Shown here: in pieces, positions 1-64,000 of the stretch
Numbering within the stretch: position 1 is the first letter of the stretch
Layout of the letters: the number at the start of each line of letters is the position of its first letter
Assembly (NCBI RefSeq): GCF_034090745.1
Contig: NZ_JAXDRZ010000008.1
DNA: 64,000 nucleotides
From: Blautia sp.
GTDB lineage: Bacteria; Bacillota; Clostridia; Lachnospirales; Lachnospiraceae
Strand: one strand, 5' to 3'
Position numbers and translations under genes: made by a program
The notes under the pieces: generated by a model
Seen by the model: the letters and a program-made list of their open reading frames with translations, nothing else
Told to the model about the DNA's origin: nothing
The model's database searches: none

Positions 1-66
1 AGAGCTGACTGTTGGTTGAAATCTGTCAGATATTATGATAAAATAAGCGGAATGGGAGGTGTTTTT

Positions 67-444
67 ATGCAGATCAGAGAATCGGCGGAGGACTATCTGG
101 AAGCAATCCTCATTTTATCACAAAAAGGCAACAGTGTCCGTTCTGTGGATATTGCTTCAATGCTGTCAGTTTCGAAACCCAGTGTCAGCCATGCTATGAA
201 GCTTTTGAGGGAAGATGGATATATTGCTATGGACCGATATGGAACAGTCACTCTTCTTGATAAGGGGGCTGAGATTGCCAATAGAGTTTATGAAAGGCAT
301 ACAATCCTTACAAAAATGCTGGAAAGTCTGGGGGTTCCGTCAGATATTGCAAAGACAGATGCATGTAAAATGGAACATGATATCAGTGAAGAAAGTTTTG
401 AGAGAATTAAAGAGCGTATGACAGCTGATGGACAGCTTGATTAA
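67..444 (+). CDS. DtxR/MntR-family metal-dependent transcriptional regulator
   Basis: Translation ESAEDYLEAI...VRSVDIASMLSVSKPSVSHAMKLL...HTILTKML...DACKMEHDIS matches the DtxR wHTH plus metal-binding dimerisation domain, with no C-terminal FeoA domain. ATG at 67 follows GGAGG; the ORF track starts at 16. Confidence 0.88.
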   Translation: MQIRESAEDYLEAILILSQKGNSVRSVDIASMLSVSKPSVSHAMKLLREDGYIAMDRYGTVTLLDKGAEIANRVYERHTILTKMLESLGVPSDIAKTDACKMEHDISEESFERIKERMTADGQLD

Positions 445-445
445 A

Positions 446-482
446 CAAAAAAGATCGTTACAGATGTAACGGTCTTTTCATT
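446..482. terminator. Bidirectional intrinsic terminator
   Basis: Stem AAGATCGTTAC/GTAACGGTCTT flanked by an A-run and a T-run, between convergent genes. Confidence 0.75.
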
Positions 483-496
483 TTTCTTGGCATCTT

Positions 497-1099
497 TTAT
501 CCAATATGAAAGAAAAAGGTAATTAATATTGGCACAAAAAAAGAGCACAGCATTCCGTTAAGAACAGACAGAACTACTGTTTCTTCGTCTGTGTATTTCA
601 AAAGTACCGGAAGGGTGGTATCTTCGCTGGTGGCTGCGGCCGGTGCGATACAGGTGCAGTAATTGAGCTTTGCTGCGATTATGGGGATCAGGAAAAAGGA
701 AAAAAACTCTCTCATAAGATTACTCATAAAAGCAATACTTCCAAGCTCTGCTCCGCCCAGACGGCTGATGGTAACTCCTGCCAGACTGTACCAGCCCATG
801 CCGCTGGCAACAGCAGCTCCCTGGTTTAAAGGAAGCTTCAGGATCAGTGAACAAAGGAGGCCGCCAAGAATAGAACCGGCAGTGATTCCAAGAGGGATGA
901 TCAGAATCTTCAGGTGATACTGACGTATTTTTTTCAGGATTCCGTTATGCATGCCGATGCTGATACCGACAGAAAACATCAGAATGTACAGGATCATATC
1001 GGAATTTTTGCTGATAAAGCGGATGATCTCGGATTCTGTTCCGGACAGACCGCAGAAAAGCCCAAAAACCAGTGCGAAAAATGTTAGTATAACGATCAT
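497..1099 (-). CDS. LysO/DUF340-family amino-acid exporter, larger subunit
   Basis: Hydrophobic protein with ASGMGWYSLAG, NLMREFF and AATSEDTTLP motifs typical of LysO (YbjE). Confidence 0.8.
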   Translation of the reverse strand: MIVILTFFALVFGLFCGLSGTESEIIRFISKNSDMILYILMFSVGISIGMHNGILKKIRQYHLKILIIPLGITAGSILGGLLCSLILKLPLNQGAAVASGMGWYSLAGVTISRLGGAELGSIAFMSNLMREFFSFFLIPIIAAKLNYCTCIAPAAATSEDTTLPVLLKYTDEETVVLSVLNGMLCSFFVPILITFFFHIG

Positions 1100-1383
1100 T
1101 TGTCATTCCCCTTTGTATCTTTTTTGTCAATGAAACGTCTGGTCAGAATATAAACAATAATAATGGAAGCCGCTGTAGGAATCAGGAAAAAAAGAAAGCT
1201 TTTCAGTCCGAGAGAAGACAGTTCGCTGATGAAATTTTCCTTCTGTCCAAGCATGACACCCATAGAAAAAATCAGCAGAAGGGTACACAGTATAGCAAGC
1301 CGTTCATTCCATTTTTTTAACTTTCCTATCATAAGGAATCTGCCGATCAGAATCCCGATACCCATGACAATAAATATTTTCAT
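1096..1383 (-). CDS. LysO/DUF340-family exporter, small N-terminal part
   Basis: 95 aa with 3 predicted TM segments (LLLIFSMGVMLG) resembling the LysO N-terminus; 4-nt overlap with the downstream gene. Confidence 0.72.
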   Translation of the reverse strand: MKIFIVMGIGILIGRFLMIGKLKKWNERLAILCTLLLIFSMGVMLGQKENFISELSSLGLKSFLFFLIPTAASIIIVYILTRRFIDKKDTKGNDK

Positions 1384-1455
1384 AAGAAATTCTCCTCGAT
1401 AAGCAATATAAAAAACATTATATCATTGTAGGAAACGCTTTACAATGGAAAATAC

Positions 1456-1488
1456 AAAAAAGAGGCCGGGGCAGAAAGCCCCAGCCTT
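1456..1488 (-). terminator. Intrinsic terminator of the guaD-permease operon
   Basis: Minus strand reads AAGGCTGGGGC-TTTCT-GCCCCGGCCT followed by CTTTTTT. Confidence 0.75.
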
Positions 1489-1504
1489 ATAGATGAGTCC
1501 GGAT

Positions 1505-2881
1505 TTACAGGAAAATGTATTTCAGTACAAAAAGTACTGCCAGAACATACATCAGTACACTGATCTTTTTGTCTTTTGCTTTACCGGAGATGAGATTGAT
1601 CACAACATAGGAGATCACACCCATTGCAATACCCTCGGAAATACTGTACATAAACGGCATTGCAATAATGGCAATAAAGCACGGAATAGCTTCTGTATAG
1701 TCGCTAAAATCGATCTTTGTGATAGAAGTAAGCATCATAAAGCCAACTATGATCAGAGCCGGAGCCGTTGCAAAGGACGGAATGGCAAGGAAGATCGGCG
1801 ACAGGAACAAAGAAAGACCAAACAGCAGTCCGGCTACCAGAGCGGTAAGACCGGTACGTCCGCCCTCTGCCACACCGGAGGCACTTTCAACAAAAGTAGT
1901 TACAGTAGATGTACCGCACACAGCGCCTACAGAAGTACCAACAGCGTCGGAAAGGAGGGCGCCTTTAATTCTTGGAAGCTTTCCGTCTTTATCCAGCATA
2001 TCTGCTTTAGAAGCTACACCGATAAGAGTTCCCAGAGTATCAAACATGTCAACAAACAGGAATGCAAACATGATCACTATAAAGTCCAGTGAAAATACAA
2101 TGGAAAAGTCCATTTTCATAAAGGTAGGAGCCATGCTTGGTACGCTGATGCCTCTGGAAAAATCAGGAAGGAGGCTGAAGAATCCAAGCTCTGGATTTGG
2201 TTTATACAGACCGGTAAACTGACAGATGATACCCAGCAGCCATGTGATCAGGATACCCCATAAAATACTTCCTTTTACGTTTTTTACAAGAAGAACAGCA
2301 GTGATCAGCACGCCGATCAGAGCAAGAAGGACAGTGATTCCTTCGCTGTTGAAGGTTCCGTTCTGTGCAGAGCTTTTAAAGGAAAAAACGCCTACCAGTG
2401 TAGAATCATTATTAATTACGATTTTGGCATTCTGAAGACCAATAAAAGCAATAAAAAGACCGATTCCGACAGAAACCGCATGTTTCAGGTTCATGGGAAT
2501 GGAATTAAAAATTGCTTCACGGACATTGGTCAGGGACAGAAGGATGAAAATAAGACCTTCTACGAAAACAGCTGCCAGTGCCTGCTGCCAGCTGTATCCC
2601 ATGCCAAGGACAACTGTGTAGGCAAAATACGCATTCAGTCCCATGCCGGGAGCCAGAACGAAAGGATAGTTGGATAAAAGAGCCATCAGGCAGGTGGCAA
2701 TAAAGGATGCCAGTGCAGTTGCCGTAAAGATGGCGCCCCGATCCATTCCGGAGGCTTCCAGAATATTTGGGTTTACAGCCAGGATATAAGCCATGGTCAT
2801 AAAGGTGGTGATACCTGCGATCACCTCGGTTTTCACGTCTGTGTGGTTTTCTTTCAGGTGAAAAATTTTGTCGAGTTTCAT
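1505..2881 (-). CDS. NCS2/AzgA-family purine (guanine/hypoxanthine) permease
   Basis: EVIAGITTFMTMAYILAVNP, APGMGLNAYF and ESASGVAEGGRTGLT motifs of the PbuG/AzgA subfamily. Confidence 0.92.
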   Translation of the reverse strand: MKLDKIFHLKENHTDVKTEVIAGITTFMTMAYILAVNPNILEASGMDRGAIFTATALASFIATCLMALLSNYPFVLAPGMGLNAYFAYTVVLGMGYSWQQALAAVFVEGLIFILLSLTNVREAIFNSIPMNLKHAVSVGIGLFIAFIGLQNAKIVINNDSTLVGVFSFKSSAQNGTFNSEGITVLLALIGVLITAVLLVKNVKGSILWGILITWLLGIICQFTGLYKPNPELGFFSLLPDFSRGISVPSMAPTFMKMDFSIVFSLDFIVIMFAFLFVDMFDTLGTLIGVASKADMLDKDGKLPRIKGALLSDAVGTSVGAVCGTSTVTTFVESASGVAEGGRTGLTALVAGLLFGLSLFLSPIFLAIPSFATAPALIIVGFMMLTSITKIDFSDYTEAIPCFIAIIAMPFMYSISEGIAMGVISYVVINLISGKAKDKKISVLMYVLAVLFVLKYIFL

Positions 2882-2908
2882 AATGATACCCCCTTTTTTA
2901 GAAAAATA

Positions 2909-4192
2909 TTAAAACAGTTCCCTTCCGGAAACGTATTTCCCTTTTATGCAGCGGTCATCAGAAAGATAAATCAGGCGTTCCAGACGATCTCTTACGCTTA
3001 AAGGCTGGGGATGACGGTAAAAGCTGTCATCCAGGATCACGGCGTCAAATGCATAATCTTTCTGGAAACTTCCAACTTTTCCAAAAAATTCTCCTCCGCC
3101 CATAGTTGCCAGGTAAAAAGCCTCTTCAAAGGTAAGTGCCTTCAGACGGTCATCGACCAGCCGCCAGCGCAGTTTTGATACCTGTACGGCATCTGCAATG
3201 GCGCGGAGCATGGAAAGGGAGTGGCCGCCGGCAATGTCGGTGCCCAGACCAACATGGAGTCCCTTGTCCAGATATTCTCTTATCGGTGCAATTCCAGAGG
3301 AAAGGTTGGTGTTGGACTGAGGACAGTGAGCAATATACACGCCGCGTTTTTTCATAAGTTCTATTTCTGCCTGAGGAGAATGGACGCAATGGGCCATAAC
3401 AGCAGGACAGCCTTCTCCGCCAAAAAGTCCGAACTGATCATAGGCTTCTCCGTAAAATGAAGTTTCCGGACAAAGTTCCTGTACCCAGGAAATCTCACCC
3501 ATGTTTTCGGACAGATGAGATTGAACAGGAAGGTGATACTCCTTCTGGATCTCTGCCAGCTTTTTCATCAGTTCGTCTGAACAGGAAGGAGTGAATCTTG
3601 GAGTGAGGATCGGTCTGGTATTCTGATATTTGCCGACAGTATCGGACAGCCAGCGGACCGTGGATGCGGCAGATTCTTCTGCACTTTTTTCCTGAAGGAC
3701 GGCAGGACCGTTCCGGTCCATATTTACTTTGCCTACAAAGGTTTTAAGGCCTGTTTCTTCCAGAAGATCCATAAGAAGCTCGGTAGCCTCCACATGGAGC
3801 GTTCCAAAGATGCATGCTCTTGTTGTAGGACTTTTCTTTAAATCTTCTACAAAAATAGAGTACGCCTTTCGTGCATAGTCCAAATCTGCATACTTGGCTT
3901 CCTCCGGGAAGGTAATGGTGTTCAGCCAGTCCAGAAGCTCCAGATCCATACCCATACCACGGAAACTATACTGAGGAGCGTGAAGGTGGATATCTGACAG
4001 GCCGGGAATGATCAAGGCATCTCCGGCATCTCTTACAGGAATGCCGTGAAAGCTTTCCGGGAGTTCTTTAAAGACGCCTGCGCAGACACCGTTTTGGCAG
4101 ACCAGATAGGACTGCTTCTGTACGGAAAGTTTGTTTTTGTCCAGGCTGAAACAGATATTTCCTTTCAGTGCAAAGGTTGACAGATGTTTCAT
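2909..4192 (-). CDS. guaD: Guanine deaminase (amidohydrolase superfamily)
   Basis: DIHLHAPQY, TPRFTPSCS, HLSEN, HCPQSN and GLGTDIAGG motifs. ATG at 4192 has RBS GGAAAGGAAG; the ORF track starts at 4243. Lies under a purine riboswitch. Confidence 0.88.
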   Translation of the reverse strand: MKHLSTFALKGNICFSLDKNKLSVQKQSYLVCQNGVCAGVFKELPESFHGIPVRDAGDALIIPGLSDIHLHAPQYSFRGMGMDLELLDWLNTITFPEEAKYADLDYARKAYSIFVEDLKKSPTTRACIFGTLHVEATELLMDLLEETGLKTFVGKVNMDRNGPAVLQEKSAEESAASTVRWLSDTVGKYQNTRPILTPRFTPSCSDELMKKLAEIQKEYHLPVQSHLSENMGEISWVQELCPETSFYGEAYDQFGLFGGEGCPAVMAHCVHSPQAEIELMKKRGVYIAHCPQSNTNLSSGIAPIREYLDKGLHVGLGTDIAGGHSLSMLRAIADAVQVSKLRWRLVDDRLKALTFEEAFYLATMGGGEFFGKVGSFQKDYAFDAVILDDSFYRHPQPLSVRDRLERLIYLSDDRCIKGKYVSGRELF

Positions 4193-4270
4193 AAAATTCA
4201 CTTCCTTTCCGCAGCCAGGGATTTTTAGGCATAAAAATGCCAACTACCTTTTTGGGTACCCTGAATAAAA

Positions 4271-4331
4271 CTTATAGGCAACTATTATGGTAGTTGGTAG
4301 AGACGTCCAACCGATTATGGACTTATATAAG
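4271..4331 (-). ncRNA. Purine (guanine-type, C74) riboswitch aptamer
   Basis: Minus strand CUUAUA-UAA-GUCCA-UAAUCGGU-UGGAC-GUCUCUAC-CAACUA-CCAUAA-UAGUUG-CC-UAUAAG gives P1/P2/P3, J2/3 UCUAC and L2 GG / L3 CC kissing bases; it sits upstream of guaD and a purine permease. Confidence 0.9.
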
Positions 4332-4359
4332 CTGCTGCAATTTCTTAAGTTATGTATTT

Positions 4360-4388
4360 ATTATATATGGAATTGATTTTTCTGTCAA
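4360..4388 (-). promoter_or_regulatory. Sigma-A promoter for the riboswitch-guaD leader
   Basis: Exact TTGACA (4388-4383), 17-nt spacer and TATAAT (4365-4360) on the minus strand. Confidence 0.85.
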
Positions 4389-4570
4389 TTAAAAACTAAT
4401 GTTTTGAAATGTCGGAACAGCCAAAAAATAGAATGGAAATTTGTGCAGAATACACAGAAATAAAAAATACAGAAATCTACTGGAAAGAAATATCCATAAG
4501 TGTTAGAATAAGTGGCATATATTTATAAAAATGAATATTAGATATTGTATAAACGAAAGGTTGTGAGCTT

Positions 4571-5725
4571 TTGGAATTTAAAAAAGAAAATCTGAAAAAT
4601 TGTATGTACCTGATTTTATTTGCTGTTCTTTTATATGTGGGACTTCAGAATCTGAATGTTGTTCTTGATTTTCTGATGAGAGTGATCGGACTGTTCCTGC
4701 CGTTTATCGTAGGAGCCGGTATCGCATTCGTCCTGAATGTTCCTATGAAATTTATTGAAAAGAATGTGTTTGGCAGAGGCAAATGGAAAGATACAAAGTT
4801 TGTAAAAAAGATAGCGCGTCCGGTAAGCATGATCCTTGCGATTCTGGTAGCTGCGCTTGCTGTTTATATTGTAGGACAGGTAGTGATCCCGGAACTGGCT
4901 ACAACGGTAATGGGACTTGGGCGTAATATTGAAAGAGGGATTGAAAATCTGACCATATGGATCGATGAGAATTTCAAACAGGATTCTGTCATTGCAGAAT
5001 GGGCAGAATCGTTGGAGATCCAGCCGCAGAAAACATTAGATGCCGTGATCGGGGCGCTTCAGAATGGAGTGAACAATATTCTCACTTCTACAGTGTCTGT
5101 TACGATGGGGATTGTTAATACGGCAATGAATCTGGGAATCGGATTTGTTTTTGCCTGCTATATTCTTCTTCAGAAGGAACGTCTGGCTGTACAGACGAAA
5201 AAAGCGTTTTATGCAATCTTCCCGGAAAAAACAGTGAAATATATCCTTCATGTATGTTCGCTTGCAAACAGTATTTTTTCCGGATTTGTAACAGGACAGT
5301 GTATTGAAGCCGTAATCCTGGGAACGATGTTCTTTGTAGCAATGACGCTTTTCCGATTCCCATATGCCATGCTGGTGGGTGTTCTGATCGCATTTACTGC
5401 ATTGATCCCGGTATTTGGCGCTTTTATTGGCTGTGCCATTAGTTTTCTTCTGATTCTTCTGGTAAGTCCTATGCAGGCATTGCTGTTTTTGATTCTGTTT
5501 TTTGTCCTGCAGCAGATTGAGGGAAATCTGATCTACCCTCATGTGGTAGGAGGCTCAGTAGGACTTCCGTCGGTATGGGTTCTGATGGCAGTGACCATTG
5601 GCGGCAGCCTGCTGGGAGTGATCGGTATGCTGATCTTTATTCCTCTGGTGTCTGTGCTCTATGCTCTGTTCCGGGAGTGGACATATAAAAGACTGAAGAA
5701 AAAAAACATTAAGGTTGAAAATTGA
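4571..5725 (+). CDS. AI-2E (PerM/TqsA) family transporter
   Basis: Multi-TM protein with GQCIEAVILG, ALIPVFGAFIG and QQIEGNLIYPHVVGGSVGL motifs; TTG start. Confidence 0.88.
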   Translation: MEFKKENLKNCMYLILFAVLLYVGLQNLNVVLDFLMRVIGLFLPFIVGAGIAFVLNVPMKFIEKNVFGRGKWKDTKFVKKIARPVSMILAILVAALAVYIVGQVVIPELATTVMGLGRNIERGIENLTIWIDENFKQDSVIAEWAESLEIQPQKTLDAVIGALQNGVNNILTSTVSVTMGIVNTAMNLGIGFVFACYILLQKERLAVQTKKAFYAIFPEKTVKYILHVCSLANSIFSGFVTGQCIEAVILGTMFFVAMTLFRFPYAMLVGVLIAFTALIPVFGAFIGCAISFLLILLVSPMQALLFLILFFVLQQIEGNLIYPHVVGGSVGLPSVWVLMAVTIGGSLLGVIGMLIFIPLVSVLYALFREWTYKRLKKKNIKVEN

Positions 5726-5785
5726 AAGAATTTCTGTTTGCTGCTTTCTGCAGACGATACATATGAAAGCAGGATAGCAGCTAAA

Positions 5786-5823
5786 TAAAAATCTGCCGGC
5801 CAGTTCTGATCTCTGGCCGGCAG
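5786..5823 (-). terminator. Intrinsic terminator downstream of argG
   Basis: 11-bp perfect stem CTGCCGGCCAG/CTGGCCGGCAG with an A-run on the plus strand (T-run on the minus strand). Confidence 0.75.
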
Positions 5824-5840
5824 GGCTATTCCCATAAATT

Positions 5841-7073
5841 TTACTGATTATTTTTGTTCTGTTCTACTTCCAGAAGTTTCATAGCTCTTACTTTCAGCGG
5901 AAGTCCGAACAGTGTGATAAATCCGTCTGCATCATGATGGTCGTACATATCACCGGTTGTGAAAGAAGCAAGGGACTCATTGTAAAGGCTGTATGGAGAA
6001 GTGGTTCCGGCTTTGATGATGTTTCCTTTGTAAAGTTTCATTTTTACTTCCCCGGTAACATATTTCTGTGTGGATTCTACAAAGGCCTGGATCGCTTCAC
6101 GGAGCGGTGTAAACCATTTTCCTTCATAAACAACCTGTGCAAACTGGCTTCCAAGCTTTTTCTTGGCTTCCATGGTGTCACGGTCAAGAGTCAGTTCTTC
6201 AAGCTGATCATGAGCTGCCATAAGGATAGTTCCTCCTGGTGTTTCGTATACACCACGGGATTTCATGCCTACTACACGGTTTTCTACAATATCAACAATA
6301 CCAATTCCATTTTCTCCGCCGATTCGGTTCAGTTCGGTGATGATCTCAGATACCTTCATTGCTTTTCCATTGAGAGTTTTCGGAATACCTTCTTCGAAAG
6401 TCATAGTGATCTCTGTTTCTTTATCAGGAGCTTTCTGAGGAGTAACACTTAAAACAAGCATATCATCATAATTTGGAGCCTGGGAAGGATCTTCAAGCTC
6501 GAGTCCTTCGTGGCTGATATGCCATAAGTTACGGTCGCGGCTGTAGCTGTGACGTGCATCAAATGGCAGATTGATGCCGTGAGCCTGGCAGAATGCAAGT
6601 TCATCTTCACGGGACTGCATGGTCCATACATCAGTCATACGCCATGGAGCGATGATCTTGATATCCGGAGCCAGAGCTTTGATGCCGAGTTCAAAACGGA
6701 TCTGGTCATTTCCTTTTCCGGTTGCCCCATGACAGATTGCAACCGCATTTTCTTTTCGTGCGATTTCCACAAGTTTTTTTGCAATGACAGGACGTGCCAT
6801 GGAAGTACCAAGAAGGTACTGATGTTCATAAACTGCGCCTGCTTCTACACACGGCATAACGTATTCGTCACAGAATTCATCTACGATATCTTCAATATAT
6901 AACTTAGAAGCTCCAGAAAGTCGTGCTCTTTCTTCCAGTCCGTCAAGCTCATTTCCCTGTCCGCAGTTTACGCAGCAGCAGACAACGTCATAGTTAAAGG
7001 TTTCCTTCAGCCATGGAATCAGGGCTGTAGTATCGAGACCACCTGAGTATGCTAAAACAACTTTTTCTTTCAT
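5841..7073 (-). CDS. argG: Argininosuccinate synthase
   Basis: LAYSGGLDT, HGATGKGNDQ and ENRVVGMKSRGVYETPG motifs. Confidence 0.97.
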   Translation of the reverse strand: MKEKVVLAYSGGLDTTALIPWLKETFNYDVVCCCVNCGQGNELDGLEERARLSGASKLYIEDIVDEFCDEYVMPCVEAGAVYEHQYLLGTSMARPVIAKKLVEIARKENAVAICHGATGKGNDQIRFELGIKALAPDIKIIAPWRMTDVWTMQSREDELAFCQAHGINLPFDARHSYSRDRNLWHISHEGLELEDPSQAPNYDDMLVLSVTPQKAPDKETEITMTFEEGIPKTLNGKAMKVSEIITELNRIGGENGIGIVDIVENRVVGMKSRGVYETPGGTILMAAHDQLEELTLDRDTMEAKKKLGSQFAQVVYEGKWFTPLREAIQAFVESTQKYVTGEVKMKLYKGNIIKAGTTSPYSLYNESLASFTTGDMYDHHDADGFITLFGLPLKVRAMKLLEVEQNKNNQ

Positions 7074-7160
7074 AATAAATCCTCCTTGTTTTGTAACGTT
7101 TTATAATTAGAACAGAAGTTAAAATACTTTTATTTATAGAAACAAGCAGTTTCTTAAGAC

Positions 7161-7199
7161 AATGAATAATATACAATATTTTTTATAAATATGCAATAG
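7161..7199 (-). promoter_or_regulatory. Tandem ARG boxes overlapping the argG promoter
   Basis: AATGAATAATATACAATA and TTTATAAATATGCAAT resemble the ArgR consensus TGAATWWWWATTCA; the minus strand carries TTGCAT-17-TATATT. Confidence 0.62.
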
Positions 7200-7308
7200 C
7201 AAAATGGAAAAAAGTAAAAATTTTTTTTCGTCTCTTTATTTTTTGAGCTGTATAATAGGGAAAAAGAAGAGAAATGAAAAATAAATTTAGAAATACATTA
7301 AAAAATAT

Positions 7309-7338
7309 ATTGCATATTATGCATAATAGATGTATAAT
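7309..7338 (+). promoter_or_regulatory. argC promoter overlapped by an ARG box
   Basis: TTGCAT (7310-15), 17 nt, TATAAT (7333-38); the palindromic TGCATATTATGCA overlaps the -35. Confidence 0.65.
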
Positions 7339-7411
7339 TCATGTATCTTTGATAGGATGACCAGGACAAGTGGCATCAGACGTTTATACGGGTATAAGAG
7401 GAGGAGATATT

Positions 7412-8452
7412 ATGATAAAAGCTGGTATTATCGGAGCAACAGGCTACGCGGGAAATGAGATAGCTAGACTTTTGCTGGGACATAAAGGTGTAGAAGTGGC
7501 ATGGTACGGGTCAAGAAGCTATATTGAGAAAAGATATGCCGATGTCTATCAGAATTTTTTTCAGCTGGCAGATGCAAAATGTATGGATGACAATATGGAA
7601 GCTCTTGCAGATGAAGTAGACGTAATCTTTACTGCAACTCCACAAGGGCTTTGTGCCTCGCTTATAAATGAAGGAATTCTTTCTAAAGCAAAGGTTATTG
7701 ATCTCAGTGCGGATTTTCGGATCAAGGATGTAAAAAAATATGAGGAATGGTATGGAATACCACATAAGTCTCCGGAATTTATCAATGAGGCCGTTTACGG
7801 TCTTTGTGAGATTAACAGAGAGGATATTAAAAAGGCAAGGCTGATCGCTAATCCGGGATGCTATCCTACATGTTCTACCCTTTCTGTTTATCCTCTTTTG
7901 AAAGAAGGGCTGATCGATCCTTCTACCATTATCATTGATGCAAAGTCCGGAACCTCCGGAGCCGGACGAGGCGCCAAGGTGGATAATCTTTTCTGCGAAG
8001 TCAATGAGAACATTAAGGCATATGGTGTGGCAAGTCATCGGCATACACCGGAAATTGAAGATCAGCTGGGATATGCATGCGGAGAAGAGGTTCTGATCAA
8101 TTTTACACCGCATCTGGTTCCTATGAACAGAGGGATCCTTATAACTGCATATGCTTCTCTGAAAAAAGAGGTTTCCTATGAGGAAGTAAAAGCAGTTTAC
8201 GATAAATATTATAATAAGGAATTGTTTGTACGTGTACTGGATAAAGATGTGTATCCTCAGACAAAATGGGTAGAAGGCAGCAATTTTGTAGATGTTAATT
8301 TTAAGATCGACCCAAGAACAAACAGGATCATTATGATGGGAGCCATGGATAATCTGGTAAAAGGCACCGCAGGTCAGGCTGTGCAGAATATGAATCTGAT
8401 GTTCGGATTTGATGAGGCAGAGGGACTTCGCCAGATTCCCATGATGCCCTGA
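7412..8452 (+). CDS. argC: N-acetyl-gamma-glutamyl-phosphate reductase
   Basis: GATGYAG, ANPGCYPT, KSGTSGAG and DNLVKGTAGQAVQNMN motifs; ATG at 7412 follows GGAGGAG. Confidence 0.96.
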   Translation: MIKAGIIGATGYAGNEIARLLLGHKGVEVAWYGSRSYIEKRYADVYQNFFQLADAKCMDDNMEALADEVDVIFTATPQGLCASLINEGILSKAKVIDLSADFRIKDVKKYEEWYGIPHKSPEFINEAVYGLCEINREDIKKARLIANPGCYPTCSTLSVYPLLKEGLIDPSTIIIDAKSGTSGAGRGAKVDNLFCEVNENIKAYGVASHRHTPEIEDQLGYACGEEVLINFTPHLVPMNRGILITAYASLKKEVSYEEVKAVYDKYYNKELFVRVLDKDVYPQTKWVEGSNFVDVNFKIDPRTNRIIMMGAMDNLVKGTAGQAVQNMNLMFGFDEAEGLRQIPMMP

Positions 8453-8515
8453 TCTTTGTATCAGACAGGAGATCCCGGTGGAAAGAACAGTATAAAATAA
8501 GAAAGGATATTTACT

Positions 8516-9739
8516 ATGAAGATTATATCAGGTGGTGTAACAGCGGCAAAAGGATTTCAGGCAGCCTCCACAGCAGCCGGCATCAAATATCAGGACAGAA
8601 CCGATATGGCAATGGTATACAGTGAGAAGCCGTGCAGGGCAGCAGGAACCTTTACCACGAACGTAGTAAAGGCGGCTCCGGTAAAATGGGATCAGGATAT
8701 TGTGTATCATCAGCCGGAAGCGCAGGTGATCGTGTGCAACAGCGGGATTGCCAATGCCTGTACCGGAGAAGAAGGATTTGGATACTGCAGAGAAACGGCA
8801 AAGGCAGCGGCAGAAGCTCTTGGTGTCAGTGAGAACAGTGTTCTTGTAGCATCTACAGGTGTAATCGGTATGCAGCTTCCCATTCAGAAACTGACAAATG
8901 GAATAAAGGCCATGGTTCCTGTACTGGATGGAAGTCTGGAATCAGGAAATCAGGCGGCAAAGGCGATCATGACAACGGATACAGAAGAGAAGGAAGCGGC
9001 GGTAGAGTTTGAGATCGGAGGGAAGACTGTAACCATTGGAGGGATGTGCAAGGGCTCAGGAATGATCCACCCCAATATGTGTACCATGCTGGGATTTGTT
9101 ACAACAGATCTTAATATTTCCAAGAATCTTCTTCAGGAGGCATTAAGCGAGAACGTTAAGGATACATATAATATGGTTTCCGTAGATGGTGATACGTCCA
9201 CAAACGATACGGTTCTTCTTTTGGCAAACGGTATGGCGGGAAATCCGGAGATTACAGAAAAAAATGAAGATTATCATGCGTTTTGTGAGGCCCTGAATTA
9301 TATAAATACTTCACTTGCAAAGAAAATTGCAGGCGACGGCGAGGGTGCGACAGCACTTTTTGAGGTAAAGATCATTGGAGCAGAAAGCAAAGAACAGGCA
9401 GTGACCTTAAGTAAGTCAGTAGTGACTTCTTCCCTTACAAAAGCTGCTATATACGGACACGATGCCAACTGGGGCAGGATCCTTTGCGCTATGGGATATT
9501 CCGGTGCACAGTTTGATCCGGAAAAAGTAGATCTTTACTTTGAGAGTAAGGCAGGAAAGATTAAGATCATTGAAAACGGTGTGGCAACCGGATACAGTGA
9601 GGAAGAGGCAACCAGGATTCTTTCGGAAGAGGCTGTGACTGCTGTTGCAGATGTGAAGATGGGAACCTGTACGGCAACAGCGTGGGGCTGCGACCTGACT
9701 TATGACTATGTAAAGATCAATGCAGACTATCGCTCCTGA
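8516..9739 (+). CDS. argJ: Ornithine acetyltransferase / N-acetylglutamate synthase
   Basis: KGSGMIHPNMCTMLG (autocleavage Thr), DGDTSTNDT and DANWGRI motifs. Confidence 0.96.
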   Translation: MKIISGGVTAAKGFQAASTAAGIKYQDRTDMAMVYSEKPCRAAGTFTTNVVKAAPVKWDQDIVYHQPEAQVIVCNSGIANACTGEEGFGYCRETAKAAAEALGVSENSVLVASTGVIGMQLPIQKLTNGIKAMVPVLDGSLESGNQAAKAIMTTDTEEKEAAVEFEIGGKTVTIGGMCKGSGMIHPNMCTMLGFVTTDLNISKNLLQEALSENVKDTYNMVSVDGDTSTNDTVLLLANGMAGNPEITEKNEDYHAFCEALNYINTSLAKKIAGDGEGATALFEVKIIGAESKEQAVTLSKSVVTSSLTKAAIYGHDANWGRILCAMGYSGAQFDPEKVDLYFESKAGKIKIIENGVATGYSEEEATRILSEEAVTAVADVKMGTCTATAWGCDLTYDYVKINADYRS

Positions 9740-9794
9740 TCTTTTAAAGAAGACAGGAAAGGGAGAATGAAAGAGAAAACGAGGAGGAAATAAA

Positions 9795-10691
9795 ATGGTA
9801 AAACAAAAATATCTGGACAAGGCAGAGGTACTTATTGAAGCTCTTCCATATATCCAGCGCTTTAATAAAAAGATCGTGGTGATCAAGTACGGCGGAAGCG
9901 CTATGCTGGATGAGGAGTTAAAGGAAAATGTGATCAAAGATGCGGTTTTGCTGAAACTGGTTGGGTTTAAGCCGATCATTGTCCATGGAGGAGGCAAAGA
10001 GATCAGCCGCTGGGTCGGAAAAGTAGGGATGGAACCAAGATTTGTCAACGGACTTCGGGTGACAGACAAAGAGACCATGGAGATTGCGGAAATGGTTCTT
10101 GCAAAAGTAAATAAGGAGCTGGTAACTCTGGTAGAATCCCTGGGTGTAGATGCAGTGGGCATCAGCGGCAAAGACGGCGGTCTTCTGAAATGCACCAAAA
10201 AGCTGTCAGGCGGGGAGGACATTGGCTATGTGGGAGAAGTGAAAGAGGTAAATCCAAGGATTCTGCATGAACTCCTGGATCAGGATTTTCTTCCGGTCAT
10301 TTTTCCGGTAGGCTTTGATGAAAATTATGATTCCTATAATATTAATGCGGATGACGCAGCCTGTGCAATTGCAGAGGCGGTGCATGCAGAGAAGCTGGCT
10401 TTTTTGTCAGATATTGAAGGCGTGTATAAAGATCAGGATGACCCATCCAGTCTGATTTCGGAACTGCATATCCATGAGGCAGAGAAACTGATCTCAGACG
10501 GATATGTAGGAGGGGGCATGATCCCGAAGCTGAAAAACTGTATTGATGCCATAGAAAACGGAGTAAACAGAGTTCATATTCTGGATGGAAGAATTCCGCA
10601 CAGCCTTCTGCTGGAGATTTTTACCAACAAAGGAATCGGAACTGCTATTTTAAGAGAGGACGGCGAAAAATACTACAATGAACATGCATGA
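9795..10691 (+). CDS. argB: Acetylglutamate kinase
   Basis: [25 protein letters not shown] and GGMIPK motifs. Confidence 0.96.
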
Positions 10692-11868
10692 ACAGATGGA
10701 CCAGGCAGAAAAAAGTATCCTTCATACATACAATCGTTTTCCGGTGATGTTTGACAGAGGAGAAGGCTGCCGGATTTTTGACACAGAGGGAAAAGAATAT
10801 CTTGATTTTGCAGCAGGAATCGCTGTAAATGCACTGGGATATCATTATCCGGGATATGATGAGGCTCTGATGGAGCAGATCCGTAAGCTGACTCATATTT
10901 CCAATCTTTATTACAATGAGCCTATGAGCAGAGCCGGAGAGAAACTGATAAAAGCCAGCGGTATGAGCAAGGTGTTTTTTACAAACAGTGGTACAGAAGC
11001 TGTTGAAGGAGCTCTGAAGGCAGCAAGAAAATACGGATTTAAAAAATATAACGGTGAGAAATATGAGGTCATTGCCATGGAACATTCTTTCCATGGAAGA
11101 AGTATGGGAGCCCTTTCCGTTACAGGTACGGCTCACTACAGAGAGCCTTTTGAGCCTCTGATTGGCGGTGTGAAATTTGCACAGTTTAATGATCTGGAAA
11201 GTGTAAAGGCACAGATCACAGACAAAACCTGTGCGGTACTGATGGAAACAATACAGGGAGAAGGCGGCATTTATCCGGCAGATGGGGAATTCCTGAAGGA
11301 GATCCGTACTCTCTGTGATGAAAAAGACATCCTTCTGATTCTGGATGAGATTCAGTGCGGCATGGGACGTACCGGAGATTATTTTGCATGGCAGGGATAT
11401 GGAGTGAAGCCGGATATTATGACCTGTGCCAAGGCTCTTGGAAACGGAGTTCCGGTGGGGGCTTTTGTTCTTGGAGAGAAAGCCGCAGCAATTTCTCTGG
11501 AACCGGGAGATCATGGAACGACTTATGGGGGAAATCCTTTTGTATGTGCTGCCGTAAGTAAGGTTTTTGATATTTATGAGGAGAACCATATTCTGGACCA
11601 TGTACGGGAGCTGACACCTTATCTGGAGGAAAAACTGGATGAGATCGTGGATCAGTATGACTGCGTTTCTGCCAGACGTGGAAAAGGCTTTATGCAGGGC
11701 CTGGTGATTCAAGGAATTCCGGTAGGAAATGTTGTGAAGAAAGCTCTGGAAAACGGACTGCTGGTTATTTCAGCAGGCAGTGATGTGCTGAGAATGGTAC
11801 CTCCTCTGGTCATAAAAAAAGAGGATATTGATGAGATGATTATGAAACTGAAAAAAAGTCTGGCATAA
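10678..11868 (+). CDS. argD: Acetylornithine aminotransferase (class III PLP)
   Basis: [28 protein letters not shown] and AKALGNG motifs, in arg operon context. Confidence 0.93.
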
Positions 11869-11883
11869 TGCCGGACTTTTTTT
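11852..11883 (+). terminator. Intrinsic terminator of argCJBD
   Basis: AAAAGTCTGGCA-TAA-TGCCGGACTTTT followed by a T-run. Confidence 0.8.
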
Positions 11884-11895
11884 ATGATAAAAGTG

Positions 11896-11952
11896 TTGAC
11901 AAACTAACTTTGTTAGCATATACTAACTGGTATAGAGTTTATTGATACTAAC
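11896..11952 (+). promoter_or_regulatory. feo promoter with GTTAG-N6-CTAAC palindromic operator(s)
   Basis: TTGACA (11896)-17-TATACT (11919); GTTAGCATATACTAAC overlaps the -10, with a degenerate copy GTTTATTGATACTAAC at 11937-11952. Confidence 0.7.
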
Positions 11953-12002
11953 AAAAAGATCGGATCAATGTGTAAAACGGATTCCGGGAAAGTGAGAATT
12001 AT

Positions 12003-12221
12003 ATGCTTATGAATCTGTCAGAAGCGAGAGAAGGAGAAGAATATATCGTAAAGGATATTGTCACAGATGATGAAGAGCTGGATGCTTTTCTTTTTTCACT
12101 GGGGTGTTACAGTGGAGAACCGATTACAGTGATCGCCCACAGAAAGGGCGGCTGTGTGGTTTCTATTAAAGATGCCAGATATAATATCGATCATGATCTG
12201 GCACAGGCTATTTCGATATAA
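12003..12221 (+). CDS. feoA: Ferrous iron transport protein A
   Basis: 72-aa SH3-like FeoA (LFSLGCYSGEPITVI) directly upstream of feoB. Confidence 0.9.
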   Translation: MLMNLSEAREGEEYIVKDIVTDDEELDAFLFSLGCYSGEPITVIAHRKGGCVVSIKDARYNIDHDLAQAISI

Positions 12222-12248
12222 AATAGTGATCCTGTCACTATTTTTTTT
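12222..12248 (+). terminator. Terminator-like hairpin between feoA and feoB
   Basis: AATAGTGA-TCCTG-TCACTATT followed by a T-run; the stem is AT-rich. Confidence 0.5.
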
Positions 12249-12254
12249 CAGACT

Positions 12255-12273
12255 ACAGGTTAGTCTCAACTAA
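12255..12273 (+). promoter_or_regulatory. DtxR-like operator upstream of feoB
   Basis: ACAGGTTAGTCTCAACTAA matches the DtxR consensus TTAGGTTAGCCTAACCTAA at 14 of 18 non-central positions. Confidence 0.55.
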
Positions 12274-12284
12274 TTAAATGGGTT

Positions 12285-14303
12285 ATGGAGGAGAGAAAGG
12301 TTATGAGAATTGCTTTGGCAGGAAACCCCAACAGTGGAAAAACTACCATGTATAATGCCCTTACCGGAAGAAATGAAAAAGTTGGAAACTGGGCAGGAGT
12401 TACGGTAGAAAGAAAGGAAAGTCCGATCAGGAAAGGATATTGTGAAGGAAATGAGGAGCTTGTGGCAGTGGATCTGCCAGGCGCTTATTCCATGTCTCCT
12501 TTTACCTCTGAGGAAAGTATTACCAGCAGCTATGTAAAGAATGAAGCACCGGATGCAATCATTAATATTGTGGACGCTACAAATCTCAGCAGAAGTCTGT
12601 TTTTTACCACACAGCTCCTGGAACTTGGAATACCGGTTGTGGTAGCATTAAATAAAAGTGATGTGACAGAAAAGAAAAAAACGGAGATTGACATTGAGCT
12701 TTTATCAAAAAAACTGGGGTGTCCGGTAATCCGTACCGTAGCCTCTTCTTCCGGGCACAAAGGCCTTAAGGCAGTGGTTGCCAATGCGGCTGCTTTAAAA
12801 GGAAAAGGTCAGAAAGCCCCTTATATGCAGGAGGAGATCAATCTTCAGAACAAGGCTGCGGTAGAAGCAGCAGACAGAAAAAGATTTGATTTTGTAAATG
12901 ACATTGTAAAAGCAGTAGAAAAGAGAAAGGTTTTTACAAAAAATAAAAACCGTCAGGATCAGATTGATGCGGTTCTTACCAATAAGATTGTAGGAATTCC
13001 TATTTTTGCGGCGGTTATGTTCCTGGTATTTTACATATCTCAATCTACAGTGGGAACCTGGATCGCAGACTGGCTGGTGGGATGGATTGAAACCTTCCAG
13101 AGCTGGGTAGGCGGGCATGTGGAATCTGCCAGTCCGTTTCTGCAGGCGCTTCTGGTAGATGGTATTATTGGCGGAGTTGGTGCTGTTGTAGGATTTCTGC
13201 CGCTGGTAATGGTTATGTATTTTTTGATTGCTCTTCTTGAGGACTGCGGATATATGGCAAGAGCTACGGTTGTTCTTGATCCTATTTTTAAAAGAGTCGG
13301 ACTTTCCGGAAAATCTGTGATCCCTATGGTGATTGGAACCGGATGCGCTATTCCTGGAATTATGGCATGCCGTACCATCCGTAATGAGAGAGAACGAAGA
13401 GCGACTGCAATGCTGACACCTTTTATGCCATGCGGAGCAAAGCTTCCGGTGATCGCGTTATTTGCAGGAGCATTTTTCTCTGATGCAGGATGGGTAGGTC
13501 CAACAATGTATCTGGTAGGAATCGTGCTGATTTTTCTCGGAGCACTTCTGGTTAACCAGATTACAGGATATAAATTTCGAAAATCATTTTTTATCATTGA
13601 ACTTCCGGAATATAAAATTCCAAGCCTGAAAAGAGCAGTGCTTTCTATGTTGTCCCGTGGAAAGGCTTATATTGTAAAAGCAGGTACTATTATTCTGGTG
13701 TGCAATACAGCAGTACAGATCATGCAAAGCTTCAACTGGCACCTTCAGGTCGTAGAAGAAGGAATGGAAAGTACTTCTATTCTGGCATCTATAGCAACAC
13801 CTTTTGCAGTGCTTCTGATCCCTCTGGGATTTGGAGTATGGCAGCTTGCAGCAGCAGCCATTACAGGATTTATTGCCAAAGAAAATGTAGTAGGTACCCT
13901 GGCAGTAGTATATGGTCTTACCAGCTTTATTAATGAAGATTTTGCCCTTGTAGGAAGCGGAAATCAGGTGGCGGCTGTTATGGGACTGACAAAGGCAGCA
14001 GCTCTTGCCTATTTGATGTTTAATCTGTTTACTCCGCCATGCTTTGCTGCGCTGGGAGCCATGAATTCAGAAATGCAGGACAGAAAGTGGCTGTGGGGAG
14101 GCATCGCCCTGCAGCTGGGAACTGGGTACTCTGTTGCATTTATGGTATATCAGACGGGAACACTGATAACTACAGGAAGCCTGGGAAGTGGATTTGTTCC
14201 AGGGCTGGTAGCAGTTGCGGCGATGGTTCTTGTTGTGGTATTCTTAGTAAGAAGAACACGAAAAAATTTCAGCACAGAATATGGACTTCATGCCCAGGGA
14301 TGA
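12285..14303 (+). CDS. feoB: Ferrous iron transport protein B
   Basis: G1 GNPNSGKTT, GNWAGVTV, DLPG, NKSD, plus the membrane domain with FMPCGAKLPV. Confidence 0.96.
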   Translation: MEERKVMRIALAGNPNSGKTTMYNALTGRNEKVGNWAGVTVERKESPIRKGYCEGNEELVAVDLPGAYSMSPFTSEESITSSYVKNEAPDAIINIVDATNLSRSLFFTTQLLELGIPVVVALNKSDVTEKKKTEIDIELLSKKLGCPVIRTVASSSGHKGLKAVVANAAALKGKGQKAPYMQEEINLQNKAAVEAADRKRFDFVNDIVKAVEKRKVFTKNKNRQDQIDAVLTNKIVGIPIFAAVMFLVFYISQSTVGTWIADWLVGWIETFQSWVGGHVESASPFLQALLVDGIIGGVGAVVGFLPLVMVMYFLIALLEDCGYMARATVVLDPIFKRVGLSGKSVIPMVIGTGCAIPGIMACRTIRNERERRATAMLTPFMPCGAKLPVIALFAGAFFSDAGWVGPTMYLVGIVLIFLGALLVNQITGYKFRKSFFIIELPEYKIPSLKRAVLSMLSRGKAYIVKAGTIILVCNTAVQIMQSFNWHLQVVEEGMESTSILASIATPFAVLLIPLGFGVWQLAAAAITGFIAKENVVGTLAVVYGLTSFINEDFALVGSGNQVAAVMGLTKAAALAYLMFNLFTPPCFAALGAMNSEMQDRKWLWGGIALQLGTGYSVAFMVYQTGTLITTGSLGSGFVPGLVAVAAMVLVVVFLVRRTRKNFSTEYGLHAQG

Positions 14304-14324
14304 GAATGAAAGGAGATGTTTGAT

Positions 14325-14486
14325 ATGGCAGATCTTGTAATAGCAGGCATTCTGCTGTTGGCGGTAGGAGCCGCGGCAGCGTATATCATAAAAGCAAAAA
14401 AGAGTGGAAAAACATGCATCGGCTGTTCGTCCGGAGGATGCTGTTCCGGTAAGTGCAGCGGTCACTGCAGCGATACACTTAAATAA
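14325..14486 (+). CDS. FeoB-associated Cys-rich small membrane protein (53 aa; absent from the ORF track)
   Basis: MADLVIAGILLLAVGAAAAYIIKAKKSGKTCIGCSSGGCCSGKCSGHCSDTLK with RBS AAGGAGA: one TM segment and a Cys-rich tail. Confidence 0.88.
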   Translation: MADLVIAGILLLAVGAAAAYIIKAKKSGKTCIGCSSGGCCSGKCSGHCSDTLK

Positions 14487-14545
14487 AAATCAAAGAAACA
14501 GAAGTGTATAAAAACTGAATTTTTGTATATGATGATATTATAAAC

Positions 14546-14576
14546 AAGAGGCTGGTTAAAAATACCGGCCTCTTTT
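14546..14576 (+). terminator. Probable feo operon terminator
   Basis: AAGAGGCTGGT-loop-ACCGGCCTCTT followed by TT. Confidence 0.55.
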
Positions 14577-14600
14577 ACTAATATATATGGAGGGATTTTT

Positions 14601-15035
14601 ATGTGGGGATTTGCGGCAGCTCTTATTTCCGGTGCTCTGATGAGCATTCAGGGAGTTTTTAACACAGAGGTGACAAAGCAGACCAGTCTTTGGGTGTCCA
14701 CAGGATGGGTACAGCTTTCTGCTTTTTTGGTCTGTGTGGCTGCATGGTTTTTTACAGGGCGGGAAAATATCTCGGCTTTATGGCAGGTGGACAACAAATA
14801 CACACTTCTTGGAGGTGTGATCGGAGCGTTTATTACAGTTACGGTTATCCAGAGCATGGGAGCTCTTGGACCTGCACGGGCCGCTATGCTGATCGTGGTT
14901 TCTCAGCTTCTGATCGCTTATGTGATCGAACTGATGGGACTTTTTGGTGTGGAAAAGGCAGTCTTTCAGTGGAGAAAAGCAGTTGGAATGGCGGTTGCCA
15001 TTATTGGTATCGTAATCTTTAAATGGCAAAAATAA
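14601..15035 (+). CDS. DMT-superfamily transporter (YdcZ/DUF606-like)
   Basis: Hydrophobic 144 aa; GALMSIQGVFNT and LLGGVIGAF motifs. Confidence 0.8.
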   Translation: MWGFAAALISGALMSIQGVFNTEVTKQTSLWVSTGWVQLSAFLVCVAAWFFTGRENISALWQVDNKYTLLGGVIGAFITVTVIQSMGALGPARAAMLIVVSQLLIAYVIELMGLFGVEKAVFQWRKAVGMAVAIIGIVIFKWQK

Positions 15036-15045
15036 GAGTTGGGTA

Positions 15046-15074
15046 TTGTAAAAGCAGATGGAATTCGTTAGAAT
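15046..15074 (+). promoter_or_regulatory. Sigma-A-like promoter of the comEA cluster
   Basis: TTGTAA-17-TAGAAT. Confidence 0.55.
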
Positions 15075-15161
15075 AGGAATTGGTCAAGTGTGAGTATCGG
15101 GGGAGCAGATAAGGAGTGACCCCAAATCAGAAAACAAAAGAATGATCAGAAAAGAAATGGT

Positions 15162-15791
15162 TTGAGACTTCTGCTGACGATTCTGGTGCTTTTTGCCAGT
15201 CCGGCTTTATCCGGATGCGGCAGACAGGAACCGGAAATTCTGTTGGAAGAGGAACAGAAAGAAGAGGAAGAAAAAGGGACAGATGCCCCGGAACCGGAAA
15301 TCACACCGGAGATCACAAATCCGCCGCAAGATATTTTTGTTGATGTCTGCGGAGCTGTGGCAAAACCCGGAGTTTATTGTATGCCCTTTGACAGCAGAGT
15401 GTTTCAGGCTGTAGAGGCTGCCGGAGGTTTTCTTCCGGAGGCTGCGGGCAGCTATGTAAATCAGGCTCTGCCCTTAAATGATGGTCAGCAGATTTATGTA
15501 CCTACAAAAGAAGAGGTAGAGAAAAAGGGAGAAGCTTTGGCAGACGATGTTTTTGCCGCAGCGGAAACCGGGGAGAGCAGTCAGCCGGAAGAAAACGGAA
15601 AAGTTAATCTGAATACAGCAGATGCGGCGGCTCTTCAGACGCTCAGCGGTATCGGAGAGTCTAAAGCGCAGGCGATTCTGGCATACAGAGAGGAACATGG
15701 AGGCTTTTCTTCCATAGAGGAACTGATGGATGTCCCGGGGATAAAAGAAAATACTTTTATAAAGATAAAAGATAAAATTGCAGTAGAATAA
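15162..15791 (+). CDS. comEA: Competence DNA-binding protein ComEA (SLBB plus HhH)
   Basis: VDVCGAVAKPGVY (SLBB) and KVNLNTADAAALQTLSGIGESKAQAI (HhH) motifs; the TTG start is uncertain. Confidence 0.9.
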   Translation: MRLLLTILVLFASPALSGCGRQEPEILLEEEQKEEEEKGTDAPEPEITPEITNPPQDIFVDVCGAVAKPGVYCMPFDSRVFQAVEAAGGFLPEAAGSYVNQALPLNDGQQIYVPTKEEVEKKGEALADDVFAAAETGESSQPEENGKVNLNTADAAALQTLSGIGESKAQAILAYREEHGGFSSIEELMDVPGIKENTFIKIKDKIAVE

Positions 15792-15802
15792 GGAGAAATT
15801 AA

Positions 15803-16492
15803 ATGAGCAGGAAAGTGTTAGTGGTAGATGACGAAAAACTGATCGTAAAAGGAATTCGCTTTAATCTGGAACAGGACGGAATGGAAGTGGACTGCGCCTA
15901 CGATGGAGAAGAGGCTGTGGAGAAGGCCAAGGAGAATCATTATGATATTATTCTTCTGGACCTGATGCTTCCCAAAATGGACGGCCTTGAGGTCTGCCAG
16001 CAGATTCGGGAATTTTCAAATGTTCCGATTGTAATGCTTACTGCAAAGGGCGAAGATATGGATAAGATCCTTGGTCTGGAATATGGTGCAGATGATTATA
16101 TTACCAAACCATTTAATATTCTGGAGGTAAAAGCAAGGATCAAGGCAATCATGCGTCGTGCGCGATCTGAAAGCGAAGAAAAAGAAAAAGCGAAAAGTAT
16201 TGAAAGCGGTGATCTGAAGCTTGACTGTGAGAGCCGCCGCGTGTTCATTGGCGGCAAGGAGATCAATCTTACTGCCAAGGAATTTGATGTACTGGAACTT
16301 CTGGTGTTTAATCCTAATAAAGTTTACAGCCGTGAAAATCTTCTGAATATTGTGTGGGGATATGAATATCCCGGTGATGTAAGAACTGTAGACGTACATA
16401 TCCGCCGTCTTCGTGAAAAAATTGAGGCAAATCCCAGTGAGCCCAAATATGTACACACAAAATGGGGCGTAGGCTACTATTTCCAGGCATAG
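15803..16492 (+). CDS. OmpR/PhoB-family response regulator (WalR-like)
   Basis: VVDDE, LLDLMLPKMDG, LTAK, DDYITKPF receiver motifs; RTVDVHIRRLREKIE wHTH. Confidence 0.93.
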   Translation: MSRKVLVVDDEKLIVKGIRFNLEQDGMEVDCAYDGEEAVEKAKENHYDIILLDLMLPKMDGLEVCQQIREFSNVPIVMLTAKGEDMDKILGLEYGADDYITKPFNILEVKARIKAIMRRARSESEEKEKAKSIESGDLKLDCESRRVFIGGKEINLTAKEFDVLELLVFNPNKVYSRENLLNIVWGYEYPGDVRTVDVHIRRLREKIEANPSEPKYVHTKWGVGYYFQA

Positions 16493-16495
16493 TCC

Positions 16496-17917
16496 ATGAA
16501 GAAGAAAAAAAGATTTTTTAAGAGTCTGCGTTTTCGGATCCTGATCATTCTGGTGATTCTGGGAATCGTCCCCAGTGTGATCGTTACGCAGATGATGTTC
16601 AGCAATTATGAAAAACAGGCGATCACAGCCAGAACTGGCACGATAAATACACAGTGCAGTATTCTGTGTGATCAGATCATCAAAGAAAATTATCTTAATG
16701 ACTCCAGCTCTGAAACAGTAAACGGCAAGCTGGAGTTATTGTCTAACATCTATGGAGGCAGACTGCTGATCGTAGACCGGGACTTCAGGATAGTAAAGGA
16801 TACTTATCATGTAGATGAAGGAAAAACGCTGGTTTCCCCTAAGGTCATCCGCTGCTTCAAAAGCGGAAAGCCGACAGATTACCAGCGAAACGGTCAGGTG
16901 CTGGAAACAGCAATTCCCATCAAAAGTGCAGATGTTCCCCAGACACAGGGGGCTATGCTGGTTACTATTTCCAGCAGCGAGATCACGGCAACTATGATGG
17001 ACATGAAGTATCAGGGACTTTTGATCCTTGCGATCATTATTGTTCTGTCTATATTTTTTGCATACATCATGTCTACGGTTCTTGTGAAGCCGCTGGCCCG
17101 TGTTACCAAATCTATTGAAGATCTGACAGACGGATATCAGAATGATGAAATTTCCGTTCCGGATTACACAGAAACAGAGCTTATTACAGATGCATTTAAT
17201 AAAATGCTTAGCCGGATGAAGACTTTGGATGAATCCCGATCGGAATTTGTTTCCAACGTGTCTCACGAGCTGAAGACGCCCATGACTTCTATGAAAGTTC
17301 TGGCAGATTCTCTGGTAGGGCAGGAAGGGATCCCGGAGGAACTTTATCAGGAATTTATGCGTGATATTACTGCAGAGATAGACAGAGAAAACCGTATTAT
17401 CACAGATCTTTTAAGCCTGGTGAAAATGGATAAAAAGACAGCAGATCTTTCTATTCAGCATATGGATATTAATCATCTTCTTGAAGACATACTGAAAAGG
17501 CTCCGGCCTATTGCAGATAAAAGAAGTATTGATCTGATTCTCGACAGTTTCCGCCCGGTGGAGGCAGATGTGGATGAGATTAAATTTACTTCTGCGATCA
17601 GCAATCTGGTTGAGAATGCGATCAAATATAATGTAGATGATGGATGGGTGAGAGTTTCGATTGATGCAGATCATAAATATTTTTATGTTACGGTGGCAGA
17701 TTCCGGCATGGGAATACCGGAAGAGTCGCTGGACCGTATTTTTGAGAGATTTTATCGTGTGGATAAATCCCACTCCAGAGAGATTGGCGGTACAGGTCTG
17801 GGACTTGCCATAACAAGAAGCACCATTGCCATGCATCATGGTGTGATCAAGGTGTTCAGCAGGGAAGGAGAAGGAACGACCTTCTCAGTCAGGATCCCGC
17901 TGTCATATATTCCATAG
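16496..17917 (+). CDS. Sensor histidine kinase (2 TM, HAMP, HisKA, HATPase)
   Basis: SNVSHELKTP H-box, NLVENAIKY N-box, DSGMGIP and GTGLGLAI G-boxes. Confidence 0.93.
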   Translation: MKKKKRFFKSLRFRILIILVILGIVPSVIVTQMMFSNYEKQAITARTGTINTQCSILCDQIIKENYLNDSSSETVNGKLELLSNIYGGRLLIVDRDFRIVKDTYHVDEGKTLVSPKVIRCFKSGKPTDYQRNGQVLETAIPIKSADVPQTQGAMLVTISSSEITATMMDMKYQGLLILAIIIVLSIFFAYIMSTVLVKPLARVTKSIEDLTDGYQNDEISVPDYTETELITDAFNKMLSRMKTLDESRSEFVSNVSHELKTPMTSMKVLADSLVGQEGIPEELYQEFMRDITAEIDRENRIITDLLSLVKMDKKTADLSIQHMDINHLLEDILKRLRPIADKRSIDLILDSFRPVEADVDEIKFTSAISNLVENAIKYNVDDGWVRVSIDADHKYFYVTVADSGMGIPEESLDRIFERFYRVDKSHSREIGGTGLGLAITRSTIAMHHGVIKVFSREGEGTTFSVRIPLSYIP

Positions 17918-17927
17918 GAGGTGCCGG

Positions 17928-18863
17928 ATGAAGAAAATAATCAGCATGCTTCTTCTGGCAGTCTTTGTCTGTATCACGGCTGCCGGATGCAGTATTGAGG
18001 TAGAAGAAAAAGAGCCGGATAAATACAGTTACTATTATCTGAACCAGTCAGAGACATCTTTGAGGAAAGAAGGCTATAATCCGAAGGAAGAAAACGGAGA
18101 AAATATGCTGAGAGAACTGATGCAGTATGTCAGCAGCAAAAAGGCTCCGGAGGATGGGATTCCGCTTCTGCCGGAAAATGTGGTCCTTAATTCTTATGAT
18201 TTTCAGGACAGTACCCTGGTGATTGATTTTAAAGGCGGATATCGGGAGATGAGCAGGGCAAGAGAGGTGCTTACGAGAGCTGGCATTGTCTTGACATTTC
18301 TCCAGATACCGGAGATAGAAAAGGTTCGCTTCACTTTAGAAGGACAGGAATTAACAGATTCCAGAAATAATAAGATCGGGGAGATGACAAGACAGAGCTT
18401 TTTGAATCTTTCCGGAAAAAATATGGACAGCTACAGATATGATACCTTTACTTTATATTTTACGGATAAAAGCGGTCAGAAGCTGGTAAAGGAAAAACGT
18501 AATATCTATTACAGAAGAACACTTCCAAAAGAAAGCGTAGTCCTGGAGCAGCTGGCAAAGGGACCTATGGAAGAGGGACATTATCCGGTGATTTCTGAGT
18601 CTTCGGTGGCTCTCAGTGCTATTATTGCAGACAGGATCTGCTATATTGATATGAACCGGGCTTTCCAGGAAGAGTCTCCTGATATAGCAGAAAATGTCCA
18701 GGTATATGCAGTTGTGAATTCTCTTCTGGATTCCTGCGAAGCGGATAAGGTTCAGATTTCCATTGAAGGAAATATGGAAGGAAATCTAAAAACAAGTATG
18801 CCGCTGTATACATTTTATCAAAAAAATGAAGAACTGGTAGAACAGGAAGATTCAAATTCCTGA
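17928..18863 (+). CDS. GerMN-domain lipoprotein (two GerMN-like repeats)
   Basis: Lipobox TAAGC; IVLTFLQIPEIEKVRFTLEG and VVNSLLDSCEADKVQISIEG resemble GerMN repeats. Confidence 0.75.
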   Translation: MKKIISMLLLAVFVCITAAGCSIEVEEKEPDKYSYYYLNQSETSLRKEGYNPKEENGENMLRELMQYVSSKKAPEDGIPLLPENVVLNSYDFQDSTLVIDFKGGYREMSRAREVLTRAGIVLTFLQIPEIEKVRFTLEGQELTDSRNNKIGEMTRQSFLNLSGKNMDSYRYDTFTLYFTDKSGQKLVKEKRNIYYRRTLPKESVVLEQLAKGPMEEGHYPVISESSVALSAIIADRICYIDMNRAFQEESPDIAENVQVYAVVNSLLDSCEADKVQISIEGNMEGNLKTSMPLYTFYQKNEELVEQEDSNS

Positions 18864-18894
18864 TTCTGCAAGGATTTTATGAAAGGGATGGCAA

Positions 18895-21096
18895 ATGACA
18901 AGACGTCCATTATGTCTTGTGTGTCTGATCCTGATGCTGTGTATGTGGATTGCTGAGCTGGCAGGGATACCGCTGATAAGCGGTGTTCCCCTGCCTGATA
19001 CAGTACAGACGTACATTGAAAAGCATCCGGCCGCTGTGATCTGCGGGGAGGTACAGCAGTGTCAGACCACAGAGTTCTCCTTTTCTGTCTGTTTAAAACA
19101 TGTCTTTCTGATCGTTCGATCAGAAAAAATTCCCATTGAAAATGTAAAAGTATTTTTAAAAAAAGAAGAAGACCTGCCGCCAGGTACACAGGCAGTTTTT
19201 TCAGGACAGCTGGAATCAGTAGGAGGCCCAAGGAATCCGGGGGAATTTGATTCCCGCCAGTACTATGCCTGCCAGCATATTTATTATTTTATGAAAAAAG
19301 CAGTACTGAAAAAGAAAAGCGCCGGATATTCCGGATATGGCCAGAAACTGCTGGAACTGAAAGAGCAGGTTCTTGAAATCCTGAGAAATGCGGCAGGAAA
19401 AGATTCTCCGGTTTTTGAAGCAATGCTTCTGGGAGAAAAAACGGATCTGGAACAGGAATTAAAAATGCGCTACCAGATGGCGGGCATGATCCATATTCTG
19501 GCTATTTCAGGACTGCATATCAGTATTCTGGGAATGGGGCTTTTTTCGCTTTTGAAAAAGATAGGACTGGGAAATGGAACGGCAGGACTTCTGTCTCTTA
19601 TGGTTATGCTTCAATATGGAATATTTACAGGGGGAAGCGTTTCTTCTATGAGAGCGGTATGTATGTTTGTGCTTTCTGTAGGAGCAAAGATTCTGGGAAG
19701 GACCTATGATATCCTGACTGCTCTGGCAGTATCTGCGATTCTGCTTCTTCTGGATTCTCCTGCTTATTTGTACAGCAGCAGTTTTTTGCTGTCCTTTGGG
19801 GCAGTTGTGGGTGTGGCTTTTGTGTCTCCCTGTATAATAAAAATTATGGATATAAAGGGCAAAGCAGGAAAAGCGCTGGCAGGCTCTGTTGCGGTGCAGC
19901 TTTCTACACTTCCGATCATGCTGGCATCCTTTGGCGAAATATCTATTGCCGGTATTGTTCTGAACCTGGCAGTGCTTCCTACAGTAAGCGGCGTACTGCT
20001 CAGTGGTCTTTGCTGCAGTATGGCCGGTTTTATAAACCAGGAGGCTGCTTCTCTGGCAGCTGTTCCTGGAAGAGTACTTTTGTGGTTTTATGAAAAAATG
20101 GGTATGCTGGCAGGAAAGCTGCCTTTTTGTACCTGGATCGGAGGAAAACCGGAAACCTGGCAGTGGGGGATTTACTATGGACTTATGGCGCTGGGAATAT
20201 TCTGGGGAATGCGAAAGGCAGAAAAAAAGAAGAAAGCAGGAAGAGGCCTTTTATGGGGGCTGATTGTTCTGGCAGGGATCCTGCTTCTTTCCTGGCAGCC
20301 CCGAAAAGGGCTTCGTATCACATGCATGGATATTGGACAGGGGGATGGCATCGTTCTGGAAATGCCGGAAAAAGGTGTGTTTCTCATGGACTGCGGAAGC
20401 AGCAATAAGAAGAATATCGCAGCATATCAGCTTCTTCCCTATTTGAAAAGCAGAGGAATCTCCTATATAGACGGTATCCTTGTCTCACATACAGATAATG
20501 ATCATATCAGCGGTATACAGGAGCTTATGGAGTATATGACACAGGGGCTGACCTCTGTGAAGGCCGGAACACTGATGCTTCCTCAGTGGAAAGAAAAACC
20601 AGAGGCATATCAGCTTCTGGAAAAGCTGGCAAAGGAAGCCGGAATCCAGGTGCTGTATATGGAAAAGGGAAATTCTTTTTCCTGCGGAAAGGCAAAATTC
20701 CAGATACTTGCTCCTATGGAGGGCTCATTAGGAGACAATGTAAATGAGGAAGGTATGGTGATGGAACTGAAATTCGGAAAGTTTAAGGGGCTTTTCACTG
20801 GGGATATCGGTATGGATACAGAGAAAAAGCTGCTGTCAGAGTTTTCAGATGTGGATTTTTTAAAAACAGCCCATCATGGTTCAAGGCATTCCACCTGTCA
20901 GGAATTTCTGGATCAGGTAAAACCGGAACTGGCAGTGATATCCTGTTCTGATTCCAATACTTATGGACATCCTTCGCCGGAAACTACCCTTCGAATGAAA
21001 AAAAGCGGGGTAAAAGTAGAATATACCATGAAAAACGGTGCCATTACTTTGCATACAGATGGAACCCGCATATGGACAGAACACTTTGTAAAATAA
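18895..21096 (+). CDS. comEC: Competence channel ComEC/Rec2 (OB fold, competence domain, MBL domain)
   Basis: NPGEFD, HILAISGLHI, DIGQGDG, SHTDNDH and HHGS motifs. Confidence 0.93.
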   Translation: MTRRPLCLVCLILMLCMWIAELAGIPLISGVPLPDTVQTYIEKHPAAVICGEVQQCQTTEFSFSVCLKHVFLIVRSEKIPIENVKVFLKKEEDLPPGTQAVFSGQLESVGGPRNPGEFDSRQYYACQHIYYFMKKAVLKKKSAGYSGYGQKLLELKEQVLEILRNAAGKDSPVFEAMLLGEKTDLEQELKMRYQMAGMIHILAISGLHISILGMGLFSLLKKIGLGNGTAGLLSLMVMLQYGIFTGGSVSSMRAVCMFVLSVGAKILGRTYDILTALAVSAILLLLDSPAYLYSSSFLLSFGAVVGVAFVSPCIIKIMDIKGKAGKALAGSVAVQLSTLPIMLASFGEISIAGIVLNLAVLPTVSGVLLSGLCCSMAGFINQEAASLAAVPGRVLLWFYEKMGMLAGKLPFCTWIGGKPETWQWGIYYGLMALGIFWGMRKAEKKKKAGRGLLWGLIVLAGILLLSWQPRKGLRITCMDIGQGDGIVLEMPEKGVFLMDCGSSNKKNIAAYQLLPYLKSRGISYIDGILVSHTDNDHISGIQELMEYMTQGLTSVKAGTLMLPQWKEKPEAYQLLEKLAKEAGIQVLYMEKGNSFSCGKAKFQILAPMEGSLGDNVNEEGMVMELKFGKFKGLFTGDIGMDTEKKLLSEFSDVDFLKTAHHGSRHSTCQEFLDQVKPELAVISCSDSNTYGHPSPETTLRMKKSGVKVEYTMKNGAITLHTDGTRIWTEHFVK

Positions 21097-21149
21097 AAAA
21101 CGGACAGATTACAGGGAGTAGGGCAGGCGGCAGAAGGCGGGGATTTGTC

Positions 21150-21178
21150 TTGCGGGAGGCAGTGAATCTTTGTATAAT
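21150..21178 (+). promoter_or_regulatory. Sigma-A-like promoter of holA
   Basis: TTGCGG-17-TATAAT preceded by TG. Confidence 0.6.
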
Positions 21179-21204
21179 AGAAAGATAAAAACAACAAAGG
21201 GAGT

Positions 21205-22194
21205 TTGATTTTGAAAAGCTTACAGGAAGATTTAAAAACAGGAAATTTTAAAACGGCTTATCTTTTATATGGGGAGGAAGCCTATCTCAGACAACAGTAT
21301 AAAGATAAACTGCTGAAAGAATTAAACCCAGATGGAGATACGATGAATTTCAGCAGGTATGAAGGAAAGGGGATCGAAGTAAGAGAGATGATCGATCTCT
21401 GTGAGACGATGCCGTTTTTTGCAGACCACAGGGTGATCCTTGTGGAAAACTCCGGATTTTTTAAAAATAAATGTGAAGAACTTGCGGATTACATGAAAAC
21501 GCTTCCTGATTATGTGAGGATGATCTTTGTAGAGGAAGAAGTAGATAAGAGAAGCCGGATGTATAAAGCAGTGAAAAATATAGGGCGGGTAACAGAATTT
21601 TCCCGTCAGGATGAAAAATCTCTGATGCGCTGGGCGGCAGGGATTCTTGGAAGAGAAGGCCGTAAGATCAAAACATCTGATATGGAGCTTTTTCTTATAA
21701 AGACCGGTACGGATATGGGAAATATCCGTATGGAGCTGGAAAAGCTGATCGCCTATACAGAAGGCAGAGATATTGTGACAGCTCAGGATATTGAGGCTGT
21801 ATGTACAACGCAGACAGCAAACAAGATTTTTGACATGGTTCGTGCGGTAACAGAAAAAAATCAGAAGCGTGCACTGGATCTTTATTATGACCTTCTGACA
21901 TTGAAGGAGCCTCCTATGAGAATCCTGTTTCTTCTTGCAAAACAGTTCCATCAGCTTTTTCTTGCAAAAAAAATGGCGGAAGAGGGTGTGGGCCAGCCGG
22001 AAATTGCCTCCCGTTTGGGTGTTCCTTCTTTTGTGGCCAGAAATATTGCAGCCTGTGCCCGGTCTTATAGTTCAGAGGAGCTTCGCAGAGCGGAAGAGGA
22101 TTTTGTGGATGCGGAAGAAGCGGTTAAGACCGGACGGCTTCAGGATGTGCTCAGCGTAGAACTGCTGATCGTGAAATACAGTTCCGGAAGATAA
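21205..22194 (+). CDS. holA: DNA polymerase III delta subunit
   Basis: YLLYGEEAYL, MPFFADHRVILVEN and ELEKLIAY motifs, in the conserved position after comEC. Confidence 0.92.
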   Translation: MILKSLQEDLKTGNFKTAYLLYGEEAYLRQQYKDKLLKELNPDGDTMNFSRYEGKGIEVREMIDLCETMPFFADHRVILVENSGFFKNKCEELADYMKTLPDYVRMIFVEEEVDKRSRMYKAVKNIGRVTEFSRQDEKSLMRWAAGILGREGRKIKTSDMELFLIKTGTDMGNIRMELEKLIAYTEGRDIVTAQDIEAVCTTQTANKIFDMVRAVTEKNQKRALDLYYDLLTLKEPPMRILFLLAKQFHQLFLAKKMAEEGVGQPEIASRLGVPSFVARNIAACARSYSSEELRRAEEDFVDAEEAVKTGRLQDVLSVELLIVKYSSGR

Positions 22195-22220
22195 GTCTTA
22201 TAGCATTTTCATTTTTATGT

Positions 22221-22252
22221 TGTTGCTGTTCACAGCTCTGTGAACAGCAACA
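22221..22252. repeat. Perfect 15-bp inverted repeat (REP-like element or terminator)
   Basis: TGTTGCTGTTCACAG-CT-CTGTGAACAGCAACA, downstream of holA. Confidence 0.7.
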
Positions 22253-22281
22253 TTATGTTTTCATGAAATTATTCTTATCAT

Positions 22282-22320
22282 TACAGGTGTCTTGACACCT
22301 GTTAAGTCTGGTGGTATACT
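22282..22320 (+). promoter_or_regulatory. NiaR operator overlapping the nadB promoter
   Basis: TACAGGTGTCTTGACACCTGTT is a palindrome of the Firmicute NiaR type, containing TTGACA (22292)-17-TATACT (22315); niaR lies in the same operon. Confidence 0.88.
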
Positions 22321-22353
22321 TGCAAAAAAATGTTAAGGATATGAGGAGAAAAC

Positions 22354-23643
22354 ATGAAAGAACATTATGACGTGATTGTTGTAGGAACAGGAGCCGCAGG
22401 TCTGTACTGTGCCCTGAACCTTCCGGAAAGGAAGAAGATCCTGATGATCACAAAAAAAGAAGCAGATCAGTCAGATTCTTTTCTGGCACAGGGAGGAATC
22501 TGCATGCTTCGGGGAGAGGCTGACTACAATGATTATTTTGAGGATACCATGCGTGCCGGCCATTATGAAAATAATAAAAAAGCAGTAGATCTGATGATCC
22601 GCAGCTCCAACAGTATTATCCGCGATCTTCTTATGAGAAATGTGGATTTTGAACGGAGTGAGGAAGGAGATCTTCTGTTTACCAGAGAAGGGGCACATTC
22701 TCAGCCCAGGATTCTTTTCCATGAGGACATTACCGGAAAGGAAATTACCTCTAAACTTCTTGAGCAGGCGGAAAAAAGAGAAAATATTGAGATCTGTGAA
22801 TATATGACTATGGTAGATCTGATCTCCCGGGATAATATTTGCGGGGGAGTGGTGGCTATGGATGAGCAGGATGAGATTTATGATATCCGCGCGCCTTATG
22901 TGGTTCTGGCTTGCGGAGGGCTTGGGGGACTTTATAAAAATTCTACCAACTTTCCTCATATTACAGGAGATGCACTTGGTATTGCCATGAAGCATCAGAT
23001 CGCTCTGGAGAATCTGGATTACATACAGATCCATCCCACAACTCTTTATTCTAAAAAGCCGGGAAGGAGATTTCTGATTTCGGAATCTGTACGTGGAGAG
23101 GGCGCTCACCTTTGCGATAGAAACGGACAGCGTTTCACTAATGAACTGCAGCCAAGAGATCTTCTGAGCAAAGCAATCTTCGCACAGATGGAAAAACAGG
23201 ATACCGAATATGTGTGGGAGGATATGCGTCCGCTGGGTGAGGATATGATCATGAAACATTTTCCTAATATCTTCAAACGTTGTCTGGAGGAAGGATATGA
23301 TGTACGAAAGGAGCCGATTCCGGTAGTTCCGGCTCAGCATTATTTTATGGGAGGCATTCAGGTGGATCTGGGAAGCAGGACTTCAATGAAAGGACTTTAT
23401 GCCTGCGGCGAAACAAGCTGCAATGGAGTTCATGGAAAGAACCGGCTGGCCAGCAATTCTCTTCTGGAATCTCTGGTGTTTGCAAGAAGAGCTGCAGATG
23501 ATATATTGTTTGGAAAGAAGCCGGAGCCGTGCCGTGCCGGAGCCATTGACCGGAAATGCTATGAAGACAGGGAAACTCTGATGGCAGGTTATCGGAAAAA
23601 TGTATTAAATGAAATTGAAAGGATGAAAAACAGTCATGAATGA
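22354..23643 (+). CDS. nadB: L-aspartate oxidase
   Basis: VGTGAAG, SFLAQGGI, REGAHS, QIHPT, HYFMGG and RLASNSLLE motifs. Confidence 0.94.
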   Translation: MKEHYDVIVVGTGAAGLYCALNLPERKKILMITKKEADQSDSFLAQGGICMLRGEADYNDYFEDTMRAGHYENNKKAVDLMIRSSNSIIRDLLMRNVDFERSEEGDLLFTREGAHSQPRILFHEDITGKEITSKLLEQAEKRENIEICEYMTMVDLISRDNICGGVVAMDEQDEIYDIRAPYVVLACGGLGGLYKNSTNFPHITGDALGIAMKHQIALENLDYIQIHPTTLYSKKPGRRFLISESVRGEGAHLCDRNGQRFTNELQPRDLLSKAIFAQMEKQDTEYVWEDMRPLGEDMIMKHFPNIFKRCLEEGYDVRKEPIPVVPAQHYFMGGIQVDLGSRTSMKGLYACGETSCNGVHGKNRLASNSLLESLVFARRAADDILFGKKPEPCRAGAIDRKCYEDRETLMAGYRKNVLNEIERMKNSHE

Positions 23644-24487
23644 AATTACAATGAAAATGCAGGCAGATGAGCTGATCATGATGGCTCTGAGAGAGGATAT
23701 TACAAGCGAGGACGTTTCTACCAATGCCGTAATGCCGGAGGCACAGAAGGGAACGGTAGATCTGATCGCTAAGGAGGACGGAGTGATCGCAGGACTCCAG
23801 GTTTATGCAAGAGTATTTACTCTTCTTGATGATAAGACTGAAATTGAATTTTTCTGTAAGGACGGAGATCAGGTAAGGAACGGGCAGCTTCTGGCAAAGG
23901 TCAACGGAGACATTCGTGTACTTTTATCCGGTGAGAGGGTGGCCCTTAACTATCTTCAGAGAATGAGCGGGATTGCTACTTATACAAGAGAGGTGGCAGG
24001 ACTTCTTGAAGGCAGCAGTCTGACTCTTCTGGATACAAGAAAGACAACTCCAAACTCTCGTGTATTTGAAAAGTATGCAGTCCGTGTAGGCGGAGGATGC
24101 AATCATCGTTATAATCTTTCGGACGGAGTGCTTCTGAAAGACAATCACATCGGAGCAGCCGGAAGCGTGGCAAAGGCTGTGGCCATGGCAAAAGCATACG
24201 CACCTTTTGTACGTAAGATTGAGATTGAGGTAGAAACTCTGGATCAGGTAAAAGAAGCTGTAGAAGCAGGAGCAGACATCATTATGCTGGATAATATGAC
24301 ACCGGAGCAGATGAAAGAAGCCGTAGCCCTTATTGACGGAAGAGCAGAGACAGAATGTTCCGGAAATGTGACAAAAGAGAATATCGCAAAGATTCGTGAT
24401 GTGGGCGTAGACTATGTTTCCAGCGGGGCGCTGACTCATTCTGCACCGATCCTTGATATTTCCATGAAAAATCTTCATGCGGTCTGA
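23636..24487 (+). CDS. nadC: Quinolinate phosphoribosyltransferase
   Basis: ERVALNYLQRMSGIAT, DTRKT, LKDNH and IMLDNM motifs. Confidence 0.96.
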   Translation: MNEITMKMQADELIMMALREDITSEDVSTNAVMPEAQKGTVDLIAKEDGVIAGLQVYARVFTLLDDKTEIEFFCKDGDQVRNGQLLAKVNGDIRVLLSGERVALNYLQRMSGIATYTREVAGLLEGSSLTLLDTRKTTPNSRVFEKYAVRVGGGCNHRYNLSDGVLLKDNHIGAAGSVAKAVAMAKAYAPFVRKIEIEVETLDQVKEAVEAGADIIMLDNMTPEQMKEAVALIDGRAETECSGNVTKENIAKIRDVGVDYVSSGALTHSAPILDISMKNLHAV

Positions 24488-24500
24488 GAGGAGGCATATC

Positions 24501-25049
24501 ATGAACACCTCTGATAGGAGAAAGGAAATCCTTCAGATTCTTCAGAGAGAGGAAGAACCGGTTGCGGCCAGAGAACTTGCTGCAAAATTTGGCGTAAGCC
24601 GTCAGGTGATCGTTCAGGATATGGCGGTGATCCGTGCGTCTACACCGGGTATCCTTTCCACTACAAAGGGATATGCGATCCAGCAGGACACCAGCTTTAC
24701 CAGAGAATTTAAGGTGCGCCACAGACAGGAACAGGCGGCAGAGGAGCTGAACCTGATTGTAGACTGCGGCGGCCATGTAAAAAATATCAGTATCAGTCAC
24801 AGAGTATATGGTCGTGTATCCGCGGAAATGGATATTCGGTCCAGGCATGATGTGGCAGAGTTTGTAGAGGCTTTAAACAGCAGCCATTCCACTGTTCTGA
24901 GCAACGCTACTTCTGGTTATCACTATCATCTTGTGGAGGCATCCAGCCAACAGCGTCTGGATCTGATCGGGCAGCAGCTTGAAAAAGCCGGATTTCTGGC
25001 GCCTTTGCAGCCATGGGAAAAGAAAGAAAAAGAGGAGAACAAATTATGA
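24501..25049 (+). CDS. niaR: Niacin-responsive repressor (HTH_11 plus 3H domain)
   Basis: FGVSRQVIVQDMAVIR HTH; HRVYG and HYH motifs; ATG at 24501 follows GAGGAGG. Confidence 0.9.
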   Translation: MNTSDRRKEILQILQREEEPVAARELAAKFGVSRQVIVQDMAVIRASTPGILSTTKGYAIQQDTSFTREFKVRHRQEQAAEELNLIVDCGGHVKNISISHRVYGRVSAEMDIRSRHDVAEFVEALNSSHSTVLSNATSGYHYHLVEASSQQRLDLIGQQLEKAGFLAPLQPWEKKEKEENKL

Positions 25050-25960
25050 AGATCGCAGAGATACAGGAGGAAATCCTCCGTCTGAAAAAGGAAAAGAATA
25101 TCTGTATCCTGGCACATGCCTATCAGGGTCATGAAATTCTGGAGGTGGCAGATTATACAGGAGATTCTTATGGATTAAGCGTGCAGGCTTCCAAAAGCGA
25201 CTGTGACGGAATTATCATGTGCGGCGTACGCTTTATGGCAGAAACATGTAAGATCTTAAGTCCGGATAAAAAGGTATGGCTTCCAAATCCTACAGCAGGA
25301 TGTCCCATGGCAGAGCAGCTTACAGTCGATGAGCTGAGAGAACTGAAAAAGCAATATCCCGGATATGCAGTTGTAGCTTATATCAACACGACATCAGAAC
25401 TGAAAACAGAGTGTGATGTGTGTGTGACTTCTGCTTCAGCGGTAGAAATCTGCCGTCGTCTGGAGCATGATAAGATTCTTTTTATTCCGGATCCTAATCT
25501 GGGACATTTTGTGGCAGAGCAGATTCCGGAAAAGACCTTTGCTTTTTATAATGGAGGATGTCCACGTCATGCGGCAGTTACCGGGGAGGAGACAGAAAAG
25601 GCGAAAGCTGCTCATCCGGGAGCTCTTCTCCTTGTGCATCCAGAGTGCCGGCCTGAGGTTGTGGCATATGCAGATTATGTCGGTTCTACAACCGGAATTA
25701 TGTCCTATGTGGAAAAATCAGAGGCAGAGGAATTTATTATTGGAACAGAGAACAGTATTGTGGAGCATCTTCAGTTTTCTTATCCGGAAAAAAGATTTTA
25801 TCCCCTTTCTGTAGCTCTGACCTGTATGGATATGAAGGTTACCACACTGATGGATATTTATAACTGTCTGAAAGGACAGGGAGGAGAAGAAATTCTGCTT
25901 TCTCAGGATGTTATGGACGGGGCAGAAAAATGTATCAGAAGAATGGTTGAGCTGGGCTGA
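25046..25960 (+). CDS. nadA: Quinolinate synthase A
   Basis: LAHAYQ, CGVRFMAET, AGCPMA, YINT and HPEC motifs; ATG at 25046 follows GAGGAG. Confidence 0.95.
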   Translation: MKIAEIQEEILRLKKEKNICILAHAYQGHEILEVADYTGDSYGLSVQASKSDCDGIIMCGVRFMAETCKILSPDKKVWLPNPTAGCPMAEQLTVDELRELKKQYPGYAVVAYINTTSELKTECDVCVTSASAVEICRRLEHDKILFIPDPNLGHFVAEQIPEKTFAFYNGGCPRHAAVTGEETEKAKAAHPGALLLVHPECRPEVVAYADYVGSTTGIMSYVEKSEAEEFIIGTENSIVEHLQFSYPEKRFYPLSVALTCMDMKVTTLMDIYNCLKGQGGEEILLSQDVMDGAEKCIRRMVELG

Positions 25961-25972
25961 CCGGTAAAACAG

Positions 25973-26010
25973 AAAAAAGACAGTCACATGACGGTTGTGA
26001 CTGTCTTTTT
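25973..26010. terminator. Bidirectional terminator between nadA and rpsT
   Basis: AAAAAAGACAGTCACA-loop-TGTGACTGTCTTTTT. Confidence 0.82.
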
Positions 26011-26049
26011 TAATTATAAGCTTATAATTAAAAACAAGTTCGTTTTCTA

Positions 26050-26313
26050 TTAGCCGATGTTGTTAACGGCTTTTGTCAAACGGGAAACTTTTCTTGCACA
26101 GTTATTTTTGTGGTAAACACCCTTGGATGTTGCTTTGCTGATAGCAGCGATTGCCTCGTTGAGTGCTACCTGTGCAGCAGCCTTATCGTTGTTCTGAACT
26201 GCAGCTTCTACCTTTTTGATGGAAGTTTTAACAGCAGAGCGGATAGACTTGTTTCTCGCAGCTTTAGTTCTGTTTACTAAAATTCTTTTCTTTGCGGATT
26301 TAATGTTAGCCAA
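26050..26313 (-). CDS. rpsT: 30S ribosomal protein S20
   Basis: MANIKSAKKR...KGVYHKNNCARKVSRL. Confidence 0.98.
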   Translation of the reverse strand: MANIKSAKKRILVNRTKAARNKSIRSAVKTSIKKVEAAVQNNDKAAAQVALNEAIAAISKATSKGVYHKNNCARKVSRLTKAVNNIG

Positions 26314-26479
26314 TGTGATACACCTCCATTTCGAATTCTTGATAATCTGTTCCAGAAACAGACACGGGCGCTTCTGTGAACATGCTTATATATTTTATTA
26401 CACATATCTTTGAATGTCAATACATAATTCCCATAAAAAAGACAAATCCTACATAAAAAGACAGTCCGGAGGAGAAAAG

Positions 26480-27382
26480 ATGTTAGGAAACAGCAGAATC
26501 AGAACGGATCTGGCACTGGAGGCTACAGAAAGCTTTGCAGAAAAGGATACAGAGCTTCGAGGCGTGGAGATTCATGAAGATTATAATGAAGAGAAGGATA
26601 TCCGAACAACGATAGTAAAAATCACTACAGAAAACGGGGCTAAGGCTATGGGGCGCCCTCAGGGCAATTATATTACCATAGAAGCCCCTGATCTGTCAGC
26701 TTCTGATGAAGATTATCACAGGGAAATATCAGAGGAGATTGCAAAGCATCTTCACAGACTGATCGATCTGGACAGAGAAACCTCGGTTCTGGTAGTGGGA
26801 CTGGGGAATCAGGGAATCACCGCAGACTCACTGGGACCTCTTGTGATAGACAATCTTCGTATGACGCGGCATATCATACGGGAATATGGATTGAAAAGCA
26901 GCGGAAAAGAAATTTTGCACCAGGTCAGCGGGATCATCCCCGGGGTAATGGCTCAGACAGGGATGGAAACATCGGAGATCATTCAGGGAGTGACGGCAGA
27001 AACAAAGCCGGATGTAGTCATTGCAGTAGATGCGCTGGCCGCCCGCAGTGTCCGGAGGCTGAACAGGACAGTTCAGATCACAGATACTGGTATTCATCCG
27101 GGGTCCGGAGTGGGAAATCACAGAAACGGGCTTACAGAAGAGAACCTTCAGGTAAAAGTGATCGGCATAGGCGTTCCTACGGTTGTGGATGCCGCAACCA
27201 TCGTTCATGATTCCATGGCACATCTTCTGGATACACTGGAAGAACAGGAAAAGAAAGAATTTCTGGAGGAAATGATATCACCAAATCTGTATAGTATGTT
27301 TGTTACGCCAAAGGATGTAGATGAGACCGTGAAATATCTTAGTTTTACCATATCAGAAGGGCTGAATCTGGCATTTTCTTAA
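26480..27382 (+). CDS. gpr: Spore germination protease
   Basis: RTDLALEA, VVGLGNQGITADSLGP, PGVMAQTGMET and IGVPTVVDA motifs; divergent from rpsT; ATG at 26480 follows GGAGGAG. Confidence 0.95.
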   Translation: MLGNSRIRTDLALEATESFAEKDTELRGVEIHEDYNEEKDIRTTIVKITTENGAKAMGRPQGNYITIEAPDLSASDEDYHREISEEIAKHLHRLIDLDRETSVLVVGLGNQGITADSLGPLVIDNLRMTRHIIREYGLKSSGKEILHQVSGIIPGVMAQTGMETSEIIQGVTAETKPDVVIAVDALAARSVRRLNRTVQITDTGIHPGSGVGNHRNGLTEENLQVKVIGIGVPTVVDAATIVHDSMAHLLDTLEEQEKKEFLEEMISPNLYSMFVTPKDVDETVKYLSFTISEGLNLAFS

Positions 27383-27392
27383 AGCGGTACAG

Positions 27393-27421
27393 TCATAATC
27401 ACTGTTATTGTGTCATAGGAT
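27393..27421 (+). promoter_or_regulatory. Sigma-E-type promoter of spoIIP
   Basis: TCATAAT-14 nt-CATAGGAT fits the Bacillus sigma-E consensus (TCATATT-N14-CATAcanT). Confidence 0.6.
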
Positions 27422-27441
27422 ACTTTGAAAGAGGTGATCCT

Positions 27442-28656
27442 ATGACAAAGCTCCAGAAAGCATGCTGTATTATCATGAGTTTATGTTTTTGGGCAGTTCT
27501 GGCTGTCATGCCAGACCCCTTTTTTATGAGAGGAAATGCATACAGGCAGTTTCCTCTTTATTGTTTTCTGGAGAAAAAAGCCAGAAGTGTTCCGGAGAGG
27601 GAAGACCCGGAAACATATGAGAAGCTGATGGAAGGGAATGCTGCATATCTGGCAAAACAAATGGAAAAAGAAAACAGGGATCTGGATATAGAGACAGAGC
27701 CGGAAATTCAGGACATGCTGTCTCAGGATCAGGAGAAAGAAGAGCATATTCAGCCGGCAGAAAATAAAAAGAAGACGGACATAACAGAAGCTCCTTCGAT
27801 GACAGAAATACCTGCAGCAACAGAAACACCTGCGGTAACGTCTGCTCCTGTTCTGGCACAGATCCAGCCGGCTCCGGTGATCGACCTGGCACCGGAAACT
27901 CTTGCAGATTATGATTATCTGTTGAATAATTTTTTTATTATAGATGAAAATACCGATACAAATCCGGAACAGCTGAATGCGAAAAGATTTCTGGAAAAGG
28001 ATCTTACCATAAATAAGAATCCCGATAATCCACAGATCCTTATTTATCACAGCCACACGCAGGAAACCTTTGCGGATTCCCGGGAAGGGGAGATTGCAGA
28101 TACCATTGTGGGAGTGGGAGATCATCTTGAAAAAATCCTTACTGATACCTATGGTTATCAGGTGCTTCATATAACAGAGCAGTTTGATATGGCCGGCGGG
28201 CAGCTTGACCGCAGTGCGGCCTATGATTACGCGCGTCCTTATATAGAAAAAATTCTTGCAGAAAATCCTTCCATAGAAGTGATCATAGACCTTCACAGAG
28301 ATGGAGTGCCGGAGGATCGTCATCTGGTTACAACAATCAATGGAAAACCAACGGCACAGATCATGTTTTATAATGGTCTTAGCTATACACGCTCTCAGGG
28401 AACGGTAGATTATCTGCCGAATCCCTACATAGAAGATAATCTTGCTTTTTCTTTTCAGATGGAATACCAGGCTGCACAGTATTATCCGGATTTTTACAGA
28501 GGCATCTATCTGTCCGGGCTGAGATATAACCTGCATCTGAGAAAAAGATCGGTTCTTTTGGAAGCAGGAGCACAGACAAATACAGTGCAGGAGGTTAAAA
28601 ATGCAATGGAACCTTTTGCAGACATTCTGGATCGGGTGCTGAGGGGAGAGAAATAA
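27442..28656 (+). CDS. spoIIP: Stage II sporulation autolysin SpoIIP
   Basis: ILIYHSHTQE, IDLHRDG, RYNLH and LLEAGAQTN motifs; follows gpr. Confidence 0.92.
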   Translation: MTKLQKACCIIMSLCFWAVLAVMPDPFFMRGNAYRQFPLYCFLEKKARSVPEREDPETYEKLMEGNAAYLAKQMEKENRDLDIETEPEIQDMLSQDQEKEEHIQPAENKKKTDITEAPSMTEIPAATETPAVTSAPVLAQIQPAPVIDLAPETLADYDYLLNNFFIIDENTDTNPEQLNAKRFLEKDLTINKNPDNPQILIYHSHTQETFADSREGEIADTIVGVGDHLEKILTDTYGYQVLHITEQFDMAGGQLDRSAAYDYARPYIEKILAENPSIEVIIDLHRDGVPEDRHLVTTINGKPTAQIMFYNGLSYTRSQGTVDYLPNPYIEDNLAFSFQMEYQAAQYYPDFYRGIYLSGLRYNLHLRKRSVLLEAGAQTNTVQEVKNAMEPFADILDRVLRGEK

Positions 28657-28958
28657 GAAAATAGAGAGTTCAAAATATATTTGTCTGCGTGGTTCTGGCA
28701 ACAAACAGAATTTTGGCGAAAGTTTTCTGAATTAATAAAAAAACAGGCTTGAAAGCTGGAACATACGTTTGTATAATGGAAACAGATACAAAAAACACTC
28801 TGAAAACGGTGCTGGGACACAGGGAAACACGAGAGGATGTATAGACTTGATGCAGATACCTATGCTATAATGAGGCACGAATGCCATGAAAACATGGCTG
28901 TTGTGACGGAGAGAACAGCAGCGAAATATATAGTAAATAAGAGGAGGAAGACTGCGGA

Positions 28959-30767
28959 ATGACAGATCAGAGCAAGATTCGAAATTTCTGCATTATTGCA
29001 CATATCGACCACGGTAAGTCCACACTGGCTGACCGTATTATTGAAAAAACAGGACTTCTGACCCAGAGGGAGATGCAGTCCCAGATCCTGGATAATATGG
29101 ATCTGGAGCGGGAGCGTGGGATCACGATAAAATCTCAGGCGGTTCGTATCGTATACAGAGCAAATGATGGGGAAGAATATATTTTTAACCTGATCGATAC
29201 CCCCGGACATGTGGATTTTAATTATGAGGTGTCCAGGAGTCTTGCCGCCTGTGACGGTGCGATCCTTGTTGTAGATGCTGCTCAGGGAATTGAGGCTCAG
29301 ACTCTGGCAAATGTATATCTGGCTTTGGAACATAACCTTGATGTACTTCCTGTGATCAACAAGATTGATCTTCCAAGTGCGGAGCCGGATCGTGTGATCA
29401 ATGAGATTGAGGATGTGATCGGGCTGGAAGCACAGGATGCACCACAGATCTCAGCTAAGACAGGTTTAAATATCGAAGATGTACTGGAACAGATCGTGGA
29501 GAAGATACCGGCACCTAATGGAAATCCGGATGCTCCTCTGAAAGCTTTGATCTTTGATTCCATTTATGACTCCTATAAAGGTGTTATCGTATTCTGCAGG
29601 CTGATGGACGGAAGGGTAAAAAAAGGAACTACCGTTAAGATGATGGCTACTGGCTTTACCGCAGAAGTGGTGGAAGTAGGATATTTTGGCGCAGGACGTT
29701 TTATCCCATGTGATGAGCTGAGCGCAGGTATGGTAGGGTACTTTACAGCAAGTATCAAAAATGTCAGTGATACCCGTGTAGGTGATACAGTGACGGATGT
29801 GGCAAATCCATGTGCAGAAGCTCTTCCGGGCTATAAAAAAGTACAGCCTATGGTCTACTGTGGACTTTACCCGGCGGATGGAGCAAAATACGGAGATCTT
29901 AGAGATGCTCTGGAAAAGCTGCAGCTGAACGATGCCTCTCTTTTCTATGAGCCGGAGACGTCAGTGGCTCTTGGATTTGGCTTCCGCTGTGGTTTCCTGG
30001 GACTCCTCCATCTGGAGATCATTCAGGAAAGACTGGAAAGAGAGTATAATCTTGATCTTGTAACAACAGCTCCTGGCGTTATTTATAAAGTGTATAAAAC
30101 AAATGGAGATATGATCGAACTTACAAACCCGTCTAATCTGCCGGATCCTTCTGAAATCGAATATATGGAGGAGCCTATGGTTAATGCAGAGATCATGGTG
30201 ACTACAGAGTTTATCGGTGCGATCATGGATCTTTGCCAGGAACGCCGCGGACAGTATATCGGTATGGATTATATGGAAGAAACCCGTGCTCTTCTGAAAT
30301 ATAAGCTTCCTCTTAATGAGATTATTTATGACTTTTTTGATGCCCTTAAATCACGTTCCAGAGGCTATGCTTCTCTGGACTATGATCTTTGCGGCTATGA
30401 ACGCAGTGAACTTGTCAAACTGGATATCCTTGTAAACAAGGAAGAAGTAGATGCGCTTTCCTTTATTGTACATGCAGAAACTGCCTATGAGAGAGGGCGG
30501 AAGATGTGCGAGAAGCTGAAAGAGGAAATTCCCAGACAGCTTTTTGAGATCCCTATACAGGCAGCAGTGGGAAGCAAGATCATTGCCAGAGAGACTGTCA
30601 GAGCCATGCGCAAGGACGTACTTGCCAAGTGTTATGGCGGTGATATCAGCCGTAAGAAGAAGCTTCTTGAAAAACAGAAAGAAGGTAAAAAACGTATGCG
30701 CCAGGTCGGAAATGTAGAGATTCCGCAGAAGGCATTTATGAGTGTTCTTAAACTTGATGAAAAGTAA
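28959..30767 (+). CDS. lepA: Translation elongation factor 4
   Basis: [33 protein letters not shown] and [14 protein letters not shown] motifs. Confidence 0.98.
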
Positions 30768-30798
30768 GCAGTCCCTGATGGATAAAGAAGGTAAAAAA

Positions 30799-31053
30799 AT
30801 GAAAAAAATCACAGCAAAAAAAATCACAGTCCTTTCCGTTTTGTTTCTTTGTGTTTTTTTGTCCGGCTGCGGCTGTGGAAAGAAGAAAAAAGACCCGGCA
30901 GGAGAGCAGGTTCTGAAGATCAGTATTACACCGGAGCCTTCTCCTACGCCTAAGCCGGAAGAGGTAAATCAGGATGCTGTAGTAACAAATGGAAATATTA
31001 CGATGGTAAATGAATATCTGACAAAGCAGGGAAGAAGTACAGATGAGGAATAA
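30799..31053 (+). CDS. Small hypothetical lipoprotein (84 aa)
   Basis: Basic n-region, hydrophobic h-region, lipobox LSGC and a Pro-rich TPEPSPTPKP segment; overlaps the hemW start. Confidence 0.65.
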   Translation: MKKITAKKITVLSVLFLCVFLSGCGCGKKKKDPAGEQVLKISITPEPSPTPKPEEVNQDAVVTNGNITMVNEYLTKQGRSTDEE

Positions 31054-32200
31054 AGAAAGAATCCCTTTGGAGTTATATGTCCATATACCTTTCTGTGTGA
31101 GAAAATGCGAGTACTGTGATTTCCTTTCCGGACCGGCAGGAAAGGAGACACAGAAATCATATGTGCAGGCTCTTTTAAAGGAAATACAGGGAAGTGAGGA
31201 TGCTCCCGACCGGGAAATCGTTTCAGTATTTATTGGAGGAGGAACGCCGTCTCTGTTGGATGCATCAGACATCAGTGAGATCATGAAGATGCTAAAAGAG
31301 AAATTTGTTTTTTCTGATCATGCAGAGGTTACCATTGAAGCGAATCCGGGAACCCTGACTCTGCAGAAACTGGAGACTTACAGAGAATCCGGGATCAACA
31401 GGTTGAGTCTGGGGCTTCAGTCTGTGAATAATGATGAACTTCGTATGTTGGGAAGAATCCATGACTTTGAGGAATTTCTGGAGAGTTATACGCTTGCACG
31501 CAAGGCGGGATTTGACAATATCAATGTGGATCTTATGTTTGCAATTCCCGGTCAGTCCAGAAAAGGATGGGAACATAATCTCAGAACAGTAGCTGAGCTT
31601 CAGCCGGAGCATATTTCTGCCTACAGTCTGATCATAGAGGAAGGAACACCTTTTGCAGAAAAAGAACTGGATCTTCCGGATGAGGATACAGAATATGAAA
31701 TGTATGAGGATACGTCCAGAATCCTTCAGGAGTATGGATATGCTCAGTATGAGATATCGAATTATGCCAGAGACGGCTATATATGCGCACATAATTCCGG
31801 CTATTGGAAACGGACAGAGTATCTGGGGCTGGGACTTGGTGCAGCCTCTCTGATGCCGTGGAAAGGCGGCAGAGCCGGACTCCGATTTCATAATACAGAG
31901 AATATGCAGGAGTATCTGCAGTGGAGCGGCTGTCCGGAAAAAATACGAAAGAATGAGATTCTGCTGTCTGTAAAAGAACAGGAGGAGGAATTTATGTTCC
32001 TGGGACTTCGGATGACAGCAGGTGTATCTGAAACTGAATTTTATAAAAATTTTAAGGTCCCTATAGAAGAAGTTTATGGAGAAGTGCTGGAAAAATACAG
32101 ATCTATGGGACTTATGGAAAAAAATAAGGACTTCTGGCGATTCACCCGTCAGGGGATCCATGTGAGTAACCAGATCCTGGCAGATTTTCTGCAGGATTGA
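31043..32200 (+). CDS. hemW: Radical SAM heme chaperone HemW
   Basis: YVHIPFCVRKCEYCDF, GGGTPS and HNSGYW motifs; follows lepA. Confidence 0.92.
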   Translation: MRNKERIPLELYVHIPFCVRKCEYCDFLSGPAGKETQKSYVQALLKEIQGSEDAPDREIVSVFIGGGTPSLLDASDISEIMKMLKEKFVFSDHAEVTIEANPGTLTLQKLETYRESGINRLSLGLQSVNNDELRMLGRIHDFEEFLESYTLARKAGFDNINVDLMFAIPGQSRKGWEHNLRTVAELQPEHISAYSLIIEEGTPFAEKELDLPDEDTEYEMYEDTSRILQEYGYAQYEISNYARDGYICAHNSGYWKRTEYLGLGLGAASLMPWKGGRAGLRFHNTENMQEYLQWSGCPEKIRKNEILLSVKEQEEEFMFLGLRMTAGVSETEFYKNFKVPIEEVYGEVLEKYRSMGLMEKNKDFWRFTRQGIHVSNQILADFLQD

Positions 32201-32226
32201 TGTGATCTGATATACAGGAAAGAAAA

Positions 32227-35079
32227 ATGGAGGGACAAATGGCTGAACATAACACTGGAAAAAAGTTTATCAAGATCCGTGGAGCAAATGTAAATAATCT
32301 GAAAAATCTGAGTGTAGATATTCCAAGGGATGAATTTGTAGTTCTCACAGGTGTCAGCGGATCTGGTAAATCTTCTCTGGCATTTGACACGATCTATGCA
32401 GAGGGACAGAGACGTTACATGGAATCCCTCTCTTCGTATGCGAGACAGTTTCTTGGCCAGATGGAAAAACCGGATGTGGAGATGATCGAAGGACTTCCTC
32501 CCGCAATCTCCATTGACCAGAAATCTACCAACCGCAATCCGCGTTCTACTGTAGGTACAGTAACAGAAATTTATGATTATATGCGTCTTTTATATGCCCG
32601 GATCGGAATCCCGCACTGTCCGAAATGTGGGAAAGAGATCAAAAAGCAGACGGTGGATCAGATGGTGGATCATATTATGGCTCTTCCTGAACGCACAAGG
32701 ATACAGCTGCTTGCTCCGGTAGTCAGAGGGCGCAAAGGAACGCATGCAAAGCTTCTTGACCATGCCAAAAGAAGCGGATATGTCCGTGTGCAGATTGATG
32801 GAAGCCTGTATGAATTATCAGAAGAGATCAAACTGGATAAAAATATCAAACATAATATAGAAATCATTGTTGACCGTCTGGTGGTAAAGCCGGGAATCGA
32901 GAAGAGACTGGCAGATTCTATTGAGACGGTCCTTGACCTTGCAGACGGTCTTCTGATGGTCGATACAATGGATGGAAATGTTCTGACTTTCAGCCAGAGT
33001 TTTTCCTGTCCGGATTGTCAGATCAGCATTGACGAGATTGAGCCGAGAAGCTTTTCCTTTAATAATCCTTTTGGAGCCTGCCCGGATTGTTTTGGTCTGG
33101 GGTATAAAATGGAATTTGATGAGGATCTGATGATACCTGACAAATCCCTGAGCATCCAGCAGGGAGCTATAGCAGTGATCGGATGGCAGTCCTGTACTGA
33201 TAAGGGAAGTTTTACCAGAGCAATCCTGGATGCCCTTGCAAAAGAATATCAGTTCAGTCTGGACACCCCTTTTCAGGATTATCCTCAGAAGATTAAGGAT
33301 GTGCTGCTCCATGGCACAGACGGACATTCTGTAAAGGTTTATTATAAAGGTCAGAGAGGCGAAGGAGTCTATGACGTGGCGTTTCCTGGACTGATCAAAA
33401 ATGTGGAACAGAGATACCGGGAAACCGGATCAGATGCCATGAAACAGGAGTATGAATCTTTTATGCGGATCACTCCCTGTAAAACATGTAAAGGACAGCG
33501 TTTAAAAAAGGAAGCGCTGGCAGTAACTGTCGGTGATAAGAATATTTATGAGCTGACAGCTCTTTCCATAGAAAATCTGAAAAAATTTCTTGAAGAACTG
33601 AAACTGACTGAGCAGCAGGAACTGATCGGCAGACAGATCCTGAAGGAGATTCGTGCCAGAGTAGGATTTCTTGCGGAGGTAGGACTTGATTATCTTTCTC
33701 TTGGAAGAGCAACATCTACACTGTCCGGTGGAGAGGCTCAGAGGATACGTCTTGCAACGCAGATTGGCTCCGGTCTGGTAGGGGTAGCCTATATCCTGGA
33801 TGAACCCAGTATCGGACTTCATCAGAGAGATAATGACAAACTGCTGAAAGCGCTGATGCGTCTGAGAGATCTTGGAAACAGTCTTATTGTAGTGGAACAT
33901 GACGAAGATACTATGCGTGCGGCAGACTGCGTGGTGGATATCGGACCGGGAGCCGGAGAACACGGTGGAAAACTTGTCGCCATGGGAACTGCAGAGGATC
34001 TGATGAAAAATGAAGCGTCCATTACAGGCGCTTATCTCAGCGGAAAATGCAGTATTCCAGTACCGTCAGAGAGAAAGAAGCCCTCAGGGTGGCTGAAGAT
34101 CCGGGGCGCCTCAGAAAATAATCTGAAGAATGTAAATGTGGATATCCCTCTGGGGATCATGACCTGTATTACAGGTGTCAGCGGATCGGGAAAAAGCTCC
34201 CTGATCAATGAAGTTCTTTATAAAACTTTGGCAAGGGATCTGAACCGTGCAAGGATCATTCCGGGAAAACATAAAGAGATACTGGGGCTGGATGCGCTGG
34301 ATAAGGTGATCAGTATCGACCAGTCGCCAATAGGCAGGACGCCCAGATCGAATCCTGCCACATATACAGGTGTCTTTGATCAGATAAGAGATCTCTTTGC
34401 ATCTACAGCAGATGCAAAGGCCCGGGGATATAAAAAAGGCCGGTTCAGCTTTAATGTAAAAGGCGGAAGATGTGAGGCCTGCAGCGGCGACGGGATCATC
34501 AAGATCGAAATGCACTTTTTGTCGGATGTCTATGTTCCCTGTGAAGTATGTAAGGGGAAACGATATAATCGTGAAACTCTTGAAGTAAAATATAAAGACA
34601 AAAATATATATGATGTTCTGAATATGACAGTGGAAGAAGCACTTACATTTTTTGAAAATATTCCTTCTATCCGCAGAAAGATCCAGACACTTTATGATGT
34701 GGGGCTTTCCTATATCCGTCTGGGACAGCCCTCTACAGAACTTTCCGGCGGAGAAGCACAGCGTATCAAGCTTGCCTCAGAGCTGAGCCGGAGAAGTACC
34801 GGAAAGACCATTTATATTCTGGATGAACCTACAACAGGTCTTCATTTTGCAGATGTCCATAAACTGGTGGATATTCTGAAACGGCTGGCAGAGGGAGGCA
34901 ACACTGTGGTTGTGATCGAACATAACCTTGATGTGATCAAAACCGCGGATTATATTATAGATATGGGACCGGAAGGCGGAGACAGAGGAGGCACGGTTAT
35001 TGCCCGGGGAACACCGGAGGAGATCGCAAAGGCAGCGGAATCCTATACTGGTCAGTATGTGGCAAAATATCTGAAATAA
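32227..35079 (+). CDS. uvrA: Excinuclease ABC subunit A
   Basis: Two ABC domains (GVSGSGKSS twice, LSGGEAQRI twice) and zinc fingers. Confidence 0.98.
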
Positions 35080-35150
35080 CAGAACAAACATGAAAATAGA
35101 TTTTTCTGCAGATATCGGAATGGCAGAAGACGATCGGAAAGGAGGGCGTT

Positions 35151-36140
35151 ATGCCTGCAAGTGATATTGGTATCGACCTGGGGACAAAGAACTGCCTGGT
35201 TTATTCTACAGGGAAGGGACTTGTGCTTCAGGAACCTTCTATAGTGGTATATGATAAGGATACGGAAAAAATCAGAGCCATAGGTGAGGAGGCCCGCCAG
35301 ATGGCCGGTCATGTGACTTCCAACATGGAAGTGATACGTCCGATCCGTCAGGGCGTAATTGTTGACTTTAATGTTACAGAAAAAATGTTGAAGTATTTTA
35401 TCACCAAGGCAATGGGAAGCCGGGCTTTTCGAAAACCCCGCATCAGCATCTGCGTTCCAAGCGGAATTACAGAAATTGAAAGAAAAGCAGTAGAAGAGGT
35501 TACTTATCAGGCAGGTGCCCGTCAGGTATTCCTTGTGGAAGAGCCTATTGCAGGGGCTATCGGTTCCGGCGTGGATGTGACAAAGCCCTTTGGAAATCTG
35601 ATCGTGGATATTGGAGGCGGTACAACAGATGTGGCAGTGATCTCTCTTGGAGGCGTTGTTGTTTCTGCTTCTGTAAAAGTAGCAGGAGATGCATTTGATC
35701 AGGCAATCCTGGAGTATGTCCGCAAGACACACAGTCTTTTTATCGGCGAGGATATGGCGGAAGAGATCAAGATCAAGATCGGCACAGCTGTGGAGGAGGC
35801 CAATCCTCAGGTGATGGAGGTAAAAGGCAGAAATATCATGACCGGACTTCCGAAGCAGATTAAACTGACTTCTGAGGAAGTACGGGCAGCACTGAGAGAT
35901 GCAACCGGGCAGATCGTGGAAGCGGTACATGGAGTTCTGGAAAAAACACCTCCGGAACTGGCCGCTGATATTGTGGACAGAGGAATCGTTCTGACCGGAG
36001 GAGGCGCCCTTTTGAAAGGGATGGATGTACTGATAGAACAAAAAACAGGCGTAAATACTCTGACTGTACAGAATGCTATGAATGTGGTTGCAGTAGGGAC
36101 AGGAAAATACGCCGAGATCATGGCAAGAATGGATGAGTAG
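35151..36140 (+). CDS. MreB/Mbl-family rod shape-determining protein
   Basis: IGIDLGT, EPS, VDIGGGTTDVAV and LTGGGALL motifs; the paralogue identity is not determined. Confidence 0.9.
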   Translation: MPASDIGIDLGTKNCLVYSTGKGLVLQEPSIVVYDKDTEKIRAIGEEARQMAGHVTSNMEVIRPIRQGVIVDFNVTEKMLKYFITKAMGSRAFRKPRISICVPSGITEIERKAVEEVTYQAGARQVFLVEEPIAGAIGSGVDVTKPFGNLIVDIGGGTTDVAVISLGGVVVSASVKVAGDAFDQAILEYVRKTHSLFIGEDMAEEIKIKIGTAVEEANPQVMEVKGRNIMTGLPKQIKLTSEEVRAALRDATGQIVEAVHGVLEKTPPELAADIVDRGIVLTGGGALLKGMDVLIEQKTGVNTLTVQNAMNVVAVGTGKYAEIMARMDE

Positions 36141-38373
36141 TGATATGAGTGAATGTGTGACCGGATACATTGATCATGTTATCTTCAGAAATGAGGACAA
36201 TGGATATACGGTCTTTGTGATGAAAGGAGTGAAAGGTCAGGAGGAACTGACCTGTGTTGGAAATTTTCCGGTGCTCAGTCAGGGAGCCACTATAGAAGCA
36301 TCAGGAAGCTATATCAACCACCATATTTACGGGAAACAGTTCCAGATCACTTCTTTTGTAGAAAAAATGCCCGAGGATGCGCTGGCGATGGAGAGATATC
36401 TGGGATCCGGCGCCATCAAAGGCATCGGTGCGGCTCTTGCTGCCAGGATTGTCCGTCATTTCGGAGAAGATACCATGAGAATTGTGGAAGAGGAACCGGA
36501 ACGGCTGGCAGAGGTAAAAGGGATCAGTGAAAAAAAAGCGCGGGAGATCGCTGCACAGACTGCCGAAAAGGCAGATATGCGCAAAGCGATGATGTTCCTG
36601 CAGAAATATGGTATTTCATTAAATCTGGGTGCAAAGATCTATCAGAAATATGGAGATTCCGTATACAATGTTCTGCAGGAAAATCCATACCGTCTGGCAG
36701 ACGATATCAGTGGAGTGGGATTTAAGATCGCAGATGAGATCGCAGGAAGGATCGGTATCCATACAGATTCGGATTACAGAATCCGAAGCGGAATGATGTA
36801 TACTCTTTTACAGGCATCAGGAGAGGGTCATGTGTATCTTCCTCAGGAAGAATTGTTTGGACGTGCATCGGTGCTTCTGGGGGTAGACTCTTCTTACATG
36901 GAGAAACATCTGATGGATCTTGCAATGGAAAGAAAAGTCGTCCTGAAAGAAGAGGGGGACTCTGTTTTGGTCTATCCCAGCCGTTTCTATTATCTGGAAC
37001 TGAATACAGCCAGGATGCTGAAAGAATTGAATATTCTCTGCCCTGAGGATGAAGGGTTTGTTCAGCGGCGGATCAGCCAGATTGAAAAGGAAACAGGGAC
37101 TATCCTGGATGAAATGCAGAAAAAGGCAGTGACCGAGGCCGCCAGCCACGGTCTGTTTATTTTAACGGGAGGTCCGGGAACCGGAAAGACTACGACGATC
37201 AACGCTATTATCCGCTTTTTTGAAGGCGAGGGTGTTGAACTCCGTCTGGCAGCGCCCACAGGCCGGGCGGCTAAGCGTATGACGGAGGCAACCGGATACG
37301 AAGCACAGACCATCCACAGGATGTTGGAACTAAACGGTCTTCCGGAGGAAGAAAGAGAAGGACAGGCAGTCCATTTTGAAAGAAATGCAGAGAATCCTCT
37401 TGATGCAGATGTTATCATAATAGATGAGATGTCTATGGTAGACATCAATTTAATGCATTCGCTTCTTCTTGCAGTGACAGCAGGCACAAGGCTGATTCTT
37501 GTGGGAGATGAAAATCAGCTTCCCAGCGTAGGACCTGGAAACGTTCTGCGTGATATTATCCGAAGCAGAGAGTTCTCTGTGGTCGAACTGAAGAAAATTT
37601 TTCGCCAGGCATCAGAAAGTGATATTGTAGTCAATGCACATAAGATCAACAGGGGAGAACAGGTTACCCTCAGCAATAAAAGCAGGGATTTCTTTTTCCT
37701 TAAAAGACAGGATGCGGATATTATCATCCGGGTGGTGATAGCTTTGATCCAGGAAAAACTGCCACGATATGTAGAAGCAAAACCTTTTGACATCCAGGTA
37801 CTGACACCTATGAGAAAGGGACTTCTTGGAGTAGAACGTCTGAATCAGATCCTTCAGCGGTATCTGAACCCTCCGGATTCCTCTAAAAAAGAAAAAGAGC
37901 TGGGACAGGGGCTTTTTCGGGAGGGAGACAAGGTAATGCAGATCCGCAACAACTATCAGCTTGAATGGGAAATCAGAGGAAGATACGGAATTCCCGTTGA
38001 CAAGGGAGTTGGTGTTTTTAATGGCGATACCGGGATCCTGAAATCTATTAATGAATTTTCGGAGACGGCGGAAGTAGAATTTGAAGACGGACGATGTGCT
38101 GAATATTCTTTTAAACAGCTGGAGGAACTGGAACTTGCTTATGCAGTGACCATACATAAATCTCAGGGGTCGGAATATCCGGCAGTGGTGATTCCTCTTT
38201 TGTCCGGGCCAAGGATGCTTCTAAACAGGAATCTGCTTTATACTGCGGTGACCAGAGCGCGGAAATGCGTGACATTAGTAGGAAGCGAAGAAACATTTCG
38301 GGAAATGATCAAAAATGAAAAGCAGCAGAGACGCTACAGTTCTCTTGACGTGCGTCTGAAAGAGGAGCTGTAG
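36133..38373 (+). CDS. recD2: RecD2-like SF1 helicase
   Basis: N-terminal OB fold and HhH (IKGIG); GGPGTGKTT, APTGRAA, DEMSM, GDENQLPSVG and TIHKSQGSEY motifs. Confidence 0.93.
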   Translation: MSSDMSECVTGYIDHVIFRNEDNGYTVFVMKGVKGQEELTCVGNFPVLSQGATIEASGSYINHHIYGKQFQITSFVEKMPEDALAMERYLGSGAIKGIGAALAARIVRHFGEDTMRIVEEEPERLAEVKGISEKKAREIAAQTAEKADMRKAMMFLQKYGISLNLGAKIYQKYGDSVYNVLQENPYRLADDISGVGFKIADEIAGRIGIHTDSDYRIRSGMMYTLLQASGEGHVYLPQEELFGRASVLLGVDSSYMEKHLMDLAMERKVVLKEEGDSVLVYPSRFYYLELNTARMLKELNILCPEDEGFVQRRISQIEKETGTILDEMQKKAVTEAASHGLFILTGGPGTGKTTTINAIIRFFEGEGVELRLAAPTGRAAKRMTEATGYEAQTIHRMLELNGLPEEEREGQAVHFERNAENPLDADVIIIDEMSMVDINLMHSLLLAVTAGTRLILVGDENQLPSVGPGNVLRDIIRSREFSVVELKKIFRQASESDIVVNAHKINRGEQVTLSNKSRDFFFLKRQDADIIIRVVIALIQEKLPRYVEAKPFDIQVLTPMRKGLLGVERLNQILQRYLNPPDSSKKEKELGQGLFREGDKVMQIRNNYQLEWEIRGRYGIPVDKGVGVFNGDTGILKSINEFSETAEVEFEDGRCAEYSFKQLEELELAYAVTIHKSQGSEYPAVVIPLLSGPRMLLNRNLLYTAVTRARKCVTLVGSEETFREMIKNEKQQRRYSSLDVRLKEEL

Positions 38374-38405
38374 GATCCTTTTTCATCGGGGAGAAAGGAA
38401 ATTCA

Positions 38406-39113
38406 GTGAAAAAGCTTATTCATGTTTTTTTTAATGTTCTGTATCCCAGACATTGTCCGGTCTGTCACAGGATACTGAGAAATCAGGCGGATCTTGTATG
38501 TCCGGAATGTGAGGATGGATTCCGCAGAGTAGGCGGCCATTACTGCCTGAAGTGCGGAAAACCGGTAAAACCTCAGGAGGAATACTGCGCAGAATGCCGG
38601 GGGCGTAAAAGAAGCTTTGACAGAAACCGATCGGTATTTCTTTATGAGGGAAAGCTCCGGCAGTCTCTGGTACGATATAAATATTATGGCGCCAGGGAGT
38701 ATGGAGACTTTTATGGAGTATCCATCTGCAGGTATATAGGAGAAGAGATACGAAGGTGGAATCCGGATGTGCTGATCCCCATACCTCTTACTTCTGCAAA
38801 ACTGAGAATGAGAGGATTTAACCAGGCAGGATATATGGCAGACCGCATAGGAGAAAAACTGGAAATCCCGGTGTCCCATGATATTCTGAAAAAGATCCAC
38901 GAAACCAGGTCTCAGAAAAAACTGAATGCAGTGCAGCGCAAACAGAATCTGAAGGATGCCTTTTATGTAAAAGAGGATCTGCGAGGATTCACTGTGGCGG
39001 TAGTGGATGATGTATACACTACAGGGAGCACAATGGAAGCAGCGGCTTCATGCCTGAAAGCGGCAGGGGCTGAAAAGGTGTATTGTATTACACTATGTAC
39101 GGGGCAGGGATGA
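38406..39113 (+). CDS. comF: ComF(C)-family protein (double zinc ribbon plus PRTase fold)
   Basis: Four CxxC pairs; RGFNQA and VVDDVYTTGST motifs; GTG start. Confidence 0.9.
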   Translation: MKKLIHVFFNVLYPRHCPVCHRILRNQADLVCPECEDGFRRVGGHYCLKCGKPVKPQEEYCAECRGRKRSFDRNRSVFLYEGKLRQSLVRYKYYGAREYGDFYGVSICRYIGEEIRRWNPDVLIPIPLTSAKLRMRGFNQAGYMADRIGEKLEIPVSHDILKKIHETRSQKKLNAVQRKQNLKDAFYVKEDLRGFTVAVVDDVYTTGSTMEAAASCLKAAGAEKVYCITLCTGQG

Positions 39114-39259
39114 GAAAAACCATAAAAATACTTTTCATGCATAGTGATATATGATACAATTAAAGTACTATGAATAGCTGTGTCTGTTTGTGGAAAACAG
39201 ATATAGAGGAGAGTTCAGACAGGCTGTCTGAGAATGTATGTTTGATTGAGGAGCAGATT

Positions 39260-39694
39260 ATGATCAACGAGGAAAAGGTAAAGATAATGACAAAGATTGC
39301 CATGTATGAGCAGGGCAAAGGCAGGAAATACCTTCCGGTCAGCAAATATTACAGGAGTGATTATATTGGTCTGGCACTGATCAAGAATTTCTTTCTTGTA
39401 ACTATTGGGTACATCATGGCTGTTGCAGCTGTGGCCGTTTACTTTGGCGAATATCTGATGGAGAATCTTCATAAGATGAATCTGGTTTCTATGGGAGTCT
39501 ACATAATCGTTGGTTATGTGGCGGCACTTGTGGGATATTCTATCCTGACATATATACAGTATTCTGTGAAATATTATAAAGCGAAAAAAAGCGTGAAAGA
39601 ATATTACATACAGCTTACAGAATTAAGCAAGATTTATACACGGGAAGAAAAAAGAAGCGCTGGCAGAGGAACAGCAGGAGGTAATCGAAAATGA
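39260..39694 (+). CDS. Hypothetical membrane protein (2 TM)
   Basis: ATG at 39260 follows GAGGAG; two hydrophobic segments; 4-nt overlap with the next gene. Confidence 0.7.
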   Translation: MINEEKVKIMTKIAMYEQGKGRKYLPVSKYYRSDYIGLALIKNFFLVTIGYIMAVAAVAVYFGEYLMENLHKMNLVSMGVYIIVGYVAALVGYSILTYIQYSVKYYKAKKSVKEYYIQLTELSKIYTREEKRSAGRGTAGGNRK

Positions 39695-40803
39695 CAGCAT
39701 TATTGGAATTTAAACAGAAGATCAAAAGCCTGTATTCAAAGTATGAAATGTATCTGCAGCCGCTGATAAAATTCGCTCTGGCTCTTATATATTTTGTATG
39801 GATCAATTCAAATATGGGATATATGACAGTTCTGGATAATATTTTCGTTGTCCTGATCCTGGCACTGATCTGTTCGATACTCCCATCTGGAATGATGATA
39901 TTTACCGGCTATGGACTGATGGTGGCTCACAGTTATGTACTGGGCATTGATGTAGCTGCTTTTATGCTTGTACTGATATTGTTTATGCTGATCATGTTTC
40001 TCAGATTCAGCTCCGGCCAGAATATCGTTCTGGTTTTGACACCTATGGCATGTGCCTTTGATCTTCCGGTACTTTTGCCTATTGGATGCGGACTGCTTGG
40101 AAATGCACTTTCCGCTCTTCCGGCGGCAGGCGGAGTTATTATTTATTATTTTATAAGATTCCTCAGAACGCAGTCCCAGATCCTTCTGAGTGCAGACACA
40201 CAGATTTTTGACAGAATCACTATTCTGGCAGACGGTCTGATGAAGAATGGTGAGATGTGGCTTACACTGGTTGCGTTTGTTGTTGTTATTTTGGCAGTAA
40301 ACCTGATCAGAACAAGAACGTTTGATTATGCGTGGCATACAGCTATTGTAGCAGGCGGAGTCATCTATGTTGTGCTTATGCTTGCAGGAAGCAGCATGAT
40401 GGGTGTTTCTATTTCTGTAGTGCCGATGATCATTTTTGCAGTGGCAGCGGTTCTGATCGGACTTGTTTTGGAGTTTTTTGTGTATGGAGGAGATTATACT
40501 CGTACAGAAAGACTTGAATATGAGGACGATGAGTATTATTATTATGTGAAAGCAGTTCCAAAGGCTCTTGTAACAACCTCTGAAAGAAGTATCAAGAAGA
40601 TCAATGCAGAGCCTGTAAGAGAAGAGCGAAAGCAGACGGAACGAGTGGTAAAATATAATGAACCACTTTTTCAGGGAGAAGAAGCTCCCAGAAGGAGAAA
40701 AAAAGAAAGTCCGGTACAGGACGAGGAAACAGTAATACGGAAACCCATTGTAGATGATGTGGATTTTGAGAAAAAACTGGAAGAATCACTGAAAGATCTG
40801 TAA
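39691..40803 (+). CDS. Hypothetical polytopic membrane protein
   Basis: About 8 hydrophobic segments and a charged C-terminal tail with a YEDDEYYYYVKAVPK motif; lies upstream of cdaA. Confidence 0.75.
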   Translation: MTALLEFKQKIKSLYSKYEMYLQPLIKFALALIYFVWINSNMGYMTVLDNIFVVLILALICSILPSGMMIFTGYGLMVAHSYVLGIDVAAFMLVLILFMLIMFLRFSSGQNIVLVLTPMACAFDLPVLLPIGCGLLGNALSALPAAGGVIIYYFIRFLRTQSQILLSADTQIFDRITILADGLMKNGEMWLTLVAFVVVILAVNLIRTRTFDYAWHTAIVAGGVIYVVLMLAGSSMMGVSISVVPMIIFAVAAVLIGLVLEFFVYGGDYTRTERLEYEDDEYYYYVKAVPKALVTTSERSIKKINAEPVREERKQTERVVKYNEPLFQGEEAPRRRKKESPVQDEETVIRKPIVDDVDFEKKLEESLKDL

Positions 40804-40851
40804 CAGGATTGATCTGCTGACTGAGGACGCGTCGGATAGAAAGGAGAGGCT

Positions 40852-41739
40852 ATGCAGAACATCATAAGCATATTGGACGGGCATCTTTCACGTATCAATA
40901 TGCCCAGTGTCAATATCATTGATGTAATTGAGATCCTTTTGATCTCTGTCTTTGTATACCAGTTTATGGTGTGGATCAAGTATACCCGCGCCTATACCCT
41001 CCTGAAGGGACTTCTGGTTATTGCCGCTTTTCTGATTGTTGCCTATATTTTTAAAATGAATACGATCCTCTGGATCGTGTCGAAACTGGCCAGTGCCTTG
41101 ATCACAGCAGTTATCGTCATTTTTCAGCCTGAGCTCCGCAAAGTAGTGGAACAGCTTGGACAGAAACGTATTATGGCTTCCATTATTCCTTTTGATGTGG
41201 GAAAGGAAGTACAGGAACGTTTTAACGACAGGACGATCAATGAACTGATCAAGGCCTGTTATGATATGGGAGAAGCAAAAACAGGAGCGCTTATCGTTAT
41301 TGAACAGACGAACCATCTGGACGAATTTGTACGTACAGGCATTACTGTGGATGCTGTTCTTTCCAGTCAGCTTCTGATCAATATTTTCGAGCATAATACT
41401 CCGCTTCATGACGGGGCGGTAGTTATGCGGGGGAACCGGATTGTTGCAGCTACCTGTTATCTGCCGTTATCTGATAATATGGAACTGAGCAAACAATTGG
41501 GTACCAGACATCGTGCAGGAGTGGGAATCAGCGAAGTGTCCGATTCAGTAACGATCATTGTTTCAGAGGAGACCGGGCAGGTTTCTGTAGCCCAGGACGG
41601 AGTACTGGTACGGGATATTACTTCCACTCAGCTTAGAGATATTCTTAAGAAAGCACAAAATAAAACTATTATTGACAATAATCGACTGAGACAGTTTTTT
41701 AAGGGGAGGTCAAAGCATGAAGGAAAAACTGACAAATAA
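40852..41739 (+). CDS. cdaA: Diadenylate cyclase CdaA
   Basis: 3 TM segments plus a DAC domain with TPLHDGA and GTRHRA. Confidence 0.95.
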   Translation: MQNIISILDGHLSRINMPSVNIIDVIEILLISVFVYQFMVWIKYTRAYTLLKGLLVIAAFLIVAYIFKMNTILWIVSKLASALITAVIVIFQPELRKVVEQLGQKRIMASIIPFDVGKEVQERFNDRTINELIKACYDMGEAKTGALIVIEQTNHLDEFVRTGITVDAVLSSQLLINIFEHNTPLHDGAVVMRGNRIVAATCYLPLSDNMELSKQLGTRHRAGVGISEVSDSVTIIVSEETGQVSVAQDGVLVRDITSTQLRDILKKAQNKTIIDNNRLRQFFKGRSKHEGKTDK

Positions 41740-43000
41740 TCTCTCTCTGAAGATTCTTTCTCTGATCGTGGCAATTCTTGTATGGCTTCTTGTTATTAAT
41801 GTAGATAATCCTATTGTGACACGATCCTTTGTTGTTACAGACGTTCAGCTTTTAAATGAAGCATATATCGATGCAGACGGAAAAATGTGCATGAGAGATA
41901 AAGAGCAGGAGCCTATCCGTGTAACAGTCAAAGCACAGAGAAAAGTTCTTGATGATCTGTCTGTGATGGACATCCGGGCCGCAGCAGATTTACAGCAGGC
42001 AGTAAGCCTGGATACAAATCCGGTGATGGTTCCTATTTCTGTCACAATAGGCAGAATCCCTTCGGAAAATATCCAGGTCAGCCCTCAGAATCTCAGTCTT
42101 CATATTGAAGATAAAGAAACTCAGGAGTTTGTTGTAAATGTAACAGTTGGAAATAATTCAAAACCGGAAAAAGGTTATGAGATCGGAACACTGGAGTCAA
42201 GTCCCGAGAAAATCAGGATTACAGGACCGACTTCGCTGATTAATAAAATAGATAAGGTAACAGCATCTGTTGATGTGAATGGAGCAACTTCGGACGTAAT
42301 AAAGGAAACAGAGGTTACGGTTATAGATAAGAATGGAGAGGAATTCAGTGCTCAGGATATGAGTTATCTGAATGTATCCAAGGTTTATGTAACTGCACGC
42401 TTGTGGAAGGTGCGTACTGATGTTAAGATCAGTGCGGAATGCTCCGGAACACCGGCAGACGGATATCAGGTGGAAAGCGTTACCACCACTCCAAATGTGA
42501 TCAGTGTATCCGGCAGTGATCAAACGCTGAGTGCGCTGGCAGAACAGGGAAATACGATTTCTATTCCGGCTGATGTTATTGATATTTCGGGCAAAACGAA
42601 AGATTATGAGGAGAAAATAAATATCTCGGATTATCTGCCGGAAGGTTTGAAGCTGATAAGTGACTCCAGTTCGGATGTTTTTGTACATGTGAATATTCTT
42701 CCGGAGGGAAGTACGGTATGTGACATTCCCACGAAGAATATTAAGGTTAAAAATATGCCGGAGGAAATGCAGGTTACGTTTGATGCAGCTCAAATAGAAG
42801 TTCGTGTCAAGAAAACAAAAGAAGAACTGGAAAATCTGCAGGACAAGGAGATCAAGGCATCTATAGACCTGAAAGATATTGAAGAAGGCGTTTATGAGAT
42901 TCCGGTAGACATTCGTATTCCGGAAGGCTATGAACTGGTAGATGAAGTCAAAGCAGACATAGAGGTTTCCAAAATTTCAAAAACGGAAGAGAATAGCTAA
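41717..43000 (+). CDS. cdaR: CdaR/YbbR-family cyclase regulator
   Basis: N-terminal TM (KILSLIVAILVWLLV) followed by YbbR-like beta repeats; overlaps cdaA. Confidence 0.88.
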   Translation: MKEKLTNNLSLKILSLIVAILVWLLVINVDNPIVTRSFVVTDVQLLNEAYIDADGKMCMRDKEQEPIRVTVKAQRKVLDDLSVMDIRAAADLQQAVSLDTNPVMVPISVTIGRIPSENIQVSPQNLSLHIEDKETQEFVVNVTVGNNSKPEKGYEIGTLESSPEKIRITGPTSLINKIDKVTASVDVNGATSDVIKETEVTVIDKNGEEFSAQDMSYLNVSKVYVTARLWKVRTDVKISAECSGTPADGYQVESVTTTPNVISVSGSDQTLSALAEQGNTISIPADVIDISGKTKDYEEKINISDYLPEGLKLISDSSSDVFVHVNILPEGSTVCDIPTKNIKVKNMPEEMQVTFDAAQIEVRVKKTKEELENLQDKEIKASIDLKDIEEGVYEIPVDIRIPEGYELVDEVKADIEVSKISKTEENS

Positions 43001-43014
43001 ACAGGAGAAAAATT

Positions 43015-43278
43015 ATGCTCAGTCAGAAGATTACTGTCAATAATCCGTCGGGACTGCACTTGCGTCCTGCGGGTACATTGTGTAATATAGCAATTAAATA
43101 CCAGTCTCTGATCACATTCACATATGACGGAGGCACTGCAAATGCGAAGAGCGTCCTCAGTGTACTGGGAGCCTGTGTGAAGTGTGGAGATGAAATCGAA
43201 CTTATCTGCGAAGGTGCAGATGAACAGGAAGCAATGAAAGCTATGGTCGATGCGATCAGCAGCGGCCTTGGTGAATAA
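43015..43278 (+). CDS. HPr-family phosphocarrier
   Basis: GLH15LRPA and NAKS46VLSVL; both phosphorylation sites are conserved. Confidence 0.92.
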   Translation: MLSQKITVNNPSGLHLRPAGTLCNIAIKYQSLITFTYDGGTANAKSVLSVLGACVKCGDEIELICEGADEQEAMKAMVDAISSGLGE

Positions 43279-43324
43279 ACAAAGAGTAACAAGTGGTGTG
43301 GAAAAGAAATAAGGAGGAAGTACG

Positions 43325-45904
43325 TTGAAAAAACGAGTAGTGGCAGTTTTGTTAAGTCTGACCATGTGTTCGGCAATGGTTGCGGAGACAGGGGCAGCAG
43401 CGATAGCAGAGCCTTTTGCAGAAGTGGTAACTGAAGATGCGTTTTCAGATGAAGTATCTGATAATGCAGACGGGCAGAATGAAAACGGTGAAGTACAGAC
43501 AGAAGACCCGGAAGGATCAGACGGAGGAAGTATTACGATTGAAGATCCCGACTCAGAAGATGCAACAGGCAATGGAACTTCAGATAATACAGACGGTGAA
43601 ATTACAGATAATAACACAGGAGGATCTTCGGATATGGAAGCTTCTCCTGATGGACTGGATCATTTAGAAGAGGAATTTTCTGACGGTCTGTTCAGTTCAG
43701 GAGATAATATGACTGAAACAGAACAGCAGGCTCCGGTCCTGGAAGAAGAAAATACCGAAGCCGCCGCAGCTTCTTTTGAATCAGTAGATGAAGAGGCACA
43801 TAAGGCCACTCTTCTGTATACCCGTTGGAAACAATTTGGTAAAGCATGGAAACTGAGTAAACTTCCAAAAGGAAAAACAGTACAGGAAAATACAGCTCCG
43901 GATACAGGTGATGTGCAGCAGCCCACTGATAATACAGAAGCCACAGAGCAGGAAATTCCGGATGATACAGCAGTACCAGAGGTGCCTGCTGATGTAATGA
44001 CAGTACCAGAGGTACAGGGAGAGAGCGTTGTCCAGGATACAGCTGTTACTAAAACTGTGGAAGTTATGCCGGAAGAAACTGCAGATGAAGGCACTGCAGA
44101 TTTTTCAGATGAAGCAGCAGTTGTACCGGAAACAATACCGGCAGAGCCGGAAACTGTACCGGAGACAGAAATAGAAACTCAGACAGAGGAAACGCCGGCA
44201 GAAACTGCCGGAGCTGCGGTAGAATATTACAGAAAGACCATGGTAGAGGTTACAACCGTAGACAGCAAAGGAAATCAGCTTGCAAAGGGTATTTATTACT
44301 TTGATGGAAACGGAAATATGGTAACCGGAAGATTTCTGATGCGAAAAGGAACAGCCGGATACACTGAGAGCAGTGACGGAGAGTATTATTTCATGGAGTC
44401 TTATAAGACCAGTGTTTCCAATCCGGATACAGCAGCTGGAAAAAACCTGACTCCTTATAACTCTGATTTTGGTCAGATGAAGAGTAACTTTTGGGTAGGT
44501 CGTGATCTGAATAAGAAAACACAGTACCGTTACTTTGGCGATAATGGCCGTTACAAAAAAATGCCGGCTGGGGCATATAAGATCTTTAACAATAAAGATG
44601 CACTTTACTTTGCAGATGCCAACGGATATCTTGTTCAGAGTAAAATGACAAAAGGAGCCGATGGCTATTACTACTATACCAATAAATTTGGTCAGGTATA
44701 TACAGACCGTCTGATCAAGATCCAAGGCTACAGATACTACTTTACCAGCAGCGGAAAACGTGCTACCTGGAAGAATCGCTGGGTACGTCTGGGAGCAAAT
44801 ACCAAAAATCGTTATTACTACTTTGGAAGTGTTGCAGGACGTGTGCAGGAAAAGAAAGGTATTCAGAAAGTTACTGTTAACGGTAAATTTGTTGGATGGT
44901 TCCTCTTTACTTCTGGCGGCAATAATGTTCAGAATTACTGGTCCAAGGACAGATATTTCCTTCCTGACGGACGTATGGCCAGCGGTGTTACAAAAGTAGG
45001 TAAGTACTATTACTTCTTTGAGCGTTCTTCTACAACCAAGTATCGTGGAAACAGATATAAGGGAACCTGGATCAAATATAATAATAAATATTATTATGCA
45101 GCAAGCAACGGCGTCCTTGCATCCAATGGATGGAGAAACATTAAAGGCGGTAGATATTATTTCCAGAACTGTACAGCAGTAACAAATAAAAGAGTAAAAG
45201 ATCCGTCCACAAATAAATGGGGATGGCTGGATTCCCGGGGAAGATATTCTACGGAATGGATTATCATGGATGATGCCAAGAACCGCGCCCGTTATATGGA
45301 TCCAAGTACAGGATATGTGTTAAAGAACACCACCAAGACAATTGACGGAGTTAATTATCGTTTTGACAAATATGGAAACCGTGTCAGCGACAGAACAAAT
45401 GAGTTCAGACAGAGCTCTTATTATCTGGAATGTGACCGTGTAAATGGTGTTATGACTATTTATACAAATTCCAAGAAAAATGTGCCTATCAAGACCGTTC
45501 GTGTTTCTGTAGGTAATCCGGGTACTCCGACACCTCTGATGACAAATGAACGAATTGACCGTGCAGACCGTTGGCAGCTTCTTATGGGACCATCCTGGGG
45601 TCAGTATGGAACTCATGTAAGAGGCGGTATTTATATCCATTCTGTAGCAAGTGGCCAGAGACATGGAAACAATCTTCCGGCAGGAGAATATCTGAAGCTT
45701 GGAAATCCGGCTTCCCATGGCTGTATCCGCTGCTGTGTAGCAGATGCAAAATGGATCTGGGAAAACTGCAATGGATCCAGAATCAGGATTTTTGACGGAA
45801 AGTACAATGCTAATGAAACATTTAAGGGACCTCTTGGAAGAAATCCGCTGACACCATTAAGAGGAAGCGGAACTTTCGATCCTACGGACCCGGAATATAA
45901 TTAA
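43325..45904 (+). CDS. Secreted L,D-transpeptidase with acidic linker and cell-wall-binding repeats
   Basis: Signal peptide (TTG start); D/E/T/P-rich region; aromatic YYF..G repeats; C-terminal YkuD-like domain IYIHS...SHGCIR. Confidence 0.85.
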   Translation: MKKRVVAVLLSLTMCSAMVAETGAAAIAEPFAEVVTEDAFSDEVSDNADGQNENGEVQTEDPEGSDGGSITIEDPDSEDATGNGTSDNTDGEITDNNTGGSSDMEASPDGLDHLEEEFSDGLFSSGDNMTETEQQAPVLEEENTEAAAASFESVDEEAHKATLLYTRWKQFGKAWKLSKLPKGKTVQENTAPDTGDVQQPTDNTEATEQEIPDDTAVPEVPADVMTVPEVQGESVVQDTAVTKTVEVMPEETADEGTADFSDEAAVVPETIPAEPETVPETEIETQTEETPAETAGAAVEYYRKTMVEVTTVDSKGNQLAKGIYYFDGNGNMVTGRFLMRKGTAGYTESSDGEYYFMESYKTSVSNPDTAAGKNLTPYNSDFGQMKSNFWVGRDLNKKTQYRYFGDNGRYKKMPAGAYKIFNNKDALYFADANGYLVQSKMTKGADGYYYYTNKFGQVYTDRLIKIQGYRYYFTSSGKRATWKNRWVRLGANTKNRYYYFGSVAGRVQEKKGIQKVTVNGKFVGWFLFTSGGNNVQNYWSKDRYFLPDGRMASGVTKVGKYYYFFERSSTTKYRGNRYKGTWIKYNNKYYYAASNGVLASNGWRNIKGGRYYFQNCTAVTNKRVKDPSTNKWGWLDSRGRYSTEWIIMDDAKNRARYMDPSTGYVLKNTTKTIDGVNYRFDKYGNRVSDRTNEFRQSSYYLECDRVNGVMTIYTNSKKNVPIKTVRVSVGNPGTPTPLMTNERIDRADRWQLLMGPSWGQYGTHVRGGIYIHSVASGQRHGNNLPAGEYLKLGNPASHGCIRCCVADAKWIWENCNGSRIRIFDGKYNANETFKGPLGRNPLTPLRGSGTFDPTDPEYN

Positions 45905-45916
45905 TAAAAAGGAAAA

Positions 45917-45993
45917 AGGAGGCTGTTGCAAAGCTGTTCCGAAGAGAGACATTTTATATCAATCTAAGGCTACAGGAAGAGTAACAGCCTCTT
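45917..45993. repeat. Imperfect inverted repeat upstream of rfbB
   Basis: AGGAGGCTGTTGC (45917-29) and GTAACAGCCTCTT (45981-93) match at 11 of 13 positions, around a 51-nt core. Confidence 0.5.
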
Positions 45994-46011
45994 CTCAGGA
46001 GGAAAAATAAT

Positions 46012-47094
46012 ATGAGAACATATCTGGTAACAGGCGGAGCGGGATTTATTGGATCCAATTATATCCACTACATGTTTCAGAAATATGACAATGAGATCCG
46101 CATTATCAATGTGGACAAGCTGACTTATGCAGGAAACCTGGAAAATCTGAAAGACGTTGAAAACAGAGAAAACTATACTTTTGTAAAGGCAGATATCTGT
46201 GACAGCGAAGCCATTATGAAGATTTTTGATGAAAATGATATTGACCGTGTTGTTCATTTTGCAGCGGAAAGCCATGTAGACAGAAGTATCCGCAATCCGG
46301 AAGTGTTTGTAAAGACAAATGTACTGGGAACTCTGGTTATGCTTAACGCAGCAAAATCTGCCTGGGAGCTTCCTGACGGAACCTTTAAACCGGACAAAAA
46401 ATTCCTTCACGTTTCTACAGATGAGGTGTATGGCTCTCTTGAGGATGAGGGGGGATTTTTCTATGAAACCACTCCATATGATCCGCACAGCCCTTATTCT
46501 GCAAGTAAGGCATCTTCAGATATGCTGGTGAAATCTTATATGGATACCTATAAATTTCCGGCGAATATTACAAACTGCAGCAATAACTATGGACCATACC
46601 AGTTCCCGGAAAAGCTGATTCCGCTGATCATCAATAATGCTCTTCAGGGTAAGAAGCTTCCGGTATACGGAGACGGCAAAAATGTTCGTGACTGGCTGTA
46701 TGTTATGGATCACGCAAAGGGTATTGATATGGTTCAGGAAAAAGGACGTCTTTTTGAAACCTATAATATCGGCGGACATAATGAAAAGCAGAATATCCAG
46801 ATCATCCATATTATTCTGGATGCTCTTCAGGAGATGCTTCCGGAAGGAGATCCAAGAAGAGAACTTGTCAGTGAAAATCTGATCACCTATGTAGAAGATC
46901 GTAAGGGTCATGACCGTCGTTATGCCATTGCTCCGGATAAGATCAAAGAAGAAGTAGGCTGGTATCCGGAAACATGTTTTGAAGACGGTATCCGACTGAC
47001 TATTAAGTGGTTTTTTGAAAATGAGGACTGGATGAAAAATGTAACAAGCGGAGATTATCAGAAATATTACGAAGACATGTACAAAACAAAATAA
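46012..47094 (+). CDS. rfbB: dTDP-glucose 4,6-dehydratase
   Basis: GGAGFIG, AAESHVDRSI, STDEVYG, YSASK and NNYGPYQFPEKLIP motifs. Confidence 0.96.
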   Translation: MRTYLVTGGAGFIGSNYIHYMFQKYDNEIRIINVDKLTYAGNLENLKDVENRENYTFVKADICDSEAIMKIFDENDIDRVVHFAAESHVDRSIRNPEVFVKTNVLGTLVMLNAAKSAWELPDGTFKPDKKFLHVSTDEVYGSLEDEGGFFYETTPYDPHSPYSASKASSDMLVKSYMDTYKFPANITNCSNNYGPYQFPEKLIPLIINNALQGKKLPVYGDGKNVRDWLYVMDHAKGIDMVQEKGRLFETYNIGGHNEKQNIQIIHIILDALQEMLPEGDPRRELVSENLITYVEDRKGHDRRYAIAPDKIKEEVGWYPETCFEDGIRLTIKWFFENEDWMKNVTSGDYQKYYEDMYKTK

Positions 47095-47151
47095 TGTTTT
47101 CTGAACAGGGATTTGCCCGGACAACGGCAGAGATCCTGACGGAAGTCTGTG

Positions 47152-47195
47152 TGCTGCAGTTTAAGGTAATGCCGGAACTGCAGCATTGTTTTTTT
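47152..47195 (+). terminator. Intrinsic terminator after rfbB
   Basis: 10-bp stem TGCTGCAGTT/AACTGCAGCA with a 14-nt loop, then TTGTTTTTTT. Confidence 0.65.
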
Positions 47196-47322
47196 GTTTA
47201 AGAGGGATAAGACTGTCTGAGGATAACATACAAAGCGGATTTTGAGACACTTTAAAATCCTGTGGAAAGACAGGCGATAAAATGATAAAATATAAGACAG
47301 AACAGAAATGAGGGTGTTTAAA

Positions 47323-49491
47323 ATGAAAAAGATTGTGATCATTGGAGCCAATGATTTTCAGAAACCTTTGATACAAAAAGCAAAAACAATGGGATATGAG
47401 ACCCATGTATTTGCCTGGCGGGAAGGTGCCACAGGTGCAGAAGATGCAGATTTCTTTTATGAGATCAGTATTACGGAAAAAGATCAAATCCTGGATATAT
47501 GCAGAAAGATACAGCCGGATGCAGTGGCAACCATAGGATCGGATCTGGCAAATATTACAGTTCAGTATCTGGCAGAAAAATTAGGACTTCCCGGAAACAG
47601 CAGGGAGTGTATCCAGAATTCCACCAATAAAGCGTCTATGCGTCTTGCTTTTCAGGCGGCTGGTATTCCGGTACCGTTTTTTAAAACAGTAGAAGAGGGC
47701 GAAAAGTACAGTCCACAGTCATATCCTGTGATTGTGAAGCCTACGGACCGTTCCGGAAGCAGAGCAATCACCAAAGTATATAAAGAAGATGATCTGGCAG
47801 AAGCTGTTATGAATGCTGCATCTCAGTCTTTTGAAAAAAAGGCGATCATAGAGGAATATATAGAGGGGGCAGAGTACAGCGTTGAGACCATAAGCTATAA
47901 GGGGCATCACACCTGTCTGGCTGTTACAAAAAAATATACCACAGGAAGCCCTCATTATATAGAGGTGGCTCATATACAGCCGGCTCCTTTGACAGAGGAA
48001 ATGGAAAACCGGGTGAAAAAACTTGTTTTCAGAGCATTAGATGCGCTGGGAGTCGTTTGTGGAGCTGCTCATAGTGAACTGAGGATCAGTAAAAAAGGAG
48101 AAATCCGTATTATTGAAATCGGCTCCCGCATGGGCGGAGACTGTATTGGATCAGACCTTGTTCCTCTTTCTGCAGGTCAGGATTTTGTGGGAATGGTAGT
48201 AGATACAGCATCAGGAAAACCACCTGTATTAAAAGAAGCGGACAGACATGTGGCTGCCATTCGTTTCCTTATGAATGAAAATGATGAGAAACTGCTTGCG
48301 GAACTGCAGGAAAAACACCCGGATAAGCTGCGTAAAGTAGTGATAGAAGGAGAGGTAAAAAAGGCAGATATCGTGGACAGCGGAAGCAGACCTGGATTTT
48401 TTATTCTGCAGGCGGACTCCCATAAAGAAATGGAAGAACTGCTTCATCATGGTCCATGGGAAAATCCTCTTGAAGAGCTTCCAGAAACACCTGTACAGAA
48501 GCTGGGATTTTCCGGAGGAGAGATCAACTGGCAGGCTCCGGGGATTCCAGGCTGGCAGACATCATCTGCACATATACCCTGCAATCATTTTTATATGAAG
48601 AGAGACGATCTGCTGCCGTTTTCTTTTGGAGGAAACAAGGTTCGCTTTGCTCAGAAATTTCTGGAAGATATGAAAAGAGAACATTGCGACAGTATGATCA
48701 TTTATGGAAATTATCATTCCAATCTTTGCCGGATACTGTCAACTCTTTGCCATAAGCTGGGAATGCCCTGCTATATGGTTCATAATACAGAAGATATAAA
48801 AGAACAAAAAGAAACACAGAACAGCCGGGTGATCCGGGCTATGGGTGTAAGGGAGATCACATGCGGAAAAACAGGAATTGCTGATGCAGTGCAGCAGGCT
48901 GTGGATGAACTGACTGAAAAAGGATACAGACCTTATTATATTTACGGAAATACGAAAGGTCAGGGACGGGAATGGGTTCCTGTGGAAGCTTATGCGGAGG
49001 AATATGAAGAAATATGCCGTCAGGAAGAAGAAAAAGGGATTCATTTTGACTATATTTTTCTGGCATCCAGTACCAATGCCACTCAGGCCGGGCTGCTTGC
49101 AGGAAGCCTGAAAGCAGGAGACGGCAGGAAGATCATCGGTATTTCTGTTTCTCGAAATGCAAAAAGGGGAAAAGAGGTAATTGCCTCTGATCTTAATGCA
49201 TATGCAGATAAGTTTGGCTATAGCTTTCCGGAAGATTGGAAAGAGCATATTTATTTTACGGACGAATATCTGGGAGACGGATACGGACGATATTCATCTA
49301 AAACAGCGGATATTATCAGAAAAATATACGGGGAAGAGGGAATACCTCTTGATATGACCTATACAGGAAAGGCATTTTATGGTATGGTAAGATATCTGGA
49401 AGAAAATCAGATTCATGATAAAAATATTCTGTTTCTTCATACGGGAGGAACCCCTTTGTTTTTTGATTTTCTGGAGGAGAACGATCTTTAA
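47323..49491 (+). CDS. ATP-grasp ligase fused to a D-cysteine desulfhydrase/ACC-deaminase-family PLP domain
   Basis: N-terminal half: VIVKPTDRSGSRAI, IIEEYIEGAEYSVE, IIEIGSRMGG. C-terminal half: TPVQKL, KRDD...GGNK, TYTGKA, LHTGG. ATG at 47323 has an RBS; the ORF track starts at 47308. Confidence 0.82.
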   Translation: MKKIVIIGANDFQKPLIQKAKTMGYETHVFAWREGATGAEDADFFYEISITEKDQILDICRKIQPDAVATIGSDLANITVQYLAEKLGLPGNSRECIQNSTNKASMRLAFQAAGIPVPFFKTVEEGEKYSPQSYPVIVKPTDRSGSRAITKVYKEDDLAEAVMNAASQSFEKKAIIEEYIEGAEYSVETISYKGHHTCLAVTKKYTTGSPHYIEVAHIQPAPLTEEMENRVKKLVFRALDALGVVCGAAHSELRISKKGEIRIIEIGSRMGGDCIGSDLVPLSAGQDFVGMVVDTASGKPPVLKEADRHVAAIRFLMNENDEKLLAELQEKHPDKLRKVVIEGEVKKADIVDSGSRPGFFILQADSHKEMEELLHHGPWENPLEELPETPVQKLGFSGGEINWQAPGIPGWQTSSAHIPCNHFYMKRDDLLPFSFGGNKVRFAQKFLEDMKREHCDSMIIYGNYHSNLCRILSTLCHKLGMPCYMVHNTEDIKEQKETQNSRVIRAMGVREITCGKTGIADAVQQAVDELTEKGYRPYYIYGNTKGQGREWVPVEAYAEEYEEICRQEEEKGIHFDYIFLASSTNATQAGLLAGSLKAGDGRKIIGISVSRNAKRGKEVIASDLNAYADKFGYSFPEDWKEHIYFTDEYLGDGYGRYSSKTADIIRKIYGEEGIPLDMTYTGKAFYGMVRYLEENQIHDKNILFLHTGGTPLFFDFLEENDL

Positions 49492-49493
49492 TT

Positions 49494-50681
49494 ATGAAAA
49501 AAATAATGATTCTTGGCGCCAGTTATTCTCAGCTTCCTCTTTATGAGGAAGCAAAAAAACTGGGCATTTCAACAGTGGCTGCCAGCATTCCGGGAGAATG
49601 GCCGGGATTTCAGGCAGCCGATGAATTTACTTATACAGATATATCAGATCCTGATGCTGTACATAAGGCGGCAGAAAGGCTTCATGTAGACGGGATTGCC
49701 ACCTGCTGTCTGGATACCGGAGTGAGGGCTCTGGGTTATGCCTGTGAACAGCTGGGGCTGAAAGGACTGAGTGCGAAAGCTGCGGAAATCAGCAGTAATA
49801 AATTCAAAATGAAAGAAGCATTTATGGCAGGAGGGGTAAACTGTGCACGTCACATCTGTGTCCGAAACAGACAGGAGCTTGCAGAAGCTTTGGAATGTCT
49901 GAAATTTCCTGTAGTTCTTAAGGCAGTGGATCTGATGGGAAGCAGAGGAATCTTCCGGTGCAATACAAAAGAAGAAGCATTTGAGCGGTATGAAGATACG
50001 ATGAAGGCTACCGGAAAAGATTACTGTCTGGCAGAGGAGTTTATTGAGGGTGAAACGCTTGGCTGTGAGGCGATGATCTCCAATGGAAAGCTGCTTTATT
50101 GTCTTCCGAACAATATCGATGCTTTTCAGAGTTATGTACCAACACCCATAGGGCATTCTGTTCCCTACAGAAAACAGGAGACCCTGGGAGCAAAGGTGGA
50201 AGAGCAGGTAATGCTTGCCATTCAGGCAGTGGGGCTTGATAATTGTGCTGTCAATTGTGATCTGATCGAAAAAGATGGAAATATCTATGTGATCGAGATT
50301 ACGGGAAGGGCGGGTGCAACCTGTCTGCCGGAAACAGTAGGCTTATATTATGGAATAAATTATTATGAGGCAATCGTGCGGCTTGCCATGGATATGGAGC
50401 CGGAAAAATTATTTGCCGGTTACAAACCCCGGCAGTCCAGTCTTTCCAGGATATTGACTTCGGACAGATGCGGCATTGTAAAAGAAATCCATAATGGAAA
50501 TTGTCCGGCAGAGGATATTATTGATCTTTCTTTTAATATTCAGCCGGGAGATCAGGTGAACCGTTACGAAAATGGAAGAGACCGTATTGGCCAGGTGATC
50601 CTGACAGGGGAAAATCTGGATGCCTGTGAAAAGCGTCTGGAGGATATTTTGTCGAAAATTAACATTGAATTTACAGTATGA
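49494..50681 (+). CDS. ATP-grasp domain protein (amide-ligase type)
   Basis: VVLKAVDLMGSRGI, AEEFIEGET and YVIEITGRAGA motifs; similar layout to the upstream ATP-grasp. Confidence 0.82.
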   Translation: MKKIMILGASYSQLPLYEEAKKLGISTVAASIPGEWPGFQAADEFTYTDISDPDAVHKAAERLHVDGIATCCLDTGVRALGYACEQLGLKGLSAKAAEISSNKFKMKEAFMAGGVNCARHICVRNRQELAEALECLKFPVVLKAVDLMGSRGIFRCNTKEEAFERYEDTMKATGKDYCLAEEFIEGETLGCEAMISNGKLLYCLPNNIDAFQSYVPTPIGHSVPYRKQETLGAKVEEQVMLAIQAVGLDNCAVNCDLIEKDGNIYVIEITGRAGATCLPETVGLYYGINYYEAIVRLAMDMEPEKLFAGYKPRQSSLSRILTSDRCGIVKEIHNGNCPAEDIIDLSFNIQPGDQVNRYENGRDRIGQVILTGENLDACEKRLEDILSKINIEFTV

Positions 50682-50696
50682 TTGTGAGAGAATAAC

Positions 50697-51080
50697 ATGA
50701 GAAATGACCATGACTCAAAAAAAAGTACATATCTGCTGCTTCATATCAGTCTTTTGTTCAGCTCATTAAGCGGTGTCTGCTCTAAAATGGCTTCCGGATA
50801 TACAGACCGTATTTTTTCACTGCAGTTTATTTTTTGGTTCGGGCTGGTGTTTGTGATCATGTTCGGCTATGCAGTGATCTGGCAGCAGATCCTGAAGCGT
50901 ATGCCCCTGACAGTGGCATATGCCAACCGCCCTGTGACATTGATCTGGGGCATTATTTGGGGCGCGCTGATTTTTGGCGAAAAGATTACATGGAATATGA
51001 TTGCCGGAGCAGTGATCATTTTTGCCGGAATCTATCTGGTAACCTCAGAAAATTTACAGAAGGGCGGTGAGAAACATTGA
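50697..51080 (+). CDS. SMR/EamA-like 4-TM protein (ArnE/ArnF-like flippase subunit)
   Basis: 127 aa with four TM segments; WQQILKRMPLTVAY and LIFGEKIT motifs. Confidence 0.75.
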   Translation: MRNDHDSKKSTYLLLHISLLFSSLSGVCSKMASGYTDRIFSLQFIFWFGLVFVIMFGYAVIWQQILKRMPLTVAYANRPVTLIWGIIWGALIFGEKITWNMIAGAVIIFAGIYLVTSENLQKGGEKH

Positions 51081-51421
51081 GTAGTTTTCAGATATCTGTA
51101 TGTATCCTGCTTCTGTCTGTATTTATCTCATCTGTTTCTCAGATTATCCTGAAAAAAGCAGCAAATAAAACATATGACAGCCCGCTGAAGGAATATCTGA
51201 ATCCTATGGTGATCGGAGCCTACGGCCTTTTTTTCTGCTCTGTGATCCTTACTATGCTGGCACTGCGGAATCTGCCCCTTTCGATGTCGCCGATTCTGGA
51301 ATCCACGGGGTATATTTTTGTTTCGGTGATGGGATATTTCTTTCTGAAAGAAAGATTCAGCAAAAGGAAACTTATGGGATTTGCCCTGATACTTGCGGGG
51401 ATCTTTATATTTAACCTATAG
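51077..51421 (+). CDS. SMR/EamA-like 4-TM protein (partner subunit)
   Basis: 114 aa; SQIILKK, ALRNLPLS and FFLKERFS motifs; 4-nt overlap with the previous gene; TTG start. Confidence 0.75.
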   Translation: MSSFQISVCILLLSVFISSVSQIILKKAANKTYDSPLKEYLNPMVIGAYGLFFCSVILTMLALRNLPLSMSPILESTGYIFVSVMGYFFLKERFSKRKLMGFALILAGIFIFNL

Positions 51422-51437
51422 AAACGAGGGAGAAAAG

Positions 51438-52406
51438 ATGCTGGTATCGATTGTCATACCGTGCTATAATTCAGAGCACACCATCGGCAAGGTGGTGGAG
51501 CTTGCAATAGAAGAGTTCAAGAAACTAAAAGATTATGAATGTGAGTTTGTGCTTGTAAACGATTATTCCAGAGACGGTACCTGGAAGTCCATTCATGGAC
51601 TGACAGAGAAATACCCGAATGTAAAAGGAATCAACCTTGCAAAAAATTTCGGCCAGCATAATGCTATTATGGCAGGAATGAATTATGCAGAGGGAGATCT
51701 GATCCTGGGGATGGATGACGATATGCAGAATCATCCTTCTCAGATTCCGCAGTTTTTGGATAAGATGGAAGAAGGCTATGACATTGTGTTCGGAGTTTTT
51801 AAACAAAGGAAATTTTCCTGGTTTAAAAATCTTACAGGAGCAGTAAGCCGCTTCCTTCTGTGGCATCTTCTGGACCGCCCGAAGGATATCCAGATGAGCA
51901 GCTTCTGGTGCTGCCGGAAGTACGTCAGGGATGAAGTGGTAAAATATGACGGGTACAATACTTTTCTTCAGGTACTGTTTTTCCGCACCACACATAATAT
52001 TGCAAATATAGAGATCGAGCATTTTGAAAGAGAGGTAGGGACTTCCAATTATAATTTCAGGAGAGGTCTGAAACTTTTTATGTCCTGCCTGAATTTTACG
52101 GTAATCCCTCTCCGGCTTGCGACTTTTTTTGGAACATTGTTTTCGGCGGCCGGATTTATTGGGGCAATTGTAGTATTTATCCGTAAATTGCTGGATCCGT
52201 CCATAGCAATTGGCTGGTCTTCTCTTATGTGTGCCATGCTGGTACTGTTTGGCATCTGTTTCCTGATGCTTGGCATTGTAGGAGAATATCTGGGCAAGCT
52301 GATGCTGAATGTGAACAAAACACCCCAGTATGTGATCCGGGACAGAGAAAATATTTCTGAAGCAGCTGACAACAAGGATGAAGAAAAACAGGGAAATAAA
52401 GAATGA
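51438..52406 (+). CDS. GT2 polyprenol-phosphate glycosyltransferase (ArnC/GtrB-like)
   Basis: SIVIPCYN, VNDYSRD, KNFGQHNA and MDDDMQN motifs with two C-terminal TM segments. Confidence 0.88.
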   Translation: MLVSIVIPCYNSEHTIGKVVELAIEEFKKLKDYECEFVLVNDYSRDGTWKSIHGLTEKYPNVKGINLAKNFGQHNAIMAGMNYAEGDLILGMDDDMQNHPSQIPQFLDKMEEGYDIVFGVFKQRKFSWFKNLTGAVSRFLLWHLLDRPKDIQMSSFWCCRKYVRDEVVKYDGYNTFLQVLFFRTTHNIANIEIEHFEREVGTSNYNFRRGLKLFMSCLNFTVIPLRLATFFGTLFSAAGFIGAIVVFIRKLLDPSIAIGWSSLMCAMLVLFGICFLMLGIVGEYLGKLMLNVNKTPQYVIRDRENISEAADNKDEEKQGNKE

Positions 52407-53530
52407 TAGATTTTAACAGACCTGCACTTGTAGGGAAAGAACTGAATTATATTAAAGATGCCGTGGATCAGGGAATGCTCTGCGGTGACGGTAAATATAC
52501 AAAACTCTGCTCACAGTGGATGAAGGAAAGGTTTCATGCATCTCAGGTGTTTCTGACCACTTCCTGCACACACGCACTGGAGATGGCAGCGTATCTTTGC
52601 GATATCCAGCCGGGAGATGAGGTGATCATGCCTTCTTATACATTTGTATCTACTGCAGATGCTTTTGTACTTCGTGGGGCAAAGATCGTGTTCGTGGATA
52701 TCCGGCCGGATACCATGAATATAGATGAAAAGCTGATCGAACAGGCAGTTACAGAAAAAACAAAAGCTATAGTGCCTGTCCATTATGCAGGTGTTTCCTG
52801 TGAAATGGACCGGATCATGGAGCTGGCGAAAAAATATGATCTGAAAGTAGTGGAAGATGCCGCCCAGGGTGTGGAGGCCTACTACCATGGAAAGGCTCTC
52901 GGAACGATCGGTGATTTTGGATGTTACAGTTTTCATGAGACAAAGAATTATACTATGGGAGAGGGCGGAGCTCTGGTATTTCAGGACAACCAGTACCAGG
53001 AAAAAGCAGAGATCCTCAGAGAAAAAGGAACGGACAGAAGTAAATTTTTCCGGGGACAGGTAGATAAATACCGATGGATCGATTATGGATCCTCTTATCT
53101 TCCAAGTGAAATGAATGCGGCTTATCTGTATGCCCAGCTTGAGGAAGCAGAAAAGATCGATGGCAAGCGCCACCAGATCTACGACTATTATAATGAAGGT
53201 CTTAAGAGCCTTGAGGAACAGGAGAAGATCCAGAGACCTGTTGTTCCGGAAGGATGCAAACATAATGCGCATATGTATTATATTAAAGTAAAAGATCTCG
53301 AAACAAGGAGCCGTCTGATCGCCTACCTGAAAGAAAACGGAATCTGCACAGCCTTTCACTATGTACCGCTGCACAGTTCGCCGGCAGGAGAGAAATTTGG
53401 AAGATTTTCTGGAGAAGATGTTTATACTACAAAAGAAAGTGAACGTCTTTTGCGTCTTCCGATGTTTTACAATCTGTCCATGTCTGATGTAGAATATATT
53501 ACAGAAAAGATACTTGCGTTTGAGTTTTGA
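52403..53530 (+). CDS. rffA: dTDP-4-amino-4,6-dideoxygalactose transaminase (WecE/RffA-like)
   Basis: SCTHALE, TFVSTA, VEDAAQ, SFHETKNY (PLP Lys) and FFRGQVDKY motifs; close to enterobacterial WecE as recalled. Confidence 0.88.
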   Translation: MIDFNRPALVGKELNYIKDAVDQGMLCGDGKYTKLCSQWMKERFHASQVFLTTSCTHALEMAAYLCDIQPGDEVIMPSYTFVSTADAFVLRGAKIVFVDIRPDTMNIDEKLIEQAVTEKTKAIVPVHYAGVSCEMDRIMELAKKYDLKVVEDAAQGVEAYYHGKALGTIGDFGCYSFHETKNYTMGEGGALVFQDNQYQEKAEILREKGTDRSKFFRGQVDKYRWIDYGSSYLPSEMNAAYLYAQLEEAEKIDGKRHQIYDYYNEGLKSLEEQEKIQRPVVPEGCKHNAHMYYIKVKDLETRSRLIAYLKENGICTAFHYVPLHSSPAGEKFGRFSGEDVYTTKESERLLRLPMFYNLSMSDVEYITEKILAFEF

Positions 53531-53544
53531 CGGAGGAGAGAAGA

Positions 53545-54807
53545 ATGAGAAAAAAATTTGCAGGTGCGGCAGTTCTGGGACTGATATCCATGATTCTGCC
53601 GGCATCCACTGTACAGGCAGTAACTGTAAACTTTGGGACACCGGCAGCAGTAGCTACAGATAATATTCAGGGCTGGCCAAAGGGACCGGATACAGTTTCC
53701 GAGACAGCCGTGCTTATTGACGCAGACACAGGAGCTGTCCTTTATGATAAAGGAATGGACGAATACAGATATCCGGCCAGTACTACAAAAATCATGACCG
53801 TGCTTACAGCAATCGAAAACAGCTCACCAAAAGACACCGTTACTTTTACAGAAACCGGAGTCAGAGATGTAACCTGGGACAGTTCCAACATTGGAATGAA
53901 GCTGGGAGAGACCATCACCATGAAAGACTGCTGGTTTGCAGCGATCATTAAATCGGCCAATGAAGTATGTGCCCAGATGGCAGAATATGTAGGCGGTACA
54001 GAGGCTCAGTTTATAGAGATGATGAACCAGAGGGCAAAGGAGATCGGATGTAAGAATACACATTTTGCCAATGCCAGCGGTCTCCCGGATGCAAACCACT
54101 ATACAACTGCTCATGACCTGGCCAAGATCATGAGGGCAGGTCTTAGAAACCACAGGTTCCGTCAGGTGATCAGCGGAGTTAATTATACTATTCCGGCTAC
54201 GAACCTCAGCGAAGCCAGAGGGATGCATACCCATATGCCTTTGATGGCAAAGGAATCCAATCTTTATTATGAAGGATGTATTGGCGGAAAGACCGGAAAT
54301 ACCAATGATGCAGGACATACGCTTGTAACTGCAGCAGAAAGAAACGGCCGCACATATATAGCGGTAACGCTTCGGGCACCGGATCTTGGAGCAAACTGTA
54401 CCGATACGATTGCACTTTTTGATTATGCATTTAATAATTTTGATACAATAACTTTAAATGGAAAAAATATGACAGTACCTAAAGGGGTTACTGTGGATGA
54501 CCTTACTGTAAAAACAAAAGAAAAAAATGGACAGATCATGAATCAGTTTTATTACAGCGGTCAGTTTGTAGGCTATCTCATGACTCCAAAGTTTTCCCCT
54601 ACCCCTCAGGTAACACAGACTGTATCGGCAGAAAGTAATGCGCAGTCTGTCAGCGGATCAGCAGAAACCGTTTCGGAAGAGGAAAGCAGTTTGTCAGATA
54701 CTTCAAAACTGCTTCTGGGAGTCATGGCAGTTATGGCAGTGACTCTTGTGATCTTAATGGTGGCACTGCATTTCAAAGAGAAAAAAATGTACAGAACCAG
54801 ACGATAA
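53545..54807 (+). CDS. D-alanyl-D-alanine carboxypeptidase (peptidase S11) with C-terminal TM anchor
   Basis: ASTTK (SxxK), KSAN (SxN) and KTG motifs; signal peptide; C-terminal hydrophobic helix; ATG at 53545 follows GGAGG. Confidence 0.88.
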   Translation: MRKKFAGAAVLGLISMILPASTVQAVTVNFGTPAAVATDNIQGWPKGPDTVSETAVLIDADTGAVLYDKGMDEYRYPASTTKIMTVLTAIENSSPKDTVTFTETGVRDVTWDSSNIGMKLGETITMKDCWFAAIIKSANEVCAQMAEYVGGTEAQFIEMMNQRAKEIGCKNTHFANASGLPDANHYTTAHDLAKIMRAGLRNHRFRQVISGVNYTIPATNLSEARGMHTHMPLMAKESNLYYEGCIGGKTGNTNDAGHTLVTAAERNGRTYIAVTLRAPDLGANCTDTIALFDYAFNNFDTITLNGKNMTVPKGVTVDDLTVKTKEKNGQIMNQFYYSGQFVGYLMTPKFSPTPQVTQTVSAESNAQSVSGSAETVSEEESSLSDTSKLLLGVMAVMAVTLVILMVALHFKEKKMYRTRR

Positions 54808-54819
54808 GGAGGAGAAAAT

Positions 54820-55698
54820 ATGAAGGGAATTATTTTAGCAGGCGGTTCAGGAACCAGATTATATCCATTAACAAAGGCAATCTCCAAACAGATCATGCCG
54901 GTATATGACAAGCCAATGATCTACTATCCGCTTTCTACACTGATGCTGGCAGGAATCCGTGAGATCCTGATCATTTCCACACCGAGAGATCTTCCTGTAT
55001 TCCAGGAACTTCTTGGAGACGGAAAACAGCTGGGAATGAGATTTGAGTATGCGGTGCAGGAGCAGCCGAGAGGACTGGCAGACGCTTTTATTATCGGAGA
55101 GGAATTTATTGGAAACGATGCAGTGGCTCTTGTTCTGGGCGATAATATTTTTTATGGCCAGAGCTTTTCCAGAGTACTCCAGAATGCATATCAGAGAACG
55201 GAGACAGAAAAGGGAGCAACCATTTTTGGATACTATGTAAGAGATCCGAGAGAGTACGGAGTAGTAGAGTTTGACGAAAACGGAAAGGCTCTTTCTATTG
55301 AAGAAAAACCGGAGCATCCCAAGTCAAATTATGCAGTTCCGGGACTTTATTTCTATGATAATGATGTAGTGGAGATCGCAAAAAACGTGAAGCCATCTGC
55401 AAGAGGCGAGATTGAGATCACCAGCATTAACAACGAATATCTGAACAGAGGCACTCTCAAGGTAGAAACCCTTGGAAGAGGCTTTGCATGGCTTGATACC
55501 GGAAATCATGATTCTCTTCTTGATGCGGCTGATTTTGTTTCTGCGTTCCAGAAGCGTCAGGGACTTTATATTTCCTGTATTGAGGAAATTGCATATAAAC
55601 GTGGATTTATCACAAAAGAGCAGCTTGTGGAACTGGCGCAGCCTCTTCTGAAAACTGCTTATGGAAAATATATGATCGAAGTTGCGGAGGGCTTATAA
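54820..55698 (+). CDS. rfbA: Glucose-1-phosphate thymidylyltransferase
   Basis: [25 protein letters not shown] and RGELEIT-like RGEIEIT motifs. Confidence 0.97.
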
Positions 55699-55699
55699 A

Positions 55700-56269
55700 A
55701 TGGGAAAGATCACAGTAGAAACCTGTCATATTGAAGGACTGAAGGTGATTACGCCGGCAGTGTTCGGAGACGAACGCGGATACTTTATGGAGACTTATAA
55801 TTATAATGACTATAAGGCGGCAGGGATCGATCAGGAGTTTGTGCAGGATAATCAGTCCAGCTCCAGAAAAGGCGTTTTAAGAGGACTTCATTTCCAGATC
55901 AACTATCCCCAGGACAAGCTGGTTCGTGTAGTCAGCGGCGAGGTATTTGATGTGGCCGTAGACCTGAGAGAAGGTTCTCCTACTTACGGGCAGTGGTATG
56001 GCGTGCTGCTTTCTGCGGAGAACAAAAAACAGTTTTTTATTCCCAAGAATTTTGCACATGGTTTTCTGGTGCTTTCAGATTCCGCAGAATTTGCCTATAA
56101 ATGCACAGACTTTTATCATCCGAATGATGAGGGCGGTCTGGCATACAACGACCCGGACATTGCAGTAGAGTGGCCGATCCCAGAGGGAATGGAACTGATC
56201 ATGTCCGAAAAAGATCAGAAGTGGGGAAGCTTTCAGGAATATTCCGCAAACAGGAGCAAAAAGGATTGA
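55700..56269 (+). CDS. rfbC: dTDP-4-dehydrorhamnose 3,5-epimerase
   Basis: DERGYFME, QDNQSSS, LRGLHFQ and FAHGF motifs; ATG at 55700 follows GGAGG. Confidence 0.95.
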   Translation: MGKITVETCHIEGLKVITPAVFGDERGYFMETYNYNDYKAAGIDQEFVQDNQSSSRKGVLRGLHFQINYPQDKLVRVVSGEVFDVAVDLREGSPTYGQWYGVLLSAENKKQFFIPKNFAHGFLVLSDSAEFAYKCTDFYHPNDEGGLAYNDPDIAVEWPIPEGMELIMSEKDQKWGSFQEYSANRSKKD

Positions 56270-57072
56270 AAAAAGAAACCTGGCTGTCAGGGGAACTTTA
56301 CAGGAACAGAAGATTAGTATTTTCCCTGGCAAAAAACGACTTTAAAACAAAATATGCAGGTTCCTATTTTGGAACCGTCTGGGCTTTTATCCAGCCTATT
56401 GTGACCATCTGTGTGTACTGGTTTGTATTCGGACTTGCCCTGAGAAACGGAGCGGACAGAGGGGTACCCTTTGTGCTTTGGCTGGTGGCTGGTCTGGTAC
56501 CCTGGTTTTTCTTTCAGGACGGACTGGTAGGCGGTACCAATGCACTTCTGGAATACAATTATCTGGTAAAAAAGGTAGTATTTAATATACGGATCCTTCC
56601 GGTGGTAAAGGTGATCTCAGCAGCTTTTGTACACTGCTTTTTTGTGCTGATCGTGCTTGTGATCTACACCTGTATGGGATATCCTCCTACCTGGTATGCA
56701 CTGCAGCTGATCTATTACAGCTTCTGTGTTTTTATGCTGATCCTTGCAGTGACTTATTTTTCCAGCGCAGTGGTGGTATTTTTCCGTGACCTCAGTCAGA
56801 TCATCAACATTGGTCTGCAGGTAGGCGTGTGGGTGACCCCTATCATGTGGAACTTTAACGATCTTGGTCTTGAAGGGATTCTGACAAAAATTCTGAAACT
56901 GAATCCTGTGTTCTATGTGGTACAGGGATATCGTGATTCCCTGATCGACCATATCGGAATCTGGCAGCATCCATGGCTGACCCTGTACTTCTGGGTATTT
57001 ACCATTTTGCTGTTTGTTCTGGGAACGCGGCTGTTTAAGAAGCTTCAGGTACACTTTGCAGATGTCATGTAA
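56266..57072 (+). CDS. Polysaccharide ABC exporter permease (Wzm/TagG family)
   Basis: KYAGSYFGTVWAFIQP, FRDLSQI and LNPVFY motifs; TTG at 56266 overlaps the rfbC stop (the ORF track starts at 56170). Confidence 0.9.
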   Translation: MKKETWLSGELYRNRRLVFSLAKNDFKTKYAGSYFGTVWAFIQPIVTICVYWFVFGLALRNGADRGVPFVLWLVAGLVPWFFFQDGLVGGTNALLEYNYLVKKVVFNIRILPVVKVISAAFVHCFFVLIVLVIYTCMGYPPTWYALQLIYYSFCVFMLILAVTYFSSAVVVFFRDLSQIINIGLQVGVWVTPIMWNFNDLGLEGILTKILKLNPVFYVVQGYRDSLIDHIGIWQHPWLTLYFWVFTILLFVLGTRLFKKLQVHFADVM

Positions 57073-57084
57073 ATGGAGAGTAAG

Positions 57085-58341
57085 ATGAGTGAAATTGCAA
57101 TTCAGGTAAAACATCTGGATAAGATGTATAAATTATATAACAAACCTTCTGACAGGCTCCGGGAAACCCTGGGGCTTAAGGTGCCTGTAAGGGAACATTA
57201 TGCCCTCAGAGATGTAAACTTTCAGGTGGAGAGGGGAGAGACGGTAGGAATTATCGGAACCAATGGTTCCGGTAAATCTACAATCTTAAAAATCATCACA
57301 GGAGTTCTGAACCCAACAGCCGGAGAAGTGACCGTAAACGGAAGGATTTCGGCTCTTCTGGAGCTGGGAGCCGGATTTAACACGGAATATACCGGGATCG
57401 AAAACATTTATCTCAACGGAACCATGATGGGATTTTCCAGAGAAGAGGTGGACGCAAGGCTTCAGGATATTCTGGACTTTGCAGATATCGGAGATTTTGT
57501 TTACCAGCCGGTAAAAGCATATTCCAGCGGAATGTTTGTCCGCCTGGCTTTTGCGGTAGCCATCAACATTGATCCGGAGATCCTGATCGTAGACGAGGCT
57601 CTGTCTGTGGGCGATGTATTTTTCCAGGCCAAATGTTACCGTAAATTCGAGGAATTTAAAAAAATGGGCAGGACTATTCTTTTTGTCAGCCACGATCTCA
57701 GCAGTATCTCCCGCTATTGCGACAGGGTTATCCTTCTTAACAAAGGAGTAAAAATGGAGGAAGGCTCTCCAAAGCAGATGGTGGATATGTATAAACAGCT
57801 TCTGGTGGGTCAGGATCCTGCAAAGGCAGAGGAAAATAAGGAAACCCAGAAGGAGAACTGGAGCGAGCAGTTCCAGGTGAACCCCAATATGCTGGAATAT
57901 GGCAGTAAGCTGGCAGAAATTGTGGATTTTGCAGTGCTGGATGAGAAAGGTCTGTGTACAAACACCATTGAAAAAGGAAGTTCCTTCCAGATTAAAATGA
58001 AGGTTGTTTTTCATGAGAGTATCCAGGAACCGATCATGGCTTATACCTTTAAGGATATTAAAGGAACCGAGATCACAGGAACCAACACTCTTTTTGAAAA
58101 AATGGCTGTGGAGCATTCGGAAGCAGGCGATACCTGTACAGTAACCTTTCGGCAGGATATGTTCCTTCAGGGAGGCGAATATCTCCTTTCCTTTGGATGT
58201 ACCGGTTATAAGGACGGGGAGTTCACTGTTTTCCACAGACTGTATGACGCATGTAACATTACGGTAGTTTCCAATAAAAATACCGTTGGTTTTTATGATA
58301 TGAACTCGAAAGTAGAGATTCACTACGGAGAAAAAGCATGA
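57085..58341 (+). CDS. Polysaccharide ABC exporter ATPase with C-terminal Wzt_C-like domain
   Basis: GTNGSGKST, YSSGM and IVDEALSVGD motifs; about 170-aa C-terminal extension ending GEYLLSFG. Confidence 0.92.
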   Translation: MSEIAIQVKHLDKMYKLYNKPSDRLRETLGLKVPVREHYALRDVNFQVERGETVGIIGTNGSGKSTILKIITGVLNPTAGEVTVNGRISALLELGAGFNTEYTGIENIYLNGTMMGFSREEVDARLQDILDFADIGDFVYQPVKAYSSGMFVRLAFAVAINIDPEILIVDEALSVGDVFFQAKCYRKFEEFKKMGRTILFVSHDLSSISRYCDRVILLNKGVKMEEGSPKQMVDMYKQLLVGQDPAKAEENKETQKENWSEQFQVNPNMLEYGSKLAEIVDFAVLDEKGLCTNTIEKGSSFQIKMKVVFHESIQEPIMAYTFKDIKGTEITGTNTLFEKMAVEHSEAGDTCTVTFRQDMFLQGGEYLLSFGCTGYKDGEFTVFHRLYDACNITVVSNKNTVGFYDMNSKVEIHYGEKA

Positions 58342-60521
58342 AAGAAAAGATCGGACAGGTGACTCTGGATGATACCTGTTATCCAGGGCAGGATTTATAC
58401 AGTGACGGAATTGTAGAGGATGAAATGCTGGAGATTGCCAGAACATACCCGGAGGAGGAATGGAACCGGGTGATCGCCCAGCGGAAAAGCTGGCCCATCC
58501 TTTATCATTTCTCGCATGTAAGAGAAAATATTTTAAGCTGGCTTCCTTTTACCGGACAGGAAAGTGTATTGGAAATCGGTTCCGGCTGCGGAGCGATTAC
58601 AGGTGCCCTTTGCAAAAAAGCAAAAAAGGTCACCTGTATCGAGCTTTCAAAAAAAAGAAGTGAGATCAATGCCTGGAGACACAGAGACTGTGAGAATCTG
58701 ACCATTCTTATGGGGAATTTCCAGGAGATCGAGCCTGCGCTGACGGAGAAGTATGATTACATTACTCTGATCGGCGTTTTTGAGTATGGGGAAAATTATA
58801 TCCAGAGCGAAACTCCTTATGTGGATTTTCTCAGAACTATTGCCCGTCATCTGAAGCCGGAGGGAAAGATCATTCTTGCCATTGAAAACCGTTTTGGACT
58901 GAAATACTGGGCAGGCTGCACGGAAGATCATTTTGGAACTTTATTTGAGGGACTGGAAGGATATCCTTCCACAAAAGGCGTTAAGACCTTTACGAAAAAG
59001 GAACTGACAGATATTCTGGAAAAAGCGGGAAATCTCAAGGCAAGCTGGTATTATCCATTTCCGGATTACAAGCTTCCCATGACCATATATTCTGACAGAC
59101 GTCTTCCTCTGAAGGGAGAACTGAACCGAATGGAAACAAACTTTGACAGACTGAGACTTCAGCTGTTTCAGGAATCCTCGGTATATGACTCGCTTCTGGA
59201 TAACCATATGTTTCCGGAATTTTCCAACTCGTTCCTTTTGCTGATCGGAAAAGAGGAACTCCGGCCGGAGGTAGTCTATTCTAAATTTTCCAATGAGAGG
59301 GACCAGCGGTTTGCCCTTCGGACAGACATCTGTGAACCGGGACGGTATGAGAGATATGTACGGAAGCTTCCGGTAGTGCCAAAGGCAGAGGAGCATGTAA
59401 AGAATCTGGAACGGATCCAGAGAGAATTGAATACGATTTATGAAAAAGAAGGTATTGAGCTGAATAACTGCCGGTTTGAGCAGGGAGCGGCAAAACTGGA
59501 ATATCTGGAGGGGGTAACTCTGGAGGAAAAACTGGATATGCTTCTGGAACAGGGAAAATATCAGGAACTGGAAGAGCTGTTTTTCTTTTATCTGAGAAAG
59601 ATACGCAGTCTTCACTGCAAGGAAAAGTTCAGAAAGACACCGGAGTTTATTCAGGTATTTGGCGATGCGCCTCTTGAGGGAGAATATGATGCCTCCGGCA
59701 TGTCTAATATTGATCTTGTTCCGGCAAACCTTCTGATTCAGAGGGACAGACAGGTAGTCATTGATTATGAATGGACCTTCCGTTTTCCGATTCCTGCGGA
59801 TTTCATTCAGTACCGGATGATTCATTATTATCTGGAAAGCGACGGCAAACGTCATGTTCTGAAGAACCGGAATTTTTACGGAAAAGCCGGGATCACGGAA
59901 AAAGACATGGAAATTTACAGGGAAATGGAACGGAACTTCCAGAACTATATGAAAGGAGATCATGTTCCCCTTCTGGAGCTTTATGAAGAGGTTTCTCCGG
60001 GGAAAGTGGAGATCCTGCCATATTATGAGCAGATGAGGCTTGCAGGAGCAGAAAGAAGGCTTCAGGTATTTTATGACCGGGGAGAAGGCTTCCGGGAGGA
60101 GGATTCAGCCGTTTATCCTATGAGCAGAGAAGGACTGGATCTGGAGATCAGAATTCCGGCAGGCGTACACAGACTGCGTCTGGATCCGGGAGAAGCGGCA
60201 GGAGGACTGATTCTGAAGGAACTTTCTTATGAGGATGGAACGCCGGCAGATTTTACTGCAAACGGATTCCCCATGGGAGCAGGTGCATATTATTTCGGAG
60301 GCGGAGACCCTCAGTTTATAACAGGGGATGTTTCCGGAAAGACAAAGCTCTGTATCCGGATACGGACTATGAAAGAAACAGATGCAAGAAAAGATTTCTG
60401 GAAGAATTTTTCCAGAGTATCTGCCGAAAAGGATGCGGAAATCCGCAGACTGAATGAAAAGATTACCCAGATGGAAAATACAAAGATCTGGAAATTATAT
60501 AGAAGCATTAAGAAAAAATAA
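58338..60521 (+). CDS. SAM-dependent methyltransferase with kinase-like domain and short C-terminal coiled coil (WbdD-like)
   Basis: VLEIGSGCGAIT motif I; DLVPAN...IDYEW kinase-like motifs; EKDAEIRRLNEKITQMENTKIWK tail. Confidence 0.72.
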   Translation: MKEKIGQVTLDDTCYPGQDLYSDGIVEDEMLEIARTYPEEEWNRVIAQRKSWPILYHFSHVRENILSWLPFTGQESVLEIGSGCGAITGALCKKAKKVTCIELSKKRSEINAWRHRDCENLTILMGNFQEIEPALTEKYDYITLIGVFEYGENYIQSETPYVDFLRTIARHLKPEGKIILAIENRFGLKYWAGCTEDHFGTLFEGLEGYPSTKGVKTFTKKELTDILEKAGNLKASWYYPFPDYKLPMTIYSDRRLPLKGELNRMETNFDRLRLQLFQESSVYDSLLDNHMFPEFSNSFLLLIGKEELRPEVVYSKFSNERDQRFALRTDICEPGRYERYVRKLPVVPKAEEHVKNLERIQRELNTIYEKEGIELNNCRFEQGAAKLEYLEGVTLEEKLDMLLEQGKYQELEELFFFYLRKIRSLHCKEKFRKTPEFIQVFGDAPLEGEYDASGMSNIDLVPANLLIQRDRQVVIDYEWTFRFPIPADFIQYRMIHYYLESDGKRHVLKNRNFYGKAGITEKDMEIYREMERNFQNYMKGDHVPLLELYEEVSPGKVEILPYYEQMRLAGAERRLQVFYDRGEGFREEDSAVYPMSREGLDLEIRIPAGVHRLRLDPGEAAGGLILKELSYEDGTPADFTANGFPMGAGAYYFGGGDPQFITGDVSGKTKLCIRIRTMKETDARKDFWKNFSRVSAEKDAEIRRLNEKITQMENTKIWKLYRSIKKK

Positions 60522-60591
60522 ACTGCCGGAAATCCCAAAGATGGAAAAGAAATTCAGGGACAGCGGCAGTTCAGTCAGAATGAGGTAAAAC

Positions 60592-63009
60592 ATGGAAGAA
60601 TTGCGCTTCAGTGTGGATGAACAAAAATATGACGACAGGCACGGGCAGGTTCTGAGTCTTACAGGCTGGTATGTGCCGGCAGAGGGACAGACTCCGGAAT
60701 TCCGGTTTCTGGGAGACGGGAAGGAAATCGCCGTTCCGGCTCCGAAAAGATCCCCCAGACCTGATGTGGCCCAGGCTCTGGAACGTAATCTGGGACAGTT
60801 CCTTCCGGGGTTTACAGTTTGTATCCCGGAGGCGGACAGGCTTGCTGAAAAATATCATACCGTAGAACTGATCCTGACTGACGGTGCGGAGACTCATTCT
60901 GTCTGGAAAAAATCCAGAGAAGAGCTGGAAGCCTTTCTGCAGGAAAGCCTGCTGGAATATCATATGGACAGGGTGGAGATTCTGTATGACACCATGCTGG
61001 AAATTCAGGGCTGGGTGATGGATCAGAGAGGAGATGCGGCGGCAGAGCTTCTCAATGAGGATGAAAGTCCTGTTCCCTGCCGTATGAGCAGGGGAAGAAG
61101 ACCGGATGTAGTGGAACGAAGAGGGCTTGACGAAGAATATAAAAACCGGGAGATCGGATTCCGTATTTCTGCTACTCTGGATGAGATTGCAGGGAAAAAA
61201 GTCATTCTCCGGTTTACAGGCTCCTCTGTCCGGAAAGATCATGAGATCGATGTGCAGAAGCTTCTGAAGGATGGAAAGCCAAAGGGGATTCTGAATCGTT
61301 TTTTCCGACGTTCAGAAGAAAAGACAGGAGATTATGAGCAGTGGCTGAAGCGCCACAGTGTCAGCCGTTCCCGGATGTGGAAGCAGAAACATGTTAATTT
61401 TGATAAAAAACCGCTGATCAGCATTGTGATCCCGTTATATAATACGCCGCTTCCCTATCTGAAGGAACTGATCGAATCTGTAAGAAAACAGACTTACGGG
61501 AACTGGCAGCTGTGTCTGGCTGACGGAAGCCCGGATGATAAGGTATATGAATTTCTGAAGAAAAATTACAGGCATGAGGTTCGGATCAGTTATAAAAAAC
61601 TGAAGGAAAACGGGGGAATCTCCGTGAACACCAATAAGGCCATAGAGCTTGCAAGAGGGGAATACCTGATGCTCTGCGACCATGACGATACACTGGAGCC
61701 GGACGCACTTTACGAAATTGTAAAGGCGGTCAACGAGTATGAACATGCAGATGTGATCTATACAGATGAGGATAAGATCAGCATGGACGGCAGGCATTAT
61801 TTCGACCCTCATTTCAAATCGGATTTTAATCTGTTCCGGCTGAGAGAAAATAATTATATCTGCCATATTTTTGTGGTAAAAAGGCAGGTGGCGGAAAAAG
61901 CCGGATATTTCCGTAAAGAATTTGACGGGGCGCAGGATTTTGATTTTATTTTCCGCTGCTGCGAAAATGCCGCCGGAGTCATCCATATTCCCAGAGTGCT
62001 TTATCACTGGCGCTGCCATATGGATTCCACAGCTGCCGATCCGGAAAGCAAGGCATATGCGTTTGAAGCCGGAAGAAAAGCCGTGGAGGAGCATTACCGG
62101 AGAATGGAAATTCCTGCAAAGGTGGAGATGACACAGAGGCCGGGATGGTACCGGAGCCGGGTGGAGATTCAGGGAACACCAATGATCTCTGTGATCATCC
62201 CCAATAAAGATCATATTGACGATCTGGAACTGTGTCTTTCGTCTCTGACAGAGCGCAGTACTTACGAAAATTATGAGGTACTGATCGTAGAAAACAACAG
62301 TGAAGAGGCTGCCACCTTTGCGTATTATGAAAAGCTTCCCCAGCGTTTCCCGAAGGTGAGAATTCTTACCTGGGAAAAAGAATTTAATTATTCTTCTATC
62401 AATAATTTTGCAGCAGAACAGGCAAGAGGAGAATATCTGTTGTTTTTGAATAATGATGTGGAGATCCTGACGCCTGACTGGATGGAGGAGATGCTTCAGA
62501 TCTGTCAGCAGAAAGAGGTTTCCATAGTAGGAGCCAAGCTTTATTATCCGGACGATACCATTCAGCATGGGGGCGTAGTCATGGGGCTGGGCGGGATCGC
62601 CGGGCATATCATGTGCCGTGCATCCAGAGAGGATGAAGGATATTTTGGAAGGATGATCAGTGTCCAGGAGATCAGCGCAGTAACAGCAGCCTGCATGATG
62701 ATGAAAACAGAAGACTTCCGGAAAGTGGAAGGATTTGATGAGACCTTCCGGGTAGCGTTTAATGATATTGATCTCTGTATGAAAGTCAGGGCTCTTGGCA
62801 AAAAAGTGGTGTTTACCCCTTATGCAGAGCTGTATCATTATGAATCAAAATCCAGAGGCTTAGAGGACACGCCGGAAAAACAGTTCCGTTTTGAAAAGGA
62901 AATAAAAAGATTTCAGGAAAAATGGGGAGATCAGCTGAGAAAAGGCGATCCGTATTACAGTCCCAATCTGTCTGTAACAGAAGGAGACTGCTCCCTGAGA
63001 GAAAACTGA
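60592..63009 (+). CDS. Bifunctional GT2 glycosyltransferase (RgpE/WsaE-like) with N-terminal beta modules
   Basis: Two GT2 domains (SIVIPLYNT...CDHDD; SVIIPNKD...FLNND), YHWR and YHYESKSRG motifs. Confidence 0.88.
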   Translation: MEELRFSVDEQKYDDRHGQVLSLTGWYVPAEGQTPEFRFLGDGKEIAVPAPKRSPRPDVAQALERNLGQFLPGFTVCIPEADRLAEKYHTVELILTDGAETHSVWKKSREELEAFLQESLLEYHMDRVEILYDTMLEIQGWVMDQRGDAAAELLNEDESPVPCRMSRGRRPDVVERRGLDEEYKNREIGFRISATLDEIAGKKVILRFTGSSVRKDHEIDVQKLLKDGKPKGILNRFFRRSEEKTGDYEQWLKRHSVSRSRMWKQKHVNFDKKPLISIVIPLYNTPLPYLKELIESVRKQTYGNWQLCLADGSPDDKVYEFLKKNYRHEVRISYKKLKENGGISVNTNKAIELARGEYLMLCDHDDTLEPDALYEIVKAVNEYEHADVIYTDEDKISMDGRHYFDPHFKSDFNLFRLRENNYICHIFVVKRQVAEKAGYFRKEFDGAQDFDFIFRCCENAAGVIHIPRVLYHWRCHMDSTAADPESKAYAFEAGRKAVEEHYRRMEIPAKVEMTQRPGWYRSRVEIQGTPMISVIIPNKDHIDDLELCLSSLTERSTYENYEVLIVENNSEEAATFAYYEKLPQRFPKVRILTWEKEFNYSSINNFAAEQARGEYLLFLNNDVEILTPDWMEEMLQICQQKEVSIVGAKLYYPDDTIQHGGVVMGLGGIAGHIMCRASREDEGYFGRMISVQEISAVTAACMMMKTEDFRKVEGFDETFRVAFNDIDLCMKVRALGKKVVFTPYAELYHYESKSRGLEDTPEKQFRFEKEIKRFQEKWGDQLRKGDPYYSPNLSVTEGDCSLREN

Positions 63010-63024
63010 GAAACGAGGTTGGAT

Positions 63025-64000
63025 ATGTCAAGAGAGATTTTTGAGGTAACAAAGGACAGGTTCCATCTGAAGGATCCCTGCCAGTATATCCTGCAGGGAA
63101 CCTGGCCAAAGGAAGCAAAGATGCGCGCCTGTCTGGATGATTCTGAGATAAAGGCGGAGATCCGGAAGCTGGAGGTAGTCAGCGCTCTGGAACGATTTAA
63201 GGATCCGGATCTGATGCGGGGAGAGAGGATCACTGCCGCTGTGCAGCTTCCGGAATCTCTGGAAGGGCATCAGAAGCTGTCTGTTTATGCAGATATGCCG
63301 GATAAAACCATATGCTGGTTTTCTGTTTCCGTAAAGGAACTGGAAAAACGCCGTGGCAAGCCTCAGTTTTTTATCGAGGAAGAAAAGGTTCAGCAGGGAT
63401 TTTTACGGATCCGTGGCTGGGCTGTTGCGGATGAGCCGGTAAAGATCCAGATTTTTGATGAAAACAAACAGAAGCTTCATGCAGAAATCCTTCGTACTCA
63501 GAGAGTGGATGTGGAGCAGATGTATGAAGAGATGGATCACGAAGACAAGACAGGATTTTTTGCAGAACTGACCAACCTTACCGGAAAGCTGGTCTATGTG
63601 GTATTTTATGCAGGAGATACGAAATCAGTGCATATTGCCCATCTGAATCCGGCTGTGGTATTTCGTAAAAAGATCCAGAAGTATGCAAAGAAAGGTCTGC
63701 GCTACTGGAAGAGCCAGGGAAGCGCAGCTATGGTAGGAAAGATTGTTTCAAAGGTTAAGACTGCATCTACCAGAGAGATCCCTTATCAGAAATGGATCCT
63801 TCATCATTTTCCGGGAAATAAAGAACTGGAAAAACAGAGAAAAACAGTTTTTGACTATCAGCCAAAGATTTCAATTGTGATCCCTCTATATAAGACACCG
63901 GAAAAATATCTCCGTCAGCTGGTAGACACAGTAAAAGCCCAGACTTATACCAACTGGGAGCTTTGTCTTTCTGACGGAAGCGGAGAAGATTCTCCTATCC
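63025..64000 (+). CDS. GT2 glycosyltransferase, paralogous to the upstream gene; 3' end truncated by the window
   Basis: Open frame from ATG 63025 (MSREIFEVTK...) to the window end, reaching KISIVIPLYKTP...QTYTNWELCLSDGS; missing from the ORF track because it has no stop codon here. Confidence 0.85.
   Translation, partial: MSREIFEVTKDRFHLKDPCQYILQGTWPKEAKMRACLDDSEIKAEIRKLEVVSALERFKDPDLMRGERITAAVQLPESLEGHQKLSVYADMPDKTICWFSVSVKELEKRRGKPQFFIEEEKVQQGFLRIRGWAVADEPVKIQIFDENKQKLHAEILRTQRVDVEQMYEEMDHEDKTGFFAELTNLTGKLVYVVFYAGDTKSVHIAHLNPAVVFRKKIQKYAKKGLRYWKSQGSAAMVGKIVSKVKTASTREIPYQKWILHHFPGNKELEKQRKTVFDYQPKISIVIPLYKTPEKYLRQLVDTVKAQTYTNWELCLSDGSGEDSPI

Follow-up and report, generated by a model that had tools for sequence, protein, structure and literature searches.

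A six-gene cassette in a Blautia rhamnose-polysaccharide locus as a candidate side-chain module for N-acylated Fuc4N

A 64,000-nucleotide stretch of a gut Blautia genome (hereafter the window) was analyzed. It contains a cell-wall rhamnose-polysaccharide locus of the ABC-transporter type. Six genes of this locus, all on the + strand at 47323-53530, probably form a side-chain module, by which Fuc4N would be made, N-acylated, loaded on a lipid, flipped, and put on an ABC-exported rhamnan by YfhO. RmlA, RmlB, and WecE were identified by equivalog scores; the steps after WecE are proposed from homology and gene association. The delivery route is of a known kind; the novelty lies in the sugar and its tailoring. 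The initial annotation had named the cassette a candidate new system, which was overstated: three-component glycosylation of side chains through lipid-linked sugars is well known, Gram-positives included (PMC8035078, PMC11127046). Its interpretation was supported as a whole and all its computable checks were favourable, but it had left the PLP domain of the first protein without a role.

The six ORFs were tightly packed, as first described, with 2-16 nt gaps or 4-nt overlaps (2, 15, -4, 16, and -4 nt, in order). The upstream flank, outside the cassette, is rfbB/rmlB, encoding dTDP-glucose 4,6-dehydratase (46012-47094, +; TIGR01181, 482.6 bits, cut-off 365). A terminator-like hairpin with a U-run lies 3' of rfbB (47151-47198, +; MFE -21.1 kcal/mol, z = -4.2 versus shuffles), and a promoter-like site, TGGAAA-17-TAAAAT with TG, lies 5' of the cassette (47263-47291, +; consensus match only). 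The gene after wecE encodes a secreted S11 DD-carboxypeptidase with a C-terminal anchor (dac, 53545-54807, +; Peptidase_S11, 1e-50). The cassette had been placed between rfbB and rfbA; the rfbB side was correct, but dac precedes rfbA, and therefore the cassette sits between rfbB and dac. We assigned dac to the downstream flank, outside the cassette, because it persists in genomes without the cassette (empty sites RmlB-Dac-RmlA). It is followed by rfbA and rfbC of the dTDP-rhamnose pathway (54820-56269, +; TIGR01207, 492.9 bits; TIGR01221, 255 bits) and by genes for an ABC-2 permease and a Wzt_C-domain ATPase (56266-58341, +; precomputed Pfam matches, identical genes in locus L093). This exporter presumably carries the rhamnan backbone, the presumed acceptor polymer. 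Gut metatranscriptome contigs spanned 45000-58500 nearly end to end, with carried-over DNA possible in these contigs.

The last gene (52403-53530, +) encodes WecE, dTDP-4-keto-6-deoxy-D-glucose 4-aminotransferase. It scored 636 bits against the NCBIfam model NF008687, dTDP-4-amino-4,6-dideoxygalactose transaminase (cut-off 375), and matched E. coli WecE (4PIW) at 3.8e-158. RmlB supplies dTDP-4-keto-6-deoxyglucose, and rfbA also feeds the WecE branch. RmlA and RmlB would thus provide the keto sugar, and amination by WecE is predicted from its sequence to give dTDP-Fuc4N. The same three enzymes produce dTDP-Fuc4N in the ECA Fuc4NAc branch (RmlA, RmlB, WecE, WecD), and the cassette WecE is an equivalog. 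Unlike ECA, the cassette has ATP-grasp and PLP enzymes instead of a WecD-type acetyltransferase, and no cytoplasmic GT would build its sugar into a repeat unit. Domain searches of all six proteins found no GNAT, hexapeptide, or formyltransferase domain, in agreement with the earlier remark that no WecD-type GNAT or formyltransferase is encoded there. We infer N-acylation of Fuc4N from context only.

The first gene (47323-49491, +) encodes an ATP-grasp/PLP fusion of 722 aa, counted from the ATG preferred by most gene callers. Its ATP-grasp domain (AG1; residues 1 to about 375; 47323-48447, +) matched ATP-grasp_4 at 2e-24. In an AF2 model (pLDDT 84.9, pTM 0.80), the best fold match of AG1 was the L-amino acid ligase 3VOT (TM 0.80), followed by 4DIM and RizA; the model indicated that AG1 is of the L-amino-acid-ligase type. 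The second gene (49494-50681, +) encodes AG2, a second ligase with ATP-grasp domains and LAL_C2 (5e-12), 28% identical to AG1. In loci of types A-C, the ligase accompanying the PLP gene is of the AG2 type; in types B and C, AG2-like genes adjoin PALP or are fused to it. The cassette ligases share fold and domain set, LAL_C2 included, with L-amino acid ligases (BL00235, BacD/YwfE, RizA), PurD, and PylC, whose common chemistry is amine attack on an acyl-phosphate. The nearest solved protein among these relatives is 4DIM, itself uncharacterised, which AG2 matched at 1.4e-107. L-amino acid ligases act on a free amino acid, whereas the proposed nucleophile for the cassette ligases is the 4-amine of the sugar or that of a residue already bound to it. 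AG2 would attach the first carboxylic or amino acid to the 4-amino group in the cytoplasm, the DcyD-like PLP domain would supply or edit that acid, and AG1 may attach a second residue. The usual nucleophile of LAL-type ligases is an amino-acid amine, and to our knowledge, within the ATP-grasp superfamily, only PurD offers a textbook case of a sugar amine as nucleophile; both points count against sugar-amine acylation by AG1 or AG2.

The PLP domain of the fusion (48565-49491, +) is of fold type II and matched PALP at 5e-26 and 4D8T at 1.5e-30. Judged by sequence, it belongs to the D-cysteine desulfhydrase/ACC deaminase/CuyA family type with intact active-site motifs, sharing the catalytic Lys, the S-N loop, the DcyD-type YTGK, and HTGG. 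The GGNK lysine and these three motifs did not vary in 14 and in 9 homologues, and the domain model matched the DcyD fold (TM 0.74-0.79). The domain has other residues in place of His80 and Gln77 of Salmonella DcyD, and it scored far below every cut-off of the equivalog profiles searched. No other part of the cassette is as conserved or as widely shared. The reactions so far known in the family are deaminating eliminations, which are no obvious source of an acyl donor and count against the PLP domain supplying it.

It is possible, though rather unlikely, that, with route and acylation unchanged, the PLP domain works after ligation, instead of supplying a free amino acid beforehand. The amino acid could be linked by its side-chain carboxyl, or the residue, once on the sugar, could undergo epimerisation, elimination, or substitution. 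The tight ligase-PLP fusion with its confident two-domain model and the conserved S-N carboxylate loop are consistent with this. DcyD-family chemistry requires a free alpha-amine and alpha-carboxylate, both kept by a side-chain-linked Asp/Glu, and N-(aspart-4-yl) amino sugars occur in O antigens. However, PLP genes stand alone in types C and D, indicating that the fusion is not required.

The fifth gene (51438-52406, +) encodes an ArnC/GtrB-type GT2 polyprenyl-phosphate glycosyltransferase (Glycos_transf_2, 2e-29) that contains a DDD motif and has two TM segments in its C-terminal part. The natural donor of ArnC is an N-acylated 4-amino sugar. Among solved structures, ArnC was the best match (9HWJ, 3e-44), with GtrB (5EKP) at 3e-36, which strengthened the ArnC-like route first suggested. 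The third and fourth genes encode 4-TM EamA/SMR-like proteins with four hydrophobic segments each, candidate flippase subunits. SMR-like a (50697-51080, +) matched EamA at 5e-8 and ArnE at 2e-8, below cut-off; SMR-like b (51077-51421, +; TTG start, 4-nt overlap) matched EamA at 2e-10 and EbrA, ArnE, and ArnF at about 1e-6, all below cut-off. Neither the GT2 nor the 4-TM proteins reached the ArnC, ArnE, or ArnF equivalog cut-offs. The GT2 would move the N-acylated sugar onto undecaprenyl phosphate, and the 4-TM proteins, as an ArnE/ArnF-like heterodimer, would flip the lipid-linked sugar.

The GT-C predicted by the initial annotation was sought in flanking sequence. Contigs encoding the same proteins carry a YfhO gene (PF09586, 4e-61) about 2.3 kb beyond where the window stops, and GT2x2-GT2x2-RmlD-YfhO came after the window's last gene in contigs encoding an identical protein. 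YfhO or DUF2142 directly adjoined the cassette in L011-13, L027, L037, L038, L227, L238, L239, and L256. Among the best 80 of 117 YfhO-relative loci, a pattern-based scan found 13 of 17 type-A assemblies, 12 with YfhO on the cassette's contig, and none of the 8 empty-site assemblies (Fisher p = 5e-4). A YfhO GT-C and the decoration of a separately exported rhamnose polymer are features that this scheme shares with known three-component systems (PMC8035078, PMC7389260, PMC11127046). The YfhO-family enzyme at the end of this locus would add the sugar to the rhamnan after its export, on the outer side of the membrane. Because characterised YfhO-family enzymes modify LTA and WTA (PMC7389260, PMC8035078), the target could instead be lipoteichoic acid, peptidoglycan, or protein. 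We consider this improbable: the clade's YfhO relatives end ABC-type rhamnan loci, with the order ABC-...-RmlD-YfhO in 32 of the 80 best of 117, and rml genes enclose the cassette itself.

All six genes were found in 17 species-level Blautia/Lachnospiraceae genomes, always in this order and with identities as low as about 64%, so the arrangement is not due to chance; the co-occurrence check of the initial annotation thus gave a positive result. The rmlB-dac site was polymorphic, being empty or holding a six-gene cassette, a PLP plus single-ligase cassette, or a ligase-only cassette; in Blautia it was empty or held type A, type C, or a ligase cassette lacking the PLP gene. Every type had a GT2 and 4-TM pair of its own, and cassettes seen whole at this site also carried WecE. 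The acyl group would differ with the cassette at this chromosomal site, making the surface vary in a serotype-like way.

The ligase/PLP/aminotransferase and GT2/4-TM-pair associations reached far beyond these genomes. They were counted in 55 well-flanked loci, 35 with and 20 without an ArnC-like GT2. Unlike DcyD, ACC deaminase, and CuyA, the cassette-type PLP gene was coupled to an ATP-grasp gene, by fusion or within 3 kb, in 54 of the 55, and a DegT aminotransferase gene was within 6 kb of it in 44. The 4-TM pair was present in 27/35 loci with the GT2 and 0/20 without it (p = 8e-9); the eight GT2-bearing loci without the pair include L011. Wzx adjacency was confined to loci without the GT2, and the set of PLP enzyme, ligase, and aminotransferase, with or without a GNAT, lay instead in Wzx-type loci in Bacilli and Clostridia. 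The ligase, PLP enzyme, and aminotransferase stay together whichever delivery mode is used, and the nucleotide sugar is therefore their most likely substrate. The fusions AG-PALP (window), PALP-GNAT (P0216), and AG-GNAT (L071, L095) link the tailoring steps.

These associations bear on two further readings. The amine might be delivered free (cationic) as in Ara4N, with transient acylation or with ligases and PLP enzyme acting elsewhere; the ArnC-like GT2 fits this, and in Arn the transient N-acyl group (ArnA formylation) pulls an unfavourable transamination. This is doubtful, since neither the cassette nor any of its variants has an ArnD-like deacylase, a transient group would hardly be worth two ATP-dependent ligases and a PLP enzyme, and the GNAT accompanying the same set in Wzx-type loci suggests a retained, capped aminoacyl group. 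A bacilysin-like pathway, in the glycan locus only by chance, in which the ligases and PLP enzyme produce a dipeptide or unusual amino acid in free form and the EamA-like pair exports it, is very improbable: L-amino acid ligases (BL00235, BacD, RizA) are closest to both ligases and EamA/SMR proteins typically export metabolites or drugs, but the 4-TM pair follows the GT2 rather than the ligases, the ligase/PLP pair follows DegT aminotransferases in unrelated polysaccharide loci (Bacilli, Clostridia, Bacteroidota), and at one rhamnan-locus site the cassette swaps as a unit including WecE.

The proposed side-chain module resembles the Gram-negative Arn (Pmr) system (ArnB, ArnA, ArnC, ArnD, ArnE/ArnF, ArnT) in its DegT 4-aminotransferase, N-acylation before lipid loading, ArnC-type GT2, 4-TM SMR-like pair as flippase, and GT-C outside the membrane. 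It differs in the donor (dTDP-6-deoxyhexose, Fuc4N, versus UDP-Ara4N), in using ATP-grasp ligases and a PLP enzyme without a deacylase instead of a formyltransferase, and in the proposed GT-C and acceptor (YfhO and a Gram-positive wall polysaccharide versus ArnT and lipid A). The logic of GT2 Und-P-sugar synthase, small flippase, and GT-C is common to Gram-positive three-component systems (CsbB/GtcA/YfhO, GtlA/GtlB, GacI-L, lactococcal Csd) and O-antigen systems (Gtr; C. youngae O1 ribofuranose). In those systems the transferred sugar is plain (Glc, Gal, GlcNAc, or a pentofuranose) and comes from a UDP sugar or PRPP, and the flippase is mostly of the GtrA/GtcA type, whereas the cassette would use an ArnE/F-like pair and a tailored dTDP-derived amino sugar. 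The expected product is of the kind seen in O antigens whose amino sugars bear amide-linked amino acids; Qui4N-N-acetylglycyl of E. coli O121/S. dysenteriae 7 is a listed example (PMC7685785). Within the literature that could be searched, no structure of a Blautia wall polysaccharide turned up. In some type-B cassettes, AG1 was absent and a WbqC-family gene (PF08889, 2e-78) followed the PLP fusion; a wbqC gene also lies in the E. coli O121/S. dysenteriae 7 cluster, a tentative lead, by gene name, that may link WbqC to these cassettes.

The six genes occupy 47323-53530 on the + strand of the window, whose source is a Blautia species; the closest contigs belong to uncultured Blautia sp. UMGS1622 and a Blautia MAG (96-100% protein identity). 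The initial annotation had located all six correctly. In order, they encode a 722-aa fusion (47323-49491) of an N-terminal ATP-grasp domain (AG1) with a C-terminal PLP domain (PALP), a second ATP-grasp protein of 395 aa (AG2, 49494-50681), small membrane proteins a (50697-51080) and b (51077-51421), a 322-aa GT2 (51438-52406), and a 375-aa aminotransferase, WecE (52403-53530). The intergenic distances are 2, 15, -4, 16, and -4 nt. A 228-nt spacer separates rfbB from the cassette. It contains a strong hairpin (-21.1 kcal/mol, z = -4.2) with a U-run after it and also a promoter-like site, so the cassette looks like a transcription unit of its own. An Rfam search of 43-58 kb gave no match at E <= 0.1. 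The WecE gene lies 14 nt from a DD-carboxypeptidase gene (dac), which is followed by rfbA, rfbC, an ABC-2 permease gene, and genes for a Wzt_C-domain ATPase, a 727-aa methyltransferase protein, and tandem-GT2 enzymes.

Gut metatranscriptome contigs span the whole cassette region, which is consistent with its expression; DNA carry-over is an alternative source of these contigs. Contigs from four gut samples matched the window near-perfectly from 50.6 kb onward. Within the AG1 domain (47454-48285), they carried a cluster of more than 50 substitutions. Metatranscriptome contigs also broke and joined foreign sequence at 49493, where AG2 starts, at 50627-50646 near its end, and at 53044 within wecE. 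The breaks and the clustered substitutions point to strain-level mosaics of the cassette.

The aminotransferase passed the WecE equivalog test (NF008687, 636.2 bits vs a cut-off of 375; TIGR02379, 622.1 vs 434.85) and matched E. coli WecE (4PIW) over its full length (3.8e-158), in agreement with its first description as WecE-like. As to the C4 configuration of the product, TIGR02379, which covers this same subfamily, carries the name of the gluco epimer. On strong homology, RmlA and RmlB make dTDP-4-keto-6-deoxyglucose and WecE aminates it. A domain search of the six genes found no WecD-type GNAT or formyltransferase, as had been noted from the sequence, and no hexapeptide domain.

The GT2 matched Glycos_transf_2 (2e-29) and has a DDD motif. 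Two TM segments lie at its C terminus, the layout expected of a polyprenyl-phosphate glycosyltransferase with a cytoplasmic GT-A domain. Among solved structures it gave full-length matches, ArnC being the best (9HWJ, 3e-44) and GtrB the next. Its score against the ArnC equivalog was 165.5 bits, below the cut-off of 529. The two small membrane proteins each have four hydrophobic segments, match EamA, and weakly match ArnE, ArnF, and EbrA. Neither reached the ArnE (34.2 and 29 vs 92) or ArnF (28.9 vs 99) equivalog cut-off. These two 4-TM EamA/SMR-like genes, encoded with the GT2, are candidate flippase genes. Judged by these scores, the GT2 and the 4-TM proteins are relatives, not orthologues, of ArnC, ArnE, and ArnF.

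For AG2, the Pfam families ATP-grasp_4/_3, ATPgrasp_N, and LAL_C2 all scored above cut-off, and the structure 4DIM was matched at 1e-107. AG1, taken from an AlphaFold model of the fusion (pLDDT 84.9, pTM 0.80), aligned with the ligase 3VOT at a TM score of 0.80. AG1 and AG2 are 28% identical. Both have LAL-type domains and fall in the L-amino-acid-ligase branch of ATP-grasp enzymes. The gene context argues for a sugar amine as the acceptor rather than for the ligation of two free L-amino acids. The protein 4DIM was deposited by structural genomics as a phosphoribosylglycinamide synthetase of Anaerococcus prevotii; it is a close AG2 homologue, is probably misnamed, and offers a template for the AG2 ligase clade. 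Searches for a cassette around 4DIM returned close Blautia relatives only (protein search) and no Anaerococcus match (plasmid search).

At its C terminus, the fusion carries a PLP domain of fold type II from the D-cysteine desulfhydrase/ACC deaminase/CuyA family (PF00291, 92 bits vs 35). Members of this family catalyze α,β-eliminations on D-cysteine, ACC, or cysteate. The PLP motifs GGNK (with the PLP lysine), an S-N loop, the DcyD-type YTGK, and HTGG were invariant across distant homologues. The domain stayed below every equivalog cut-off (CuyA, 158/450; XcbE, 146.5/450; ACC deaminase, 123.7/392; DcyD, 117.5/429) and below that of subfamily TIGR01275 (139.6 vs 289.4). The domain keeps the carboxylate-binding loop, and this favours as its substrate an amino acid whose carboxylate is free. 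It could supply an unusual amino acid to the ligase by racemisation or β-replacement; alternatively, it could edit a residue that is already attached via a side chain. Its role is the weakest point of the mechanism. The conserved Cys of the HSNLCR motif was considered as a second base for racemisation and was rejected, as it was not invariant once stand-alone homologues were counted.

At least 560 species-level genomes contained relatives of the fusion or its PLP domain. Architectures were read from neighbour maps of 92 loci, and statistics were taken from 55 well-flanked loci among the best 80 PLP-gene relatives. Four types of cassette were seen. Type A, found in Blautia and close relatives, runs AG1-PALP, AG2, 4-TM a, 4-TM b, GT2, and WecE. 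In type B, a fusion of an AG2-like ligase with PALP, sometimes followed by a WbqC-family gene, precedes the 4-TM pair, GT2, and WecE. Type C has a stand-alone PALP, GT2, an AG2-like ligase, and the 4-TM pair, with WecE adjacent in most loci and YfhO in some. Type D consists of Wzx, PALP, a PylC-like ATP-grasp (often GNAT-fused), a DegT aminotransferase, RmlA, and RmlB; it occurs in Bacilli, Clostridium tertium, Enterococcus aquimarinus, Oscillospiraceae, and others, without the ArnC-like GT2 and without the 4-TM pair. The type A genes kept the same order in 17 species-level genomes of Blautia and close relatives, so that the co-occurrence check proposed in the initial annotation came out in its favour. 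Across them, the identity of the ligase and PLP genes drops from 97% to about 65%, whereas the rml genes keep 82-100%.

In 54 of the 55 well-flanked loci, an ATP-grasp was fused to the PLP gene or lay within 3 kb of it, and a DegT aminotransferase lay within 6 kb in 44. The 4-TM pair was found in 27 of the 35 loci with an ArnC-like GT2 and in none of the 20 without it (p = 8e-9). An adjacent Wzx gene was seen in none of these 35 and in 10 of the 20. The ligase and PLP genes thus accompany the aminotransferase in both the Und-P and the Wzx routes, and from this we infer that they act on the nucleotide-activated amino sugar. The fusions seen were AG-PALP, PALP-GNAT, and AG-GNAT. A capsule locus of Parabacteroides distasonis, which lacks PALP, places two ATP-grasp genes beside a DegT gene; one of the two shares 39% identity with AG2. 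In other phyla, genes for AG2-like and TupA-like ATP-grasp amidoligases occur in polysaccharide loci of P. distasonis 'plasmid 22' (L257) and Brachyspira hyodysenteriae pBhyoB78 (L258), where they adjoin DegT aminotransferase and RgpF genes. The 'plasmid 22' record carries ileS and a capsule locus; it may be a chromosomal fragment. A Wzx-type locus (L096, 9001-17686) combines a PALP-GNAT fusion, three different ATP-grasp genes, a CitMHS transporter, and an alanine racemase beside DegT; it looks like a locus for a multi-residue, perhaps D-Ala-containing, peptide built on an amino sugar.

Blautia loci were then collected via the highly conserved RmlB. The rmlB-dac interval (47095-53544 in the window) was found in at least four states among Blautia species (L100, L117, L120, L121, and L128). 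It was empty, with only RmlB, Dac, and RmlA, in 8 assemblies including B. intestinalis and Blautia sp. Marseille-P3087. Otherwise it held a type A cassette, a type C cassette, or a PLP-less cassette. The last, carried by B. glucerasea and two MAGs, comprises a 4-TM pair, an ArnC-like GT2 of its own, a PylC-like ATP-grasp, and WecE (81-86% identity). The rmlB-dac site behaves as an exchangeable side-chain determinant. One of these loci (L120) encodes an additional 356-aa protein without a Pfam match.

The secreted S11 DD-carboxypeptidase (53545-54807) was considered as a seventh cassette member, perhaps trimming a D-Ala-ending peptide. It remains in the empty-site genomes and is kept in all site states, which places it outside the module; a functional link to the cassette is possible. 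Its gene lies between rmlB and rmlA with or without the cassette (window; L102-L108, L111, and L113) and recurs near other cassette architectures (L037, L040, L050, L085, and L256). Its sequence changes faster than that of any neighbour (47-77% identity where the rml genes keep 82-98%).

No GT-C gene is present within the window. The upstream multi-TM candidates for this role proved to be transporters, ComEC, and a conserved Pfam-less 370-aa protein of the cdaA neighbourhood. The last, with about 8 TM segments, forms a pair with a 174-aa Pfam-less protein (39170-40803) upstream of cdaA/cdaR. The pair abuts cdaA/cdaR in the window and in L008, where checked, and many Lachnospiraceae loci keep it in synteny; L008 has the cassette inserted immediately before it. 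The initial annotation had suggested a search of the flanking sequence, and we read the downstream genes of contigs encoding the window's last complete protein. In these contigs, which carry identical genes, the order past the window is GT2x2, GT2x2, RmlD, an 869-aa YfhO-family protein (PF09586, 4e-61, 207.8 bits vs 28.5), and unrelated genes. In window coordinates, the YfhO gene would start at about 66.3 kb, which is about 2.3 kb outside the window.

One Lachnospiraceae relative (56% identity) has YfhO immediately upstream of the fusion gene, and in several further genomes the cassette borders on a DUF2142 or YfhO gene. Among the best 80 YfhO relatives, ABC exporter genes lay upstream of YfhO in 32 of the 80 listed loci, a WecE-like gene lay directly downstream in six, and the whole cassette lay alongside in four. 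YfhO relatives of this kind sit at the end of ABC-type rhamnan loci. Thirteen of 17 full-cassette assemblies were represented among these best 80 relatives, with YfhO on the cassette's contig in 12 and about 19 kb downstream of the cassette in one assembly worked through. None of the 8 empty-site assemblies was represented (p = 5e-4 vs 13/17), an absence that is suggestive only, because the scan was pattern-based and limited to the best 80 relatives; the empty-site flanks ended 2.8 kb before the expected YfhO position.

ATP-grasp ligases make an acyl phosphate, which is attacked by an amine. From family chemistry, the attacking amine would be the 4-amine of Fuc4N, and a second ligase (AG1), WbqC, or GNAT would extend or cap the first residue. 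The relationship to ArnC suggests that the N-acyl sugar is transferred to undecaprenyl phosphate, that to ArnE/F suggests that the lipid-linked sugar is flipped across the membrane, and that to YfhO suggests its attachment, outside the membrane, to the ABC-exported rhamnan. Such a route had been proposed from the sequence, with the GT-C missing; every context test run supported it, and the GT-C has now been found. We put forward, tentatively and with rather less than even confidence, that the PLP/ATP-grasp pair installs a non-standard amino acid (e.g. D-, β-substituted, or sulfonated) or a short peptide on the amine of an NDP-amino sugar, that the Lachnospiraceae product is a peptide-decorated rhamnan, and that its acyl group is switched by cassette exchange at one locus.

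Blautia is among the most abundant human gut genera, and we know of no work on its wall polysaccharide chemistry. The locus predicts a variable, amide-tailored amino-sugar side chain, which would influence phage receptors, surface charge, and recognition by antibodies and lectins. If the peptide-decorated rhamnan reading is true, cassette exchange would be a serotype system in abundant commensals, and the D-cysteine desulfhydrase family would gain a new reaction. The prediction is directly testable because cultured strains were identified for each locus state. Among them, B. caecimuris DSM 29492, B. intestinihominis CLA-AA-H95, and B. schinkii MSK.6.26 carry type A, B. intestinalis 27-44 and Blautia sp. 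Marseille-P3087 have the empty site, and B. glucerasea has the PLP-less cassette.

The three-component delivery scheme is already known, from Arn in Gram-negatives and CsbB/GtcA/YfhO, Gac, and Csd in Gram-positives; the Citrobacter ribofuranose system uses an EmrE/ArnE-like flippase (PMC8035078, PMC7389260, PMC11127046). The cassette differs from these systems in its dTDP-derived donor sugar (Fuc4N), in its ATP-grasp and PLP tailoring instead of acetyl or formyl transfer, and in having an ArnE/F-like pair in a Firmicute. The delivery logic is known, and the tailoring chemistry is the new, widespread part. A literature search found no description of the cassette or of the PLP/ATP-grasp couple in glycan loci; its coverage was incomplete, and an earlier report elsewhere is possible. 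Structures are known of O antigens whose amino sugars bear amide-linked amino acids (PMC7685785). A DcyD-like PLP enzyme and an ATP-grasp ligase near sugar aminotransferases form a candidate enzyme couple, which may explain such amide-linked residues on bacterial amino sugars in general.

Two other features in or beside the rhamnan locus were observed. At 57085-60521, the ABC ATPase with Wzt_C is followed by the 727-aa protein, whose methyltransferase domain is N-terminal. This resembles the WbdD/Wzt terminator-capping arrangement of E. coli O8/O9a, and by analogy suggests that chain length is controlled by a methylated terminus. Directly upstream of the locus, 43325-45904 encodes a large secreted protein whose N-terminal half is acidic and of low complexity; it also has cell-wall/choline-binding-like repeats and, at its C terminus, a YkuD L,D-transpeptidase domain.

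Follow-up and report, generated by a model that had tools for sequence, protein, structure and literature searches.

The fusion gene and its operon

The window, a stretch of 64,000 nucleotides from Blautia sp. (RefSeq assembly GCF_034090745.1, contig NZ_JAXDRZ010000008.1), carries a gene in which an ATP-grasp half and a PLP half are joined in one frame, within an operon that runs in the order RmlB, fusion, second ligase, ArnE/F-like pair, ArnC-like GT2, WecE-type transaminase and rhamnan genes. The features are as follows.

46012-47094, plus strand: rmlB, dTDP-glucose 4,6-dehydratase (TIGR01181, 482.6 bits against a cut-off of 365)
47263-47291, plus strand: candidate promoter-like site (consensus scan, consensus match only)
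47310-47316, plus strand: ribosome-binding site GAGGGTG (read directly from the sequence, consensus match only)
47323-49491, plus strand: ATP-grasp/PLP fusion gene (ATG at 47323 to TAA at 49489-49491, 722 aa)
47323-48447, plus strand: ATP-grasp half, residues 1-375 (Pfam, PDB 3vot match, conserved residues)
48448-48582, plus strand: interdomain linker, residues 376-420 (pLDDT <50 at 405-415; dN/dS 0.12-0.5)
48583-49491, plus strand: PLP half, residues 421-722 and stop codon (Pfam PALP, DcyD match, fold)
49494-50681, plus strand: second ATP-grasp ligase, LAL2 (Pfam LAL_C2 and ATP-grasp)
50697-51080 and 51077-51421, plus strand: pair of EamA/SMR-like half-size membrane proteins, candidate ArnE/ArnF-like flippase (Pfam EamA)
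51393-52406, plus strand: GT2 polyprenyl-phosphate glycosyltransferase, ArnC/PgfS-like (Pfam Glycos_transf_2)
52403-53530, plus strand: WecE-type dTDP-4-amino-4,6-dideoxyhexose transaminase, DegT (NF008687, 636 against 375 bits; TIGR02379, 622 against 435 bits)
53527-54807, plus strand: S11 D-Ala-D-Ala carboxypeptidase-family gene, candidate module member (Pfam Peptidase_S11, E 1.4e-50)
54820-63009, plus strand: rhamnan backbone genes rmlA, rmlC, wzm, wzt (Wzt_C), a 727-aa methyltransferase protein and an 805-aa double GT2 (Pfam)

The single open frame of 722 codons over 47323-49491 put forward in the original prediction was borne out, with no interruption found. An identical fusion ORF was present in a pig-gut contig, and two further contigs, one from mouse gut and one of 7.4 kb from a metatranscriptome, spanned the whole ORF with substitutions only and zero gaps; the independent assemblies thus keep the frame open through the junction, where a stop codon had been named as the point to check. 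Homologue clusters of the fusion numbered >60 in one count, and full-length ones >100 in another, and dN/dS across its two halves was 0.06-0.15, indicating that both are under purifying selection. Taken together, the independent DNA and metatranscriptome contigs, the homologue clusters and the low dN/dS exclude a sequencing or assembly artefact at the junction and confirm that the fusion is a genuine conserved gene. A 228-bp gap separates it from rmlB and holds the promoter-like site and the ribosome-binding site. The alternative in-frame ATG at 47308 was rejected as the start, since it overlaps the ribosome-binding site and homologues start with MKKIVIIGAN instead.

The Pfam matches were ATP-grasp_4 (residues 133-275, E 2e-24) and PALP (residues 415-708, E 5e-26), and the AlphaFold2 model of the fusion (pLDDT 89.8, pTM 0.87) displayed disorder only at residues 405-415. 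The linker between the halves is variable. The insert of about 25 residues noted earlier ahead of KRDD is real and lies within this low-confidence linker, but it is restricted to the closest relatives of the window protein; the homologue alignment, low pLDDT and linker dN/dS point to a lineage-specific linker expansion rather than a functional feature. The fusion had been regarded as unusual, a description that proved too strong, since it is the standard form throughout the genus Blautia. The accompanying statement that no characterised protein has this architecture stood across the PDB, NCBIfam and full-text literature searches: a Foldseek search of PDB structures returned no single entry spanning both halves, and the literature searches yielded nothing on the architecture or the cassette, including under viosamine, O-antigen, WbqC, Blautia cell-wall polysaccharide and R. 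gnavus capsule.

Among the neighbours, rmlB is 91-100% conserved in Blautia loci, and RmlB makes the 4-keto-6-deoxyhexose that serves both rhamnose and the amino sugar. The LAL2 start codon lies 3 nt past the fusion stop codon. The EamA halves match ArnE/ArnF weakly in NCBIfam (29-34 bits against cut-offs of 92-99), and the pair stands beside the ligase in almost all related loci; the GT2 scored 165.5 bits for ArnC (cut-off 529) and 165.6 bits for PgfS, also under its cut-off. The gene order here is kept in most related loci. The S11 gene occupies the same position in PLP-containing Blautia loci and is missing from the PLP-less loci L036-L038. The synteny of the rhamnan genes is kept across Blautia, and the rhamnan is presumably what the decoration is attached to. 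No ArnT-type GT-C transferase, formyltransferase/deformylase pair or rmlD was found among the window ORFs scanned, nor any uronic-acid gene among the window genes scanned.

Sequence and fold of the two halves

The ATP-grasp half resembles the L-amino-acid ligase 3vot in fold (Foldseek TM 0.77) and in sequence (E 2e-27), matches the Pfam families ATP-grasp_4, ATP-grasp_3 and Dala_Dala_lig_C, and has a dN/dS of 0.07-0.13. Its residues K103, K139, D142, GSR145-147, E177, E188, E265 and R269 are invariant across 64 fused homologues. Stand-alone orthologues of about 373 aa (52-66% identity) occur in some 30 loci, within DegT-ligase-EamA-GT2 cassettes. Pfam did not find LAL_C2 (PF18603) in the fused ATP-grasp half; the domain is present in the neighbouring LAL2 and in class-B fusions. 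The half is predicted from these features to be an L-amino-acid-ligase-type amide ligase. The partner ligases resemble Ddl/PylC in profile searches, and as to the amino-acid substrate, ligase homology returned only generic Ddl, PylC, LAL and 'carbamoyl-phosphate-synthase-like' matches.

The model comparison with DcyD that had been called for showed that the C-terminal half superposes on 7ysk/4d8t with a Foldseek TM of 0.85 and an rmsd of 2.6 Å; the sequence match to 4d8t reached E 1.5e-30, and dN/dS (0.06-0.15) is as low as in the ligase half. All the motifs claimed for the PLP half are there: KRDD (426-429), GGNK, HSNL (465-468), ASSTNAT (581-587), TYTGKA (679-684) and HTGG (706-709), the Schiff-base lysine being K439 in GGNK (codon 48637-48639). 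The DcyD counterparts of the two divergent motifs are QSNH for HSNL and SGSAGT for ASSTNAT. HSNL is present in place of QSNH as described, but it is not peculiar to this gene, SNLxR being a hallmark of the whole clade to which the PLP half belongs. The divergence of the phosphate loop is likewise real, yet the form without glycines is limited to ligase-fused proteins of Lachnospiraceae: these have S-S-T-N-A-T, in which both glycines of the clade consensus S-G-T-G-x-T are gone, and intermediate loops are seen in R. gnavus (SSTGMT) and in the protein P0122 (CSTGTT). Given this loss of both glycines, PLP binding by the fused forms is putative.

The active-site set of StDcyD comprises Asn50, Lys51, Ser78, Asn79, Tyr287 and Thr315; the Ser-Asn loop S78/N79 contacts the PLP-substrate complex, the matching tyrosine carries out D-selective alpha-deprotonation in both DcyD and CuyA, and both enzymes yield a 2-oxo acid and ammonia (PMC11193023). 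In our alignment, N438, K439, S466, N467, Y680 and T707 of the PLP half pair with N50, K51, S78, N79, Y287 and T315, respectively. All six are invariant in the 64 fused homologues, and among 122 clade members K439, S466, N467, Y680 and T707 show little or no variation. Judged by sequence, the PLP half keeps the DcyD catalytic set in full, down to the tyrosine responsible for deprotonating D-substrates. The best named NCBIfam matches, to CuyA, XcbE, the DcyD family and ACC deaminase, all fell far under the curated cut-offs: NF052482 (CuyA) gave 158.2 bits against 450, TIGR01275 (DcyD family) 139.6 against 289.4, the DcyD equivalogs 103-118 against 429-610, and TIGR01274 (ACC deaminase) 123.7 against 392. 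The ACC-deaminase residues E295 and L322 (Pseudomonas numbering) are replaced by T681 and T707, consistent with the earlier view of a DcyD-like domain that is no true ACC deaminase. The cut-offs, the signature residues and the glycan context rule out a true ACC deaminase, DcyD or CuyA.

Related loci and the PLP clade

Our comparison of 77 genome loci revealed a minimal conserved cassette made up of DegT, the ATP-grasp type of the fused half, the EamA pair and GT2, and it occurs in about 25 loci that have no PLP domain. The occurrence of this cassette without the PLP domain suggests that the ATP-grasp ligase performs the sugar-amine acylating step. Elsewhere in Lachnospiraceae the LAL2-type ligase carries the PLP domain instead, an arrangement seen in 11 of the loci compared, and in L079 and L080 the PLP gene is stand-alone and adjoins a LAL2-type ligase gene, so the search for the two halves as adjacent separate genes was positive. 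A LAL2-type ligase is always present where the PLP domain occurs in the Lachnospiraceae loci examined. The Blautia loci L036-L038 keep both ligases with the PLP domain absent, and L029 and L031 hold a frameshifted PLP copy and a PLP remnant. In other phyla the fusion partners of the PLP domain are GNAT acetyltransferases or a sugar-phosphate transferase.

These PLP domains form a large, so far uncharacterised clade specific to glycan loci. It comprises at least 5,404 proteins spread over Clostridia, Bacilli and Spirochaetes, and its members share 35-54% identity with the window PLP domain, compared with 26-29% for DcyD. In all 11 of the sampled contexts, the clade member stood beside or was fused to an ATP-grasp protein, and the glycan locus around it also encoded a DegT sugar aminotransferase. 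A frequent block in these contexts was Wzx, PLP, ATP-grasp-GNAT, DegT, RmlA and RmlB, accompanied in L088, L089 and L091 by a WecF-like GT56. An amine-capping enzyme (RimI-like GNAT, formyltransferase or second ligase) was present in every PLP locus examined except L081/L082 and L091, which suggests that the unit keeps its amino group. Other genes recorded in these loci include DD-peptidase genes near clade loci, a DUF2142 membrane protein (a possible GT-C transferase) upstream of the PLP gene in L079, UDP-glucose dehydrogenase genes in L078, L088 and L089, and, in L040, L041 and L073, WbqC-family genes (PF08889) that immediately follow the LAL2-PLP fusion.

The neighbours and the locus comparison back the proposal that the two halves are functionally coupled and act in glycan biosynthesis. 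The further proposal that the PLP product is channelled to its own fused ligase fared worse, as the PLP domain elsewhere sits on the LAL2-type ligase, on GNATs or on a sugar-phosphate transferase, or is absent or decayed. Because its fusion partners vary and its loss is tolerated, the PLP domain is better seen as an accessory partner of the whole ligase/aminotransferase module; since it can be fused to either ligase or to GNATs, fusion is no guide to the enzyme that takes up the PLP product.

A possible pathway and its relation to known systems

We tentatively favor, at somewhat below even confidence, a reading in which the fusion, a bifunctional enzyme, tailors the rhamnose-rich cell-wall polysaccharide of Blautia as part of an Arn-like side-branch pathway, with the PLP half acting on a free D-configured amino acid. 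The side branch itself is best read as an N-aminoacylated 4-amino-4,6-dideoxyhexose. On family assignments over curated cut-offs, RmlA and RmlB would produce dTDP-4-keto-6-deoxyglucose, and the WecE-type transaminase would convert it to a dTDP-4-amino-4,6-dideoxyhexose, Fuc4N or Qui4N. The remaining roles are suggested by genomic context: the ATP-grasp half would activate an amino-acid carboxylate and form an amide with the 4-amino group of the sugar, filling the slot held by the WecD acetyltransferase or the ArnA formyltransferase in known pathways; LAL2 would add a further amino acid; the ArnC-like GT2 would place the acylated sugar on undecaprenyl phosphate; the ArnE/F-like pair would flip it over the membrane; and a GT-C enzyme, putatively encoded beyond the window, would join it to the rhamnan. 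In the weakest step of the scheme, the PLP half would take a free D-configured amino acid through beta-replacement, beta-elimination or two-base racemization, although we know of no racemase in the DcyD family. The product would be a non-standard amino-acid unit, which the LAL2-type ligase may install before capping. A wider proposal, unlikely in our estimate, is that the DcyD-like clade is the first fold-type II PLP family devoted to glycan tailoring: it would create or edit, on a 4-amino-4,6-dideoxyhexose, a unit made of a D- or dehydro-amino acid, perhaps with the residue already attached to the sugar.

Editing after ligation is the alternative that comes closest, although we consider it rather improbable. 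Here, PLP would form an aldimine with the free alpha-amino group of the sugar-linked amino acid, which would be epimerized (L to D) or beta-eliminated before capping; Ser or Cys would give a dehydroalanyl group, or a pyruvoyl group upon hydrolysis, and a second ligase, GNAT or formyltransferase would cap the product. Some close relatives retain both ligases yet do without the domain, which is how a tailoring step would behave, and the PLP-less and decayed Blautia copies agree with optional editing no less well than with an obligatory supply of substrate. That the domain is found interchangeably on either ligase or on the capping GNAT suits a step between ligation and capping; most PLP-containing loci hold a capping enzyme, and the modeled pTM of 0.87 suggests a fixed two-domain arrangement. 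However, the loop S466/N467, matching the PLP-substrate-contacting S78/N79 of DcyD, is invariant, and a free enamine would quickly hydrolyze at the cost of the amine needed by the capping enzyme. To our knowledge, all known fold-type II PLP enzymes use free amino acids with a free carboxylate, a need with which editing on the sugar conflicts. Amidation of a sugar carboxylate, in which the ATP-grasp half activates a uronic acid and the PLP enzyme supplies or shapes the amine, is distinctly less likely. Its precedent is the glucuronamide system of Campylobacter jejuni HS:2 (Cj1436-Cj1438), an ATP-grasp amidoligase fed by PLP enzymes, and the UDP-glucose dehydrogenase genes of L078, L088 and L089 are in its favor, but the window genes scanned include no uronic-acid gene, the minimal cassette of DegT, ligase, flippase pair and GT2 occurs without a dehydrogenase, and the tight block of PLP, ATP-grasp-GNAT, DegT, RmlA and RmlB points to a dTDP-amino sugar as the shared substrate.

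The release of 2-oxo acid and ammonia by DcyD, ACC deaminase and CuyA alike, together with the fully conserved catalytic set, would also be compatible with a plain lyase that yields ammonia for carboxylate amidation, or pyruvate or 2-oxobutyrate as an N-acyl group. Such a lyase would lose the amine and leave the amine-capping enzymes of most loci examined unexplained, and glutaminase domains are the usual source of ammonia for amidation, which makes this explanation quite improbable. We give slightly less credence to a non-catalytic PLP half serving as a structural, oligomerization or ligand-binding module: the S-S-T-N-A-T loop does lack both glycines of S-G-T-G-x-T, yet the Schiff-base lysine and all catalytic and contact residues are invariant in the 64 fused homologues, dN/dS (0.06-0.15) matches that of the ligase half, and SSTGMT and CSTGTT suggest a gradually drifting loop whose phosphate contacts are made by backbone amides. 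An ordinary catabolic enzyme (D-cysteine desulfhydrase, ACC deaminase or cysteate sulfo-lyase) fused by chance to a ligase is scarcely credible. Although the best named matches are CuyA, XcbE, the DcyD family and ACC deaminase, the scores are low (158 against 450, 140 against 289 and 124 against 392), the ACC-deaminase signature residues are missing, the clade lies in glycan loci beside ATP-grasp and DegT in 11/11 sampled contexts, and the context of CuyB racemase and transporter in which CuyA is found is lacking (PMC11193023).

On our analysis, a fusion that looked isolated and odd belongs to a defined and widespread module consisting of a DegT transaminase, an ATP-grasp ligase and a DcyD-like PLP enzyme, in some loci together with a capping enzyme. 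The Blautia species with and without the PLP domain offer a natural experiment in which the question can be addressed directly. Blautia and [Ruminococcus] gnavus rank among the most abundant Firmicutes of the human gut, and their surface glycans influence how the immune system recognizes them; for the rhamnan decoration, we know of neither a structure nor a biosynthetic chemistry. If the PLP enzyme does carry out new chemistry on or for a sugar-linked amino acid, it would widen the reaction scope of a well-studied enzyme family and account for the making of amino-acid-substituted deoxy-amino sugars long known in O-antigen structures. On the wider proposal above, which we consider unlikely, the Blautia product would be a D-amino-acid-containing, peptide-decorated rhamnan side branch, which the neighboring DD-peptidases might process, and it would represent a Gram-positive counterpart, in dominant gut commensals, of L-Ara4N or D-alanyl surface-charge modification.

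Among characterized enzymes, DcyD (Salmonella 4d8t, Pectobacterium 7ysk) and CuyA share with the PLP half the fold-type II fold, the GGNK lysine, the Ser-Asn loop, the Y-T-G-K tyrosine and the H-T-G-G threonine. The PLP half differs in being only 26-29% identical, in having SNL(C/N/S)R for SNH, additional tyrosines at positions 461, 539 and 541 and a changed phosphate loop, and in being ligase-fused and found in glycan loci only rather than in sulfur or sulfonate catabolism. ACC deaminase (1rqx, 1f2d) has the same fold and lysine/tyrosine pair, and the loop S-x-T-x-x-T-Q-A-G resembles its SVTGSTQAG, whereas E295 and L322 become T681 and T707 and TIGR01274 stays at 124 bits against 392. With the L-amino-acid ligases (BL00235 3vot, BacD/YwfE, RizA), the N-terminal half shares the ATP-grasp fold and the predicted carboxylate activation followed by amide formation; however, its acceptor is probably the amine of a nucleotide sugar, not another free amino acid, LAL_C2 is missing and a PLP domain follows at the C terminus.

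The Arn pathway puts L-Ara4N on lipid A through transamination, N-acylation, transfer to undecaprenyl phosphate and flipping, and the Blautia operon would follow the logic of its components (ArnB, ArnA, ArnC, ArnD, ArnE/F, ArnT) with a DegT transaminase, N-acylation, a candidate ArnC-like GT2 and a small EamA/SMR-like pair as candidate flippase. The proposed Blautia pathway departs from it in having a dTDP-6-deoxyhexose for UDP-Ara4N, ATP-grasp and amino acids for formyl transfer, and a Gram-positive rhamnan for lipid A, with neither a deformylase nor an ArnT-like GT-C among the window ORFs scanned. The Fuc4NAc branch of ECA (RmlA, RmlB, WecE, WecD, WecF, WzxE) is paralleled by RmlB and a WecE-type enzyme over cut-off in the window and by WecF-like GT56 and Wzx genes in related cassettes, but ATP-grasp ligase(s) and a PLP enzyme, with or without a RimI-like GNAT, replace the acetyl-CoA transferase WecD. 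The O-antigen of E. coli O121/Shigella dysenteriae 7 carries Qui4N(N-acetylglycyl), and its genes (VioA, WbqC) share with our scheme a 4-amino-4,6-dideoxyhexose N-acylated by a capped amino acid; we know of no PLP enzyme in that system, and the full-text literature returned no characterization of WbqC. The teaming of a PLP enzyme with an ATP-grasp ligase also has parallels, by analogy only, in VanT/VanC/VanXY, which adds a DD-peptidase, and in C. jejuni Cj1436-1438: the PLP folds (a type III racemase; a type I transaminase and decarboxylase) and the products are different, but in both the PLP enzyme prepares a building block that the ATP-grasp ligase then installs.

The fusion protein and its authenticity

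The fusion of an ATP-grasp ligase and a DcyD-like PLP domain occupies 722 codons without interruption (47323-49491, + strand), as the original prediction of a single frame had held, and every motif listed there was recovered in its place, including the lysine codon at 48637-48639. Its start is the ATG at 47323, with GAGGGTG upstream at 47310-47316 and the N-terminus MKKIVIIGAN shared among homologues; the alternative ATG at 47308 proposed by the ORF finder overlaps this predicted ribosome-binding site. Pfam places ATP-grasp at residues 133-275 and PALP at residues 415-708, and the closest solved structures were the L-amino-acid ligase BL00235 (3vot; residues 66-314, E 2e-27) for the ligase half and Salmonella D-cysteine desulfhydrase (4d8t; residues 421-716, E 4e-30) for the PLP half. 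The AlphaFold2 model, built with 64 homologues, reached a pLDDT of 89.8 and a pTM of 0.87, with disorder at residues 405-415 only. Foldseek matched its N half to 3vot (TM 0.77) and its C half to DcyD (TM 0.85, rmsd 2.6 A), and returned no PDB entry spanning both halves. The insert of about 25 residues claimed to precede KRDD exists, is confined to the window's nearest relatives, and falls within the disordered linker. The best NCBIfam match of the ligase half, NF002563 (PRK02186; 175 bits, residues 51-332), covered the first 340 of 890 positions of a model named 'argininosuccinate lyase'. To judge from its name and length, the model probably describes another protein in which an ATP-grasp is joined to an amino-acid lyase-type domain, and it may offer a parallel case for comparison.

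A pig-gut contig was identical to the window across 47200-49600. Two further contigs, one from mouse gut and one of 7.4 kb from metatranscriptomic sequencing, covered the whole fusion ORF and differed from it by substitutions alone, with no indels. Full-length homologues formed more than 100 clusters (37-99% identity); those bearing a name, from Blautia and Lachnospiraceae, were annotated simply as 'pyridoxal-phosphate dependent enzyme' or as ACC deaminase/D-cysteine desulfhydrase-like. These gap-free independent contigs and full-length clusters rule out an artefact. Pairwise dN/dS between the window fusion and seven Blautia orthologues was 0.07-0.13 for the ligase half, 0.06-0.15 for the PLP half, and 0.12-0.5 for the linker; judged from sequence, both halves are in use.

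Active site and clade of the PLP domain

In the alignment, N438, K439, S466, N467, Y680, and T707 of the fusion correspond to N50, K51, S78, N79, Y287, and T315 of StDcyD, which contact the PLP-substrate complex (PMC11193023), and Tyr287 is responsible for D-selective alpha-deprotonation in DcyD and CuyA (PMC11193023). All six residues were invariant in 64 fused homologues, and the five surveyed across 122 clade members (K439, S466, N467, Y680, and T707) were conserved there as well. Because T681 and T707 replace E295 and L322 of ACC deaminase, the earlier call of a DcyD-like rather than an ACC deaminase-like domain was right. The fusion clearly shares the fold and catalytic set of DcyD, ACC deaminase, and CuyA. 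Membership in any of these three families is excluded by curated thresholds and genomic context, the NCBIfam scores (CuyA 158, XcbE 147, TIGR01275 140, and ACC deaminase 124 bits) each lying far below cut-off. Hallmarks of the clade are SNL(C/N/S)R, compared with SNH in DcyD, and tyrosines 461, 539, and 541. Most clade members have a phosphate loop reading S-G-T-G-x-T, which appears to drift by way of SSTGMT, seen in R. gnavus, towards SSTN(A/M/T)T in the ligase-fused forms.

Residues 401-722, used as the query of an exhaustive HMMER search, yielded 210 clusters (50% identity level; E below 1e-30), most of them stand-alone proteins of 300-335 aa with 35-54% identity to the window domain, far above the 26-29% of DcyD. 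Other architectures carried GNAT domains, singly or as a pair and at either terminus, or a Bac_transf sugar-phosphate transferase. In the latter form, the 522-aa homologue P0179, from a 1.6 kb metagenome contig, joins the clade domain to an initiating Bac_transf domain, a further architecture that links the clade to membrane glycan assembly. A profile search recovered at least 5,404 members (E 1e-20 or better), including [Ruminococcus] gnavus, R. flavefaciens, Bacillus sp. 37MA, Enterococcus aquimarinus, Neobacillus, and Proteiniclasticum, and a PLP-GNAT member was present in a Spirochaetaceae MAG.

In all 11 sampled contexts, an ATP-grasp was adjacent or fused to the PLP member and a DegT transaminase shared its polysaccharide locus. 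One block recurred, Wzx / PLP / PylC-like ATP-grasp-GNAT / DegT / RmlA / RmlB, preceded by a WecF-like GT56 in three loci (L088, L089, and L091), of which L088 and L089 come from Bacillus sp. 37MA and Enterococcus aquimarinus. The suggested search for the halves as separate neighbouring genes found this split form in loci L079/L080, ordered PLP (324 aa) / LAL2-type ligase / EamA x2 / ATP-grasp / GT2 / DegT; the order in R. gnavus was ATP-grasp / PLP / formyltransferase / acyltransferase / DegT. A candidate amine-capping enzyme (GNAT, formyltransferase, or second ligase) occurred in every PLP locus examined except L081/L082 and L091, and the GNATs were closest to RimI, which acetylates N-terminal alanine.

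The Blautia operon and its counterparts

The window was 96% identical to loci L001 and L030, and its fusion gene opens a tightly packed run.

Features of the operon, in gene order
Upstream of the fusion: rmlB (TIGR01181, 483 bits; cut-off 365)
228-bp gap upstream of the fusion: promoter-like site
47323-49491 (+): fusion, first gene of the + strand run
3 nt past the fusion stop codon: LAL2, second ATP-grasp ligase, with LAL_C2 domain
After LAL2: two half-size EamA proteins, weak ArnE/ArnF similarity
After the EamA pair: GT2, matching ArnC and PgfS equally well (165 bits; below cut-off)
After GT2: WecE-type dTDP-4-amino-4,6-dideoxyhexose transaminase (636 bits; cut-off 375)
53527-54807, after the transaminase: S11 DD-carboxypeptidase homologue
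Distal end: rmlA, rmlC, wzm, wzt, 727-aa methyltransferase protein, double GT2

The stretch from rmlA to the double GT2 is a typical ABC-transporter rhamnan set. Its 727-aa protein (58338-60521), encoded after wzm/wzt, is recognisable only in an N-terminal class-I methyltransferase domain (residues 60-230), its last 500 residues giving no assignment, and Wzt bears a carbohydrate-binding Wzt_C domain; the 727-aa protein may set rhamnan chain length as a WbdD-like terminator. Neither a GT-C transferase nor rmlD was found among the window ORFs scanned. A 473-aa DUF2142 membrane protein immediately 5' of the stand-alone PLP gene in L079 (1691-3112) is a candidate for the missing GT-C, the enzyme expected to deliver the lipid-linked sugar to its polymer acceptor, and the window showed nothing equivalent.

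Several further observations concern the upstream flank. Between cdaA-cdaR and rmlB, an 859-aa protein (43325-45904), carrying a YkuD L,D-transpeptidase domain at its C-terminus and weakly matching choline-binding repeats, showed only 43-92% identity among Blautia species, compared with 70-100% for neighbouring genes. Upstream of cdaA lie two ORFs of 174 and 370 aa without Pfam match (39170-40803), and ORFs of similar size (142 and 344 aa), likewise without Pfam match, hold the same position in another Lachnospiraceae locus (L081, 3479-4944). Just 3' of rmlB, a palindrome (47153-47199; GCTGCAG...CTGCAGC, 18-nt loop) followed by a T-run may be a terminator, and is missing from the scan listing because its loop is long.

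Comparison of the window genes with 77 genome loci by tblastn revealed four arrangements.

Arrangements among the compared loci
Class A (Blautia spp., ~30 loci): same as the window; fusion carriers in the genus include B. wexlerae, B. schinkii, and B. caecimuris
Class B (other Lachnospiraceae, 11 loci): PLP domain (50-58% identity) fused to the LAL2 orthologue
Class C1 (6 loci, Blautia ammoniilytica, L038, among them): both ligases separate, without PLP domain
Class C2 (~25 loci; Oscillospiraceae, Acutalibacteraceae, Roseburia CAG:303, Solibaculum, and others): only DegT, first-ligase type (~373 aa), EamA pair, and GT2

The class-B ligase part was orthologous to LAL2 (52-58% identity, with LAL_C2) and not to the first ligase, the position of which held a WbqC-family gene in L040, L041, and L073 and another ATP-grasp in L047, L050, and L066. 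These WbqC-family genes (PF08889, E ~1e-80; L040 12241-12930, L041 2399-3088, and L073 12227-12928) directly follow the LAL2-PLP fusion and appear to stand in for the first ligase. The family takes its name from an uncharacterised gene in the O-antigen cluster of E. coli O121, the sugar of which is Qui4N(N-acetylglycyl). In Ruminococcus sp. AF41-9 (L029, 4744-5633), the PLP half contains a frameshift, and in a Lachnospiraceae MAG (L031, 11162-11452) it is down to a remnant of ~100 residues, with LAL2 missing too; both are possible snapshots of accessory-domain loss, or sequencing errors. Together, the four arrangements and these two loci suggest that the core enzyme of sugar-amine acylation is the first-ligase type, which the window carries in fused form, and that the PLP domain plays an accessory part: either ligase can carry it as a fusion, and it can also be encoded separately or be lost. 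The description of the fusion as unusual does not hold within the genus, across the whole of which it is the standard form; it is more interesting as the marker of a clade of glycan-locus enzymes numbering in the thousands.

Proposed pathway and known systems

As the RmlB and WecE-type family models both score above cut-off, the gene content shows a predicted route to dTDP-4-amino-4,6-dideoxyhexose. An ATP-grasp ligase would then attach an amino acid to the 4-amino group, and the acylated sugar, once loaded onto undecaprenyl phosphate and flipped, would become a decoration of the rhamnan, steps that we strongly infer from the conserved context. With less confidence, the PLP domain is expected to work on a D-configured alpha-carbon. 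Three independent indications hint at, and do not prove, D-amino-acid chemistry: the D-selective tyrosine of the PLP domain, the Ddl/PylC-like character of the partner ligases, and the DD-peptidase genes adjoining the module. S11 genes lie beside the module within the Blautia operon (53527-54807) and, among other Lachnospiraceae, in L080 (9348-10329), in L081 (7464-8939), and also in L082, and two VanY genes adjoin PLP / ATP-grasp in R. flavefaciens (L091, 9021-11321); the PLP-less Blautia loci L036-L038 had no S11 gene. These recurring neighbours may reflect a D-amino-acid peptide on the glycan, or chance.

We tentatively prefer a reading that, taken whole, falls somewhat short of probable, namely that a non-standard amino acid used by the LAL2-type ligase is prepared by the PLP domain. 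The Ser-Asn loop is kept, with S466/N467 matching S78/N79, residues that touch the PLP-substrate complex in DcyD. The known fold-type II enzymes all take free amino acids as substrates. That the domain instead modifies an already ligated residue ahead of capping seems unlikely, although it would be consistent with the dispensability of the domain in close relatives retaining both ligases and with its indiscriminate fusion to either of the two ligases or to the capping enzyme. A pure lyase role is opposed by the amine-capping enzymes in most PLP loci, which imply that the unit keeps its amine.

Within the limited literature covered, no characterised protein or publication was found for the ATP-grasp-PLP architecture, nor any characterised example or publication for the cassette of DegT, ATP-grasp, and DcyD-like enzyme. 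The window operon follows a logic that recalls the Arn pathway and the Fuc4NAc branch of ECA, except that ATP-grasp ligases, predicted to add aminoacyl groups, take the slots of formyl transfer in the former and of the acetyltransferase in the latter. The pathway also resembles that of the E. coli O121 Qui4N(N-acetylglycyl) genes (WbqC), themselves poorly understood. In this view the operon would carry out a known kind of modification, amino-acid N-acylation of deoxy-amino sugars, with a PLP step added to it.
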